In this document: piece after piece, positions 1 through 64,000 of the stretch
How the letters are laid out: every line of letters starts with the position of its first letter
Numbering within the stretch: position 1 is the stretch's first letter
DNA from: Blepharisma stoltei ATCC 30299
Taxonomy: Eukaryota > Protista > Ciliophora
Reading direction: 5' to 3'
Assembly: GCA_965603825.1 (NCBI GenBank)
Contig: CBFDEM010000054.1
Coordinates: 781,980-845,979, forward strand
DNA: 64,000 nt
Made by a program: the position numbers and the translations under genes
Notes under the pieces: model-generated
The model's database searches: none
Told to the model about the DNA's origin: nothing
The model's input: the letters and a program-made list of their open reading frames with translations, nothing else

Positions 1-252
1 TTAAAAAAGCACGAATGGTTCACAGGCTATGACTGAGACAACCTTATTAACGAAGCCATTATTCCACCGTATACTCCAGACTTAGGAGATAGCTCTGAAG
101 ATATAGAAAATAACGGAGGTCACGTTTACATGTGGGACGCTCCATTAGATAATGAAAGTCAAGGTACTGAAGAATCGCTTCCTGACGTTTCTGACGCCGA
201 TTTAGAAGCGTATAAAAAGAGCATCCCTCAAAATTGGGATGAAAATTTTTAG
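1..252 (+). CDS. C-terminal fragment of an AGC-family kinase (PKG/PKA-like), 5' end outside window
   Basis: Frame 1 reads LKKHEWFTGYD[TGA=W]DNLINEAIIPPYTP...NWDENF then TAG at 250-252; typical AGC C-tail. Confidence 0.7.
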
Positions 253-299
253 TATAAAACATAAAGAAAGGGGGTAACACATAAAGCTAATAATTATAA

Positions 300-2816
300 A
301 TGGAAAAGGCGGAAAAAGCTTCAAAGCTCGTGGAAAAACTCTTCTCACAACTAATTGACCAGGTTGAAGGCATCATTGACGAAGAAAAGAAAGAATCTCA
401 TCAAAATATAGCAAAGTCTTTAGAATCAGCTTTTCCCGCAATTGAGAAAAAACTTAATTTTCCAGCTGGTTCGGTGGCTTTACAGCAAATCTTGGTTCAA
501 AGTGGGGAAAATTTCAACCACAGGTAAAGAATATTTAGGTCTAGCAACAATCAGGACAACCTCAGTGACGATATTGTCTTCTTAGGAGCTAGGGTGAAAC
601 ATGAAGAAATCACCATAGAATGCGTCAGAACGCTCATAATAAACCCCACCGACGCCATAAAAAAAGCCTATAGCATTCTGCTAGACCTTCTTCAAGTTTC
701 AACCTCCGCTTTACAGTCAGGGGCTCCACTTTCTCAAGTTTACATAAAAACTAAAGAAGCCTTAAAAAACATCGAGCCTGAGTACCTAAAACTTTTCCCG
801 CCAACCATTGGTTCCTGCAACACAAAAGTTATCAGCGAAAATTCTCAAGAAATCGCCCAAACTGGCGAAATCTACGCAATTCAGCTAGCTTTCAATAATT
901 TTCCGAAACCTGAGAGTTTTAAGTGCAAAAATGACCACTTTAGCCTTGTTATTTGTGATTCAGCCATAGTAAACCAAAATGGTCCTGTGAAAATCCTGAC
1001 GGAGGTGGCAAGGGATTACCAAGACATTTCGTATTCGCTAGAAGATGAAGAAGTAGCCACCCCGAAGCCGAAAAAAGAGAAAATTGACATGAAAGAACTG
1101 GAAAATCGAGGTGTGGTCAGGAGCTCGAGACTCAGGCATCAAATTAACAACCAGCAGCTGGAGAACGAAAAGAGGAGAAAAGAGCATCAGAATGAGCTCA
1201 GGGCGAAGAAATACGAAGAACTTAAACAGAGGTTCTCAAGGTTTGATATGGGAGAAAGAGACCATTCAACTGACCAGAGGTCTTTAACTGAGGTTATGTC
1301 ATATTCGTCAAGAGACACCTTCCCAGACGCCGCAAAGAAAAACCAAATTTTCGTTGACGCGAGACATGAAAGTGTGCTGGTTCCTATTCAAGGCCAGATT
1401 GTCCCATTCCATGTATCGACAATTAAAAATGTCAGCAAAAATGAAGAAGGGAGCTATTTTTTCCTAAGAATTAACTTTTTGCATCCAGGCGCTGGAATAA
1501 TTAAAGAAGGTGGCTACACCCTTCCAGACCTTAAAAACCCCAGCACTTTTTACCTAAAAGAGCTCACATTTAGAAGCAGCAACCCAAAGAACCTCAATAA
1601 CGCATTTCGGCTTCTAAAAGAGCTGATAAAAAGAGTCAAAGTCAAAGAATTCGAAGAAATCGAAAAATCGTCCTTGGTCGACCAAGAAAGACTTATGATT
1701 ATCAAAGGAAAAAGACCTATGCTCCCAGACGTCACAATCCGTCCTAACATTTCAGGCAAAAAGACCCAAGGCAGCTTAGAAGGCCACCAAAATGGGCTCA
1801 GATTTACCTCCAGCAAAGGAGAAAAGCTTGATATTATCTACTCCAACATAAAGCATGCCATTTTCCAGCCAGTCGAAAATGAATTAATAGTCCTTTTGCA
1901 TTTCCACCTACATAACTCTATTATGGTCGGCAATAAGAAAACAGTCGATGTGCAATTTTATACAGAAGCTGGCATACAAAGTGACGATTTAGATATGAGA
2001 AGACGAGGAGGGATGGATTTGGATGAAATCCAGCAAGAACAAAGGGAGAAAAAGTATAAGGAAAAGCTCAATAAGGAATTCAAAAATTTCGCTGAAGCTG
2101 TCCAAGCACTTTCTAATGAGTCTGTGGACTTTGATATTCCGTATAGAGAGCTGGGATTTTATGGAGTTCCTGCGAAGACTAATGTGTTTATCATGCCTTC
2201 TGTGAACTGCTTATTAAGTTTGGTAGAGCAGCCTTTCTTTGTGCTGAGTTTGAATGAAATTGAAGTCGCACATTTCGAAAGAGTCCAGTTTGCCCTCAGA
2301 AACTTCGACCTTGTATTTGTGTTTAAAAACTATTCCAAGCCTCCTATCAGAATCTGCACCATCCCTGCGGAATACCTTGACCCTATAAAAGATTGGCTTA
2401 ATGACATTGACATTGTTTACAGTGAAAGCATCAACCCACTTAACTGGGGAAATGTCATGAAAGAAATTTCTAGAGACCTACAAGGCTTCATTGAAGAAGG
2501 CGGCTGGAATTTCTTACAAGAAAGTGAAGATGAAGGCCAAAGTGAAGAAGAAAAAGAAGAAAGGGGCGAAGAAGACGAAGATTCTGAATTTGATGAAGAA
2601 GAATTAGGCAGTGAAGAAGGGGAATCAGATTTTGAAAGTGATGAAGAAAGTGAAGAAGAGGAAGAAGAATCTGAGGAAAGTGCTGAAAGTGAAGATGAAG
2701 AAGAGGAAGAAGGAATGGACTGGGATGCTCTAGAAGAAGAAGCCAAACGACAAGACGCCAAGCGAAATGCTAAAAATGTTGTCTCTGCAAAATCAACTAA
2801 AAAGACAAAGCATTAA
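300..2816 (+). CDS. SPT16: FACT complex subunit SPT16, 833 aa, one 15-nt intron (524-538)
   Basis: VPFHVSTIKN, YLKELTFRS, GSLEGHQNGLRF, DVQFYTE, FDIPYRELGFYGVP, acidic tail ending GMDWDALEEEA; intron gtaaagaatatttag joins ORFs 300 and 594 in frame. Confidence 0.95.
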
Positions 2817-2919
2817 TAAAATCATTGGAAAGTAAATTGAAACATTGGAATAATAATGAAGATAATGAATTGGAGAGAAATAAATAATTTTAAATATTGT
2901 AATTACCATTATAAAACTT

Positions 2920-3945
2920 ATGAGACATATAAAGATGACTGGGAAACTTGTATTTCTTCTGTCAGCGCTACTTATAATAGGGAATTTCGGTGTATCTGGC
3001 TGCTTAGATGTTCCAGGCCAAAATAACGAGGAATCTATTTTCAATTCAGACTCAAAGCTGACAGCACCACCTCCTATTTACCCAGTAAACCCTTCATGCG
3101 GCACGAGCTATGCACCTTTAGGCATTATGGCAGTCATTATCTTTATAATTTTATTTTTCTTGCCTTTATGGCTTGTTTGGGATATTTATCACGAAGATCC
3201 TGAAGATCAGAAAGGAAATATCATGTACGTTCCTCCTCCCCTTAAATCAAAAGCAGACAAAAAAGAACCCCGAGATTCAGGCAGAGCCCAAATTGATATC
3301 CTTGACGATAGTGTTAAATTTGAAGAAGAGCCTAGCAAAGTAATTGAGCCAGTCGCCGAAGCCAAATATCCAGAACTCCCTGTCGAAAAGCCCAGGAAAA
3401 AAAGAGAAAGAGGCAAACTAATTCAGCTGATAGAAAGCCACTTGCTGTTTGGGATGTTTTTTTATAGGCCAAGCTTTACCAGAGTTTTAAGAGCATTTAC
3501 TTTAATTACAGTCGTCATGTTTGAATTTATGCTTGAAGGGGCAATGTTGGAAGCCTTTGAAAATACAGACGTGGGCGAAGTAATGGATGCTTCAGATATA
3601 ATGAGCAATTATAAGAGAGAATATTTTGCTTATATGGTACTAGCTATTGTTATAGCCTCACCTGTGGAGTTTTATTTATCAGCAGCATTAAGCACCGATA
3701 GGTCTAATGGGATTTGCTGGGTGGTGTCTGCTATTATTTTTGGATTTTCTGTACTTATTGGGTCTATTGCAGGAATTATTGTATTATCGTTTCAATTTTG
3801 TTATGAATGGAGTGGGTATTGGTGCTTTAACTTTTTATTTGGAATTCTTATAGAAATTTTTATTATTCAAGCTGCGTATATGATTATAAGGTTTTTCAAA
3901 GAATGTATCCATTCTTTTATCAGGAGACACCGTCATAGAGCTTAA
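2920..3945 (+). CDS. Multi-pass membrane protein with signal peptide and a polycystin-1-like TM segment
   Basis: Hydrophobic N-terminus, about 5 TM helices; HLLFGMFFYRPSFTRVLR resembles the PKD1 HxWxS..FTRxQR motif. Confidence 0.6.
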   Translation: MRHIKMTGKLVFLLSALLIIGNFGVSGCLDVPGQNNEESIFNSDSKLTAPPPIYPVNPSCGTSYAPLGIMAVIIFIILFFLPLWLVWDIYHEDPEDQKGNIMYVPPPLKSKADKKEPRDSGRAQIDILDDSVKFEEEPSKVIEPVAEAKYPELPVEKPRKKRERGKLIQLIESHLLFGMFFYRPSFTRVLRAFTLITVVMFEFMLEGAMLEAFENTDVGEVMDASDIMSNYKREYFAYMVLAIVIASPVEFYLSAALSTDRSNGICWVVSAIIFGFSVLIGSIAGIIVLSFQFCYEWSGYWCFNFLFGILIEIFIIQAAYMIIRFFKECIHSFIRRHRHRA

Positions 3946-3984
3946 TTGAAATCATAATAATCCTTCTTTTAGTTATTTATGTTT

Positions 3985-4345
3985 AAATTAATTAGTCAAT
4001 TATGCTGCCTTGCAAATCTATCAATAGCTTTAAGCTTGCGCTGTATTAAAAGCAAATCTTGGTCTCAAAATTCTGTAAAAGAGAGCTGAAAGGGAAATTT
4101 AGATCAAATCTGGCTTCAAATAAATTTTTTTCCTTATGCATCAGCGCTTAGAATAACTTTTCTGAAATTCACTAGCATTAAGATGTGCTTGTCATATATG
4201 AACTATTAGATCCTCTTTCAAAATAAGTTTTAACCCCTATATATTAATAAATGATGCTATTCCTTAAATCTTTAATTTGATGATGCAGATATATTTCAAA
4301 AAGCTTTTTAGCATCTCATTTTTATTCTCAACTCTATTTTTTTCA
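3985..4345 (-). pseudogene. Decayed duplicate of the UBC-domain 3' end of the neighbouring PARP-UBC gene
   Basis: Collinear similarity with 4451-5010 (e.g. aaaagcaaatcttgg, tgaaagggaaattt, agcgcttagaata, tattagatcctc) with deletions and stops. Confidence 0.75.
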
Positions 4346-4451
4346 GTTTTATAGACTGGGAAGGATCCATGCTTCTCAAGGAATTTTTGTGATTGATTTT
4401 CTTTTTTCATTTATACTGGACTTACCAACATCTTTATGTTAATTATCTAAA

Positions 4452-7334
4452 TTAATTAAGCCAATTATGTTGTCTTGCAACTCTATCAAAAGCTTCTTGA
4501 GCTTCTCCCAATGAATAATCAACATATGACTGATTCGGGTCCAGCTTAGCCCCTCCCTCCAACATATTAAATAAAATTTCAATAAAAATGCTCTCTACAG
4601 TTCTCACAGGAATCCACCCTGAAGGCGTCAAAGATTGCATACAAATAGACCCTCCGATCGTGACATGTCCAGTATGAAAAGCAAATCTTGGCCTCACAAT
4701 TCTTACAAAAGGAGGATTGAAAGGGAAATTTGCATCAAATCTGACCTCAAATAGAATTTCTTTTTCTCTGCCATAGCGCTTAGAATAGGCTTCAAATTCT
4801 TTCTGAAGGTCTTTTGGGATCTCAAATTGAGTAACATTAAGATGCACTTGCCATATATACATATTAGATCCTCCTTCAAATTCAGGAACTAAGCCTTTGC
4901 ATTCTTTGGATTTTAACAAATAGCGGTATTCTTGAAGGATCCTTTTATTTGATGTGGCAGATCCTTGCCCAGAAAACGCTTTTTCGATTTTTTTAATTTT
5001 TTCTTCAGCCTCTATGTCTTTTTGATTTTCATCAGCCCTTTGGACTTGAGGGGATTTTTGCTCCTCGAACATTTTTTGTGACCGATTCTCGGTTTGTGCT
5101 TTTTGCAAGGATTTTCTGATTGCTTCGTCAATGCGAGCTTTGCGGATTGATGCCTTTTTGGCTGCGAATGCTTTTTCAAACTTCTTTAAATGGTCTGTAA
5201 GCTCTAGATCGTTGGCATTAGCGTTTAATTTGTTGTAGTCGCTGGAGTTTCAGAGAAGTAGGTATCGGATAATCAGTTCTTTGTCGTTTTGGATTACGTA
5301 CACACCTCTGCCTGTATTGTAGTTTTTGTTGTTTTTAATAACTTCTATAATTGCCATGCAGCCAGTTGGAGGATTATGAAGGATGCCATAAGGCCAAATA
5401 GAACCTCCATCAGACATCCTTGAGTAGCCTAAAGATGTCCCCATATTTTCTGCACTATAAACTCCAGGCCCCGCAGCAGCCCCTGCAGTCATCATATGAG
5501 TATTACTAAGATTTCTGATCCCATTTCTTAAAATTGAGTACCAATTTTCTATAGCACTCCCATGAAAAGCAAAAAATGAGCCATGTTTTTGCTTAAGCCT
5601 ATTAAATTCCCTTTCAGCTTCAGGTGAATGGTTAGTCACAATATATTGCTGGATTCCCTCATCTAGTTTTTTAATTTTCCATTCTCCATCAAGTCTCACT
5701 AACGCTAGCCTATTAGTAGCAATAATATATCTAAGTAGTTTATAAGTCATCATAGAATTTTCTCCTATAAGAGTCGCCAAATAATCCCTCAAAGCCAGTT
5801 CATCTGAGCATTGGTCTTTCAGCATATGAGGGTTAGGCATCGACCTAAGAATTACTCTTAAATATTCAATGTCTTTATTATTGTCCATTTCTGATGTATA
5901 TTTTTGTCCTCCAGTTCTTGACAAGAATCCTGCCTTTCCTCTCATCTGCTCTTTTTTTAGCAAAAAACTAGGAAATGGTTCAAATACAGTTTGGGCTCGT
6001 GCTGAAGCTGCAGCTTCTGAGGCAAAGGAGAGGTCTAGCATTATTAAATTTATATTGTTTTTAAGCTCAGCGTATATAGAAAGCCCAGAAATTTCTTCAA
6101 ATCTAAATTCGCAGATCTCTTGGTTACAAGCGCGAAGCCTAATGGAGTCACAGTTATGCTTTTTATAGCAGATAAAGCAGTAATTCGTACAGTTTTGGAT
6201 GCGATCTCTCATATAGAATAGCATATTGTAAAAGAAGTTGTTGCAAGGGATGATAGCTTCAGCGAATTCTCCTCTATAGCTGCTAAAAACACCTGTATTA
6301 GCAATATCTAAAGCAGCGTCTAAGTCATTTTGAGAAAGCTGTAGCGCTTCTGTGGCCAGATCTTTAGGGAAACCCATAGTGACCATCTGCTTTACTAGAT
6401 TTTTATTGGCCGTTGTTTTATATTTTGCATTTTCTATACTATTTTCTCTAGACAAAGAAAGTGCTGAGCTTCCGCCTTTGCTTTTCATTGCATTATAAAC
6501 ATCGTCTCTATATTTTCTAACTCTTCCCAATATATATTCTCTGCAGCCATAAGAGTCCATTGACCCTCCTTGTAGAACCTCAAAGTTTAATGATCCTAAA
6601 AGAGCAGGAGTCCATTGTATTTCGTCCAAAGTCTGAATAATCCTATTATCGTTTATAGTAATACTTATGACTAAAGGAGACTCGTAGGTTAATTCTAGCA
6701 TAATCATAACACTGTCTGGGATATCCAAAAATGCCAAATCAATTTCTAGCCGAATATTGCTTAAGACCGGATTGTTGGTGATTTTACAGGAGTGGCGGAG
6801 GTCTGGGCAACTGTTAAAAGTCTCGTTTAAGAGTTCTACTGCTTCTGCAGCCTCTCTGAAGATAAAGTGGTTTTGAGCGAATTCAGGAAGACCTTGGAAA
6901 CTGGCGTCACTTTTTCCAGTTCTTTGAGCTGTTTTTACTAATCTTTCGTTTTCAGCTTCTATTATTTCATCATGGTAGTCTAAGTCCATTTCAGTATCAG
7001 AACCAAAGTCATTATCTGAGGCGAATTCTTTGTATTCTGAGTATTTATTGATTATTTTATCTAAAAACTTAGAAATCTGCATATCACCAGTAAGCAAATC
7101 ACTTGCACAATCTTGCAGAGTTTGGCTTGCCCATTCTATTCAGGATTTGATAGCAGAATTCTTAGAGCTTGAAGAAATCTCGAAATCTTCAAAATTAATT
7201 TTGATATATTGCTCGTCTAGTAGGAAATTTAGTCGTAAATTTTCAGCAGATTCAAAAGTTACAGGATAACTCAATGCTTCTCCGTTTTCTTCAAGCCAAG
7301 TGAAGAAAGACGTCATTAGGATATCATCATCCAT
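4452..7334 (-). CDS. 960-aa UBA + PARP6/8-like mono-ADP-ribosyltransferase + UBE2Q-like E2 fusion protein
   Basis: Three ORFs joined in frame through TGA at 7140 and 5250; UBA (MGFPKDLATEAL..NDLDAALD), Cys/His cluster, FHGS..NWYSILRNG, GPGVY, then PFNPPFVR..GHVTIGGSICMQSL..SGW. Confidence 0.9.
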
Positions 7335-7565
7335 TTTTTATAACTTCTATTTTATTAAATATATGTCTCTGCAATATCTAGGAATCTAAATCAATTAAAT
7401 TCTTTAAGAACGCATTTTCACTATTTCAGACCATTTCTAAGAACAAGATCTATTAAGTTTAATAAGTTAATGAAAAATAACGTAATTTAAAGGTATTATG
7501 TATTAATACTACGTTAATTTTCAAATAACTAAGATATTTATTATTAATATTGGCTAACATACTAA

Positions 7566-10500
7566 TTATTTACGATTAAGATTTTTTATACGTTCCTTCA
7601 CATCATTGATCGACACAGACTGATCTTCAGAAGACCCTGACTTGCTCAGCAAAGTATTCACCTTCGCTTTTAAGTCCGTCAGTGTAGTGCTCGTCTGGAC
7701 AGGCTGGTTATTTGAAAGTCCATATCTCTGCTTCATAAGTGCCAGCCTATTCTGGAAATCCTGGAAATTATAGCTTTCTGATGGAGGAGCATGCTCACTT
7801 TTTTCAGCTTTGCCTTCTTCTCTTAGTGCCCGCAAATCCTCAGCAATTTGGTTGGAAAGAGTCTTTGGGAGCTGGCTTAAAAGTGCTGAAAAATCAGTTT
7901 TCGAGTCTTTTTCTGTAAAATCAAAAAATTCTTTTATGGCTTGTGGGTAGGCAGATGGGTCATTTAATCTTGAAAGAATTGAGGAAAGGATAGGATCGTT
8001 GAACATTTTATTTTGTCTTGGAGACTGGGCGACCAAAGGCTTATTGGAGCTTGAAAGAATCATATTGATCCATCTTTCTATATTATTATCTGGCTCAGGG
8101 TGTTTTCTGACAGCCTCATACGACTGCCAGATATTTTCACCTTTTAGCTTTACAAGCTCATTTATGATAGTTTTTATCGTCTTAGTCCCCATTTCGTCTG
8201 AAGCTGGTGAAGCTCCACTCGTTGACCTATGTGTAATCAAATATTCATGCATCGCCAATAGTAATTCCTCAACTTGAATATTCTGCACAATATTTCCCAG
8301 AACTTTTGTCAATTTCAACAGACATCTGATTATCAAGCCAGGAATTTTAGGACATAAATCGTCATTTATATATCTCGTCAGCAGCTTTATTAATACCACA
8401 AACACTTGTGTAGGCTTTCCGTTTTCTAGAATTCTCAACATAGCGCCATTAAGAGTTTTTAGCATTGCTTCACCTTCTCCTTTTTCTCCGATTTTGTCTA
8501 AATCGTCTATAAGAAGTCTTTTTAAGATTTGTTCGGATAATTGGTATAAGGAGTTATCAGATAGCCGGATCATAATAGGTTTGGTGCAGCACATCTTTAT
8601 TACCACGCTTAAGAAGTATTTGGCGAACCTTAACGGGATAGTTTCAACTGGCCTCTCAAAAGTGCTGACCATTACTTTGCATAGAGCTTCAGTTAGAATA
8701 TTTGCTTTGTATTGGAGCTCTACCATATGAGATTCTTGCTCATTAATCATATAGTCATTTATAGCTACCAATGAGTCTACACGTGAACTCATATCTCCAT
8801 GCTTCAGGGTCTGTATATGATTATCTAGCTCGGTCAGGATTTCTGGCTCTGGCGCAGTCTCTTCTTCAATTACTTTTGCTTTGACTATTTCTGCTTTGTT
8901 TTCTATCTTTTCTACTACCTTTTGCCTTGGGATAATTTTTTCCTCAATTTTTGCCTCTTCGCCTACCTCTTCAGTTTCTATGAAAACCTGCACATCATTG
9001 TTTTGTGTAAAATTAGGAAATACAATTTCTTCTGGCTTTATAGTAATATTCGGCGAATTTGGCTTAAAATTGTTGTTTTCTTCTTCATTTTTTCTATATT
9101 TACTGTTATTTAGGGAGGTTCCTGAGATCACTTTGAATCTCTGTTCTAATAGATCTCTGACTTTGTCTGGGATGTCTCCTATGAGATTTCACACCTTGTC
9201 TCTGGTGTATTTATAGACTTCTCCGATAGTTCCAACAGCTGAGAGCCTTACATTGTTGTCTGGGCTGTTTACAAACTTCGCTATAGCTCTTATGTCTCTT
9301 GGCTGGGCTATGTTGGTGCCATATTCTTGAATAAGGCTTGATAATTCGTCAAGACACTCAACTTTGCTTCTGGTGTTTTTGGAATTAAGCCCTTGAAGAA
9401 CAGATAGAAACACTTTCTCAGGAGGATAAATTTTTGCTACATTGTGAATAATACTTCTCGTCATCGTCCTGAAAACTGCGTTATTATGTCCTGATTTTTC
9501 ACACAAAATTGGTAAAAATAGTGAGGCTTCTCCATCACTAAGTACAAATCCTTCAACTTGAAGCATGGACACTATTTGTATCGACAGTTCTAATATTGAC
9601 TTATATAGCTGCGTATTTGTTGTCTCAAAAAGTCTTACCCAAATGTATTTAAATATTAAATCTACCAGCTCAACCATTTCTTTTGGCTGTGTGTTTACCA
9701 AATTTGAGATATATTGGCATGCTTCAATCTGTTTTTTAAATTCAGAAGAAAACATCAAAGAGAACAAGTCAGCTGAAAAATTATTTTTTATTTGTTCCCT
9801 GAGCTTTTCCACAAACTCTTCTCTCAAATCATCGACTGTTCATTTATTTTTCAAATCTTGTTCAAGTCTTTTTTCTTTGTTTCCACTGCTCAGTACTGAA
9901 AAGTCTTGTGAAGGTATAAGATCGCCTCTTGAAGGACTTTTAGGAGGCTCCGCTTCAGCTGGTTTTGGATTTAGCTTTAAACGTGTGGGACGTGAATTTG
10001 CTTTTGAAGCCTTAGAAGCTTTTGAATTCGCTTGAGGCTCTATTTGAGGGGCCTCTGATATCACAACTGCAGGAGTTGTCCTATATTTATCCAAAATCAA
10101 GCACAAACTATTCATTACCGCCGGCTTCAGGTCTTTTAAGCATGGCTGGAATGCTTCCATTCCTATATAATTAATAACTTCTGCAAACAGCAGCTCAGTC
10201 GCATTTCTAATACTTGCGCTTCTATCTTGTAAACATGAAATTATTCCTGGGATCAGCAGCTTTAAGTCGCATTTAGGCAAGTTTTCCTTGTGGGCCAAGA
10301 GTCAGTTTAGCAGCTCAGTTCTAAGCTCAGGGTTATCTAAAGTTAAAGGGGTTGCACTATGGTTTATGATGTCTTCAGGGCCAACTTCTTGTGCCCATTT
10401 ATCAATAGAAGCAAGGGCTTCTTGTCTTAGCAAACTGTTTTTGTCTGATAAATTGGACAAGACGTTAGGGATGATTGCTTTGGAATAGACTTTTGAGTCA

Positions 10501-13340
10501 TTCCCCATAGCTTGTGCAAGCTTAGAAACTAATGCTAAACTTTGTCTGACGAGGGATTTATTTGGGTCATTCAGTCTTTCTTTTATAGCTTTTATTAGCT
10601 GCTCAAGTCCTGCTGGCAGAATCCTCATTCCGCTTTGGTCTAAGGACGCTTCTACCGCTTCCAAGCCTTCTTTCCTGATTTTCCAATTGGTGTCGCTGAT
10701 TTTCTTTAGAATGGCTGGAGTAATTGACTGAGAAATATTTGCCCTAGGAAAAGAAGCATCCAGCATTTTATTTGGGTCGATTTTGGACTCTTCTGAGCCT
10801 TTAATCTGCTTATAATTGGCTGTTTTTATGATTTCTGTCTTAGAAAAGTCTTCTTGTAAGACTTTCAGTGTGGCTTCTTTTATATCTGATATAAAAGGCA
10901 GGATTTTGTCCCCAATGTAACTGTAAATTTGGATAGTCAAGCTATGTGAAGCTTTTTTTATTATAGGGTTTGTTTGGCTTAGCCCAGATTTAGCATACTC
11001 AATGACTTCTTTTAAATTTACTGTATGAGCCCCGAATTCTCCTATAATTTTTCCTATAACAATGCAGCACTCTGAAACAACTTTAGGCTTATTGCAGTCA
11101 GATGTATTTTTTACAATCTGCCCTATCACAAATTTAGGCCCAAGGTCTTCACATAATGCTGATATACAAGTACTCAAGCTTTCTACAAGTTTATTATCAG
11201 AAAATTTATCCAATGCTAAAGAATTCAGTGCTATAACTCCTGACCTTTTTGTTATATTACAATTTTGTGCCAAATATGTTATCAATTCAAATGCTGCTTT
11301 ATTGACATTAAAATTATTTTCTTTTCAATCTTTTACAGTGCTTTTAATAAATCTTGATAAAGCTTCGTTGTTTTCTGATGCTACTGGAATGTTTGTAGAG
11401 GCCCATTCTTGAAGCAGCTGCAGGCCGCTTTGCTTTTCTTTCCAGGCGCTGTCTTTTAGTTTGGTAAATACCTCAGTAGGAATAAGGCTAGAAATAACAG
11501 TTTCAGCGTCTTCTGCTGAAATGGCTGTTCCTAATTCTTCTTCTCCTGATGGGGCTGATGGATTGTTTGTGGCCTGTCTTTGCAAAGCTGGGACAGGCTG
11601 GTTTTTAGGTTTACTCGCCGCTTTTGTAGGAGGCGGACTCTTTTCTCTTGGCTTTGGCTCATTTTCTTCACTGTTAGCAAACTTCGTGTCCCCAGCCTCC
11701 TCAAGCTTTTTCATTTTCGCAGGCGGCAAATCCCTAATAATTGGATTTATCACGTCAGGACACTTAATTAGTAGCGTATTCAGTACCTTAAATGAGGTGT
11801 TTCTCACCTCTAATGCACTATCATCTAAATTTTTCTTAAAAATAACTGCAATTCTGCTCGCTATTCTATTAACGACTTCATTAGGCTGTGTTGAAAAAAT
11901 CTTTTCAAGCCAAATCGATGCATTTATTTTTACTGATGGCGTCTTGTCTTCAAGCGCTTCTTTTATATCATCAAGGACCTGCTCCAAGCTGACACTATAT
12001 AAAAGATTGTCGAGCCCTATATGGGCTTCTTGTATTACCTGCGGCTTCTTGTCTTTGAATTTCATTATCATCATTGGGAAAAACTGCTTCGCAAAGCTAT
12101 CGAAATATTTTCGCTGGCCTTTGGCGAGCAAGCCTATAAGTCTCATAGCTTGGACCATCACATTTATATTGCTGTCGTTAAACAGCCTTTTCGCAAGTGT
12201 TGTAAGGGCAATAGGACTTTTTTCAGCAAGTTTAGGATAGTTTAGATCATTATTGAGCTCTTCGAGAGCGTTCTTTTTGTCGATCCATTTTTCCATTGCA
12301 AGCACAGACTCTGTTCATCTTTCATTATACTTGTTGAACACATCCTTTGCATCTGCCATGTCATAAATATCTATTGCAGGAGCAGGAGCTCTAGTACTGC
12401 TAGGTTTAGATTCCTCAATTTTAGGCTCTTGTCCCGCCATGTATCTGATTGGAATTGGAGGGTCAATGATATCTTCAAAGGCTTTTTCTAGCTCATCTTT
12501 TTGAGCTTTTTTAAGCTTTTCAACGCTAGACTTGATAAGTTCACGGACCCATCTATATGTTTCTTTATAAAAGTTTAGAGCTTCTCCTCTTACTTGGGCA
12601 TTGCTGACTGAAGCAAATTTTTCGATAATATCAATAAAAGGCTTATGAGAAAATGCTTTTACCCCAAAATTATTTATAAGCAAATTCACAGCAGAAATAG
12701 CTGCTGCTTGGATTTTGATATTTTTGTTATTTAAAGCTCCAATTAGTCCTTGAATGAATTTTTCTGTGTTATTGTTGTTATGTAAAGCATAGAAGTCAAG
12801 AAGGAAATTAGAGGATTTTTGTTTGATTTGCTGCTTGGCTGAGCTTAGTGCTTTTTCAATGAGGGTTCTCACTATTGTCTCGCTTTGAGAAATAATAAGA
12901 TCTGGTCGAGATGTATTATATACTGATAATATTTCTAATGCATTTTCCTGTACTCCTACATGTGAATCAGAAATAAATTTTGCCAGTTTGTCAGCATACT
13001 CTTCAAATGGAGGATCTGGGCTGTTTTTCAATAAATTCATTAATTCCTCAATAGCTTTCATTCTTGAATTTCATGATTTCGATTCCAATCTATCACTAAG
13101 CGGCCCGGTTTCCTCTTCTTTAGTCTCTTCTTCCTTAGGGAATTCTTCTAGAGAGAAGTTATAAGCTCCAGTCCCTCCTAAAGGTTTTTCATTTTGATCT
13201 TTAAATTGAATATCATCACTTGAAATATTATATGTTGAAGCGCCCTTCAGGGGAATTTCATCTATTGGTATAGAGCCAGCAAAATCTGATGAAATGCTGC
13301 GATTCTTGCTGCCAGATATGGGAATTTCGTCGTAAGACAT
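7566..13340 (-). CDS. CKAP5: XMAP215/ch-TOG microtubule polymerase, 1924 aa
   Basis: Seven in-frame ORFs separated only by TGA at 13071, 12315, 11325, 10302, 9840 and 9189; HEAT/TOG motifs SKSWNSR, KWIDKK, AWKEK, NWKIRKEGLE, FKKQIEA. Confidence 0.93.
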
Positions 13341-13409
13341 ATTAAAATATTATTTTAGTTAAGTTTAGAAGCATGTTTATGTCATTGAAAGTAAAAATAG
13401 TTAAAATAA

Positions 13410-14330
13410 ATGTCGTTAATTGAGGGTATAAAAATCAACGAAGTTTGCGATGATAATGAATGAATAGTTGGAAACAGGAAAAAAGTAATTGAGGATAAGA
13501 AAAATGTAAAAAAAATAAATGAAATTTGCGTGAAGTTTTTGTGAAGGGCTGTCAGCTGCATTTTTAAAAAGAAAATTTCGATTTTTTTTGATTTGTTGCT
13601 TGAAATAAGATGCAAAGATTCAAATGTGCTGAAGTTTTCTTGCAGCATAGATAAAATCCTAAAACTCAAGCAAGAAATTTTGAAATTTCAAACTTTCGAT
13701 TTCATAAAAAAATGATTTTTGATGCATAAAAGTTCTAGATGTGAAATTAAAAATAAAAGTTTAGCTCAATTCTCAAATAGAACTATTCAGAATTATAATA
13801 TAAAATTTTATGAACTCATAGATAAAATCATTCATAAACGAAAGTTAGAAATCCTTTGAAATATCAAACATCATTGTGCTAGATTTTTGGGATATAAAAA
13901 CAGAGAGCTAGATTCAGCCAAAAGGAGCGCAGTTAATCGAAACTGTAATCTATTGAAGGAAAATTTTAATCTTTTTCAAAAAAATGAGAGATTTAAAAGC
14001 CTGAAGAAAAATCAGGAGAAAAGAAGCTTTAATGTTGAAAAAATAAGAGGAATTTTTGATTTAGCAATTATTCTTAATCCAAAATTATTAGTAGTCAAAT
14101 ATGAAGCCTTCCAGAAACTTTATCTTAATTTCATCTCAACAGAACTAAGCTCTAGTCTCAACTTAAAATCTCTTGAGAAAATGCTTATTTATGAAAAAAA
14201 GAAAGTAAAAATGCTGCCAACTTATTTTTTAGAAAATGATGTAGTCAAATCATTAAACTCCACCTATGTAAAAGAAGAAAGTCGACAAATAATATCGTTT
14301 TCAATGAATAAATCTGCCAAAATGCTGTAA
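13410..14330 (+). CDS. Hypothetical basic (Lys-rich) protein, 306 aa
   Basis: ATG at 13410, open with UGA=Trp into the 13887 ORF; divergent from CKAP5 with a 69-nt gap. Confidence 0.6.
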
Positions 14331-14343
14331 TAATTAATATAAT

Positions 14344-16611
14344 TTAGTGATCGCTTTGATAAGACTGTCGCCTAACTCCAATATCAGATGAGCCCAACAA
14401 CTGTTTTCTCTCCGTATCAACATCTTTAACAACAGCCCCGCTATATCCGACTGTAGACCTTCTCATTCTTCCTTTGTCTTCCCAATAGTTATAATTTGCC
14501 TTCGCTTGCTCCAAGCACAGCTTTGTAATCATCTCAGACTTCAAAAATTGGCACCAAACCTCAAACAGTGGTATACAAATATTTTTCAAAAACCCAGCCT
14601 GGCTTTTGGGCAAATCTGTATTTTCTCTATCACAATACATAGAAACTGGCTGTTTTCTTGATTTTTCTACATCTCCTTGCTTAAAGAATTCTTCACATAC
14701 CAACTCGGTCCATTTTTCATGCAAGTCTTTGAGTTTTGCACTGTGGCCAATATCTGCACATTTAAGGCCCATTGATAAAATCAAAGTTTTGTCGTCTTGG
14801 TTCTCCAAATTTAAGTCTAGAAGGCTGAGAGCTCTTGTCCTGAACCTCCCTAAAATTTCAAAATGCCTTGACATGTCTGTTTCAAGGACGATCGCAATGA
14901 TGAGTTTTCTTGCTTTAGCCCAGTCGTCAGGCTGCAATTTTTCAAATATATTGCAGCCGGTTTTTGCCATCATGCTGAATATTTTAAAGCAGTGCATGTT
15001 TTCTAATACACTATTGTCGTTATACTGGATTGCGATTTCATCTCGATTATTTACTAAGAATCTATTTGTAACGCCTGGATGGCCTACATCGTGGCCTAAA
15101 GCCCCAACTATTATAGAAATAGTGTCAAGAGGACTCAAATTTTTTAGAAATTCCCCATTGAGGCAAAAAAATAGCATCGTGTGCAGTACATCAGCAGCGT
15201 GGCAGGCATTGTGATATGGGTTATGATTATATCCCTAAATAATTATTACTTTTTCTACAGTCTGAAAATATTTATCACATACATCTTCTGGAATTGCGAA
15301 ACTTTCCATTAGATTCCACTTTTGAAGCAGATATTTTGCAACTATAAAAATACTATGCCCAGTCGTATTATATACAAACCAAATATCAAAATTTCAGTTT
15401 TTTCCTACTGAAAACAAAACACTTTCCAGCTCTGCTACTCCGTAGCTGTGGAAAGGAAAAGCTGTTTCTTTTTCTGTAATATCACTCATAGTTACTTTTC
15501 TGTCATTTCTTTCTCTGCTCATTTCAACAGTCACATTCATGTAGTTTTCTTTGATAAATGCTTTGTCTTGCTCATCTAAATTTAAGCTCTGCTCAAGCTT
15601 AACATCATCAAAAAAAGATCCATGAGCGACTCTACGCTTGACTTTATCAATCAGTCCCATGGCTTGTTTTAGTCTTTTTTTAACATCTTTAAAAATTATA
15701 ACGTGATAAGCGTATTTTAGCTCTTGCCTGATTTTGTCGCAAGAATTTATTATTATTTCAGTTTCTGATTTTATGTCAATTTTGTTGGTATTTTCGTCGA
15801 TTTTTTTGCTGTGCTCGATTCCTTCTTCTTCTTTTTCTTTTCTTCAGAATAGTTGGCGGGTTCGAAAATCAATCTTTTGGGAATCGAAAGTTTGGAGGAC
15901 GAAAAATAAGCAAATAAGACAAAATTCGCTTAGGGTTGAGTATACTGATAATCGAGAATAACCGATCTCCACACCCAAAAATAGCACTAGAGCATAAACT
16001 ACTAAAATAACTAAGTAATAAAAACATTCAAAAAGAACTAGTCTTAATAGCACTAAGAAGCACACAATACCTATTGACATAGGCAGTCTGCTTTCTGTAT
16101 GATTTGAGTCCGTAATTTCTGATAAAACTCTTTGGTCCCCAACTATAAGGTAAGTAAAAAATAACAAGCCTAAAGCCAAAAAAAATACTCTGTTTTGAAT
16201 AAGAAATCATTGACTTTTATATATGCAGAATAGTAATACATAGCCAAAAAGCACGATTCCACCTAAACATATTAGATGAAATGCAAGCTGAGTGTCTGAA
16301 AGTTTTCCTTCTGAGTGCAGTAATAACGCAAATATTACAAGAATTGCTATATATATTGATAAAAACAAATAAAAGCACAATAGATTGCTTTTAAATTCGG
16401 GACTAGGCTTTGTACATTCATCTTTACATGTATATAAAGCTTGGTAATATTTCTGATTTAAATGCTTATCTGCGAAATTGAGCAAGTTAGGACTAATTGG
16501 AAGGTTAGATACCTCACGGTCTTCATGCTGCAAAATGCTGTATATAGGAGAATTACTCTGCTTTGAAATCGGTTGATCTATAAAATTCAGTTCGAGGATC
16601 TTTGAGGACAT
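14344..16611 (-). CDS. Membrane-anchored class I cyclic-nucleotide phosphodiesterase, 750 aa, one 15-nt intron (15235-15249)
   Basis: About 6 N-terminal TM helices; NPYHNACHAADV, HDVGHPGVTN, SVLENMH, TDM, KCADIGH, EEFFKQGD; ORFs joined through TGA at 16207, 15844, 15394 and intron gtaataattatttag. Confidence 0.92.
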
Positions 16612-17608
16612 CAGTTTTTTGATAAAGTAATTATTAATTTATGAATAATCAATGGAAATCAAATTTGATTTGAAAGATTAGGGTATAGGCAATTTATCAG
16701 GAGTTTTTAATTAAATTCTGAAATAGTTTTTTATTTTTTATTAGAGAATTTAATAAAATCAAGAGCTATTAAAAATTAAAAAGCTAAAGAATTATCAGCA
16801 ATGAAATAAGTTCCTGAGCTTGGAATGATTTTATAAATATAAAAATTTGAGTTTTAATCTTTTATTAACTCTCCAGCTTTGAGTGGATATGACAATTTTT
16901 AAGAAAAATTAATTATTAAAATTATAAACATCAATTAATTCTTTTTTTTAATGTTAATTCATAAAGTTTTACTTCTAAAAATATAATTAAAAAGGCTAAA
17001 AGAATCAATTTTATTTGATAAAGGACGATAATTGATTTTTATAAAGATCTTTAATTTTATTATAATCCTTTTACTTATCAATTTAGTTATGATTATTTTA
17101 TAAAAATTATTAAATATATGTTCGATTTTGCAATTTAATTAATATTTATTATATACTTACTTTTCTCAATTAAATTTAATTTGAAATTTTCATGTAAATT
17201 AAACTTTGCGATTTGCAAATAAATTAAGAGGAGACTTGATTTAATCGAGGTAATATGGCGATAAATATACCAATATAAAAATGAGAGAGATTTACCTTAG
17301 ACCAATGCTTAGCTATATAAATTAGAAGAGCATATAGATACTCAAGAAAGGGATTTGAGCTAATATAGTCTCAAACAGATAATGCCAATAAGTCTTTACG
17401 GAATTTAAAATTTATTATTGTAATAAGAAAATACAATAGACACACTAAACAAAGAATTCTGAAAAAAGATTATAAAAATTATAACGTCTAATTATTATGA
17501 TGGAAATAAAAACCTTTAAAACTAAATTCTCCCAATTAAATTTCCATCTTACTAATCAAGTAAAAATTATCACTGAAAAATTAAAAATAAATTGTCCATT
17601 ATAAAATA

Positions 17609-18421
17609 ATGGCAGAAAGAATTTTTATTGACACCCAATCTGCAAATGCGATGATTGATAACGGTTCTGCATACGTAATAGACTCTACATTATTGCAAAA
17701 CGAAAATTCAAGGATAAAGCATTTTGAAAACAGAATTAGAGGTGCTAAATATTTTTCTATTGCTGAAATCAGAGATACATCTGCACCATTGTCGTTGGCT
17801 TGGCCTACTTTTCAACAGTTTACTGAAGCTATGATTAAGATAAGGCTGCCAAATGATGGAAAAGCAGTTATCGTATATGATCAAACAGGATTTGGGACTG
17901 CTGCAAGAGGATGGGCAATGCTGAAATATTTTGGGTATCCAAATGTGTTTATCCTTGATGGGGGATTGCCTAAATGGGTAGCTGAAGGAAGACCAACTGA
18001 GACTGGGGAATATGAGCTCAATTTTACAGACCCAGTTGATTGGCGTCAATATTTAGTCACTGAGCATCACGAAATGAGGGTTCTTATAGACACAGTCGAA
18101 CAAATAGTGAACCAAAAGAATAGCGGGGACAACAGGTTTGCCATTTGGGACCCAAGACCGCCCAATATGTTCCAAGCAGGCAGTATCCCTACTGCAGTTA
18201 ATCTGCCAGCTTCCACATTCTTTAATGCTGATAAAACTATCAAGTCTCCAGAAGAGGTCAGAGAACTGCTTCAGCAACACGGCTTAGGAGGGGAAGTCAT
18301 TACATCTTGCATGAAAGGAATTAATGCATCTTTAGGCTATGCCTTACAGAAATACTCAGGAAATGATCATGCTCATATATACACTGGGTCTTTTGAAGAG
18401 TGGAAAAAGCTTAAAGGCTAA
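17609..18421 (+). CDS. Tandem-rhodanese sulfurtransferase (TST/MPST-like)
   Basis: VIVYD, AARGWAML..FG, ILDGGLPKW..EG, catalytic loop SCMKGINAS, YTGSFEEW. Confidence 0.88.
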   Translation: MAERIFIDTQSANAMIDNGSAYVIDSTLLQNENSRIKHFENRIRGAKYFSIAEIRDTSAPLSLAWPTFQQFTEAMIKIRLPNDGKAVIVYDQTGFGTAARGWAMLKYFGYPNVFILDGGLPKWVAEGRPTETGEYELNFTDPVDWRQYLVTEHHEMRVLIDTVEQIVNQKNSGDNRFAIWDPRPPNMFQAGSIPTAVNLPASTFFNADKTIKSPEEVRELLQQHGLGGEVITSCMKGINASLGYALQKYSGNDHAHIYTGSFEEWKKLKG

Positions 18422-18514
18422 AAATAATTCTTTTTACTGCAATGAATTAGAATTTCTAACATTAATAAAGTTCACATAAAAATAAGTTGCCATATTCATT
18501 TAAAACTCATCTTA

Positions 18515-19714
18515 ATGTCTAAGCATAATTTTATGCTTTTCACATTGTTTCTATTACTTGGAACTGCTATTAGTGATCAAATTGTAAGTGTCGTCTCCAC
18601 ATTTAGACATGGTGCAAGAGCTCCGATGTCACAATCTTCATGAGACAAAGGAATCTGGCCTCAAGGCTATGCTGAATTAACTCCTGCAGGAATGAGGCAG
18701 CAATATCTGAACGGAGTCGAAATGGCTTATAGGTACATTAGCCAGTCACAGACTATCAGCCCCACCTACACAGCTGCAGAAATTTACGTAAGGTCAACAG
18801 ATACAAACCGGACTATTATGAGTGCCCAAAGTCAATTATTTGGGATATATCCAACAGGTCCTCAAATTGCAACCCAAGCTTTGCAGCAAGGTGCAGTTCC
18901 ACCTTTTAAAGTAAAAAACCAGCAGCAATATATCTCCGCATTAGGAACAAATGCACTTCCTAATGGGTTTCAGCCTATTCCAATCCATGTGGTATCGGCC
19001 AATTATGATAATATGCTAGTTGGGTACACAACTGCAGCATGTCCCAGGTTTGCTGAAATTCTTCAGCAGCAACAAGAATCTGAAGAATACCAAAGAAAAG
19101 TCAGTATTTATTCCCGAGGGCTGCAGAACCAAGTTTACCAAGTTTTTAAAGAAAATGTCACCTATGAAATGGCTGGGTATATGTGTGACACGCTGACTGC
19201 TGACAAATTTCATGGTTTCCCTTTGCCTGATGGAGTTACAGACGATCTTTACTATGAAATGTACGCAAACCAGAATTACACGAACAGCTATTTTTATACC
19301 CCAGAAGGCGCTAGACTAGCAGGGTCCCAATTTTTCCAAGCGGTTATAAATCAGTTTGATGGGACTATTAATGGAACTTCAAGCATAAAATTTGGATTTT
19401 ATTCAGCACATGATACAACACTTATAGGATTTTTAATTTTTCTTGGGGTTTGGGACGGAAATAACCCAATTTATGCATCAAGTTTGATTTTTGAGCTTCA
19501 CAATAATGCAGGAAATTACGCTGTTCATATTTCGTACAATGGAGATATAATTTTGCTAGATGGGTGTACAGATCCTTGTCCTTATGAAACTTTTAAAACG
19601 ATGATGGAAGATAAAATAGTGCCAAATGTAACAGAAGCTTGCCAATTACAAGGTAATGGAAGGATGCTTAGGTATAACTATAACCCATATCTTGATATTG
19701 ATACTTTAACTTAA
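18515..19714 (+). CDS. Secreted/lysosomal histidine acid phosphatase
   Basis: Signal peptide, FRHGARAP, GYAELTPAG, RST..NRTIMSA, SAHDTT; one TGA=W upstream of the called ORF. Confidence 0.92.
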
Positions 19715-20197
19715 TTAAGAATGAGTTAGTAAAAAAATAAAAATTTCAGGTAAAAATAAATTTATTTAATTCTTTAGATGAGAAAGCACATTGGATAACC
19801 TCAAATTAATATAGAGGGCTAAAGCACAAGCTATAATAGTTGCTGTATTAGGAAATATATACAAATTACCTTATTTTTATCCCATTATATAGTCTTCATT
19901 AGCCATTATAAATGGAAATTATCCTAAGCTGATCGGGATAACACACATTCCTACCTACAAATTTTTATTTATAAAATAACTATTTATTAATCATGCCCGA
20001 ATTCAAATAAATTTTCTATGATTTATTTTTTATTTTTATTTCTTAAATTTATGTTGGCTTATCTGATATCAATATATAAATATATTCTAATTATTATTTT
20101 TCCTTTATGAAGAAAATTCTTATCTAAATTATCCAATTTTTAGTCATATCTTGCCATATTCGGCCAAAAATAAACCACATATAATAATAAAAAGGTC

Positions 20198-20389
20198 ATG
20201 GGAAATACTGCAGTAAGACAGAGCTTCACACACATTTCACACACCAACAAGCAATCTAATTTAAGCACCAAATTCACTCAATCGGCTAGTTCAATGCAAC
20301 CAACGCATCAAAGTCAACATCAAGGAATTAATTATTCTTCAGTGTTTGATGAAGGAAAGGTATGGGCAAGTGCAATTTATGTTGACTAA
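20198..20389 (+). CDS. Possible small protein (63 aa) with MGN myristoylation-like start
   Basis: Higher-GC ORF inside AT-rich DNA; no recognisable domain. Confidence 0.35.
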   Translation: MGNTAVRQSFTHISHTNKQSNLSTKFTQSASSMQPTHQSQHQGINYSSVFDEGKVWASAIYVD

Positions 20390-21514
20390 TTAACTTCTGA
20401 ATAACCTTCAGAATTATAAATAATTAAGTTAAATTCTTAAAACCAAAGGATTTAGATTTTTGGCTGGATATTTTTGGAGTTGGTCCCAAAACTGAACGAA
20501 ATTACTGAAATAAAATGGGATATGGATGGGAAGTCGAAATTTTGAAATACAAAAATGATTAGGTAAAATAAGAAAAATTATTATAAATAAAATTAAAAGC
20601 AGTGATTTATATTTAAAGATTGGCTGATCTGGGAAAATATTATGATAAAAATTTTAAAAGGTTAATGAGTGAGATTATGAATAGCAAGAAAAACATTTGG
20701 ATTATTCAGTTTATTTGTGTAGATTATAATTTAATAGATGAGTCTATATACAATTCATATATTTGGCTGCCTGGAATTATGCTGATAAAGAAATTATAAA
20801 AGGGAGAATAATTAGTGCCGGGATTATTACTTCATATTTAAAATAGCAATTTTAATAAATGTCGCTTTCTGATTAAATTATTTCCAAGCTAAGTAAGTAC
20901 CTTTCATGTTTTATTCAAAAACTTTAGGCTATTATGGATAAAGGTTAAAATGACTGAAAAAATTTCTGCACATAAATTGGATAAGAAAATGCATTAAAGT
21001 ATGCAAATTTCATATTAAAATTTTATAATATTAAAGATTAATTTATAGCATTATCTACAAATAAATGCTTTAATGCATTTTGAATTCACATCCTTTAGCC
21101 TCAATGAATTTAAATCGACTTCTTTCTTATAAATGTCCCATGGCCTGAAGACTTCACACACTTTTTATACTTTCCTTCTAATTTTTGTGTCCATAAACTC
21201 TATCTAGTAGTCTGTGTCAAAGGCCCCTTGCTCCTAGCCATTTTTTCGTAATATTTTGGTCTATTTAATTTTTTTCCAAAGAAATTTAAAATATACCATT
21301 TTGGTATGAATAAATCTCTAATATAAATGCAAAGTGGCTAAATAAATTTCAGTTCTCTTGTGCAATTCACTTTTATGCATTTTTTTGATTAATCAAATAA
21401 AAATTTTTAAGCTATTTGTTAAAAATTAAATATTTTGGCAAGAAAATGAGACATATAATAATTAGAAAACTTCTTTTTCATATTAATAGACATTATGGGT
21501 AAACAATAAAATTA

Positions 21515-22360
21515 TTAATTTTCAGCATTAGCTATTTTTCTAGCCTTAAAGCAAAATCCAGGAGTATACTCTCCTGTCATCAATTCTCTCGATTGCTGAG
21601 ATTTATTTGAAAAATCAAAATTTGGATTAGTTTCATATCCTTTCGCCCCAACCAATTCAAACCCACATCTTTCCAAAGCATTCTTTACGTCATCAAGAGT
21701 CCAAACTGTAGCATTAAAAACAAATTTTTCTTGCCTTGTTTTCATATCCATAAATGCATACTCAATTTTAGCAATTTCTCCATCATAAAACAGCCTTTTT
21801 AAATTTGTGTACCAATCAACACTCATCAGTTCCTGAAATTTGCTAAATTCTTGGATTTCTTTAGGATTTACAGTCACAAATGAATAAATTCCTCCAATTT
21901 TCAAAAATTTATTTGTTGCTTTAAATCCAGACTCTAGCTGTGTTATAGAGCTTGCATTGCAAATTAGCCAAAAATCTGCAACTGCGTCAAAATAGTCGCT
22001 ATATATATCAAGTGGGAGAGCTTGGCTAATGGAATCTATAGAGAAACAATCAGCCTTATATATGCTGTATTTACTAGAGTCACTTCCTATAGAGCTTAAG
22101 TAGTATTTTGCATTGTTTACCATATTTGCATCTACATCAAGCCCAACTACTAGGGAAGCTCCTTTTTCTAGAAAATGTGGAATCTCTGTTGCAGGGCCGC
22201 ATGCTAAATTCAGGATTTTCATTCCATCTAAAGCAGTGCCAGAGTATGAGCCATCATTTGATAAACTTTTTATGATGGTGTACTCGTGGCAGTTGTAAAA
22301 CAGCGGGTCTGATTTTAAGACAACATAATAATTTGCATCAAATCCACCCTCACTAACCAT
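21515..22360 (-). CDS. Class I SAM-dependent methyltransferase
   Basis: Motif I ILNLACGPA, VVGLDV, ADCF, FDAV, FLKIGG; first ATG at 22360. Confidence 0.8.
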   Translation of the reverse strand: MVSEGGFDANYYVVLKSDPLFYNCHEYTIIKSLSNDGSYSGTALDGMKILNLACGPATEIPHFLEKGASLVVGLDVDANMVNNAKYYLSSIGSDSSKYSIYKADCFSIDSISQALPLDIYSDYFDAVADFWLICNASSITQLESGFKATNKFLKIGGIYSFVTVNPKEIQEFSKFQELMSVDWYTNLKRLFYDGEIAKIEYAFMDMKTRQEKFVFNATVWTLDDVKNALERCGFELVGAKGYETNPNFDFSNKSQQSRELMTGEYTPGFCFKARKIANAEN

Positions 22361-22727
22361 TTTTATTATATTCACAAGTAATCGTTTTTAAGGTGAAGTT
22401 ATTATGCAGCCATATATCTTGTAAAAAATTTGACGTGCTTAATTTGAGATATAAAAAATGCTATGATTTTACTAAATATTTTTAACTGTTTCTATAAAAA
22501 TTATTTGTATTTGCTAAATTTTATATTTCTTTGCAAGATATTAACTCATATAAATCTTTATTAGAATAAGTTTCGCAAAATATCATTTCTAAGCTCATTA
22601 TTGTTTTAAAAAGCGCTTATCTATATCTCTTAATTAGTGACCTTTTTAACAGATTTCAATAAAAAGCTGCATAAAAATCTTTTATATACATTTTCTAACC
22701 ATTTTTAACAATCTTTCATAATTTGAA

Positions 22728-23633
22728 ATGGAAAGAATCGAGAGATACCAAAAAATCGAGAAGATCGGTGAAGGTACTTATGGTGTGGTTTACAAGTCAA
22801 GAGATAGAAATACAGGAGAAATCGTCGCATTAAAGAAGATTCGACTTGAATCAGAAGATGAAGGGGTTCCGTCTACTGCAATTCGTGAGATATCTCTTCT
22901 TAAAACCTTAAGACATCCAAATGTAGTCAAGCTTCACGACGTGGTGCACACTGACCAAAAATTGTACTTGATCTTTGAGTTCTTAGACCACGACCTCAAA
23001 AAGCACATGAATGTATTAGGCAGTCCTTTACCTCCGATGACAGTGAAAAGTTTCTTATATCAAATTCTCTCTTCGTTAGCCTATTGTCATACGCATAGAG
23101 TCTTGCATAGAGATTTGAAGCCTCAAAACATCTTGATTGATAGAGAAGGAAGCGTCAGACTTGCAGATTTTGGCTTAGCAAGAGCATTCGGGTTGCCTAT
23201 TAAAACGTACACTCATGAAGTCGTCACACTCTGGTATAGAGCCCCTGAAATTCTGATGGGAGCTCGGCAGTACTCTACACCTGTAGATATTTGGTCAATT
23301 GGGTGCATTTTTGCAGAAATGGCACAAAAGAGAGCTTTGTTTATGGGTGACTCGGAGATTGACCAGCTTTTTAAGATTTTCAGAGTGCTTGGGACGCCAA
23401 CTGAAGAAACATTCCCTGGTGTCACAGGATTTGCAGACTTTAAGCCGACTTTTCCTAAGTGGCGCGCGCAGAACCTTTCTAGATTTGCTGCGAACCTTGA
23501 TGAAAATGGTTTAGATTTGCTATCCAAAATGGTTTGCTACGACCCAGCTAAAAGAATTTCAGCCAAAGCAGCAATGCTGCATCCATATTTTAATGACTTA
23601 GACACTTCCTGTCTAGCTCCTTATAACGTATAA
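22728..23633 (+). CDS. CDK1: Cyclin-dependent kinase, PSTAIRE class (cdc2/CDK1-2)
   Basis: [44 protein letters not shown]. Confidence 0.95.
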
Positions 23634-23712
23634 AATAAAACATTATCCAAGAATACGTCAAACCTGCCGATTTTTTTATTTTTAAGCAAATTCTCTTTAA
23701 GAAAACATAATT

Positions 23713-24255
23713 TTATTGCACTTTTCTTAAATGGTTAAGCCTAACCCTCCCTTTGCACAACGGACACTCTAAAGCGTTCTCTAGTAGCCTTTCCCAGCAT
23801 TTTCTACAGCACACATGTCCGCATTTCGCTGCCATTGGCTCTGCAAACCTCCCATAGCAAATATTACACATCTCATCTTCAGGTATATCTTCTATAGAAT
23901 CTGCAGCGTTATTTGCTAATGCAATGGCTTTGCGATTAGCTAGCAAAACTCTTCGAGAGCCTTTATTTAAGCTTGCTAGGGAAATTTCTTCCTCTTTTGT
24001 TTCTTCTTCTGCTGGCTTTTCCTCGATTTCGATTACCACTTGTAATCCTGCATATGTCAGAGCTCGTTTATAGTCTGTTTGTGTCCTTACAGGCATTTTA
24101 GAGCCTGCTGAATTTAAAATAGAAAATAATAAGTTGCTGCTGGGCATCCCAAAGCTTTTTTTTACTGTTTTCTTCAGCTCTGCTAAAGAAGCAGGAATTT
24201 TTCGAATCGGTAATGTTTCTTTATTGAATTTTAATGTGCAATCTATTGATTCCAT
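23713..24255 (-). CDS. C3HC4 RING-finger protein with PB1-like N-terminus
   Basis: CNIC..CGHVCCRKC..CPLC at the C-terminus. Confidence 0.8.
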   Translation of the reverse strand: MESIDCTLKFNKETLPIRKIPASLAELKKTVKKSFGMPSSNLLFSILNSAGSKMPVRTQTDYKRALTYAGLQVVIEIEEKPAEEETKEEEISLASLNKGSRRVLLANRKAIALANNAADSIEDIPEDEMCNICYGRFAEPMAAKCGHVCCRKCWERLLENALECPLCKGRVRLNHLRKVQ

Positions 24256-24281
24256 ATTATAATTCTAATTTGCTAGTTAAT

Positions 24282-24914
24282 TTAATCCATCCTAGCCTTT
24301 AATGTTCTTGCAGTAATACCAGCAGGAGTAATGATATAAACCACAGCACCCCACCCTGAAAATGCGTCTCTATCAAGTGCTGACAATAAGCATTGAGAAG
24401 CTACCTCAAAGAGTTCTTCTGCCTCTAAATCAGGCTTAACAAAACTTTCACAAGCGCCCAACATCAGCTCGCTCGCAGTTCCAATACAAAAGAAGTTATC
24501 CCCATCAGTCATGCACCCAATTGAATCGCTCGTTGATATGTAGGGTTCGTTGTTCTCGTCTAGCCCAGCTACTAAAGGCTCTATGAAATATGGGCCAAAT
24601 CTTCTGCCATATAGCATATTTGAGATCAGTCATGACAAAGTTTTGGGCTGAATTTGTCTGTTTTCCTTCAAAGCATAAAGATTAAGCTTGTATTTAAGAT
24701 CTGCGCCTATTGTTTGGACATCCCCTCCAAGGCCAATGAAGCCTGCTAAACATTTGTCGGTCATCTTGAAAACACGCTGGAAAGTGGTGCTGACTGTTTT
24801 ATATTGAGCGCCAAGCCTGCGGTCCATTGCTATTGCGACGCAGTTTTTGCCTTTAATTGCAAGGATAGAGCCACCGTGGAAATTGAAGATATTCGACTAA
24901 ATAGATCTTACCAT
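24282..24914 (-). CDS. PSMB3: 20S proteasome subunit beta-3; 15-nt intron (24897-24911) directly after the ATG
   Basis: M|SNIFNFHGGSILAIKGKNCVAIAMDRRLG..RRFGPYFIEP..DRDAFSGWG..LKARMD; TGA=W at 24630. Confidence 0.95.
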
Positions 24915-25100
24915 CTTGCTAAGTTTATAAGAAAATTATTTTGTTATGCATATTATAACGAAAACTGATACTAAATTGCTATATAATTTCCTATTAAATA
25001 AGCGTGCTCAGGGTAAATTAATACCTAGCATTTAGAAAATAAAATTACTAACACAAATGATTAAATAAAAATAATTGGCTTTCTCTGTTATAAAAGACAT

Positions 25101-26591
25101 CTAAATCTGATTCGGCTCCTCTTCATCGCTCTCAAGTTGCCGTATCATGACTCCAGTAAACTCTTCAAAATCTATTTCACCATCTCCATTCACATCAGCA
25201 GCTTTCAGCATTTTGGTAAAATCCCCATAATTATACTCATCTCCTCCTAGCCTCTGTCACAGCTCTTCCAATGAAATTTTCCCATTCCTGTCCATATCAA
25301 AAGCTTGAAACGCTTTATATAATTTATCTTTATTTAAAGCAGTTTTCCAATTAGTAGCTGCAGTCAGGAATTCTGTATAGCTTATTAAACCATTTTGGTC
25401 AATATCGCACTTTTGCATCAACTCATTAGCGTTCATGCTTTCGGTTTGGCTAAATTTAGATAGCCCATTGATAAGCTCTCCTTTAGACAGGGTTCCATCT
25501 TTATTGACATCCAGAGCTAAAAAAACTTCTCTTAAAACTCTTAGCTCTGTATTCGTCGCTATTTGTGACACTATAAAAGTCATCGTGGCTTTTTGTAGTT
25601 TGTTGTGGACGTTGAATAATTTTAAATTAGATAAAGACTCACTGGCTAATGAGATGTCTGGGACTGAATTATTCATTCTTGTTTTTATTCATTCGTGATC
25701 CAAGATATCTGTGATTTTAGGACGATACGCAGGAGATTTGTTAAGCATCCACCTTATCAGCTCTTTGGCTTCTTTTGAAACGTTACTTCAAACTGGTTTT
25801 TTGAAAGAAACTGGTTTGTTGCGGATTTTCTTATATAGTGATTTTTCGTCTTTGGCGTAAAATGGAGGTAGGCCGGATAGCATGATGTAGAGGATAATTC
25901 CAAGGCTTCATACGTCACATTGCATGTCATAGCTACCAGAAATGACTTCTGGGGCCATATAATAGGAAGTTCCAATCATTTTTGAAAGTTTTGAGTGAGG
26001 CTTCAAAAAGTGAGAAGTTCCAAAGTCAATGAGCTTAAGTTTTGCATCAGGACTTTTATTTTCCAATAAAATATTTTCTGGCTTCAAATCTCTGTGCACA
26101 ATTCCAGAAGCATGGCAATATTTTACAGCTGAAACTATTTCAAACATATATTTTGCAGCCTGATTTTCTGAAAAAGACCTGCTTTTCCTTATTTTATTAA
26201 AGAGTTCTCTTCCAGTGCACAGCTCCATAACAATATTCAAATACAAGTCATCTTGGTACACCTCAAAAACTTTGACAATGTTAGGGTGATCTAATTTCTT
26301 CAGTATATTTACTTCTTCTATTAATTTTTCAATATTCGTAGATTTAGAAGACTCTAAAAGAATAGTCTTTATTGCCCTTTCTTGGTTGGTCGTTTTATTC
26401 TTGCCTAGTTTTACTTCGCCAAACCCGCCTTGTCCTAGCGTGGACAATAGTTCATAGTCTTCAGTAATTTTTTTATGAATCAGCACAACAAAATTGCTTT
26501 GTTTTATAACGTATTCCTTCCTTGTTTTCCGCTTAACGAATTCTTGGGATAGTTTTTTGTTTGATTTTGACTTTGTAGAGCAACAGCCCAT
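25101..26591 (-). CDS. Calcium-dependent protein kinase (kinase + 4 EF hands), catalytic motifs intact, 496 aa
   Basis: MGCC acylation start, GQGGFG, AIK, HRDLKPEN, DFG, APE, DV[TGA]SLG, four EF hands, TAG at 25101-25103. Confidence 0.92.
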
Positions 26592-26670
26592 TTTGCCCAA
26601 TAAAAATAATATAATTAATATGGATAATGAATACAGTAATAATTATTAATCTACCACCTTAAAATTTTAT

Positions 26671-28167
26671 TTAAATTCGATTTGGTTCGCTTTCCTCTTT
26701 CTCTGACAGTTTATTTAGCATAAGCTCAGCAAATTCATCAAAATCGATTTCTCCGTCTCCATTAATGTCTGCTTCTTTGAGAATTTTTATAAAATCATAG
26801 TGGTTTCTTTCATTTCCTCCTAAAGACTCTTTTAAGTCGTCCAGCGATATTTTTCCATTGTTATCATTATCATAAATTTTAAAAACGTTGTAAAGCTTTT
26901 CTTTATTTAAACTTTTCCTCCAATCCATAGCTGCAGTCAAAAACTCTGTGTATTCTATATACCCATTGTTGTCTAAGTCACACTTCGCCATTAGCTCGTG
27001 GAGGTCCATCTTTATCACCTGATGGACTTTTTTAAAGCCTTTTTTCAGCTCCTCTTCACTTAGTTTTCCATCTCCATTTTCATCAAGTGACTGAAAAATC
27101 GACCTAAGCTGGGCTATTTCGGCGTTAGTTGATAAATGTGAAACTATAAACGTCAATGTCGCTTTTTGGAGCTTATTGCTGATATTAAAAGCTGCTAAGT
27201 TAATTAAGGATCGGGATATCGTTGGACTATCTTCAGTGGCATTTTGGGATTTTTGCTTAATCCATTCATGTTCTAAAATTTCGTCAATGCTAGGCCGTTT
27301 TAAAGGTTTTTTATTTAGCATCCATTTTATAAGGTTTTTGGCTTCTTTTGATATGCTATCCCAAGCTGGGTCTTTGAAAGAAATAGGCTTTTCTTGGATT
27401 TTTTCATATAAGGATCGCTCTGATTTAGCTTTGTACGGGACTAAGCCTGAGAGCATTATATATAAAAGGATGCCTAAGCTTCAGATATCACATTTATTGT
27501 CATAGCTGCCAGAAATCACTTCCGGAGCTGTGAAATAAGAAGTCCCAGTAAATTTTGTTAGCTTTTCATTTGGCTTTATAAATTGTGACTGTTTAAATCC
27601 AACCAATTTTAGCTTTGCGTCTGGACTATCATTTTCAAATAATATATTTTCAGGCCTTAAATCTCCATGGACCACACCAACTGAATGGCAATGATTAACA
27701 GCAGATAAGATTTCTTTCATAAATTTGGCAGCTTGAATTTCAGAAAAATATAGCATTTGGCCCATTTTTTCAAACAGCTCTCCTCCTAAGCACAGTTCTG
27801 TGACTATATGTAAATACAGTTGATCATGATAAACCTCATATACTTTAATTATATTTGGATGATCTAGTTTCTTCAGTACTTCAACCTCTTCTAATAGCTT
27901 ATCAATATCATGACTATCTTTGGTCCCAAGAAGAATAGACTTTACAGCTCTTTGTGCCCCAGTTTTTTTTTCCGTTCCTAATCTCACTTCATAAAACCCA
28001 CCGTCCCATAGTGTTTTGCCAAGCTCATAATTTTTTATGATTTTTTCTTCATGGAATTTGACAAAATCTTTAGCTTTTATGCTGATTTCTCCTTTTGATT
28101 TTCGTCTTAATCGGGAATTTTCTGGTTTTTTAACATCTTCTTCATTACTGCTACTACAGCAGCCCAT
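26671..28167 (-). CDS. CDPK-like probable pseudokinase with 4 EF hands, 498 aa
   Basis: MGCC start; Gly loop WDGGFY, HGDLRPEN, DFG replaced by GFK; DI[TGA]SLG joins the two ORFs. Confidence 0.88.
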
Positions 28168-28468
28168 ATTTTAATAATAAATCAATGATCAAATTTTTAG
28201 AATAAATTAATGAATTATTAAATTTTATTAAGAGATAAGAGCTTTTTAAGATTAAATTCTTTTATGCCATTTTCCGAATTTTTTAATATTATTAAGATCT
28301 GTTTATTGCTAATAGAAACTCTAAATGGTGTCTGAAATGGAAAATTGGACTATACCTTCTTACTACAGCAAATCTGTTATGAAGTTTTAGCTGAGTTTTC
28401 TGGCTACTTGTTTTAGTTGACCCTATTTCTGATGAAGGAGTTTTATCAATCTGCGCAAAATCAAGCCC
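27370..28468. repeat. Left copy of a ~1.1 kb direct segmental duplication (partner 33081-34180)
   Basis: Collinear high similarity across the CDPK 5' half, the divergent intergenic region and the LRR gene start. Confidence 0.9.
28325..28468 (+). pseudogene. Truncated, frameshifted 5' fragment of the LRR gene at 34038
   Basis: atggtgtctgaa..gaaaattggact matches 34038; small insertion; similarity ends at tcaagccc. Confidence 0.85.
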
Positions 28469-28965
28469 TGATCAAATTGATGCATCCTGTAGGTCACTTT
28501 GCCACAAGACATGAAACAATTTACAACTATAAGCAACGAAATTATGCAAGAAGAGCAGCTAGTTAACACTGGATTTCAGGAGTGGTATGCTCTTCAAGCG
28601 TATCAGTTAAACAACTGCTTATGAGAAGCACTTTAGCATCTCTAATTTATTTATCTAGGAGATTAGGAAAGGCGTATCTAAAAATTATCACTTATAATTA
28701 TGAACCTGCAAACGAGTTGCTTTCCAAAGGTGCAAATGCCAGTCGTGCATCATATTCAATTGAATATACTGGAATAGTCATCCAAATTCCGAGTTCATCC
28801 TTTTTTTAGATCGCTAAAATCGATTCCTTATGGTACTATTGACAATAAATCACTATATATTTATATCCAATAGTTTTATTCTTAAAATTAATAATAGATT
28901 TGGCTTAGAATTTGCATCTATGTGCTTGTTATGTAATTATTCATAGTCTTACTTATGCACGTTAT

Positions 28966-31900
28966 GTGAAGGGGAGTCGGGGTGTGGGGAGTGCCGGATC
29001 CCGATTATGCTTGGCCAAACCTTTTATAAAACCCAGAAATAGATCATAGTCATCAAGATAAAGAGCTCAACAAATTGTAAAGTCTTCATTTTTCATTCAA
29101 ATTACCATGGTAAACTCATTTAAGTTTTTGTGTCAAGCAAGTGATTTTAGGAAAATTGATAGATATTATCTTTTTTAAGGTTCAGAAAATTTTCAAGATG
29201 TATTAAATTAAAATTTCTTAAAAATAATCACTATAATTTAACTCAAATTATTAATTATAAAGGCTTTGACTATTAAAAATCGTATTTAATTAAAATTAGT
29301 AAAGCCCCATTTTATAAAAATGAATTTATTAGAAAGTCTGCACGCTTCAATTTCAAGTTTGAACCTAAATCAGGAATGTCCCTCTAAAATAGATTGCGCA
29401 ACTTCTAGCGGCATTAGTGATACGCTTGAATTACTTTACAATCGAAATATTCATGTATTAGACCTAGATGCTCATATTAGAAAATCTCCCGCCTTATTTG
29501 AACAATCTAATGTTGCGTTATTTTTAATATGAAATATAAAGGAACTCATACAAGCTGATGGAGGAGAACTTAAAAGGCCTATTGTTGCATTTTGGAAAAT
29601 ACAAAATACTGAGTTTCCAGAGCCTTCTAATTCAGAAACTCCAGATAATTCAGCTTGACATAATCTTGTGATTCTTCCCAAAAACCATGCACTAATTAAT
29701 GGGTGTTCGCTTGGAAATGAGCTAGAATTAATTTTTTCGATTGACTTATCAGGGAAAAAATTGCGTTTACCTACAATATTAAAATATTTGCTTAAAAGGG
29801 AGATTCAGTATTGAAATAATTTTGAAAAATGTACACTAGGGGGATTTTTTCCAAATTCTGATATCCATGATGAGTGTGATATTAAGATGTATGAGAATTT
29901 TTGCGAAAGTGGAATATGATGCTTATTCAACACTATAATGCTCATATCAAATGGAAATATTGCTTTCGCTGAAAATTTTAGAGAGTATGATCCCACTAAA
30001 AGCAGAAAATTAGGAGCTATTTTACAGAATTATGGAGTTGATTTATGCAAAAATCCAAACAATATTATATGCGAGGATTATCTAGAAAAAAACTGAATTT
30101 ATGATTTCACTATTGCAGTTTATGAAGGTTTGTTAAATGAAGTTTTAGAATGAGAAAAGCTAAGAAATAGCAAAGATATTGATTTAGAATGTCTTAATAT
30201 TAACCAACTCTGCACGCTTAATATGTTTAAAAAATCAAATTCATGGGAACTTGCCATCCAATTTATTAAAAATTGTGGAAACGCCGAGAACGAAATTAGA
30301 ATCAAAACTCCAACTAGTCACAAAAAGATTAAAAGACGTGTTAAGTCACCTAAAATACACCAATCTGCATTAAAAATCAAGGGAGAATATGAATATAAAT
30401 TCTCTCGAAGCACAATTGATCTTAAAGGTTTGGTTGATAGAAAAAATATTTTTATTGACAAAACGTTATTCATAAAAGAAATCTTAAATGATGGGTCTGA
30501 AGCAATTATGTTTACCCGGCCGCGTAGATGAGGGAAAACTTTTAATATGCATATGCTAAAGACATTTTTGCATCCAGATCAAAATGCTGATGGAAGCTTC
30601 AAAAACTTATATGTGTTTACTGGAGGGCATGATAACGTTGACCTTGAAAATCTGGATGAAACCAGATGCTTAAATATAATGACTGTAGATAATGGAAAAT
30701 ATAGAGAGTATGCTGGCACAATCCCAACAATTTTTTTAACTTTTAGTCATATCTCGGAACCAACTAAGCATGAAAAGTCAGAGTTTGATTATTATCTTAG
30801 AGGAATAAAAAATGCTATTCATTCAGCATACTGAAGCTGCAAAGAAATATATTGCCAATACTTATTAAGATTAGTTCGAAATTATTACACATACATATTA
30901 AGGACTGAATGTGATATTGAAATTCCTGATAAACTCGTTTTAGAATCAAAAGTAATAGAATTAGAATTAGCTTTGCCCTTTTGACTTGTTCAGTTTACAC
31001 GTTTTATAAATCATCCAGATGAAATTGATTTAAATAATGCTTTAATATATTTAGTTACGTTATTTATTGAGTTTTACGGAACAAAACCTTATGTATTAAT
31101 AGATGAATATGATGGACCTATTAATAAAGTGATAAATATAGAAGTTAAAAGAGAAATATTAATTTGTATGAGAGCGATTTTCCAGCCAGTAATCAAAGAC
31201 GGAATTGCTAAAAAAGTTATTTTAACTGGAATTTATGAGATTGGAAAGACGGATATGCTATCAGGTTTAAATAGTTTGATATCATATACAATTCAAAATG
31301 ATACAAATTATGCTAATTGCTTTGGATTCACTGAATCAGAAGTAAGTGATTTGCTTGATAATATTTTATTCGCTGAAACAGAAGAGGATCTTATAGAGCA
31401 AAAAGAACTGATTAAGGAATGATATAATGGATATAACATTGGAATCCATAAAATTTACAATCCATGATCTATTATGAATTGTTTGGGAGCTGCTGCACAA
31501 AAAAGTCAGAATCCACTTCAACCTTATTGAATTAATTCAGGTGGTTTCAATCAATTAATTTTACTGTTTGATAAAGTTGAGAATTATGATAAATTATTTG
31601 AATTAATGAATACTGGATACCTTATATTCGAAGAGGAAATCGAAAACCAGATAGAACTAAATTATAATGAAAATGATAGTGATTACAATAAAAGCAATAC
31701 ATTTGATGATTTTTTAGCGATATTGCTCCATGCTGGATATTTGACAAAAGCTAGTGCTGATAAAGCAAATCCGAACTCTTATCGCTATATTATTCCTAAT
31801 AAGGAAGTTAAAAAGAGTTTTTATACATCATTACTTACATCTTGAATGAAGAAAAAAATGAGTCAAAATAAAATTGATAAAAGCAAGCCAATTGAATTTA

Positions 31901-33080
31901 TTCAATTTTTAGAAGATGGCAAATCACTCCAAAATCTCTTTCAAGAAAAAGTGCTTGATAAAATGAATGATTTTACTGATAAAACGGAGGAAGATTTTAA
32001 ACTGTTAATAGGGTCGATATTTAGAATAGCTTTACTTGAAATGAAATGCCCTACATACAAGATGCACGCAGAAAGTGCTAATGTGCACGAGAAAAAATTG
32101 GACCATATTTTTCTTCCTATCAAGAATGAAAGCTCTACAGTGATAATACACGAGTATAAAAAATTAGATTCAGCAAGTCATGAGCAAGCCCAAGAAAGGG
32201 TAGATGATGCGCTATGGCAAATTTATGCAAAAAAATATATGGAAATTGGTTTAAATTTATACGATGATATACATCATAAGCATTTTAAAAACTTTATTAT
32301 TCGAGGAATTGTGTTTTATAAGCTCGGCCTTGGAGATGTATGGAGTATCCTTATAAAGGAACATAAAATAACAGTTGATATGGCAAAAAAACTAAATTAT
32401 TTATTTAGCTCTCAAGATGGTGGAGTATTACCTAATCATTCGTTGTTAAGTGGAGAAAATTCCAATAGAGAGGCTAAAATTAATGCGAGAGGCACTCTAT
32501 GCAGCAGCCTAGACAGCTTAATAGAAAATATGCAAAGACTAGACTTTTTTAATCATTTAAATTATAAGAAGGCTGAAGAAATAGAAAATTGTAAAAGACA
32601 AAGAAACCCCGATCCAAATGAAATAGGGCATGAGAATAAAAGGAAAAGATAAAGAATGGTGTAAATAATATTTCTTAGAATAATTAACTGAATACATTAC
32701 TGTGCCATAATTTTCAAATACATCTGATTTTCTAATAATTAGGTTTTGCTTTAGTTAAGATTTAGTTTTATCTTTAAAATAAAATATTCATAAATTCGAT
32801 AATAAGTTTCTTAAGAGAAAACAAAATGTACGAAAAGTCAGGAAAATTGAAGAGGCAATGGATGATCCAAAATTTGAAAAATAGGCACTGTGGCTTGCCT
32901 GTTTAAGCTCAATAATTTTCACTTTGCTATATTCTCCATGAATTCAATGAACTAGGTCCTGGATTTCCACTATTCTAATCAGTCATCAAGTATTCAGTGC
33001 TTATGCTTAGCTTTTTCAGTTGGATAGCTTGCCTCATGGCCAAACATAAAACCCAGTCCTACCCCTTGCTCCCCCTCTCA
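28966..33080. mobile_element. Candidate mobile/effector element carrying an NTPase-nuclease gene, with imperfect terminal repeats
   Basis: G-rich left motif (28966-29036) and C-rich right motif (33036-33080) are related in inverted and direct orientation; the right motif abuts the duplication breakpoint; no DDE transposase seen. Confidence 0.45.
29320..32652 (+). CDS. 1110-aa protein: unknown N-domain + AAA-ATPase-like (PF09820-type) + PD-(D/E)XK nuclease (PDDEXK_9-type)
   Basis: One frame with 13 TGA=W; FIDKT, FTRPRR[W]GKT (Walker A), VLIDEYDGP (Walker B), LTGI..SGLN, FGFTESEV, WYNGY, IYNPWSI, AGYLT, IPNKEV, LDHIF..IIHEYK, ALWQI..KKY. Confidence 0.9.
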
Positions 33081-33878
33081 GTCTTTAAAAGAAATAGGCT
33101 TTTCTTGGATTTTTTCATATTAGGATTGCTCTGATTTAGCTTTGTACGGTACTCAGCAACAGAGCATTACATATAAAAGGATGCCTAAGCTTCAGATATC
33201 ACATTTATTGTCATAGCTACCAGAAATCACTTCCGGAACTGTGAAATAAGAATTCCCAGTAAATTTTGTTAGCTTTTCATTTGGCCCTTTTAATTGTGAC
33301 TGTTTAAGTCCGAACATTTTTAGCCTTGCGTCTGGACTATCTTTTTCAAATAAAATATTTTCAGGTCTTAAATCTCATTGGACCATACCAACTGAATGGC
33401 AATGATTAACAGCAGATAAGATTTCTTTCATAAATTTGCCAGCTTTATTTTCAGAAAAATATAACGCTTGGCCCACTTTTTCAAACAGCTCTCCTCCTGA
33501 GCACAGTTCTATGATATATGTAGATACAGTTGATCATAATAAACCTCATATATTTTAATTATATTTGGGTGATCTAGTTTCTTGAGTACTTCAACCTCTT
33601 CTAATAACTTATCAATAGAATGGCTATCTTTTGTCCCAAGAAGAATAGACTTTACAGCTCTTTGTGCCCCAGTTTTTTTTCCCCCGTTCCTAATCTCACT
33701 TCATAAAACCCAACATCCCACAGTGTTTTCCCAAGCTCATAATTTTTATGATTTTTTCTTCATGGAATTTGACAAAATCTTTAGCTTTTATGCTGATTTC
33801 TCCTTTTGATTTTCGTCTTAATCGGGAATTTTCTGTTTTTTTAGCATCTTCTTCATTATTGCTAGTACAGCAGCCCAT
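33081..33878 (-). pseudogene. Truncated, frameshifted copy of the CDPK-like gene at 26671-28167
   Basis: MGCCTSNNEED.. start; several indels; no EF-hand half. Confidence 0.9.
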
Positions 33879-34180
33879 ATTTTAAATATAAATCGATGAT
33901 TAAATTGTTAGAACAATCTAATGATTTATTTAAATTTTATTAAGAAATAAGAGCTTTTTAAGATTAAATTCTTTTTAGGCCATTTCCCGAATTTTTTAAT
34001 ATTAATAGGATCTGTTTATTACTAATAGAAACTCTAAATGGTGTCTGAAGTCGAAAATTGGACTTTACCTTCTCTACAGCAAATTTGTTATGAAGTTTTA
34101 GCTGAGTTTTCTGGCTACTTGTGTGAGGTTGACCCTATTTCTGATGAAGGAGTTTTATCAATTTGTGCAAAATCAACCCC
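33081..34180. repeat. Right copy of the ~1.1 kb direct segmental duplication
   Basis: Matches 27370-28468. Confidence 0.9.
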
Positions 34181-34874
34181 ATTCGGGCTTATAAATATTG
34201 AAGAATTGCTATCTCAAGGGGAAGTCGACCGATATATAGACACAAATGAGTTCTGGGAAAGACTATACAAAGAAAAGCTTCGCCAAGATCCTAAATATTT
34301 GATCCCTGAAAGGGAAATTCTGAAAGGGGAAGATTATTATAGGCAGGCCTATTTGGCATCTTACCTAAAAAATGAGCTTGAAAATAGGACGCTAGATGAC
34401 GAAGACTTAGAAAGATTTATCAACATGTGCTCAGGAAACCTTAAACTCGTTTCAATAGGAAGATTCGCTGGAGTTAACTTAGAATATTTATTGAGTTTAT
34501 TTCCCAAAGCACTTCATTTAAGCCTAAAAGACAGCAAAGTCGGCCCACAAGCTGGAGGAATTATAAGAAATTATATAGAAAGAAATAAATATTTACAAAC
34601 TTTGAATTTAAAAAGCTGTGAACTAGGAGATGCTGGGGCTGGAGAAATTGCACAAGCGATAGCGAAAACACGATCATTGAGAAGCCTTGACATGGCATTT
34701 AACGATATTTCGCTAGCTGGGGTCAGAACTCTATGTGAAGCTATTTTAGTTAATAATTCGCTTGGGATTATTGATTTATCAAGAAATATTTGGGGACCTA
34801 GAGAGCTGAAACCAGCTTCTAATCTAGCAAAACAGATGAAGCAAGCCAAAAACCTAATAATTAAAATTGTATAA
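34038..34874 (+). CDS. RNI-like leucine-rich repeat protein with a BC-box-like N-terminus
   Basis: LPSLQQICYEVL; repeats LQTLNLKSCELGDAGA, LRSLDMAFNDISLAG, IDLSRN. Confidence 0.8.
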   Translation: MVSEVENWTLPSLQQICYEVLAEFSGYLCEVDPISDEGVLSICAKSTPFGLINIEELLSQGEVDRYIDTNEFWERLYKEKLRQDPKYLIPEREILKGEDYYRQAYLASYLKNELENRTLDDEDLERFINMCSGNLKLVSIGRFAGVNLEYLLSLFPKALHLSLKDSKVGPQAGGIIRNYIERNKYLQTLNLKSCELGDAGAGEIAQAIAKTRSLRSLDMAFNDISLAGVRTLCEAILVNNSLGIIDLSRNIWGPRELKPASNLAKQMKQAKNLIIKIV

Positions 34875-34923
34875 AACGCAATTAACATGGAAAAAGAAAT
34901 TTGTCTAATAAAATATTGATCTA

Positions 34924-35502
34924 ATGGTAGAGCCAGATCCACAATTCAAATTGGTTATACTTGGAAATTCAAATGTCGGCAAAACCTGCATCGTTCATAG
35001 ATTTGCCAATGAATCATTCTTAGAAGGATCTACTCCTACTATAGGTGCAAATTTTTTAACAAAACAAATGACACTATCAGATGGAAAAAGAATAAAACTC
35101 GAAGTTTGGGATACCGCAGGACAAGAAAGATATAAAAGTCTTACACCTATGTATTACAAAGGGTCTTCAGCAGCTCTTATTATATACGATATAACCCAGC
35201 CATCTACTTTAGAAGGAGCTAAGGATTGGATTAAAGAATTAAAAAACCATGGACCAGCAAATATTATAGTAGGACTAGTAGGAAACAAATTAGATTTAAA
35301 CAGAAATGTGTCAAAAGAAACTGGGATGGATACAGCACAAAGGAATATGTCATTATTTTTTGAGGTCTCTGCAAAAACTGGTGAAAATATTAGTGAAATG
35401 TTTCAGGAAATTGCAAATAGATTGCCTAAAGATCCACCCAGGAAGCGGCAAGCACTTAGCCAAGGAGAAGCGAAAAAAGAAACTTCGTCTTGCTGCAATT
35501 AA
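34924..35502 (+). CDS. Rab GTPase, Rab5/21/22-like
   Basis: GNSNVGKT, IGANF, WDTAGQERYKSLTPMYYKG, GNKLD, SAK, C-terminal CCN. Confidence 0.92.
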   Translation: MVEPDPQFKLVILGNSNVGKTCIVHRFANESFLEGSTPTIGANFLTKQMTLSDGKRIKLEVWDTAGQERYKSLTPMYYKGSSAALIIYDITQPSTLEGAKDWIKELKNHGPANIIVGLVGNKLDLNRNVSKETGMDTAQRNMSLFFEVSAKTGENISEMFQEIANRLPKDPPRKRQALSQGEAKKETSSCCN

Positions 35503-35704
35503 AAATGAAGAAAGATAAATATTAAAGTAATTTCTACAGACAATAAAAAATTAAATAAATATATAATTTTATATTTTACAATAAAAATAGCATTATATAA
35601 TTATAGAAATTGTCTGTTTCTTTATCCAAAAACAATAAATAGAGATTTAAATATTTAGCTAAATAAAATTGTGATAATTTCAGATCTAATTGTTTAAATA
35701 TATA

Positions 35705-36708
35705 CTATAAAAATCGTTTTTGGGCCCAGCTTGCGATTTTAGGTACTTCAACCCACCTACTTTCGTAAGATTTACATCCAAGAACAGTCACAATAAGCTG
35801 CGGATTCGAGCTATTTGTTCTTACACACAAGCACGGCCCAGCTTTAATTGTATGCCCTGTTTTAATCCCGTCAAATCCTTTTCCTAATAATTTATTTGTA
35901 GTTTTCCAAGTAATGCTTCTATTTCCATTTGGATTTTCAATTATACAACTGTAGCTTTGCGTATTTACAATTAAGCAAAAAAATTGATTTTTCAATGAAA
36001 ACGCAGCTAATTTACAAACATCTCTTACCGTAGAAAAATTTGGTTTAATAGACAGCCCGTGTGGGTTTTTAAAAACAGTGTTTTCTAAATTGAGCTCTTT
36101 TGCAAAATCATTCATACCTTTAACAAATTGCAATATTGGATTTCCTTCTTTTTTAAATCCTCCAAAATATTCTGCTAATGCAACAGCAGCGTCATTCCCT
36201 GACGGCAGCATCATTCCCTGACGGCAGCATCATTCCCTGACGGCAGCATCATAGCAAAAAATAGGTCTTTTAGCATGATTTCATCTTTTTCTCTTAAATT
36301 TGCTGATGTTCCTATTATATTTTCGGCCTTTTTACTAATGGTGATTTTATTGGAATAGCTTATATCAAGTTCTCCAGCAAGTTTTATGCTATAAATACAA
36401 GTCATTATTTTTGTAAGGCTGGCGATTTCTCTTTTTTCGTCAAGCTTAGAGCCGTATAGCATTTCTTTGGTTTGCGGATTGAAAATCCCTCAGGCTTTTG
36501 CAGAAATATAAGGTGGGATATGGTGAAGGGGTTTTGGGGTTGAATCTGTTGGAGAATTTTGCAGTAAATTTGGAAGGCACTTTTTGGGACTTGGGGTGAG
36601 GGCTCGGTATGATTGTGGGATTGTTCGTTGCTTTGAGCTGTTAAGGGCTGAAAATAAACTTAAATTTAAAGCGCTTAAGTCTTCAGGTTTAATCCTTCCT
36701 CATGCTCT
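35705..36708 (-). pseudogene. Peptidase S11 D-Ala-D-Ala carboxypeptidase-like gene, frameshifted by a tandem repeat; upstream region has stops
   Basis: ASLTK (SxxK), SGN (SxN), NPHGL, KTG; 38 extra nt at the SGN motif; in-frame TAG at 36709-36711 and no ATG-led open frame upstream. Confidence 0.7.
36192..36248. repeat. Three perfect tandem copies of the 19-mer tcattccctgacggcagca
   Basis: Copies at 36192, 36211 and 36230. Confidence 0.95.
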
Positions 36709-37868
36709 CTACCTTGCAGGGAGAAAATTATCCTCTATTTGGAGCAGTAGTCTTTTGAGGGACAGGCTTGCACTGCTTTTCCAAGAGTCTTCATCTTTCC
36801 GCCATAGATGCTATGAAGGCACTGATTAACCAGATTCTTTCTGTTCGCCATCCATGAGGAGCGGAGACATTCAAAAAAGGAATCATGATTCTTAAGACCC
36901 GATAAAAGACTTGGTCAAAACCATCCAAATGCTAATACTTAATTATGGAGCCTGGCACAAGATTTATCGACCCGTACGGTTAAATTGGCAGGCTGAGGTA
37001 GAGTTAAAGTGTTTGAGCTCCAGGCTCAGCTATAAAATAACTTTTGCGGCCACAGTGGTGTATTGCCGTAGAGGACAAATGCGATTGCTGCCACCATATT
37101 AATTATTAAGGGTAGAAGGGACTATTGGAAAATTAAATTTGGCTTCCATATTCGCCTAATTCACAAAAATCCTATATAGGGATAATTGCAGAGTTACATG
37201 ATTTCAAACTGCATTAGTTTATAAATAGCGATAATGCGGGAATAGTTATCTCTTACGCTACTATATAAATAGAAAAAACGAAATTTGGCCTGGAAAAGAA
37301 ATAATTTATATTTCTAAAATTTTTATAAAAACTTAATTTTAAATCTCAAAACTCTAAATGTTCAATTATTCTTAATAATATTTTTTATACATTTCAGGCT
37401 TTAAAATTAATTAAATCATATCAGATATAAAAACTTATTTTTTCACTATAATGCTAAATCAGCTTTGATTTAAGTCATCATATAACTGATGAGAACAATT
37501 TTTATTCGCCAACAAAAAATATTCAAAAAAAGTCTTTACATTCATACCCGATAAGGATAATGCATTCTAAATTTTCAATCCCAGCACCATGACACTCAGC
37601 AATCCTTCAGAAATTAATTAATTTTCATAATAAAAAAATTAAGCATCAGTAATTGTAAATCAAGAGCCATTTGCATATAGCCATCTTAAGACCAGGATAC
37701 AAGAAAAAACCTTATTTAAGGCCTAATTTTCATTCGGCAAAAAAATTCAAATTTTTCATTGCTGAGTTAAAACCGCTTAATAAACTATCAAAATTTTCTA
37801 AAAAAGAGACAAATCTAAAATAAGAAGTAATGTTAAAACAATACCCCCTGCAGTAAGCAGAAATAGCA

Positions 37869-38234
37869 CTACTCAGTAGAACGTAAAAGATGCAGCATTA
37901 CAGGAAGTTTAATGTCAGTTGGACAAATTTTCCTACTGTTATCAACAAGAGGTAAGACTGGCAATGTGCCTGGCATTGTTTGAATATTTATATTAAGATT
38001 AGATGTATCTTTAATGTGTTGTGAAAGTAAAAATGATCCTACTGAGTTTATTTGTGCTTTACTCGGCCTTATATCGATGCCATTTGATATCGCTGATTCC
38101 TCTTTTTGATTTGTTTTGTTACTTAGTGTACCAATCTTCAGGTGCTCTGAATTAATATGTCTAGCCAAAGTGTACTTTGTTTTGTAAACCTTATTGCAGA
38201 ACTCGTAGTAGCAGTTGAACACTTTATCTTCCAT
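37869..38234 (-). CDS. Small C2H2 zinc-finger protein
   Basis: FNCYYEFCNKVYKTKYTLARHINSEH; ATG at 38234. Confidence 0.75.
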   Translation of the reverse strand: MEDKVFNCYYEFCNKVYKTKYTLARHINSEHLKIGTLSNKTNQKEESAISNGIDIRPSKAQINSVGSFLLSQHIKDTSNLNINIQTMPGTLPVLPLVDNSRKICPTDIKLPVMLHLLRSTE

Positions 38235-40275
38235 TGTTTTATTTATTATCAATTTACTTCAAGTAGGAAAATATGGCTTAATTAAAGTTACAGGTTGTTA
38301 TTATATTAAAAGAAAGCCAAATATCTTTTTTGAATGAAACTTCATTATTAGTGGATTAATTTTGTAAATAATTAAAAATGGGTTACCAGTACTGAACAAA
38401 TTTCGCTTTTTTCAAATCTTAAGGAAATTTAGATTTCGCGTCTATAAATTTTGTGGAGATTGCTGGTATATTTTAAATTGGAAATAGTGAAGGAAAATTT
38501 ATTTGGTGACATTTCTTCTCAAAATTTGAAAATATTTCAAAATGCTAGGTAAAATTTTAAATAAATTTAAAAATAATATAAAGAGCAATTATTTGTCTTC
38601 GGTAAAGTTAATAAATTTTTTGAAGCTGCCTAAATTTGATAAAATTTCTAGATATTATAGAAATAAAAATGATAATGATAAAGTGCATGATAGTTATTTT
38701 GAATTTTTAATATTTCTGAATTAATATCGTCTGGGGCTATTCATTTTGAATTAAATTAATCAATAAGATAGAGATGCTTAAATTTCAAAAACAAATTTTC
38801 AAAAGTATTTTTTATAAAAAAATGACAGGGATGAGATGGGTGTGTTTTAATAATTTTTGAATAAATTTACATAAATTTTAAGTATTGTTTTTTAATTTTT
38901 AATTCAGGTTGCTAATTTGTAGTTCTTATGTAGTTCATTATACCTTATCACTCGCTGCACTATTACATATAAATGTATTTTTAAGATGATTCGATGTGTA
39001 TTTCTAGAAATTTCAAAAATTTTAATATTGCATCATTTCTATCCTGATGTTGATTTTAGAGATAATTACTTTCAAATGAATTCTTATGCTCAAATCTAGC
39101 TGATAATATCTCAAGGCTCTTTGAGTACAAAAATTCATTAAATTCTGCAATTTTATTCAATTTATTTATGCTCATTGAAATATTTCTCATAGAAAACTTA
39201 TAAAGTTCTTTCCTTTAAAAACCTTTATCATGATATCACAAGACAGCCTATTTATATAGCAATTGGTGTTTTTGCAATAAATCATATATGAAATAAGGCC
39301 ATTAGTTATTAGAAGAAATATTAATCAAGATCTAAATTTTAAATCTGATAAATGACAATTTAGGAAGACGGATTATAGGATTTACCTAAAAAATTTAAAT
39401 CACTTATAATTATCTGGGATATCTTGTTGACATTTTAGTCTCTCTTTATGAATTATTTAAGCTTTAATATTTAATTATGATGAAGATATTAATATGTCTT
39501 ATTTAATTCGACGTCAGTTTTATTCTAATAATCAGTCTCTTTTTGATCATTATATTAATATAAACATAAAATTAGCTGGGTAAAAAGTATCAGAAAAGAA
39601 TCTTCATTTTCTCCGTGAATTTATGAATAGGAAGTATTGTTTTATTGCTTTACTACTTGGATCAGTTGCCAAATAGTTTTAAGTTGCAACATTGCACAAT
39701 TGACCACACAAGCACAATTCTTTGCTTTTACAAATATTGCTGCAATTCTCATTCATATAAATGAAGGCTCAGACTTTTTAAGAGTCTTATAAAATCCCTT
39801 TTTAAAACAGCTATAAAATATTAAAGCTGATGAAATCCTAATGGGCTCAAAAAATAATTTAAATTTTAATTTGAAAAGAATCCAAGAAAATCAAGTACTT
39901 AAGACACCAGAATACTATATTCTAATACAGCAAATAAAAATGCTCATATTTGAAGATTGTTTACTCTGAAACGCACTATTTCAAATTTCTCATAGAAAAA
40001 TTGCTTCTAACGTAAAAATTAATCCTTTGATGGTAAATGATTATATGAATTTTCTAAGCAAAATGTTAAAATAAGTCTCAAGGAGATTAGGTAGCTTGGA
40101 TTCAAATATTAACTATAAAAAAAATAATTCTGCACTTGATTGCCAGCTTAGATTCATTAGTTTTCAAGCATGGAACAATGCCACATTATCATTATTAAAA
40201 CCCTTTATTTCTATTTTATATTCTATGCCATATTTGCTTATATCCAATTGTAGTAATAATTCCATATATAAAGAG

Positions 40276-41673
40276 ATGGGAAATTATCTCATAATAAACT
40301 CTCAAAAGTCATCAATTTCCAACTTCTTATCAAAGCCAATAGATTTTTCCATGCAAGTTCTCACAAAATGTAAATTCTATGCAGGGTTTCTGTCAGATAT
40401 TCTGCAATTTTACAAAAGATACATCAGCTATCACTGAGGAAAAGGTTTCCACCTATCAAGAGCAGAGTTCAAAAGACTAGCCAGAGTTTCACCTATTAGT
40501 GGCATGGAAGATGTGGTGTTTAATTATTTTCGTATCCCTGGACACATAGAAATAAGCATCTTGGAAATATTCGCCTCCGTAATTGTATATGGAAATGTCG
40601 AATTTAATGAAAAAATAAGGCTCGCAATGTACATTTTTGACCTTGATGGTAACAAATACCTAACCCGAGACGAAGTTTATTACTTGTGTGAAGGATTTAT
40701 TAAAGGTATTGGGAGCATGACGAGAGGCCCAATTATTGAAGACTCAAGTATTGCAACTCTTGCTGATACTTGCTTTGCGATATTAAAGAAATCTGTAAAT
40801 ATGAAAATCTGTGGAGAAGAGTAATTTTCATTCAGCTTAAAAACAATTGTTATTTTAAATGATACATTATACGATTTATTACACAAAAATGTTGAAGCAC
40901 AAGAAGAAAAAAAATCATGCGCAACAGAAGAGACTCCTCGAGCTAAAACTCCTCTAAAGTTGAGAGGAAGAGGCAGGGGTCAAACAATTTGTATACCCTG
41001 TGATCTCGAAAATAGATCACTCAGCAGCCATAGAAAAAGAGACATTTCTACAACTCTCACAACTAGAAAATCTTCATTCAGCAAGAAACGAGCAAACAAT
41101 TTCAGTATCACTGTTGGAAAACAGCTCATTTCAAGATTTGAAGTCAGCAAATTTTACGAAATTTTCAAAACAGTCGAAAATATAAACGGCTATGCTACAG
41201 CAATCTCTTTACACAATGCATTGCTGAAAAGCAAAGACTTTGCGTCCGAAGCTGGCTCAATTCCTTTAGATGGTCAATTCCTTAATTTTACACAGATGTT
41301 GGCTATGGTTTTTAGAAATGCGTCAATTTCAGAAATCAAGAGACTTGTAAGATTTATTAATCGTATGAAATATTTAGCTGAGCTGGAACCTGAGACACCG
41401 AATAAAGAAGAAAAAACAAAAAGATTGTCGTTTAATAGTGTTAAATTCTACCCACAATTATTTGAGACTTTTGAAAAAGATAGAGAAGGGTATATACAGT
41501 TCAAGGCGCTTAAAACTAGACTTGGAGGCGATTTTCATGAAGAAAACCTCAGGTATCTATTCGAACAATATAGAGTTCCTAATAAAGGAATCGATTTATA
41601 TGGGTTTATTAGGATGTTTATTCCAAATAGCACGCATATCGGGCAAGATGTTCTTAATAAGCTTTCTGCTTAG
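40276..41673 (+). CDS. EF-hand protein (calcineurin B/NCS-like N-half), one 15-nt intron (40821-40835)
   Basis: MGN start, TGA=W at 40435, EKIRLAMYIFDLDGNKYLTRDEV; intron gtaattttcattcag joins to the 40960 ORF. Confidence 0.8.
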
Positions 41674-42970
41674 AAGGAAAATACAATTTTTTATTAATTT
41701 TTAATTATCGTTTTTAAAGAGATGCATTTCGCTAACTCTAAACTTTTTTAGCCAATAGCAAATGCTTCTATTAGCCAGAAATCTTTTGAATTATTTCATT
41801 CTGAATTAATTTTCTGACGAATATAATTGTAAATTTTATAATAAGATTATAATTATTAAACTTAGTTGAGATTTGGTCAAAGATATAATAATATGAGAAA
41901 GGTAAACCTTCCCGGATAAGCAACGCAAGCTTTAATCCAACTGATGAAAGCTTTACAAATCGAAATCAAAAATATAGCATGCTCTAAAGCTAATCCAAGG
42001 ACTTATTATGCAAGATGCTCAAATGATATGCATTAAGTCATAGCTTTAAAGTTCCCCACTTAATAGTGTATTGTAATAAAAGATTATATAAGATTTATTA
42101 CAAAGTACTTTGATAGAAAATAGAGATCTACTATTTAAAAAGCTAGATAAGCTAGATTCATTCCTTATTTAGAGAACAAGGAATAAAGACCGAAGCCGCG
42201 CAAACTAAAAATATTGGGGTTAAAGAAACTAAAGCAAATCTTGTTCTTCTATTGTAGCCCTTTGGCTTGATGGGTTCTTTTTAAATAATAAACGCTAAGG
42301 CTTTGAGGTTTTCCAACAAATTCATCAAAATTAGAAGACAAATGTGGAGAAATAATTACGCTGCAATAAATAGCTTAAGATTAAGTATTATTTTAAGTTT
42401 TAATACCGAATGGATGATAGCCTTTATAAATTTAAACATTCAATAGTAGTCGTGAGATCAAATGAGTTAAATCAATTAATAAAAATATATGCATATTAGA
42501 GCATTTACTTGAGATTATTCTAAATGCTTCTATTCATTATGATAATAAACTTGGCTTTGAATAGACCTTAATTTCTAACTCTCTTAATATTAATCAAAGT
42601 ATCGCCTAAAGTAAGGAGAAATAATTTTTAATCTTAATCTTCATTAAAGGTGAAACAATACAAACATGATGAAATCGAATCTTTATTTAATGACTCTAAA
42701 AAATCAAGGATTTATAGGCTAAATAACTCATTTGGCCAACAAAGAGCATTTGACCTCCCTAGTAATAAAATAAATTTATATATAATCATTGAAATCATTA
42801 ATTCTTAGGCAGTAAAAACGGCTTTCAAATTCCTTATCATTAGCGTATTTCTGATAAAAAGGAGCATATCAGAATTTGCCAAAAACAAATAAAGAAGCCG
42901 AGTAGTTTATAATACCTTTTGATTTGCACATGATGAGATCTCACTTGGAAACCGAAATAGATTAATTTTA

Positions 42971-43318
42971 GGTAAAATCAATGCATAGGCTAAAAGTTTG
43001 TGTAAGTTGGATATATTTTTCGAGTTCATCAGGTTCCATCTTTAATTTCAATTTAAGAACCCATAATTTTTGTTCACACATACTTTTACAATGCACATCA
43101 GTTTTCACTAAAAATAAGTAATTTAAGTTTGCACTGATGAGATAGACTTGCATGCAAAAAATTTATGAAAAATCATGCATGATCATTGCCCACATTTCAG
43201 CTTTTCACTCCATACTAGTTCGTCTGGCTCTATCTTGAATTGAAATTAGAAATGGAACCGGAAGAACTCATAAATATTGTTTTGGTACCTAATTTTTAAC
43301 TATGCATCAATTTTTACT
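42971..43318. repeat. Imperfect inverted repeat, ~87-nt arms (42971-43058 and 43233-43318)
   Basis: Reverse complement of left arm tcttaaattgaaattaaagatggaacctgatgaactc vs right arm tcttgaattgaaattagaaatggaaccggaagaactc. Confidence 0.75.
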
Positions 43319-43871
43319 ATTTTATTATAGATTTTCTAACTTATTTTTCATATGCCTTCATAACTTAGCTCATTAAGTCTTTTTGAAGAACCACAAAGTT
43401 CTCAATATGAAGGAAGATTATAAATAATATAAAAGAAGTATATTATAATTTCTCTTATAAAATGCTGAACTATTTGGCGATTTTCCTCTCTCATTAGAGG
43501 AAAAATGAGATTTCATGCATTAAAATCTGTTTGGCTTACTCAAAAGCTACTTCTTGCAGAGGTATTCAAGGTAAATATGCATAAATCTCTTTCCTAAAAT
43601 AAGAAGTTCTAAATGCTCAAACTTTGTATCTGTTATCAAAATAAGAAGCCAAAAAAATAATATAAAGTGGCGAAAAATTGATCTTGCTGCACCAAAAAGT
43701 TGGCAAATGACCTCATCAACTATTTCCAAAAGATTTTGTAATCACCCAGAATAACCCAATTTTTTATATTGAGATTTGATGTGCATATTTGTCCTCGTAA
43801 CATTTTATGATATTTTTCTATCATTTTGTGTTGCTTTTATTTCATTTTCTATCTTCAACATAATTAATAAA

Positions 43872-45206
43872 ATGGCATTTGGGAGATTTGAAAAGTGGCA
43901 AGCTTTTATATTCTTTCTGACTTTTCTATGTATGGCATCAAGACATGTCTGCTTAGAAAGCTACTACATAGTGAAACCGGAAGTTCACGACTCTATGGGA
44001 TTTTCAACAACATGGCTAGGAGCCATGGACGCAACTTACCTATTCTTTTATGCAATGGGGAACTTTTTATGTGGGTCACTAGGAGATAATATTCCGCTTA
44101 AATATGTAATTTCTGGAGGAATGACACTCACTTCCTTCGGCTATGCAGTGATATCAATGCTTGGATATGTAGAAGCAAAGTACCCATTCTTATTTATTGT
44201 AATCTTTGCCTTTGTAGGTGTTTTCCAATCAGCAGTATGGCCTGGGACTGTTGCAGTCATGGGGAATTGGTTCTCGAAAACGCATAGAGGCAAAGTCATA
44301 GGCATATGGAGTTCTGGTGGGTTTGTTGGGGATATTCTTGGAGCTCAGCTCGGCTCTTTATTAGTTTCCCAAGCGGGCTTTGCATGGGAATCAGTAGTAT
44401 TATCAGCCGCAATAATTTTGGTATGTGTTGCAATTTTATTCTATTTTGTCTCAAAAGAAAAACCGGGGCCTGAATTTGAGCCAGCAGATAAGTCATATCA
44501 ACTAGTAGAGAATGGAGAGGAATTGCATGAAGATGGCCCTAAGAAGAAAAAAGGAATTTCCTTTTGGAGGGCTTGGACACTTCCAGGAGTCTTAGTTTAC
44601 TCTTTTACTTATGGATGTGTCAAGATGCTCAATTACTCAATGATTATGTGGCTACCTTACTTTTTAGACAAGCATATTGATGTCAGTAAAAGCTTGATTG
44701 GCACTATGGCAAATTTCTATGATTTAGGAGCACTTATAGGAGGGTTTGGAATGGGATGGGTTACTGATAAACTTGGAATTAGGGCACCTTTTGTAAGCAT
44801 TCTATTGTTTTTAGCACTTCCAACGTTAGGTATTGTTCACCTTATGACTCCTGGGCTCTGGTGGATGTTTTTCTTTATAAACATATTACTTGGGATTTTT
44901 ATTGGGGGAGCAGATATATTAATTGCTGGGGTTATTTCGACAGATTTAGGCAAAAATGAGCAAATTAAGAATGAAGAAGCTTTGGCAACAGTAACAGGGA
45001 TCATAGATGGAACTGGAGGTGCTGGAGCAAGTCTTGGACAAGTCATTATTGGAGTTCTAGCTCTTTGGAGCTGGGATTTAGTGTTTGGATTTATGTTTTG
45101 CATTGGACTTTTAGGATTAGCCCTTCTAGCCAAGTATTCTATACGAGACGTAAAATTTTATATGCAGCAAAAAAAGCTTGGAGTGAAAGTTGCAAGCGGT
45201 ATTTAG
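43872..45206 (+). CDS. MFS sugar-phosphate exchanger (SLC37/GlpT-like), paralogue 1
   Basis: About 12 TM; FQSAVWPGTVAVMGNWF..RG, WLP, TVTGIIDGTG; no TGA codons. Confidence 0.92.
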   Translation: MAFGRFEKWQAFIFFLTFLCMASRHVCLESYYIVKPEVHDSMGFSTTWLGAMDATYLFFYAMGNFLCGSLGDNIPLKYVISGGMTLTSFGYAVISMLGYVEAKYPFLFIVIFAFVGVFQSAVWPGTVAVMGNWFSKTHRGKVIGIWSSGGFVGDILGAQLGSLLVSQAGFAWESVVLSAAIILVCVAILFYFVSKEKPGPEFEPADKSYQLVENGEELHEDGPKKKKGISFWRAWTLPGVLVYSFTYGCVKMLNYSMIMWLPYFLDKHIDVSKSLIGTMANFYDLGALIGGFGMGWVTDKLGIRAPFVSILLFLALPTLGIVHLMTPGLWWMFFFINILLGIFIGGADILIAGVISTDLGKNEQIKNEEALATVTGIIDGTGGAGASLGQVIIGVLALWSWDLVFGFMFCIGLLGLALLAKYSIRDVKFYMQQKKLGVKVASGI

Positions 45207-45784
45207 TAAATTCTCACTCATTAAAATAATAATAAAATCTAATAAATATTGATTCTTGAAGTAGTAACTATCCTAGTCTTCTCATTTTCCAATAAAGAAC
45301 AAGTTAAATAATTGCATAAAATTATGATATGCCAGATTATCGTAATTCTAAAATATAAGCAGCATAAGATGCTCAAGCGTGTTGTTTGAGATTTAGAGCT
45401 ACAATTGATTCACTGAATTACAAGCTCATTAGATCAATTTCTTACTGCTATAGTAATCATAAATTGCATTTATTAAGTACAGGATTGCCTCTTTATATTT
45501 ATTAAATATGATCTTTGACAGATAAATTGTTTTTAACCAACAAATATCACACTAAAACCAAACTTAACAGACAATATAAAGTTGTGATAAATTAATCTGT
45601 TAATTGAGGCTTTTACATATACAACTAGCTAAAAATTATTTTAATCAGTTTGTTTTTGCTTAGACTTTAGCTCTATCCGGTACACCTTAGCTTAATTGTA
45701 AGACTTCATCAAACCTACCTCTTAATAATCTCATTTATTATGTTGCTGCTTTTAACTATTGCATTTTCTAATATATTACTAAAA

Positions 45785-47122
45785 ATGGTATTTGGAAGTT
45801 TTGAAAAGTGGCAAGTTCTGACATTCACTTTGACTTTTCTATGTATGTCGTCAAGGCATATCTGCTTAGAGAGTTATTTTATAGTGAAGCCAGAAGTTCA
45901 CAACTCTATGGGATTTTCTACAACATGACTGGGAGCAATGGATGCTACCTATCTGTTCTTTTACGCACTTGGGAATTTTGTGTGTGGATCATTAGGGGAT
46001 AACATACCACTTAAATACGTAATTTCAGGAGGAATGGTACTTACATCTTTCGGCTACGCATTGATATCAATGCTTGGATATGTTGATGCAAAATACCCCT
46101 GGCTATTTATTATAATTTTTGGCTTTGTCGGAGTTTTTCAGTCAACAGTATGGCCTGGGACAGTTGCAGTGATGGGAAATTGGTTCTCGAAAACACATCG
46201 AGGCAAAATAATAGGCTCATGGAGCTCTAATTCATTTGTTGGAGATATTCTTGGAGCTCAGCTTGGCTCCTTATTACTTTCCCAAGCAGGCTTTGCATGG
46301 GAATCAGTTGTGATATCAGCTGCAACAATCTTGCTCTGCGTTTCAATATTATTCTATTTTGTCTCAAAAGAAAGACCAGGCCCTGAATTTGAACAAGTGA
46401 AAAAATCAATCCAATTAGTTGAGCCTGGAGAAGAAATGTTTGAAGAGGCTCCTAAGAAGAAAAAAGGCATTTCTTTCTGGAAAGCCTGAAAACTTCCAGG
46501 TGTTACAGTTTATGCTTTAACTTATGGGTGTGTAAAGCTACTTAATTATTCAATGATTATGTGACTGCCCTACTTTTTAGACAAGCATATTGATGTCAGC
46601 ACAAGTTTAATCGGGACAATGGCAAATTTCTATGACTTAGGAGCGCTTTTTGGAGGGTTTGGAATTGGCTGGGTTACTGATAAACTTGGGATCAGAGCCC
46701 CTTTTGTATGCATTATGCTGTTTTTAGCGCTCCCTACTCTAGGCATTATCCAGCTGATGACTCCTGGGCTTTGGTGGATGTTTTTTATAATAAATATCTT
46801 TCTTGGCTTTTTTATAGGAGGGTCCGATATATTGATTTCTGGGGTTATCTCAACTGATTTAGGTAAAAACGAGCAAATTAAGAATGAAGAAGCTTTAGCA
46901 ACAGTAACAGGGATCATAGATGGAACTGGAGGTGCTGGAGCTAGTCTTGGACAAGTCATTATTGGAGTTCTAGCTATTTGGAGCTGGGATTTAGTATTTG
47001 GATTCATGTTTTGCGTTGGGGTTTTAGCAGTAACCCTTCTACTCAAGTATGCTATACGAGATGTGAAACTTTATATACAGCAAAAAAAGCTTGGAGCAAA
47101 AGTTTTAAGTGGAGTTGAATAA
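45785..47122 (+). CDS. MFS sugar-phosphate exchanger, tandem paralogue 2
   Basis: Collinear with paralogue 1; TGA at 45926, 46487 and 46562 align to TGG. Confidence 0.92.
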
Positions 47123-47650
47123 ATTCTCACTTTAATAAAATTCAGTAAGATTTATTAATATTTTTCCTTGTCATAAGGGTTTAATTAAAACGATCCTCTT
47201 TTATGTATTGGGCTATAATTAAAAGCTATCTCTATTGAGCGCTTTATGGCCTAATTTATGGATTAATCATAAATTGCAAACGAGGCCCAAAACGATTGAA
47301 ATATTGATCTCCATATTAAGACGATAATAGAAAGCACTGTCTTTAATAGTTCTATCCATAACCTGAGACTGCCTATAAAATCTTTATATTTTAGTAAATT
47401 TTGGATAAATCTAGAAAATTAGCTGTTTTTTATATTTTCAGATTATTTGACAACAGAATTTTGAATTTTCTGAGATCAACTATTACTCTCTGATAAATTT
47501 CAATATGAAATTTACTAATAAAATTATCGATGCTATCTGTGCCGATACATATGATGCTTTATTTTCTTCATATTCTCTTCTAATCTCTTAGATCTTAAGC
47601 CAAAGATATTTTCAGCTTAAATCAATAAGCTTATCATAAATTAATATCAT

Positions 47651-48535
47651 ATGCCTGCAAATTGGTTGTCAATCAAGCCACTCTTTGGGATCTCACTTGG
47701 CGTCGGACTTGGTATTGTAGGCTTGAGTTTCTTATTAAGAGAAAAGCCTAAGCACACTCACGAGACTTCTGTATCAAAGACACTGCTACTTTCAATACTA
47801 AAAGAATTGAATAGAGAAATGACAGCATTAGCCATCTCCCTAGCTACTACGGCCGCCCAGATTCGAGAAGTATTAAGTTCAAATTATTCAGAAAAAATAA
47901 TCACTGAAATGATAGAGAAAAGCAGTAAGTTATAATCAGCTTCTTTTTCTAAGCAAGTGGAGTCTATTGAAAAAAGAGTATATGAAAGATTCAACACGAA
48001 TAAAAAGGTTGTAGAAAAAGCTTATAAAAAAGATTTTTATAATGACTCGTAATTTTTATGCAGCGATGTCCAAGATATTTGCATGAAAACCAAAATTATG
48101 ATCGATGATGCTTTTAAAGGAATTATTCCTATAATTGGGAATCCATTACCGGATTTTGTAACATCTGAATTTGTGTTGAGTATCATGAGGGAAATTTACA
48201 ATAAAACTACGAAAACAACACTGACACTTATAAAAGAAGCCAAAGTAAAAGGATTTTCTGTTAATTTTAGCAATAAAAGCTTCGTTGAAGTGACTCAAGA
48301 AATCGAGATTAGGACTGAGCTAGATAAAAGAGAAATTTTTGAAAAATATAGATTGTTTAACTATGAAGATTCCCCAAGCTGTATTATCCACAATGCTATT
48401 AAAAAATATTCAAGGAAATCAAAAGAATTTAGGAGAGAACTAAGTAAGATTGAAAATGCTTATCATAGCGTTATCCAACAAATAATGCATGACCAAGTTT
48501 CTAGGGATGAAGAAATGAGAATTTTGAATAGGTAA
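47651..48535 (+). CDS. Hypothetical protein with N-terminal membrane anchor; introns 47925-47939 and 48049-48063
   Basis: GISLGVGLGIVGLSFLL; introns gtaagttataatcag and gtaatttttatgcag restore a single frame. Confidence 0.78.
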
Positions 48536-48667
48536 TTATTGATTAATAAATTTTTAAGTTTAAATTTTGTTTTAAAATAAGAAAAGTCTAAAAAATAATA
48601 GCGATTGCCAGCTTATTATTCCATTTTCCATATTAATTGATGCAGAATTATTTAATGATTGCTTATA

Positions 48668-51600
48668 TTAGAGTTTTCTAAAGCTGATACTTTTCTTGCA
48701 AACCGTCTCATCTCTAAATGAGGATAAATCAGAAAGACTATTACTTGTGCCTTCCATAGTTTTAGTATTTATTTGCTTATTATTCAATCTGAAACTAGAG
48801 CTGAGTTTTCCTGCTTTTTTATAGAGATTTTCCCAGTTTATCACTGACTTGTATTTATTTTCATATTTCAAATAAATTTTTTCAAAAAACACCATAAAGG
48901 TCCCACCCATTTGAATTATCCCAAAAAACGCTCCAATCAAGCTGCTTAAAAATATATATAAAGTTTGGTTGTAAAACCTTGAAGTAACCAAAACCGTATT
49001 TCCTGTGTCCAAATTTACATTTACTTGCAAGGCTGCATGAAAATGAAGTCTAAATATTTTTTACTCTTCAACTGTATAAGCAGACCCAGACACTGGAGAA
49101 CTAGGTAAAGAAACGTGGTACCCAGTTTCTTCCCTTGGCCATGCAGAAATTTCTGATTTAAATAGTGAAGGGGTCATTAAAAAAGTAAACTCAGAAGGTG
49201 TCGCTCCACGAAAAGCAAGTTTTTCATTATTAGCTTTCAATAGAGAATAAATTGAGCTATCTTCTCCAGGAATTGATGAAGAAGATGTCACTTGTATAGC
49301 AATATAACTAGAATAGCTTGTCATTTCGTAAAAAGCAGCATAGAGTTTTGCCCCAGTTTCCAATATACAGTTTGAGCATAAAAACGTTACTATACAGTTT
49401 TTTTCTATGAATTCGCAAGACGGAGCATGGATATGTCCTTTGATATTAGTAAATTTGTAAGCTAAATCACCGTGGCAGACAGAACCTTCATAAGCACATA
49501 TTCCACCATAATATAAAAATGATACTGTAATATTCACATCTCCTGGATAACTGCTATAGCTGTTTAATAAAGTCACTAAAGGAGCCAGGGTTTTTGTTTC
49601 TGTTATGTTATCGTTAACATAATTGGTGCATGAAATACCTATTAGCAATGCTGCGACTCCAGTAGAAATGATGCTAAAAAAGCCTCCAATTAAAGTCTTT
49701 TTTTTATATATAGGCTCGTTATCTGGAGTATCATGCATGGTGTCATATGAGTCAAAATTGTGAATATATTTGTGAAGAGGCTTATAGAAAATGATAATAA
49801 TTACAACCATGCCTTCAATTGTCCAGAAGAAAATTTCCATATAGGCAGTGTCTCTATCAGCTTTATCAGCATCTGATGAATAAAGATTAGGTTGGGAGCT
49901 GCTATAAGAAATCAGTCCAAGCTTTACTATTGGGTTTTGACTTCCAATAGGGCAATAATAGCTTGATGGGCATTTACTGCATACAGTGGAACCAGCATCT
50001 GGAGCATATGTATCAAAATAGCAGGGATAGCATTGCGATATATATTGAGAGGCTTGAAAGCTTGTAAACGTCCCTGCTGGGCAAGGGAGACAAGTTGTCA
50101 AATTGTATGAAGAATAATACCCTCCTGAGCAGAGGCTGCAGCTGTTACCATCTGAATATGTTCCTATGCCACATGGCCATGTGAAATTGTCTGATGTTTC
50201 AGTATTAATTTTTAATAAAGAATTTTTGACCTTTATCGTTTGAGCTAGCCCATTTATGGAGTCCCCACCGCCAAATAGATAGATAGAATTTCCGAAATAT
50301 AAAATGCTTGGGGCATATGTCGGACTTTCAAGATTTCCAATTAGTGTGTATTCAGAATTCTCATCAATGTTCATCATAATAATATAGCCAAAAGCTGGTA
50401 AGAACCATTGCTCACCTCCAATAAGAAATAGATATTTATCAACACTAGCAACCCCTGATCTTGCCACAGAGAACCATGAATATTGATTTTGCACCAAAGT
50501 CTCTCATTTTTTCAAGCTAAAATTGAACCTATAAATTGCTGAATTTGGGGTCCCACCCGCATCTTCGCCTGAAACCACATACAAATAGAGCGTCGAATCG
50601 ATGATCCTTGTAAAGCATTTACATTGGAATAGTGATGGTGCAGCTCCGCTACTCCCATCATCTATCTGGATAAAAATGTTCAAATTAATGTCAAACGCCC
50701 ACAAGTCATTCAAAACTCCCGAAAAAGACTGCCCACCAAACAAAATCGCATAAAACCCTCCAAAAGTGATGCAAGCCCCTGCTCTTGCCATAGGTCTGTC
50801 ACTATTGCTCAAAGTAACAACCTGTCAAGAATTAGAAAAATCAGAATATGAGTAAAAATCGTTAAGGAAGCCTGAGACGTCAATACCTCCAAATAGAAGC
50901 ACCAGATCTTGAACAGAGCAGCTTGCATGCATATATCTTGCTGAAGGGATATCTCCATTAGAATTAATTTTGCTTCAGGTTTCTGTTGTTGTGTCGAATT
51001 TTCATAAATCATTTAACCTGATTAGGAATTACAAAGCCTGGTCTTCGTTGATTCCTCCGAATACTCATAGAGAATCATGAAGAAGGTGAAAGGAATGATA
51101 CATTCTTCCGCTAGGGGAAATCATGTGTGGCGAAAGCTGCTTCCATTCTAAAGGGAAATATTGCAAATCTATTGAGACCAAGCTATTTGTAAGCACATCA
51201 TCAGAAGAAACGCCTCCGAAAGAATAAAAAATTGAATTTGCAAGCACTGCTGCACCACATCCATTTGCAATTGACGAGTTTACAGTATGAAGCTTTTCTC
51301 AAGAAGATAAACTTACAAGATTTATCCTTCAGACATTAAGAACTGGCCAGCCTTTTTCTGCTCCATATCCTGGGAAAATATACAAATATTTATCATAAAT
51401 ATCAATTTCGTGGCGAAATCTCCCTTCAGGCTTATCTCCAACTATATTAATTTCGCTTCAGCTTTCCGAATTCATATCATAAATATACAAGTTTGTGTTC
51501 TGAGAATTCCCGGAAAGCCTATTAATTCCCCCTCATAAATATATTTTTTCTTGATAATAAGTGATGTCTGCAGACTCACTTATGGGTGGATCAGCCCCAT

Positions 51601-52165
51601 GATTGGGCATTTTCTTTCAAGTCATAGTAGTTCCATTGAGCCTATATATGGCTTACAAATAAAGTGAGTTATCAACTGTTGTGGTATTTAGGCCGCCAAA
51701 TACTGCATAATATGGTAAGCTATTTCAAATGAAATCCGTAAATGCCAAATAGCCTCTGGCACCTGGGTTATCTCCATCAATAGATAGTTCTTGTCATTTA
51801 TTTTGGGCTGGATCATAGCTTCAAAAGTCATTTGCGGGGCCTGATGTTGTTCTTCCGCCGTACAGCAAAACTCTTTTATTGTCAGAATCATAAAACATGG
51901 AAGCGCCAGTTCTTGGGTCAGGCTTTGTTGATAAAGAAGGGGTGATAGATTTTCATTTGGTTTTCGATAAATCAAAAGAATATAAGTCATTAAGATAAGT
52001 TCCATCTGATAGGTAGCCTCCAAAGCAAACTAATTGATTTTGTGGTGGATCAAAGATTAGGTTTCCAAACCCTCTTGATAGCGGCGGTACGCCAGTTGAT
52101 GGAATTTCAGTTATTTTTAAGCAAAAAACTGATAATTCAATAAAGTAAATCAAAGAAAATTTCAT
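48668..52165 (-). CDS. 1150-aa surface protein: signal peptide, ~11-12 Kelch repeats, Cys-rich GCC2/GCC3-like repeats, 3 TM; introns 51642-51656, 51018-51032, 49050-49064
   Basis: Repeated FGG..ND.W/Y..W Kelch blades (many W=TGA); CLPCPAGTF, CSKCPSSYYCPIGS; hydrophobic helices. Confidence 0.88.
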
Positions 52166-52288
52166 ATTATCTATGGTTTAATAGTTTTTGCATCATTAGT
52201 AATCAGCTATACTATGCAAGATATATGCAAGTCAATGCTATTATTGCCTTTATAGTGATTTGAAACAGAATTATATGTAAAATTAATA

Positions 52289-54958
52289 ATGGTAGACCCT
52301 GCCAACATATTAGTCTTCACCGGAAAGTCTGATTGTAAAAGTGTTAGGCTAGCTATATCAAAGACTGAAAGAAATCAAAACTTTGAGCTAAGCTTCAGTA
52401 TCTTCCCATCCCTCAACAGCAAATTAAGGTCTATTAACCTTCTAACAATAGAAGATCTCCATATCTCGCTTTCCTATAGAAATAGAATTCTGATCAAAAA
52501 AGGTTCAATTGAACATCTAATCGACATCTCCTTGTCCAAAGGATACTGGGCTACAATAACAATCCACAATCAAGAAGACGTATCAAGCATCCTAATAAAT
52601 GGATCTTTGCAAGGCCAAGAAAATCCTTTTAGAGGTCCTCTTCTGCAAGCATCCTTTCAATATTTTACAATTGGATCTGATCGTTTTAGAGGCTTGATCG
52701 CAGTCCCAAAGTTTTCTCCTTACCCCTCATTTGATATTTTAGAGTATCATGAATCTCTATCATCTCGTCCATTTCACTCTTTAGAAGAATTTCTCCACTG
52801 AAAGGCGACTGACAAAATGAATGCAAGCAGAATCCCTCTAAAAAAACATTCGCCGACGCATGAAAGGGAATTATGTATTTGTCATGATATGGGAAGTAAT
52901 TATAAAATCGATAAAAGGCAAAATTCTATGGAATGTACTTTTAAATATTATCAATGGGCTAGGACGAATATTTTTATATATTTTTCTCATTCCAGAGTTA
53001 CTATTCCTCCACCTGGGTGGACAGAATGGGCTCATAGAAATGGGGCAAAATGCTTAGGCACTTTAATTACAGAATGAGATGAAGGGTCAAAAGAAACTGC
53101 AATTTTACTAGACAATCCTGAGCTATATGCAACAAAATTGATTGATTTAATGGAATTTTATGGATTTGATGGGTGGCTGCTCAATTTTGAATGCGAAACT
53201 AACAGACCTCGCGATTTGTTAGATTTCGTCGGACTTTTAACTGCATTAGCTCATAGCAGATTTGGTGACGATTCTTGCATCATGTGGTACGATAGTGTTA
53301 TCCTCAATGGAAAAATTTCATGGAAAAGCAAATTATGCCCTGAAAATATAGAATTCTTCAATAACTGTGACGCATTTTTCACTGATTATCATTGAAGGCC
53401 TGGAATGCCTCAAGAGTCAGTCAATATGGCAGGCTCAAGAAACTGAAAAGTCTACACTGGAACTGATGTTCATGGCAGAGGCACTTGGGGCGGAGGAATG
53501 TTCAATTCAAGAATTGGAGCCCAAGACTGTCCTAATACTTCTGTCGCACTTTTCGCTCCTGGCTGGTCTTATGAAAAATCAGGGGGAAATCGTGATGGAT
53601 TTTTAAATTTAAATCAGCTGCTATGGCATCAATCTGTAGTCCCAATTATAGACAAGTTTGGAGAAATTTATAAAGACAGACCAAAATTATCCAAAAATGA
53701 AGCTTTGTCAGGCTGAAAAGTTGAGGTTTTTACCCATGCCTGAGTACAAACCCCAAATAAGAATTCACAATGGGAAATTACTGATGATTTTGAATTTGTT
53801 TCAAGTTTTATGCCAACGAGAAGAGTTGTTGAAGTCAATTTATCTAAATTTGGCCTCTTAAAAAATGAAGGGGTTGTAGGAAAAGTTTTGGTGAAAGGGA
53901 CTGGTCCGAATGTGAATGACCCATTTTTGGTCACTTTAGAAGCTTTTGATAGTAATGGGAGGATGATTATGTCAGCAACCTCAAATGAAAGGATTGCTAG
54001 TGATCAGTGAAAATTAATATCACTAGAAATTCCTGTTCATGATGTTGCAGTTGTAAGGTGGATTGAGCAAGGACAAGATGCGGAATATTGGCAAGGGTAT
54101 TATGGTGCAAGATTTAAGGATACGAATGTGGTTGTAAAAGCAGCTGGAGGATCTTTGCTGGACTGCTTTTATATAAAAAAATTCACAGAGCCTATAAACA
54201 CTTGGTTTAATGAATGCCAAGGAAGAAAATTGTACTCCAGAGGGAGAGTTATTTCAGAGAATTCTTGGAACTCTGTAAGAGATGGAGATCAGCTACCTGA
54301 CTACTCTGTTCTTGTGGAAAATCCTTTCAATCAAGAAGTGGTTTATCATGGCACAAGCTCTCTTAAGCTTCAGCAGAGGAATATTGATCTTTTTCATATG
54401 AATTTACAGTTACCTTCTTTTTCTATCAAAATTATTTATCAAGGCAATGCAAAATTGATATTAAAAGACACCAATAATCAAATCATTTTGCATAATAAAA
54501 TTACTAAAGAAAAAGACAATGGCTGGGATGTTGATGAATACTATTATAATGAGGTTTCTGAAGTTATAGGTATGATTTGTATTGAAAATAATGGAGATAG
54601 TTATCTTGGCGGGCTGCATTTCGATATAAAACCATCTGATTTCCAATTAGGAATAAAAGAAAAAAGAATTTTGTGGAATGTTAAAAGCTTTGGTGGGGAG
54701 GATGTTTTTGATATTGAAATCGAGCTGGGTTATGAGATGATTCCTGAATTTGTGAGGCACTTCGATATTTATGTTGATGCAATTTGGAAGGGAAGAGGAT
54801 ATAGCAATTATATGGTGGTTCAAGGAGTTCCTAATGGAGCTAGAGTAGTTAACATTGTAGTAGAAAAATTGTCTGGAGAAATTAGTAAGACTCTTGAATT
54901 TACTTTAAGTGATGAAGAATTTAAAGCTGCCAACCCTTTTATTTCGAAATTTAATTAA
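52289..54958 (+). CDS. ENGASE: GH85 endo-beta-N-acetylglucosaminidase, 889 aa, with ConA/LamG-like N-domain and inserted FBA domain
   Basis: CHDMGSNY, FIYFSHSRVTIPP, AHRNG..LGTLITE[W], YGFDGWLLNFE, WYDSV, GTDVHGRG, SVALFAPGWSYE; all ORFs in one frame. Confidence 0.92.
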
Positions 54959-55536
54959 TGGGTATTTTAAAAGTCTAATTGTATAATTTTTTTTTCAACA
55001 AAATGAAATAGGAAATCAAATTTTTCTGATAGAGATAAATCATGATATTCTTCAAGACAATAGATATTTCTGTTAAAATAGATATAGTTTTTAAGTTAAT
55101 AATTCATGGTTTGCAATTAATATCAGTCTATATTTTAGATTGCCAGTTCAATTTAAGATACTATAACTATCAGAAGCAGATGTCTTTCATTAATTTGTCA
55201 TTTTCCTTTAAATATGTAACTATAAATAAATAATAAATATTATTATGTAAAACTGCTATTTATTGACAAATTCATGCCAATTTTAAATTAAAGTTATTTT
55301 TTTAATATTATTTTGCTAATAGAAAAGAATAGTTTAAAAATCAGTAAAAATAACGAATTAAAAATATACTAGTGAATTCTCGTACCCAGATTGCAATTAT
55401 TTGACTTTAAAATTTCTATTTATCAAGCTAACTCAGAAGCTTGGTTTTCACCCAAGCAAAATAATTCATCACTTGGAATTTGAGTAATGCATGCGATATA
55501 GTTTAATAATTCTTGAATTTTCATTTTTTAATAAAT

Positions 55537-56835
55537 ATGCTCAGCGGTCGATGCTTCAAAGATGGGTGTGCAAATAGACTTCATGGAAAGTGTGAATGTG
55601 ACGGCATCATCCTATTTTGCAAAAAGCACAGCTTTGAGCACTTAGAAAAATCAAGTTCTAAAGGGCATCAATTAATAAGACTTTTCCCCAAGCCAACAGA
55701 AGAAATCAATTATCCAATCATCAAGAAACTAAAAGAACTCAAAAAAGATATCAAAAAATACAAAATTGAGGCAATAAAAAACGCAAATAAAATCATAAAG
55801 AATTTTAATTCTGCTTTTGAAAAATATGTTTGCCAGATTAATGAGGCAGAAGCAAGATGCAATAAAATGCTTAAAATTATTTATAGTGACTTTGACTTAG
55901 CTACTGAAGGCGAGATAGAGAGTGTGCTTAAACTTAACATTTCAGACGCTCAGCGTGAGATGGCTGGATGAGATATAAAAGAGTGCTACTTGGACTATAA
56001 AGATATAAATGTAGCAATTAGAAATACTTATGAAATACCTTTTAATCCTTTTAGAAAACCTTTAGAGGATGTCATTGAATCAAGTGAGCTTTCGTATTTT
56101 ATGCATAATACTTCGGATTTTGCTACTATAAACTTAGAAAACTTCCAAATTTCTTCTAAAGTAACTCTTCCAACTCAAGAACCAATTCACGGATACACTA
56201 GAAGCTGTATACTTCCTGATCATTCTTATTTTTATTGCTGTAGTCCAAACAATAGATCAGGATTAACATTTATAATTGACAAAAATAAAAACGTGAAACT
56301 GCTGAGAAAATCGAAAAATAATTACTTAGCTGATCCTATCTTTTTTTTTAATAATTTTATCTATTTAATTGGAGGGTAGAATAAATTGGCAGAAAGGTAT
56401 AATTTTAAACAAAACTTATGGGAAAGTATGGCTCCACCACCTCAGGATTTGGATTTTACACTTAGCTGCAAGACATTATATAGAGATTCGATTCTTATAA
56501 CAAGCTATTTTATCCAAAAAATGATTATTTATAGCATAATTCAAAATAAATACCAAGAAATCCCAAATCTGGTGTTAAATGCAAATTATCATAAATTTAT
56601 GTTGAAAGGAAACAATAGAGTTTATTTATTTGAGAAAGGCGGAAGGATTTTCGAAAGCTCTGAAAACAATATTTTAAGTTGGAATCAACTTTGAAATAAT
56701 AACCTTCCAAATAATAACCCACTTCAATCAAGTGCTGTTCAGTATAAATGCTGCCTTTATTTCGTTCATTATAAAAATGAACTGTGGAAATTTGATCTTG
56801 CTTCTAAGCGAGTTTCTCAGGTAGCAACTTTCTAA
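55537..56835 (+). pseudogene. Cys/His Zn-finger + coiled-coil + Kelch-like gene, copy 1, one premature TAG
   Basis: CFKDGC..CEC..FCKKH..H; IYLIGG; TAG at 56377-56379 aligns with CAG in copy 2. Confidence 0.7.
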
Positions 56836-57506
56836 ATAAAGAGTTTTGCACTTTAATAAATCATTATCCTTTATCCGAAAAAAAGTTGGATAATTAATCT
56901 GTTAGCTCTTATACTATTTATAGATTATCTATTTTGCTAAGATTTTGCTATTAAGATCTCAGCAATCCAAAGAATTAGAGACTTTTTATATTCTATTTTT
57001 CTTTAAGCTTAAGATATCTTATATCTCCTATCAAAATCTAATTAAAATTCTTAATTTTGCTGAAGAAATCCTTGGATGAAATTTGATAGAACAGATAATA
57101 ATCCATTCAAAATTCTAGTAGTTTGTTCACTGTGGAGCTTTCAGAGTGTTTGCTAATAAAAATTAAACACCCTTTTGCTAATTATACCAATAAAGAGGCA
57201 TTTTAGCAATAATTTGATAATATGCAAAGCATTGAATTAAAAAGTAGGATATAAATAATTACCTATAAAAACTTAGAGCATTTATTTTAATTAATAAAAG
57301 AGAAAAATATGCCTTTGTTGGATGTTAAGAATCTAATAGGAAATATAAGAGTAAGAGCATAAATATGATAGCATAATCAGGGTTATAATCTTTCTCTGAG
57401 AGAATAAAATTCGATTAAGTAAAAAAAATAGTGAATTGAATAGCTTAAAACTGGACTATTTATTGCTAAATCTTTAAATTAAATAAGCCATTATGATTCT
57501 ATAATT

Positions 57507-58788
57507 ATGATTAGTAGAAGATGCTTCAAAGATGGCTGTGCAAACAAACTTTATGGAAAATGACATGGCCTTATTTTGTAAAAAGCACAGCCTTGAACAC
57601 TTTTCAAAAGAATCTTTTAAAAGGCACCAGTGTCTAAATTTTTACTTTAAGCCAGCAGAAGAAATTAAGCAGCCAATTATTGATAAACTAATAGCACTCA
57701 AAAAAGATATCAAAAACTACAAAATTGAAGGAATTAAAAACGCAAAGAAAATCATCAAGGATTTTAAAACTGCTTTTGGGAAATATATCGATCAAATAAA
57801 TGAGACAGAGCAAAGATGCAATAAAATGATACAGTTTTTATATAGCGGAGAAAAGGCTCTTGATGTTGCTAATGAAAATGATATGGAAAGTGTGCTTAAA
57901 TGCAGCGCTTCAAATGTTCAGCATAAGATGGCTGAATGAGATATAAAAGAATGCTATTTAGACTATAAAGATATAAATGCAGCAATTAGTAAAACTTATG
58001 AAATACCTTTTAATCCCTTTAGATATGATACTATTACCTCAAATGAGCTTTCATTTTTTAGATGCAGCACTTCTAATTTTGCAACTATAAACTTAGATAC
58101 TTTCCAGATTTCTTCTACTGTAACTCTTCCAACCCAAGAATCAATTCACGGATACGCTAGAAGCTGCATACTCCCTGACCATACTTATTTTTATTGTTGC
58201 AATTTGAATAGTAGTTCAGGTCTTACGTTTACTATTGACAAAAATAAAAATGTTAAATAGCTCCAGAAATCAAAATCTAATTACTATGTTGATCCTATCT
58301 TTTGTAAGAATTTTATCTATTTAATAGGAGGACAGAATAACTTGGCTGAAAGGTATGATTTTAAGCAAGACTTATGGAAAAGCATAGCTCCACTACCTCA
58401 GGGTTTGAATTTTAATTCTGGCTGCAGTGTTTTATATAGAGATTTGATTATTATAACGGGCTATTATACTCAAAAAGTGATAATTTATAGCATAGTTCAA
58501 AATAACTATCAAGAAGTCCCAAATTTGGTCTTAACTGTTAAATGCAATAAATTTATGCTGAGAGGAAATAATAGAGTTTATTTATTTGAGAAAGGGGGAA
58601 GGATTTTCGAAAGTGCTGAAAACAATATTTTAAACTGAACTCAAATAGGGACTAATAGCATTTCAATATATCTTAATCAATCAAGCGTTGCTCGCTATAA
58701 AGGCTGCCTTTACTTCGTTGTTTATACAAATCAGCTTTGGAAATTTGATCTTGCTTCTAAGAAAGTTTCTCAAGTAGCAACTCTCTAA
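57507..58788 (+). pseudogene. Tandem copy 2 of the same family; 5' frameshifting deletion and premature TAG
   Basis: Deletion near 57558 relative to copy 1; TAG at 58258-58260. Confidence 0.8.
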
Positions 58789-59929
58789 AATAAAAATTTA
58801 ATATTTTAATTATCCTTTATTCTTAACCTACAAGCAAGCGGTTCAGTTAAATCACCTTTGTGCATATGAATTTTTTATTTGAATTTACCTTCTTATTATA
58901 ACCAAACTCTCTTAAAAAAAGATTTTAATTAAAGCTTATCATTTCCTCCAACAAACGTTACTGTGTATAAGAGGACTTAAGATTAGATTAATTCAGAAGA
59001 TATTCAAAGTCCCCATTTTATTCTGTAGGGAGGCAGAGTGCTACCGTCTTCTTTAAGCCTGGCCAAACCCTGGTTTTGGAAGTGATATTATCAGAAAAAA
59101 TTTCTGATATCACTTTTCCTTTCGCAAAACGTCACCTTTTTTAATGCCAACCTGAAATATTCTCAGGCTAGAGCGCTATCGTTTTTAAGAGCCCTTTTTA
59201 GAGAAACCCTTTGCGTATGTCAGGAAGCTGTCTAATTTGACTCCCCTATTTCCCTCGTTACTCAAAGAATAAAACTCAACAACTTTCTCAATTCGGGGGC
59301 AAATGACCAAAGCCGCTTGAGCAGGTCTACTTCATAACAGACTTCCACTTGCTTTTCACTACATGTAAAAAGATGCAATTAACTACCCTAAGGTTCAGGG
59401 CTTTAATCAGCGCTAAAGAATCTCATGTCTCTCGCTTTGAAGCAACTAAACATCATTGGGCTATAATCGGATTTAAAAACTATGGACAGCATACACAAGG
59501 ATCCGTGACTAAAAGAAAAAATTGTTTGCCTTATACCATTTTATGTATTTAGCTAATAAGAATAATAATTTGTTTTAGATAAAGAATATCGAATCTCTAC
59601 TCAGATATTAATGGGTTTTAATATAAAGGATGATTGAAGGGCTAAAGAGCAGATTTATTAGGTAAAATTAAAAATTTCTATCTATTTCTTGACAGAAAAT
59701 AGTCTCTATGCGATTTTGATGCCTTTATCGAGGAAAATAAATTAGAATTATTTACTGTGAGAATGCTAATTCTTAATTTTTCAGAGAATAAGTCTGAACC
59801 TTGATTAGGATTTTATGTAATACAAAAATATAAATAAATGAATTATATAGCTAGTTCTATAACTGGCTAAAGGCATAAACCTTATATGCAGTCTAACTTA
59901 ATGCCCAGATATCAGAGTAATTTTAATTT

Positions 59930-60360
59930 AGAAAGGCAATCACAAATGTGATTCTGAATGCATGAATCCATCCTACAACTTTGATACTTTAATTATATTT
60001 GGCAGACAAAATATCGAACAAAACTCTGATTACTATAAGACTTGCATTAATTCCGATTGTTGTGGCCAGAAAGCCTTTGAAATGGTATATGTGACGATTC
60101 TTTTAATACTCAAAATTGTGGCTTTGACTGGAGGAGATTGCACTTGCGGCCCTGGCTGCTTAAATAATATACTATGAAATGGTAATTGTGATGGAGCCTG
60201 CAATAATTGGGATTCTGACTTGATAATCATTATTGTGGGCGTGCTGATGGTGTTTTCCAATAATGATTGAAAATGAAATATATAAACCGGAATGCAGTAA
60301 TGAAGATTGCTTATATGATTATGAGGACTGCCAATGCACTAATAATTGCCAAGGCAAAGT
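59930..60360 (+). pseudogene. Frameshifted LNR (Lin-12/Notch) repeat remnant
   Basis: CDSECMNPSYNFD, NCGFD/GGDCTCGPGC, NGNCDGACNN, PECSNEDCLYDYEDC spread over different frames. Confidence 0.65.
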
Positions 60361-60924
60361 AAATTACCGTTAAAAAGCTGAGTAATGCAAGTGGCATAAT
60401 CGAGTCTCTACTATCCTGATTTCCTTAATATCATTTCTATATCATAAATAATCAAATTAATTCTGTTGTCATATTCTTTAATTGTGTAAAGAGATGTTTT
60501 TTGGCCATAAGTATTAGTATAATCTTGATAAGCTTGCTGAAGAGTTGATCGTCAACATAGACATCCTATTGTACTTTGAACAGGCTCTTCTAAAATCTTG
60601 CTCTAATTCTAGGTCATTTGGTCTATTTAAAATTCAGATATCTTCTTTCTTAGTTCGTCTAAGCCTGCTTCCAAAAGCTTTTCAATGCCTTTTCTTAATT
60701 CATTTAACGTTGGCTAAAGTATGCAAAGACTTTTTCCTTCAGCTTGTTATTTTTAACTACTCTTTTGTTAAAAAATCTACTACAAAAATTCTTTTAATGG
60801 CAGCTTTAATGTTTCCCAAAGTGCAATTCACAGAATAAAGTTAAAGAAATGTGCACAATCATGCATATATAATTATTATAATGGCTGCTTATTAAAATCA
60901 AATTTTATTCTAAGTCTGCATTTT

Positions 60925-63900
60925 TTAGGGTGTTAGGGTGTTAGGGTGTTAGGGTGTTAGGGTGTTAGGGTGTTAGGGTGTTAGGGTGTTAGGGTGTTAG
61001 GGTGTTAGGGTGTTAGGGTGTTAGGGTGTTAGGGTGTTAGGGTGTTAGGGTGTTAGGGTGTTAGGGTGTTAGGGTGTTAGGGTGTTAGGGTGTTAGGGTG
61101 TTAGGGTGTTAGGGTGTTAGGGTGTTAGGGTGTTAGGGTGTTAGGGTGTTAGGGTGTTAGGGTGTTAGGGTGTTAGGGTGTTAGGGTGTTAGGGTGTTAG
61201 GGTGTTAGGGTGTTAGGGTGTTAGGGTGTTAGGGTGTTAGGGTGTTAGGGTGTTAGGGTGTTAGGGTGTTAGGGTGTTAGGGTGTTAGGGTGTTAGGGTG
61301 TTAGGGTGTTAGGGTGTTAGGGTGTTAGGGTGTTAGGGTGTTAGGGTGTTAGGGTGTTAGGGTGTTAGGGTGTTAGGGTGTTAGGGTGTTAGGGTGTTAG
61401 GGTGTTAGGGTGTTAGGGTGTTAGGGTGTTAGGGTGTTAGGGTGTTAGGGTGTTAGGGTGTTAGGGTGTTAGGGTGTTAGGGTGTTAGGGTGTTAGGGTG
61501 TTAGGGTGTTAGGGTGTTAGGGTGTTAGGGTGTTAGGGTGTTAGGGTGTTAGGGTGTTAGGGTGTTAGGGTGTTAGGGTGTTAGGGTGTTAGGGTGTTAG
61601 GGTGTTAGGGTGTTAGGGTGTTAGGGTGTTAGGGTGTTAGGGTGTTAGGGTGTTAGGGTGTTAGGGTGTTAGGGTGTTAGGGTGTTAGGGTGTTAGGGTG
61701 TTAGGGTGTTAGGGTGTTAGGGTGTTAGGGTGTTAGGGTGTTAGGGTGTTAGGGTGTTAGGGTGTTAGGGTGTTAGGGTGTTAGGGTGTTAGGGTGTTAG
61801 GGTGTTAGGGTGTTAGGGTGTTAGGGTGTTAGGGTGTTAGGGTGTTAGGGTGTTAGGGTGTTAGGGTGTTAGGGTGTTAGGGTGTTAGGGTGTTAGGGTG
61901 TTAGGGTGTTAGGGTGTTAGGGTGTTAGGGTGTTAGGGTGTTAGGGTGTTAGGGTGTTAGGGTGTTAGGGTGTTAGGGTGTTAGGGTGTTAGGGTGTTAG
62001 GGTGTTAGGGTGTTAGGGTGTTAGGGTGTTAGGGTGTTAGGGTGTTAGGGTGTTAGGGTGTTAGGGTGTTAGGGTGTTAGGGTGTTAGGGTGTTAGGGTG
62101 TTAGGGTGTTAGGGTGTTAGGGTGTTAGGGTGTTAGGGTGTTAGGGTGTTAGGGTGTTAGGGTGTTAGGGTGTTAGGGTGTTAGGGTGTTAGGGTGTTAG
62201 GGTGTTAGGGTGTTAGGGTGTTAGGGTGTTAGGGTGTTAGGGTGTTAGGGTGTTAGGGTGTTAGGGTGTTAGGGTGTTAGGGTGTTAGGGTGTTAGGGTG
62301 TTAGGGTGTTAGGGTGTTAGGGTGTTAGGGTGTTAGGGTGTTAGGGTGTTAGGGTGTTAGGGTGTTAGGGTGTTAGGGTGTTAGGGGTTAGGGTGTTGGG
62401 TGTTAGGGTGTTAGGGTGTTAGGGTGTTAGGGTGTTAGGGTGTTAGGGTGTTAGGGTGTTAGGGTGTTAGGGTGTTAGGGTGTTAGGGTGTTAGGGTGTT
62501 AGGGTGTTAGGGTGTTAGGGTGTTAGGGTGTTAGGGTGTTAGGGTGTTAGGGTGTTAGGGTGTTAGGGTGTTAGGGTGTTAGGGTGTTAGGGTGTTAGGG
62601 TGTTAGGGTGTTAGGGTGTTAGGGTGTTAGGGTGTTAGGGTGTTAGGGTGTTAGGGTGTTAGGGTGTTAGGGTGTTAGGGTGTTAGGGTGTTAGGGTGTT
62701 AGGGTGTTAGGGTGTTAGGGTGTTAGGGTGTTAGGGTGTTAGGGTGTTAGGGTGTTAGGGTGTTAGGGTGTTAGGGTGTTAGGGTGTTAGGGTGTTAGGG
62801 TGTTAGGGTGTTAGGGTGTTAGGGTGTTAGGGTGTTAGGGTGTTAGGGTGTTAGGGTGTTAGGGTGTTAGGGTGTTAGGGTGTTAGGGTGTTAGGGTGTT
62901 AGGGTGTTAGGGTGTTAGGGTGTTAGGGTGTTAGGGTGTTAGGGTGTTAGGGTGTTAGGGTGTTAGGGTGTTAGGGTGTTAGGGTGTTAGGGTGTTAGGG
63001 TGTTAGGGTGTTAGGGTGTTAGGGTGTTAGGGTGTTAGGGTGTTAGGGTGTTAGGGTGTTAGGGTGTTAGGGTGTTAGGGTGTTAGGGTGTTAGGGTGTT
63101 AGGGTGTTAGGGTGTTAGGGTGTTAGGGTGTTAGGGTGTTAGGGTGTTAGGGTGTTAGGGTGTTAGGGTGTTAGGGTGTTAGGGTGTTAGGGTGTTAGGG
63201 TGTTAGGGTGTTAGGGTGTTAGGGTGTTAGGGTGTTAGGGTGTTAGGGTGTTAGGGTGTTAGGGTGTTAGGGTGTTAGGGTGTTAGGGTGTTAGGGTGTT
63301 AGGGTGTTAGGGTGTTAGGGTGTTAGGGTGTTAGGGTGTTAGGGTGTTAGGGTGTTAGGGTGTTAGGGTGTTAGGGTGTTAGGGTGTTAGGGTGTTAGGG
63401 TGTTAGGGTGTTAGGGTGTTAGGGTGTTAGGGTGTTAGGGTGTTAGGGTGTTAGGGTGTTAGGGTGTTAGGGTGTTAGGGTGTTAGGGTGTTAGGGTGTT
63501 AGGGTGTTAGGGTGTTAGGGTGTTAGGGTGTTAGGGTGTTAGGGTGTTAGGGTGTTAGGGTGTTAGGGTGTTAGGGTGTTAGGGTGTTAGGGTGTTAGGG
63601 TGTTAGGGTGTTAGGGTGTTAGGGTGTTAGGGTGTTAGGGTGTTAGGGTGTTAGGGTGTTAGGGTGTTAGGGTGTTAGGGTGTTAGGGTGTTAGGGGTGT
63701 TAGGGTGTTAGGGTGGTTAGGGTGTTAGGGTGTTAGGGTGTTAGGGTGTTAGGGTGTTAGGGTGTTAGGGTGTTAGGGTGTTAGGGTGTTAGGGTGTTAG
63801 GGTGTTAGGGTGTAGGGTGTTAGGGTGTTAGGGTGTTAGGGTGTTAGGGTGTTAGGGTGTTAGGGTGTTAGGGTGTTAGGGTGTTAGGGTGTTAGGGTGT

Positions 63901-64000
63901 TAGGGTGTTAGGGTGTTAGGGTGTTAGGGTGTTAGGGGGGGTGTAGGGTGTTAGGGTGTTAGGGTGTAGGGTGTTAGGGTGTTAGGGTGTTAGGGTGTTA
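60925..64000 (+). repeat. Telomere (TGTTAGGG)n, about 384 units, G-rich strand running towards the end
   Basis: Near-perfect 8-nt tandem array; the complement CCCTAACA is the Stentor/Blepharisma telomere unit. Confidence 0.99.

Follow-up and report, generated by a model that had tools for sequence, protein, structure and literature searches.

A predicted ATPase-nuclease gene between kilobase-long direct repeats of host DNA in Blepharisma stoltei and the recurrence of this layout in its gene family

Results

An intact gene between two copies of a host block

The window analyzed here, a continuous stretch of 64 kb from Blepharisma stoltei, contains an intact ATPase-nuclease gene without introns (positions 29320-32652, plus strand), which encodes 1110 amino acids and has 13 in-frame TGA codons (UGA=Trp). 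This is the one open reading frame of a 4612-bp insert flanked by two direct repeats, A1 (27374-28468) and A2 (33081-34180), which are ~92% identical, align from end to end, and have sharp borders. Both are copies of a single block of host DNA (A), composed of the 5' part of a CDPK gene, a divergent promoter, and the 5' part of an LRR gene. The two genes that read outward from the structure are intact. On the left, CDPK-B (26671-28170, minus strand), whose 5' 800 bp lie inside A1, has an intact N-terminus and a frame open under genetic code 4, with Pfam matches to both kinase and EF-hand, and on the right, the translation of the RNI-type LRR gene (34038-34874, plus strand) gives a Pfam match to LRR_6. 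On the other hand, the inner LRR 5' fragment (28325-28468, plus strand) is cut off at the insert border and differs from the intact copy by two changes of frame, and the inner CDPK 5' fragment (33081-33881, minus strand) is a pseudogene in which the frame changes three times and stops occur. The original prediction had described the direct repeats, the contrast between intact outward genes and truncated, decaying inward copies, and a single long intact frame in the 4.6-kb insert; all of this is confirmed. A third copy at 25786-26462, with 66-74% identity, corresponds to the neighboring CDPK paralogue, and the other direct repeats of the window are only plain head-to-tail gene pairs.

Both borders of the insert are crossed by error-free contigs from X5 and X6, which are DNA runs of a second study, so the structure is not an artefact of the assembly. 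Also, in a second strain (run X12) this gene lies between these repeats as well, at ~96% identity. The structure is therefore real and old, predating the split of the two B. stoltei strains.

Domains of the encoded protein

The code-4 translation of the open reading frame is identical to the public annotated B. stoltei protein P0071, and proteins with in-frame TGA codons were searched either as TGA-free pieces or via P0071. Three parts can be distinguished in the protein: a clan-CE-like head, a PF09820 ATPase, and a C-terminal PD-(D/E)XK nuclease. The AAA-ATPase_like domain (PF09820) matches residues 369-646 with 76.5 bits, the Pfam gathering cut-off being 26.1, and reaches 118 bits in the paralogue L037; a Walker A-like RPRRWGKT is located at residue 400 and a Walker B VLIDEYD at residue 592. 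The nuclease part extends over residues ~900-1030, with HEYK at 944, and the protein has a basic tail (KRKR). Among 15 aligned family pieces, the nuclease motif E..D..ExK is kept in all but one, L032, where an E is replaced by G. No match to PF08011 (PDDEXK_9) above threshold was found in the C-terminal piece from the window or in the full protein, and the best score in a paralogue was 16.3 bits, below the cut-off of 25.5. The nuclease domain was modeled with a pLDDT of 81, and almost all of the best Foldseek hits to this model are PD-(D/E)XK enzymes, with weak E-values from 8e-3; these include the CidB/CinB nuclease domains, Cas4, SwaI, EcoRV, and MGME1. Taken together, the alignment motif, the weak PF08011 match in a paralogue, and the fold matches identify the C-terminal part as a predicted PD-(D/E)XK nuclease, in agreement with the AAA-ATPase-like plus PD-(D/E)XK architecture that had been proposed.

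The N-terminal part, which is absent from the original prediction, is predicted to adopt a clan-CE (Ulp1/DUB-like) fold over residues ~20-240. In an exhaustive VIA-align search with a model of the paralogue L010, the first 23 matches all belong to clan CE (Z 8.1 to 4.4), the clan of Ulp1/SENP, bacterial effector DUBs, and the Wolbachia CidB DUB, although the mean pLDDT of this model, 58, corresponds to low confidence. The order His..Asp..Cys-at-helix-start would be compatible with this assignment, and PKNH (residue 120), IDLSG, and SGIWC (residue 197) are present in the window copy. However, several paralogues have T, S, or L in place of the putative Cys, so that clan-CE activity is questionable in some family members, and conservation is also missing at the canonical His-Trp position. 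Moreover, neither C48 nor any other peptidase family was matched in Pfam or in PDB sequence searches with the N-terminal pieces and their profile, and PDB sequence searches with both domain profiles returned nothing useful. The same domain is found in Aasi_0501 of Amoebophilus asiaticus and in OTT_1508-deaminase proteins.

Membership of the Crinkler/RHS-type (CR) effectors was considered and rejected: the N-terminal 340 residues have no Pfam match of any kind, including a Crinkler or ubiquitin-like header, and the predicted fold is that of clan CE instead. Also, the PADLOC models for anti-phage defence matched neither the full protein nor its domains. A contig in run X8, which is probably RNA, spans 29345-32705 and matches the limits of the open reading frame; the gene is thus probably transcribed, the RNA status of this run being a guess. 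The protein is nuclear-looking.

A family of diverged paralogues

The family is expanded in Blepharisma, with ~20 members, and is already annotated. The paralogues are diverged (28-44% amino acid identity over the C-terminal piece) and mostly form tandem arrays; seven of them have intact open reading frames of 1036-1121 residues, and dN/dS between close pairs is 0.53-0.66. The paralogue loci compared below are those outside the C40 660-675 kb cluster and the second clusters on C58 and C22.

Recurrence of the layout at other loci

The layout of host repeat, gene, and host repeat described for the window (the C54 locus) recurs cleanly at two other loci: at C10, repeats of 1.75 kb with ~96% identity surround a 3.5-kb insert with a family gene, and at C62, repeats of 1.24 kb with 94.8% identity surround a 4.1-kb insert, also with a family gene. 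Two variants accompany them, a tandem pair of block A plus gene at C27 and 0.5-kb inverted flanks at C32. The search for flanking duplications at paralogues, which had been proposed as a check, was thus positive, and the family specificity of the layout was judged against ~165 kb of control sequence. The A blocks of four loci have no mutual similarity, and the flanks are unrelated between loci. Since the same layout is found with unrelated blocks, it would represent the usual mode of dispersal of the family. No remnant of a second gene copy is present outside the repeats at C10 or C62, and the outer copies of flanking genes are intact, namely a glutamine synthetase gene at C27 and a pinin-like gene at C62. 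The two A copies are spaced 5157 bp apart in the C54 form of strain X12, 5197 bp at C27, 5235-5323 bp at C10, and 5353 bp at C62. In the C62/C22 subfamily, a conserved gene unit fills the insert almost exactly, and the C27 insert includes a filler piece copied from C27:677-kb. Flank repeats of host DNA are lacking at three loci, C40, where the gene is a singleton, and C22 and C58, which are plain tandem arrays.

At every locus with flank repeats these are 92-98% identical, while the nearest paralogue reaches only 80-91% or less, and the flanks look younger than the genes. Either the gene was moved rather than copied, or the donors were lost, or the flanks underwent gene conversion. The expectation of shared element ends was not borne out: homology between close paralogues stops ~10-600 bp outside the open reading frame, and no terminal repeats are common to them.

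Mosaic composition of the insert

The C54 insert is a mosaic, not a clean element, and contains a channel-gene fragment, a multi-copy piece, and a strain-polymorphic segment. The last of these, 554 bp at 28466-29019, is present in the reference strain and missing in run X12; the joint 28465 to 29020 that lacks it has a depth of 101 in X12 and of 3.6 in X8, where it represents a minor X12-like form, and a 2-bp CC is common to both ends of the segment. Of a germline-limited element or a retained IES, this difference between strains would be the one hint. The multi-copy piece of ~230 bp (28634-28866), with raised contig depth, has ~82% identity to copies on C16 (an inverted pair), C11, and C33, none of them near a family gene. 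Rfam and tRNA scans of the region gave no match, so this piece is not recognizable as an RNA gene or as derived from a tRNA. The channel-gene fragment (32812-33037, plus strand), a dead piece of a gene of the PHM7_cyt/anoctamin type (OSCA/TMEM63-like), is 86% identical to an intact channel gene at C3:1860-2096. A search of the whole assembly for a donor copy of the insert found nothing above 71% except short fragments, and its nearest relatives at the DNA level match only parts of it at 64-71% identity.

A G-rich motif with a TGGCCA center (28964-29036) resembles, in inverted as well as in direct orientation, a C-rich motif flush with the right insert border (33025-33080), their local alignment scoring above all 300 shuffles (z ~5). 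As a terminal inverted repeat marking the end of a family-wide element this pair was rejected, because it is unique to the C54 locus, occurring neither elsewhere in the genome nor at other paralogues. A telomere fusion was rejected too, given that the motifs differ from the TGTTAGGG repeat at the end of the window.

Discussion

The features expected of a cut-and-paste transposon are missing from the insert, in which the only open reading frame is the ATPase-nuclease and neither a transposase, nor shared terminal inverted repeats, nor a short target duplication was found; the target duplication at C54 is 1.1 kb, not a few bp. The original prediction, of an element inserted by a break-and-duplicate or ends-in mechanism without a DDE transposase, holds for the kilobase-scale target duplication and for the lack of a DDE enzyme, but not for a clean element. 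We lean, by a modest degree, toward a duplication plus insertion produced in one break-repair event that would be typical of the family. According to this scheme, two chromosome copies (sister or polyploid) would have been broken or primed 1.1 kb apart and then joined via a patchwork of copied DNA, comprising the complete gene unit and filler from other loci, which would leave block A on both sides of the insert and so allow CDPK-B and the LRR gene to keep one working copy each. The repair route could be template switching or end joining between copies, and the encoded nuclease may be involved in making the breaks. It seems that the family spreads by, or provokes, break repair that duplicates its target. 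Several observations speak against this reading: the assembly has no remaining donor copy, the flank repeats look younger than the distance to the nearest paralogue, and host-DNA flanks are lacking at C40, C22, and C58. A paralogous segment on C52 was considered as an empty site, being collinear and devoid of the gene; however, the LRR and Rab genes are also absent from it, so this is not a clean empty site.

A different origin would be a self-mobilizing cassette, in which the family's own ATPase-nuclease cuts the target in a staggered manner, with breaks 1-1.8 kb from each other, and the gene unit goes between them, yielding kilobase target-site duplications without transposase or terminal repeats. 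The three clean loci with unrelated targets, the C62/C22 inserts filled almost exactly by the conserved unit, the lack of an extant donor, which fits a cut-and-paste-like movement, and the intact catalytic motifs speak for it. However, the ends are not conserved between copies, the inserts contain filler of foreign origin, the paralogues are old, diverged, and mostly in ordinary tandem arrays, and we know of no precedent for such a mechanism; we consider this origin unlikely. The same degree of doubt applies to the broader proposal of a new type of mobile cassette without transposase or terminal repeats, whether its nuclease cuts the target open at two points separated by 1-1.8 kb or it moves as a circle of ~5.2 kb; in both cases every insertion would bring a kilobase-long target duplication and preserve both neighboring genes. 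Ciliate development yields many excised DNA circles, and a Campbell-type ("ends-in") integration, where a circle of ~5.2-5.3 kb with the gene and one A recombines homologously with the chromosomal A, would fit this background and also the nearly constant spacing of the A copies (5157-5353 bp) despite their differing lengths. Nevertheless, there is no evidence of circles, an earlier step would be needed to put host block A into the circle, and four spacing values are too few to be called constant, which leaves this integration as a quite improbable route.

In a scheme of two unrelated events, part of the CDPK/LRR block would first have been duplicated in tandem, and the gene would later have been inserted into the resulting dead DNA, a safe harbor in a very compact genome. 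This could be invoked on the grounds that tandem duplications are common in the window and that only insertions sparing their neighbors would survive. Against this, the inserts at C54, C10, and C62 coincide with the duplication junction to within a few bp, even though at C54 ~950 bp of dispensable DNA was on offer, and the insert never has a piece of A on its wrong side; such a coincidence is slightly harder still to credit than the circle. Finally, repeats of this size can confuse assemblers, but an assembly artefact or collapsed haplotypes can be practically dismissed, because exact contigs in other runs bridge both borders, the A copies differ by 8% and by indels with each variant seen separately in reads, and the second strain shares the arrangement.

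Regarding known systems, the bacterial DUF1703 proteins combine PF09820 AAA-ATPase_like with PF08011 PDDEXK_9 and are expanded in Cardinium, Rickettsia, and Simkania (PMC6387759). The Blepharisma protein has the same ATPase-plus-nuclease core, with the E..D..ExK motif, and one paralogue shows 30-39% identity in its ATPase to PF09820 proteins of bacteria and metagenomes. Both groups consist of multi-copy, highly diverged paralogues, with ~39% amino acid identity in Cardinium (PMC6387759) and 28-44% in Blepharisma. In contrast, the Blepharisma gene resides in a ciliate nuclear genome and uses the host UGA=Trp code, its protein adds the clan-CE-like part of ~340 residues and the basic C-terminal tail, and PF08011 stays below the Pfam threshold in this family. 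With respect to the structure, Ac/Ds transposition of the alternative type (reversed-ends or sister-chromatid) in maize yields direct duplications in tandem, at whose junction the element lies (PMC3744419), and the topology is alike, with the insert exactly between directly oriented host copies. However, the maize system involves an element with defined termini, a hAT transposase, and target duplications of 8 bp (PMC3744419). None of these is found at C54, where foreign filler lies at the junctions. Duplication-with-insertion structural variants also arise by FoSTeS/MMBIR template switching or by end joining with templated filler, and they resemble C54 in the sharp junctions, the patchwork filler from other loci, and the duplication of break-adjacent sequence. 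Such events are normally random as to their cargo, whereas here one gene family is involved at several independent loci.

The somatic genome of Blepharisma is very compact, so that almost any insertion would break a gene. Even so, on at least three occasions this nuclease family has arrived at a new site, duplicating 1.1-1.8 kb of its target while both neighbors still work. If the nuclease were the cause, genes would have a new way to move, one that brings kilobase target duplications, and a cassette moving in this manner would suit life in an extremely compact genome. Otherwise, these loci would still illustrate clearly how, in nature, a gene family can be dispersed without damage by break repair between chromosome copies. 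Self-mobility of the ATPase-nuclease family, as well as a role in defence or selfish spread, is hypothetical, and a conflict- or defence-type function may be suggested. The protein would join a protease/DUB-like head, common to effectors of intracellular bacteria, with a bacterial-type ATPase-nuclease, and its expansion and fast evolution in a ciliate are what a system of conflict or immunity would be expected to show.

The duplicated block on contig C54

Alignment of the two copies of the host block on either side of the nuclease gene, A1 (27374-28468) and A2 (33081-34180), gives about 92% identity end to end, and all four of their borders are sharp, so the direct repeats claimed in the original prediction are real. 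In A1, the first 800 bp (5' part) of a CDPK gene that is itself intact (26671-28170, minus strand) are followed by the divergent promoter and by 144 bp of LRR start, and A2 comprises a CDPK 5' fragment, the promoter and the start of the intact LRR gene (34038-34874). As had been proposed, the outward copies of both genes are intact and the inward ones are decaying, with two frame changes in the LRR start of A1 and three frame changes plus stops in the CDPK fragment of A2. An assembly artefact is excluded because both insert borders are bridged with zero mismatches by contigs of DNA runs that belong to another study, the left one by contigs at 28421-28685 (runs X5 and X6) and the right one by a contig at 32948-33117 (X5). 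A Rab-type small GTPase gene, known from translation only, adjoins the 3' side of the LRR gene (~34940-35505, plus strand).

The genome searched was the 41.46-Mb assembly in 64 contigs; the somatic (MAC) genome of B. stoltei ATCC 30299 has been published (PMC9942806). In the window, TGA must be read as a sense codon for long open reading frames to appear. About 3 kb of TGTTAGGG telomere repeats at 60927-64000 indicate that the window reaches the chromosome end, which places the nuclease gene ~28 kb from the telomere. Also, one X6 contig opens with 18 unmatched letters whose end, CCCTAAC, is telomere-like, just before 28856; this could mark an alternative site of telomere addition or be due to chance.

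A comparison with C52:592000-609500 (pieces L041 and L042) reveals a paralogous segment collinear with 18000-41600 of the window, sharing a kinase (~96% at the amino acid level), a 204-aa gene (~97%) and two CDPKs, and continuing with a homologue of 35693-36661 and then further genes. The LRR, Rab and nuclease genes are all missing from this segment. This pattern points to an ancient duplication, either segmental or of the whole genome, after which genes were differentially lost.

Content of the insert and the second strain

The insert at C54 is a patchwork, not a clean element. It holds a strain-polymorphic segment (28466-29019), a multi-copy piece (28634-28866) that occurs at four unrelated places, a piece similar in sequence to a decayed fragment on contig C15 (29163-29750) and, at 32812-33037, a dead remnant of a channel gene of PHM7_cyt/anoctamin type, 86% identical to an intact copy that lies 1.8 kb inside one end of C3. 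At C16:320957-324190 (L004), the 230-bp multi-copy piece forms an inverted pair ~380 bp apart (911-1123 and 1501-1734 of L004), which matches no RNA family and shows no clear ORF. Two motifs, one G-rich (28964-29036) and the other C-rich (33025-33080) and flush at its end with the right insert border, are related beyond chance and were found at the C54 locus alone. The only ORF of the insert is the nuclease gene; no further ORF, transposase, tRNA or Rfam family was found in it, in keeping with the predicted lack of a DDE transposase.

In run X12, from a second strain, the same gene (~96% identity) lies between the same repeats, so that the duplication-insertion event is older than the split of the two strains. 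The X12 form lacks 28466-29019 (554 bp), with 28465 joined to 29020 and CC (2 bp) at both ends, and is 86 bp shorter at the right border. A minor short-form contig in X8, a probable RNA run, shares the X12 variant at 29071. By the account in PMC9942806, an RNA run such as X8 would come from mixed mating strains, and the minor short form fits such a mixture in the library. Since X8, presumably from mixed mating strains, holds this minor X12-like form, X12 is most likely strain HT-IV.

The encoded protein and its family

The nuclease-gene ORF (29320-32652) contains 13 in-frame TGA codons and is 1110 aa long. Translated in code 4, it matches the public protein P0071 exactly, so the gene model was already annotated; this gene and its paralogues are named "AAA-ATPase-like domain-containing protein". 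PF09820 covers aa 369-646 (76.5 bits), with a Walker A-like RPRRWGKT and a Walker B VLIDEYD motif. The C-terminal 268 aa give a confident structure model (pLDDT 81), whose structural matches are almost all PD-(D/E)XK nucleases, with weak E-values. The E..D..ExK motif, followed by a conserved Q, is kept in all pieces of the family alignment but one, and PF08011 is weakly reached, in a paralogue only. The long intact ATPase-nuclease gene proposed between the repeats is present. Moreover, a 3361-nt X8 contig collinear with the genome over 29345-32705, being the ORF plus ~50 nt, suggests an unspliced transcript.

A Pfam search with the N-terminal 340 aa gave no matches. A low-confidence model of this region (pLDDT 58), built on the paralogue L010, was used in an exhaustive structural search whose first 23 matches are all clan-CE proteases, led by OtDUB (Z 8.1) and followed by SseL, ChlaDUB, RickCE, the CidB DUB domain, Ulp1, SENPs and adenain. 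The conserved motifs W-x-x-x-V-I-L-P-K-N-H, I-D-S-x-G and E-S-G-L-W-C, this last one at a helix start, would fit a His/Asp/Cys order. The putative catalytic Cys is substituted in several paralogues, which makes the protease activity of the head uncertain.

About 20 paralogues (28-44% aa identity over the C-terminal piece) occur on C22, C40, C27, C58, C62, C32, C10 and C14, many of them in tandem arrays. The three-domain makeup is common to them, and seven full-length ORFs (1036-1121 aa) are uninterrupted. For close pairs, dN/dS is 0.53-0.66, as for proteins constrained yet evolving fast. The family is unmentioned in the Blepharisma MAC genome paper (PMC9942806), and PADLOC gave no match for the protein. 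The ATPase of one paralogue shares 30-39% identity with PF09820 proteins from bacteria and metagenomes; PF09820 is also listed for RdrA of RADAR (PMC10952713), and the PF09820+PF08011 core, the "DUF1703" family, is expanded in Cardinium, Rickettsia and Simkania (PMC6387759). A profile search with the N-terminal domain recovered 131 cluster representatives, among them OTT_1508-type deaminase-domain proteins and fusions with ankyrin or ABC-type ATPases. Residues 299-567 of Aasi_0501 (P0084), a 2526-aa NACHT/ankyrin protein of the amoeba endosymbiont Amoebophilus asiaticus, match this domain (E 5e-31). These Aasi_0501 and deaminase-protein matches hint at possible exchange between intracellular bacteria and protists. 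Metagenome contigs also encode ~1000-aa proteins pairing the same N-terminal domain with PF09820. On the metagenome scaffold L056, two tandem homologues (10001-13027 and 6499-9591; 1008 and 1030 aa), both with PF09820, adjoin a PH-domain gene and a ribosomal S5/uS5 gene of eukaryotic size (270 aa). The probable source of this scaffold is another protist, and the family would then not be limited to Blepharisma.

Layout at other family loci

The flanking-repeat test was run on eight further loci, and the expectation that paralogues carry flanking duplications held in part. Repeats bracket the gene on C10 (~1.75 kb, ~96%, around a 3.5-kb insert that is essentially one frameshifted family gene) and at 28-38 kb of C62 (1.24 kb, 94.8%, around a 4.1-kb insert with an intact gene). 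On C27, there is a tandem pair of [A+gene] units, in which the 3'-terminal 1.1 kb of a glutamine synthetase gene serves as block A; the copies of this block are 98% identical and the outer glutamine synthetase copy is intact. C32 is a different type of rearrangement, with 0.5-kb inverted repeats (90-94%) on either side of an intact gene and a partial gene copy nearby (L047, C32:597500-607499; repeats at 2835-3363 and 6904-7393, partial copy at 9049-9856). Flanking duplications of host DNA are absent from C40, a singleton, from C22 and C58, which are plain tandem arrays, and from C14, which holds a truncated gene fragment. In the control regions, the rest of the window and 17.5 kb of C52, direct repeats are ordinary head-to-tail gene pairs only.

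The shared ends expected of paralogues were not borne out, the homology of close pairs stopping near the ORF: 3.3 kb at 90.8% between C10 and C32, and from ~600 bp upstream to ~100 bp downstream between the C62 and C22 copies. A comparison of the A blocks of C54, C10, C62 and C27 shows no mutual similarity. They are therefore local host DNA, and their reading as long terminal repeats of an element is rejected.

Origin of the structure and possible function

At C54, the outer sequence runs from A into intact genes and the insert lies flush with both inner ends of A, so the ancestral order must have been L-A-R, with a single block. At every locus, the similarity of the flank repeats (92-98%) suggests a younger age than does the distance to the nearest paralogue, and no donor copy for the C54 insert exists in the assembly. 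A gene landing later in a pre-existing A-A duplication is very unlikely, because, with ~950 bp of dispensable DNA available, it would have had to strike the junction to a precision of a few bp on three occasions. A tandem [A+gene] duplication does account for C27, but for C54, C10 and C62 it would also need the clean loss of one gene copy, which is unparsimonious; remnants of a second copy were sought outside the repeats of C10 and C62 and none was found. Given this unparsimonious loss and the junction precision at three loci, duplication and insertion are best read as one simultaneous event.

Such an event could involve two chromosome copies with breaks 1-2 kb apart, linked through template switching or end joining. 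A repair route of this kind is favoured by the foreign filler, by junctions that are sharp and by the absence of defined ends; a transposase-like reaction seems less likely. A circular-intermediate model is kept alive by the start-to-start spacing of the A copies, nearly constant at 5157 bp in C54 (X12 form; 5711 in the reference), 5197 in C27, 5235-5323 in C10 and 5353 in C62, though repeat lengths span 1.1-1.75 kb. The only survivors in so compact a genome would be events sparing both neighbours, which would explain the length of A. Repair alone does not explain why the recurrent cargo is the nuclease family, and the encoded nuclease may itself cause the breaks.

Finally, several features taken together would suit a system of the conflict type, be it immunity or a selfish nuclease: the motifs of the ATPase and the nuclease are intact, the basic tail looks like a nuclear signal, the protein evolves fast, the head is common to effectors of intracellular bacteria, and the family shows lineage-specific expansion in arrays.

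Follow-up and report, generated by a model that had tools for sequence, protein, structure and literature searches.

A conjugation-induced family of NTPase–nuclease genes, very probably of bacterial origin, in the ciliate Blepharisma stoltei

The DUF1703 family of proteins is expanded in the Cardinium strain cCpun (PMC6387759), and the broader NTPase+REase class, which includes Medea1 of Tribolium, has been proposed as the source of the CifB nucleases (PMC11342252, PMC6387759). Despite these ties to Medea and to the origin of CifB, the function of the NTPase+nuclease class has so far been hard to test. Blepharisma stoltei is a ciliate that can be cultured and mated in synchrony; its genome is homozygous, an RNA time course is available, and it carries about 11 intact, meiosis-induced copies of a gene family of this kind. 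In the macronuclear genome of strain ATCC 30299 the telomeres are CCCTAACA and UGA stands for tryptophan throughout (PMC9942806); the assembly used here comprises 41.46 Mb in 64 contigs. One family member, BSTOLATCC_MAC22254, was analysed within a stretch of 64,000 nucleotides (the window), which terminates in TGTTAGGG repeats. The features at the locus are, in positions of the window:

27370..28468, no strand: left-hand unit of a direct duplication (1.1 kb), in which the 5' half of a CDPK gene is intact, followed by intergenic DNA and the broken start of an LRR gene
28652..28866, no strand: unexplained repeat of ~210 bp with four 83%-identical copies elsewhere, within the 4.6-kb segment between the duplicates
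29320..32652, + strand: whole gene BSTOLATCC_MAC22254 / Contig_58.g1450, intronless, 1110 aa with UGA as Trp
29377..30054, + strand: CE-clan (Ulp1/C48-like) protease-fold domain, predicted inactive, aa ~20-245, from an AlphaFold model of a paralogue and motif alignment
30055..30384, + strand: variable helical linker, the fastest-evolving part, aa ~246-355
30424..31257, + strand: PF09820 AAA-ATPase-like NTPase, aa 369-646, with Walker A at 30517-30540 and Walker B at 31096-31113
31387..31827, + strand: helical / winged-helix region with weak likeness to archaeal STAND-type ATPases
31969..32379, + strand: PD-(D/E)XK nuclease, with E890, E918, D928, E945, K947, Q967 and Y973
32593..32649, + strand: C-terminal bipartite NLS-like motif, aa 1092-1110, the last 19 residues
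33081..34180, no strand: right copy of the duplication, 92% identical, with the broken 5' CDPK half, intergenic DNA and the start of an intact LRR gene

A preliminary description based on the DNA letters had reported one intact, intronless frame of 1110 aa that was hidden by UGA codons. Re-reading the frame confirms its integrity: with TGA as a sense codon, BSTOLATCC_MAC22254 is a single frame of 1110 codons that ends in TAA. Transcript-like contigs, whose RNA nature is the guess of a tool, span ~29274-32705 without gaps, joints or letter changes (four runs of one study) and have zero coverage over 28000-28393. Since these contigs are unbroken over the gene, it contains no tiny intron and the TGA codons remain in the transcript; tiny introns that mask the TGA codons were therefore rejected, and pseudogene status was likewise discarded. 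The gene appears broken because the host reads UGA as tryptophan, and it is not hidden, as the public annotation already carries the 1110-aa protein as Contig_58.g1450, which was matched to the gene by its CDS length of 3333 bp and by the neighbours g1436 (SPT16) and g1448 (a CDPK of 1491 bp).

The tryptophan codons of the gene (13 TGA and 4 TGG, as counted before) had been taken to indicate either long residence in the host or a code-4 donor. The genes for SPT16, CDK1 and MFS paralogue 1 do lack TGA, as described, but 12 of the 19 other frames in the window use TGA (37 TGA vs 108 TGG). The host code can be read off the window itself: MFS paralogue 2 carries TGA at a site where MFS paralogue 1 has TGG. 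Genome-wide, 44,087 TGA stand against 78,535 TGG, so that TGA makes up 36% of Trp codons (bioRxiv 10.1101/2023.10.09.561518). The share of 13/17 exceeds this value (binomial p 0.0008) and the 26% of the neighbours, which would fit a gene lately received from a code-4 bacterium, or contamination by a symbiont contig. The same share, however, matches the proportion of the gene's Lys, Glu and Gln codons that end in A (0.76) and does not differ significantly from the mean of 52% among the paralogues (Fisher p 0.07), in which homologous Trp columns alternate between TGA and TGG; furthermore, the relatives outside Blepharisma are full-length under codes in which TGA is a stop. As UGA encodes tryptophan throughout the host genome, a code-4 donor is unnecessary, and a contaminating contig was rejected because the contig is capped by a telomere and the genes around this one are eukaryotic. 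Either origin is accordingly a very remote prospect. Long residence in the host, in turn, is supported. No correlation between TGA fraction and GC3 was seen among the window genes. We infer that the high TGA share arose because selection for TGG, the cognate codon, is relaxed in a family expressed at a low level; the UGA feature of the gene is ordinary for Blepharisma.

The initial searches used stop-free pieces of the frames in which TGA was rendered as X, and later ones the full protein. The description of a bacterial-type NTPase joined to a PD-(D/E)XK nuclease holds on the evidence of domain matches, motifs and a fold model. PF09820 matches the full protein with 76.5 bits (curated cut-off 26.1), and the reported Walker A (RPRR-W-GKT, aa 400-407) and Walker B (LIDEYD, 593-598) motifs are present, as are the nuclease residues D928/E945/K947 and the ALWQI..KKY motif at 964-973. 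PF08011 gave no HMM match on the full-length protein, and a sequence search of the PDB returned no match. A confident model of aa 690-1080 (pLDDT 90.9) contains a winged-helix-like region, which weakly resembles that of the archaeal STAND-type ATPases PAB2304 (Z 5.4) and SSO1545 (Z 4.5), and a PD-(D/E)XK domain with the restriction-endonuclease fold and the D...E-x-K signature. The top structural matches of the nuclease model are mostly PD-(D/E)XK nucleases, the best being the nuclease-like domain of Wolbachia CidB (Z 8.4) and CinB (Z 8.3), with a Foldseek E of 3e-3, and these scores are modest (Z about 8). The seven nuclease residues listed above are near-invariant columns; ATPase and nuclease residues are intact and DNase activity is predicted.

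The CE fold of the N-terminal domain was modelled on the paralogue L011, which shows 47% and 45% identity to two pieces of the focal protein and 31% to a third. The L011 model matches OtDUB (Z 13.3, rmsd 3.4 over 155 residues), RickCE (Z 12.2) and the CidB DUB (Z 11.6), its top 29 VIA matches are all CE-clan or related, and Atlas look-alikes of the region include Peptidase_C48 clusters. A Crinkler (CR) effector was rejected as a candidate, since the N-terminus has a CE-clan fold and not a ubiquitin-like header. Of the catalytic triad the focal protein keeps Asp142, with Ala112 at the His site and Ser197 at the Cys site, and neither His nor Cys is kept in any Blepharisma copy examined; both are retained in the outside homologues P0114, P0119, P0308 and P0144. 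The domain is predicted from these residues to be catalytically dead. At the other end of the protein, the NLS-like pattern, an ad hoc definition, occurs in 9/10 Blepharisma, 9/19 eukaryote-clade and 8/20 bacterial-clade proteins and in 1/22 generic bacterial DUF1703 proteins, and may direct the protein to the nucleus. The preliminary description did not note the CE-clan domain, the likeness of the nuclease to CidB and CinB or the NLS-like tail, nor that the family has more than 20 loci, homologues in heterotrich-like ciliates and induction at conjugation.

When 1.84 billion proteins were searched with a profile, proteins with these three domains emerged from environmental contigs. Four of these homologues sit among eukaryotic genes in the standard code, and one of them adjoins ribosomal uS5 (84% identical to a Stentor coeruleus-containing cluster and 74% to Blepharisma) and retains the catalytic His and Cys of the CE domain. 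Homologues on deeper branches are neighboured by Tn3, IS, resolvase and PIN genes, and the next branches out hold plasmid genes of Rickettsia and Ca. Megaera, Alphaproteobacteria and Cardinium. A GTDB scan with P0003 returned generic DUF1703 genes only, at ≤37% identity. The tree (LG+G4, no mixture model, rooted on more distant bacterial DUF1703 proteins) was built from a chosen subset of sequences that excludes the short locus L001 and fragments, and most clade members carry no taxonomic label. The Blepharisma copies form a clade (support 100/98) within a eukaryote-associated clade (96/98) that is nested in bacterial clades with Tn3/IS/resolvase neighbours (97/96 and 97/95); the alternative without nesting fails the AU test (p 0.0002). 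The horizontal acquisition proposed earlier is thus upheld, and the sequences support an old transfer from endosymbiont-type mobile DNA, possibly in repeated transfers. Contig L033 suggests that gene traffic went on: it holds a member of the clade (frame read with X at its four stops) whose CE domain is of another kind and intact, next to decayed fragments of a bacterial-type relaxase and of IS elements. Overall, the gene very probably belongs, in identity and origin, to a bacteria-derived NTPase+nuclease family.

Within Blepharisma the family has more than 20 loci, which are spread over about ten contigs and in several cases lie in tandem arrays; the paralogue loci were read with short flanks. 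About 11 copies are open over 1030-1110 codons (two of them only over the stretch read), at least 11 are broken by stops or frameshifts, and the focal protein shares 27-40% identity with other members. The dN/dS ratios of close pairs (Nei–Gojobori, without confidence intervals) are 0.4-0.76 overall, and so below 1, 0.23-0.53 in the nuclease and 0.5-2.8 in the linker, where the stretch is short and the values noisy. Catalytic residues are retained in 9-10 of 11 copies. The family is under purifying selection.

The gene lies in a 4.6-kb segment (28469-33080) that parts the two direct copies of the duplication at sharp junctions, and each duplicate keeps one gene intact and the other broken. The arrangement is consistent with an insertion whose repair left a long duplication, or with a segment that was duplicated in tandem and later lost a part by deletion. 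The two copies explain the decayed neighbours of the preliminary description: broken genes are present, but they are the dead halves of the flanking duplication. The accompanying suggestion of selection or recent mobility fares well on both counts. The frame outlasted the divergence that broke both flanking half-genes; at the divergence of the dead CDPK half, a neutral frame would be stop-free with p 0.0006-0.006 and would carry 6-13 frameshifts, assuming that the gene has been in place since the duplication. As the gene is far older than the 8% divergence of the flanks, it probably moved to its present site. A TIR transposon was rejected, since neither terminal inverted repeats nor a transposase was found near the gene. 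No long ORF that might represent an antidote gene was found in the 0.85 kb upstream or the 0.43 kb downstream of the insert, and the spacers around the gene and inside the arrays (less than about 0.9 kb) show no antidote gene.

In the published time course (Data S3, bioRxiv 10.1101/2021.12.14.471607), in which 2 h of conjugation marks the onset of meiosis, the gene shows RPKM values of 0.13 in starved cells, 0.36 after gamone treatment and 0.20 at 0 h, followed by 9.2, 11.0, 11.7, 8.5, 17.9, 12.5, 8.4 and 6.8 over 2-38 h with the peak of 17.9 at 22 h. The induction is 54-fold, rank 129 by our own count in the up-regulation table. Nine further PF09820 gene models among the top ~205 rise 35-104-fold, and the PF09820 domain name appears at least 22 times in the top part of Data S3. 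At the RNA level, the family is silent in vegetative cells and induced from 2 h of conjugation. The text of the preprint makes no mention of these top-ranked genes, and a literature search for the family found no description. Over 2-38 h the profile tracks NUF2 (r 0.89) and a RecQ helicase (r 0.86) and departs from a late PiggyBac homologue (r -0.18), all three being hand-picked genes. Many other host genes climb during conjugation too (SPT16 20-fold, the neighbouring CDPK 16-fold), as do some broken copies of the family, so that an inherited promoter may account for the timing.

A near-neutral passenger, i.e. a formerly active element that decays copy by copy and is expressed through an inherited meiotic promoter, would account for the broken and still induced copies, for Trp codons at mutational equilibrium and for the loss of the CE triad. 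The open frame under the neutral estimate above (with the gene assumed resident since the duplication), the retained catalytic residues and dN/dS below 1 make this quite improbable. A domesticated developmental nuclease could serve the host in removing meiotic products that were not selected, somatic micronuclei or the old macronucleus, or in processing DNA in micronuclear divisions. Induction at meiosis onset, the 22 h peak, covariation with kinetochore genes, the NLS-like tail, purifying selection and a family member in a Stentor-like ciliate all speak for such a role, which is nonetheless unlikely given that half of the copies are dead, that identity to the focal protein is low, that dN/dS is no lower than 0.4-0.76 and that the Blepharisma copies are an expansion of their own; moreover, no Stentor coeruleus protein of the family surfaced in protein searches. 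The layout of sensor, STAND-like NTPase and nuclease, the diversified paralogue arrays and the presence of PF09820 in anti-phage systems (PMC10952713) would suit an innate-immune, NLR-like effector, in which the dead CE domain would be a decoy for symbiont or viral effectors and which would be deployed when fusing cells let parasites cross. Against this stand the near-silence in vegetative cells, the site of infection, the lack of a match to any known anti-phage system by PADLOC on BSTOLATCC_MAC22254, and an N-terminal domain that is not the most variable part; an immune function likewise has a low probability.

The turnover, the arrays, the relocation and the kinship with CifB and Medea1 favour a germline conflict over an elimination role, immunity or neutrality. 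An NTPase-gated nuclear DNase that acts in a Medea/CifB-like conflict is possible at a little under an even chance, and every step beyond expression is conjectural. On this reading, a gene very probably acquired long ago from endosymbiont-type mobile DNA has come to be written in the host code and has multiplied in heterotrich ciliates through gene birth and death. The protein would enter nuclei through its C-terminal NLS, where the dead CE domain may bind ubiquitin- or SUMO-marked chromatin or restrain the enzyme rather than cleave, and nucleotide exchange would turn the nuclease on. Cuts might then hit germline DNA while meiosis and nuclear exchange take place. They would benefit the element, either through damage to nuclei that lack it, as with Medea or CifB, or through breaks whose repair copies it. 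The wider proposal, that heterotrichs carry host-encoded CifB/Medea-related nuclear nucleases as drive or incompatibility factors at meiosis and nuclear exchange, with the dead CE domain as sensor or safety catch, is tentative and rather less probable; if true, a protist would have a toxin system of reproductive conflict, and the family would be a living link to the ancestor proposed for CifB. The interest of the family lies in its conjugation-specific induction and its testable tie to reproductive toxins, not in its UGA codons.

The closest described systems share parts of this architecture. DUF1703 proteins (PF09820 + PF08011; Cardinium cCpun, PMC6387759) likewise place an NTPase before a PD-(D/E)XK nuclease with a Q-x5-Y helix and show lineage-specific expansion, but the focal protein is twice as long, it additionally bears a CE-clan domain at the N-terminus and, at the other end, an extension and an NLS-like tail, its nuclease is too diverged for PF08011, and it is encoded by a ciliate nuclear gene. 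OtDUB (Orientia) and RickCE (Rickettsia) share the fold of the N-terminal domain, whose catalytic His and Cys are missing in every Blepharisma copy examined. In a plasmid protein of Ca. Megaera polyxenophila (WP_282487221.1), PF09820 is fused to a C-terminal CE domain that carries the His and Cys motifs, and the bacterial-context protein P0144, which adjoins a Tn3 transposase, combines PF09820 with a CE domain with His/Cys in the focal domain order. The Blepharisma CE profile fails to detect the CE domain of P0144, so the CE fusion may have arisen more than once. Tribolium Medea1 (CR-NTPase8 + CR-REase7), compared by description only, resembles the focal gene as a bacterial-type NTPase+nuclease in a eukaryotic nucleus with reproduction-linked timing; the focal gene differs in lacking a composite Tc1 transposon, in its apparently dead CE domain and in belonging to a multigene family, and killing by it is hypothetical. 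As to the hallmarks of CR-REase7, a synapomorphic His close to the conserved Glu plus another Glu on strand 1, the focal protein has E890 and E918, and the column occupied by His in generic DUF1703 proteins holds Gln in the clade and Lys in the focal protein. Wolbachia CifB (CidB, CinB) supplies the best or near-best matches to both the nuclease and CE folds and shares a sex-tied window, but the focal protein has one nuclease domain after an NTPase and not tandem REase domains, its CE domain is N-terminal and dead and its nuclease seemingly active (the reverse of CidB), and its gene is host-encoded with no CifA-like partner within 0.85 kb upstream or 0.43 kb downstream. The Blepharisma family is therefore a variant of the known NTPase+REase conflict class that is neither CifB nor Crinkler and lies outside PF08011.

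Searches of the Blepharisma stoltei genome (assembly G000) for the focal gene's family and domains gave, among others, the following loci:

G000:C22:337165-337719, a short gene with PF09820 alone (L001)
G000:C56:427280-427546, a PF08011 match in a separate 250-aa protein (L031)
G000:C15:587182-587765, a broken N-terminal paralogue

The short PF09820 gene differs from the other family copies in that it lacks both the nuclease and TGA codons, and the broken paralogue and the focal gene have upstream sequence in common. The single PF08011 match found in the genome, L031, is likewise upregulated in conjugation (8.6-fold). In the published conjugation time course, a cluster of ubiquitin-pathway genes (Contig_22.g1555-g1570, encoding E1, E2, and UCH) displays sharp peaks in common at 18 h and 26 h (bioRxiv 10.1101/2021.12.14.471607 Data S3).

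Several repeats and duplications were identified within the window:

28652-28866, a repeat of approximately 210 bp
43838-47170 and 55531-58824, two further local tandem duplications, one an MFS transporter pair (82%), the other a pair of unknown genes (77%)
60927-64000, approximately 3 kb of the telomere repeat TGTTAGGG, occasionally interrupted by variant units

Four copies of the 210-bp repeat (83% identical) are located on contigs C16, C11, and C33, with the two copies on C16 inverted and separated by approximately 400 bp. Contigs classified as RNA-like, a status guessed by the tool, are present for the broken CDPK half-copy (32948-33835) and give no coverage where the intact CDPK begins (28000-28170).

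A member of the focal clade was found on a river-metagenome contig (L033, features within 2484-6188 and 6366-11760). Its CE motif is intact and its frame contains four in-frame TAA/TAG codons, no TGA, and no frameshift. The contig further carries a second CE-like gene, IS1-like and relaxase-like fragments, and, beyond these, an intron-containing malectin-like gene in which TAR apparently encodes Gln. The contig may come from a code-6 ciliate that carries inserted endosymbiont DNA; in such a host the four codons could be read through.

Relatives are also encoded on Rickettsiales plasmids:

L095:2078-5011, Ca. Megaera polyxenophila protein in which PF09820 is joined by a degenerate nuclease and, at the C-terminus, by a RickCE-like domain that has His and Cys motifs
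L093:2821-5166, Rickettsia asembonensis gene, adjoined by a patatin gene, that fuses a SocA/Panacea antitoxin domain to PF09820 and PF08011

The latter fusion suggests that an antidote can occupy the N-terminal slot.
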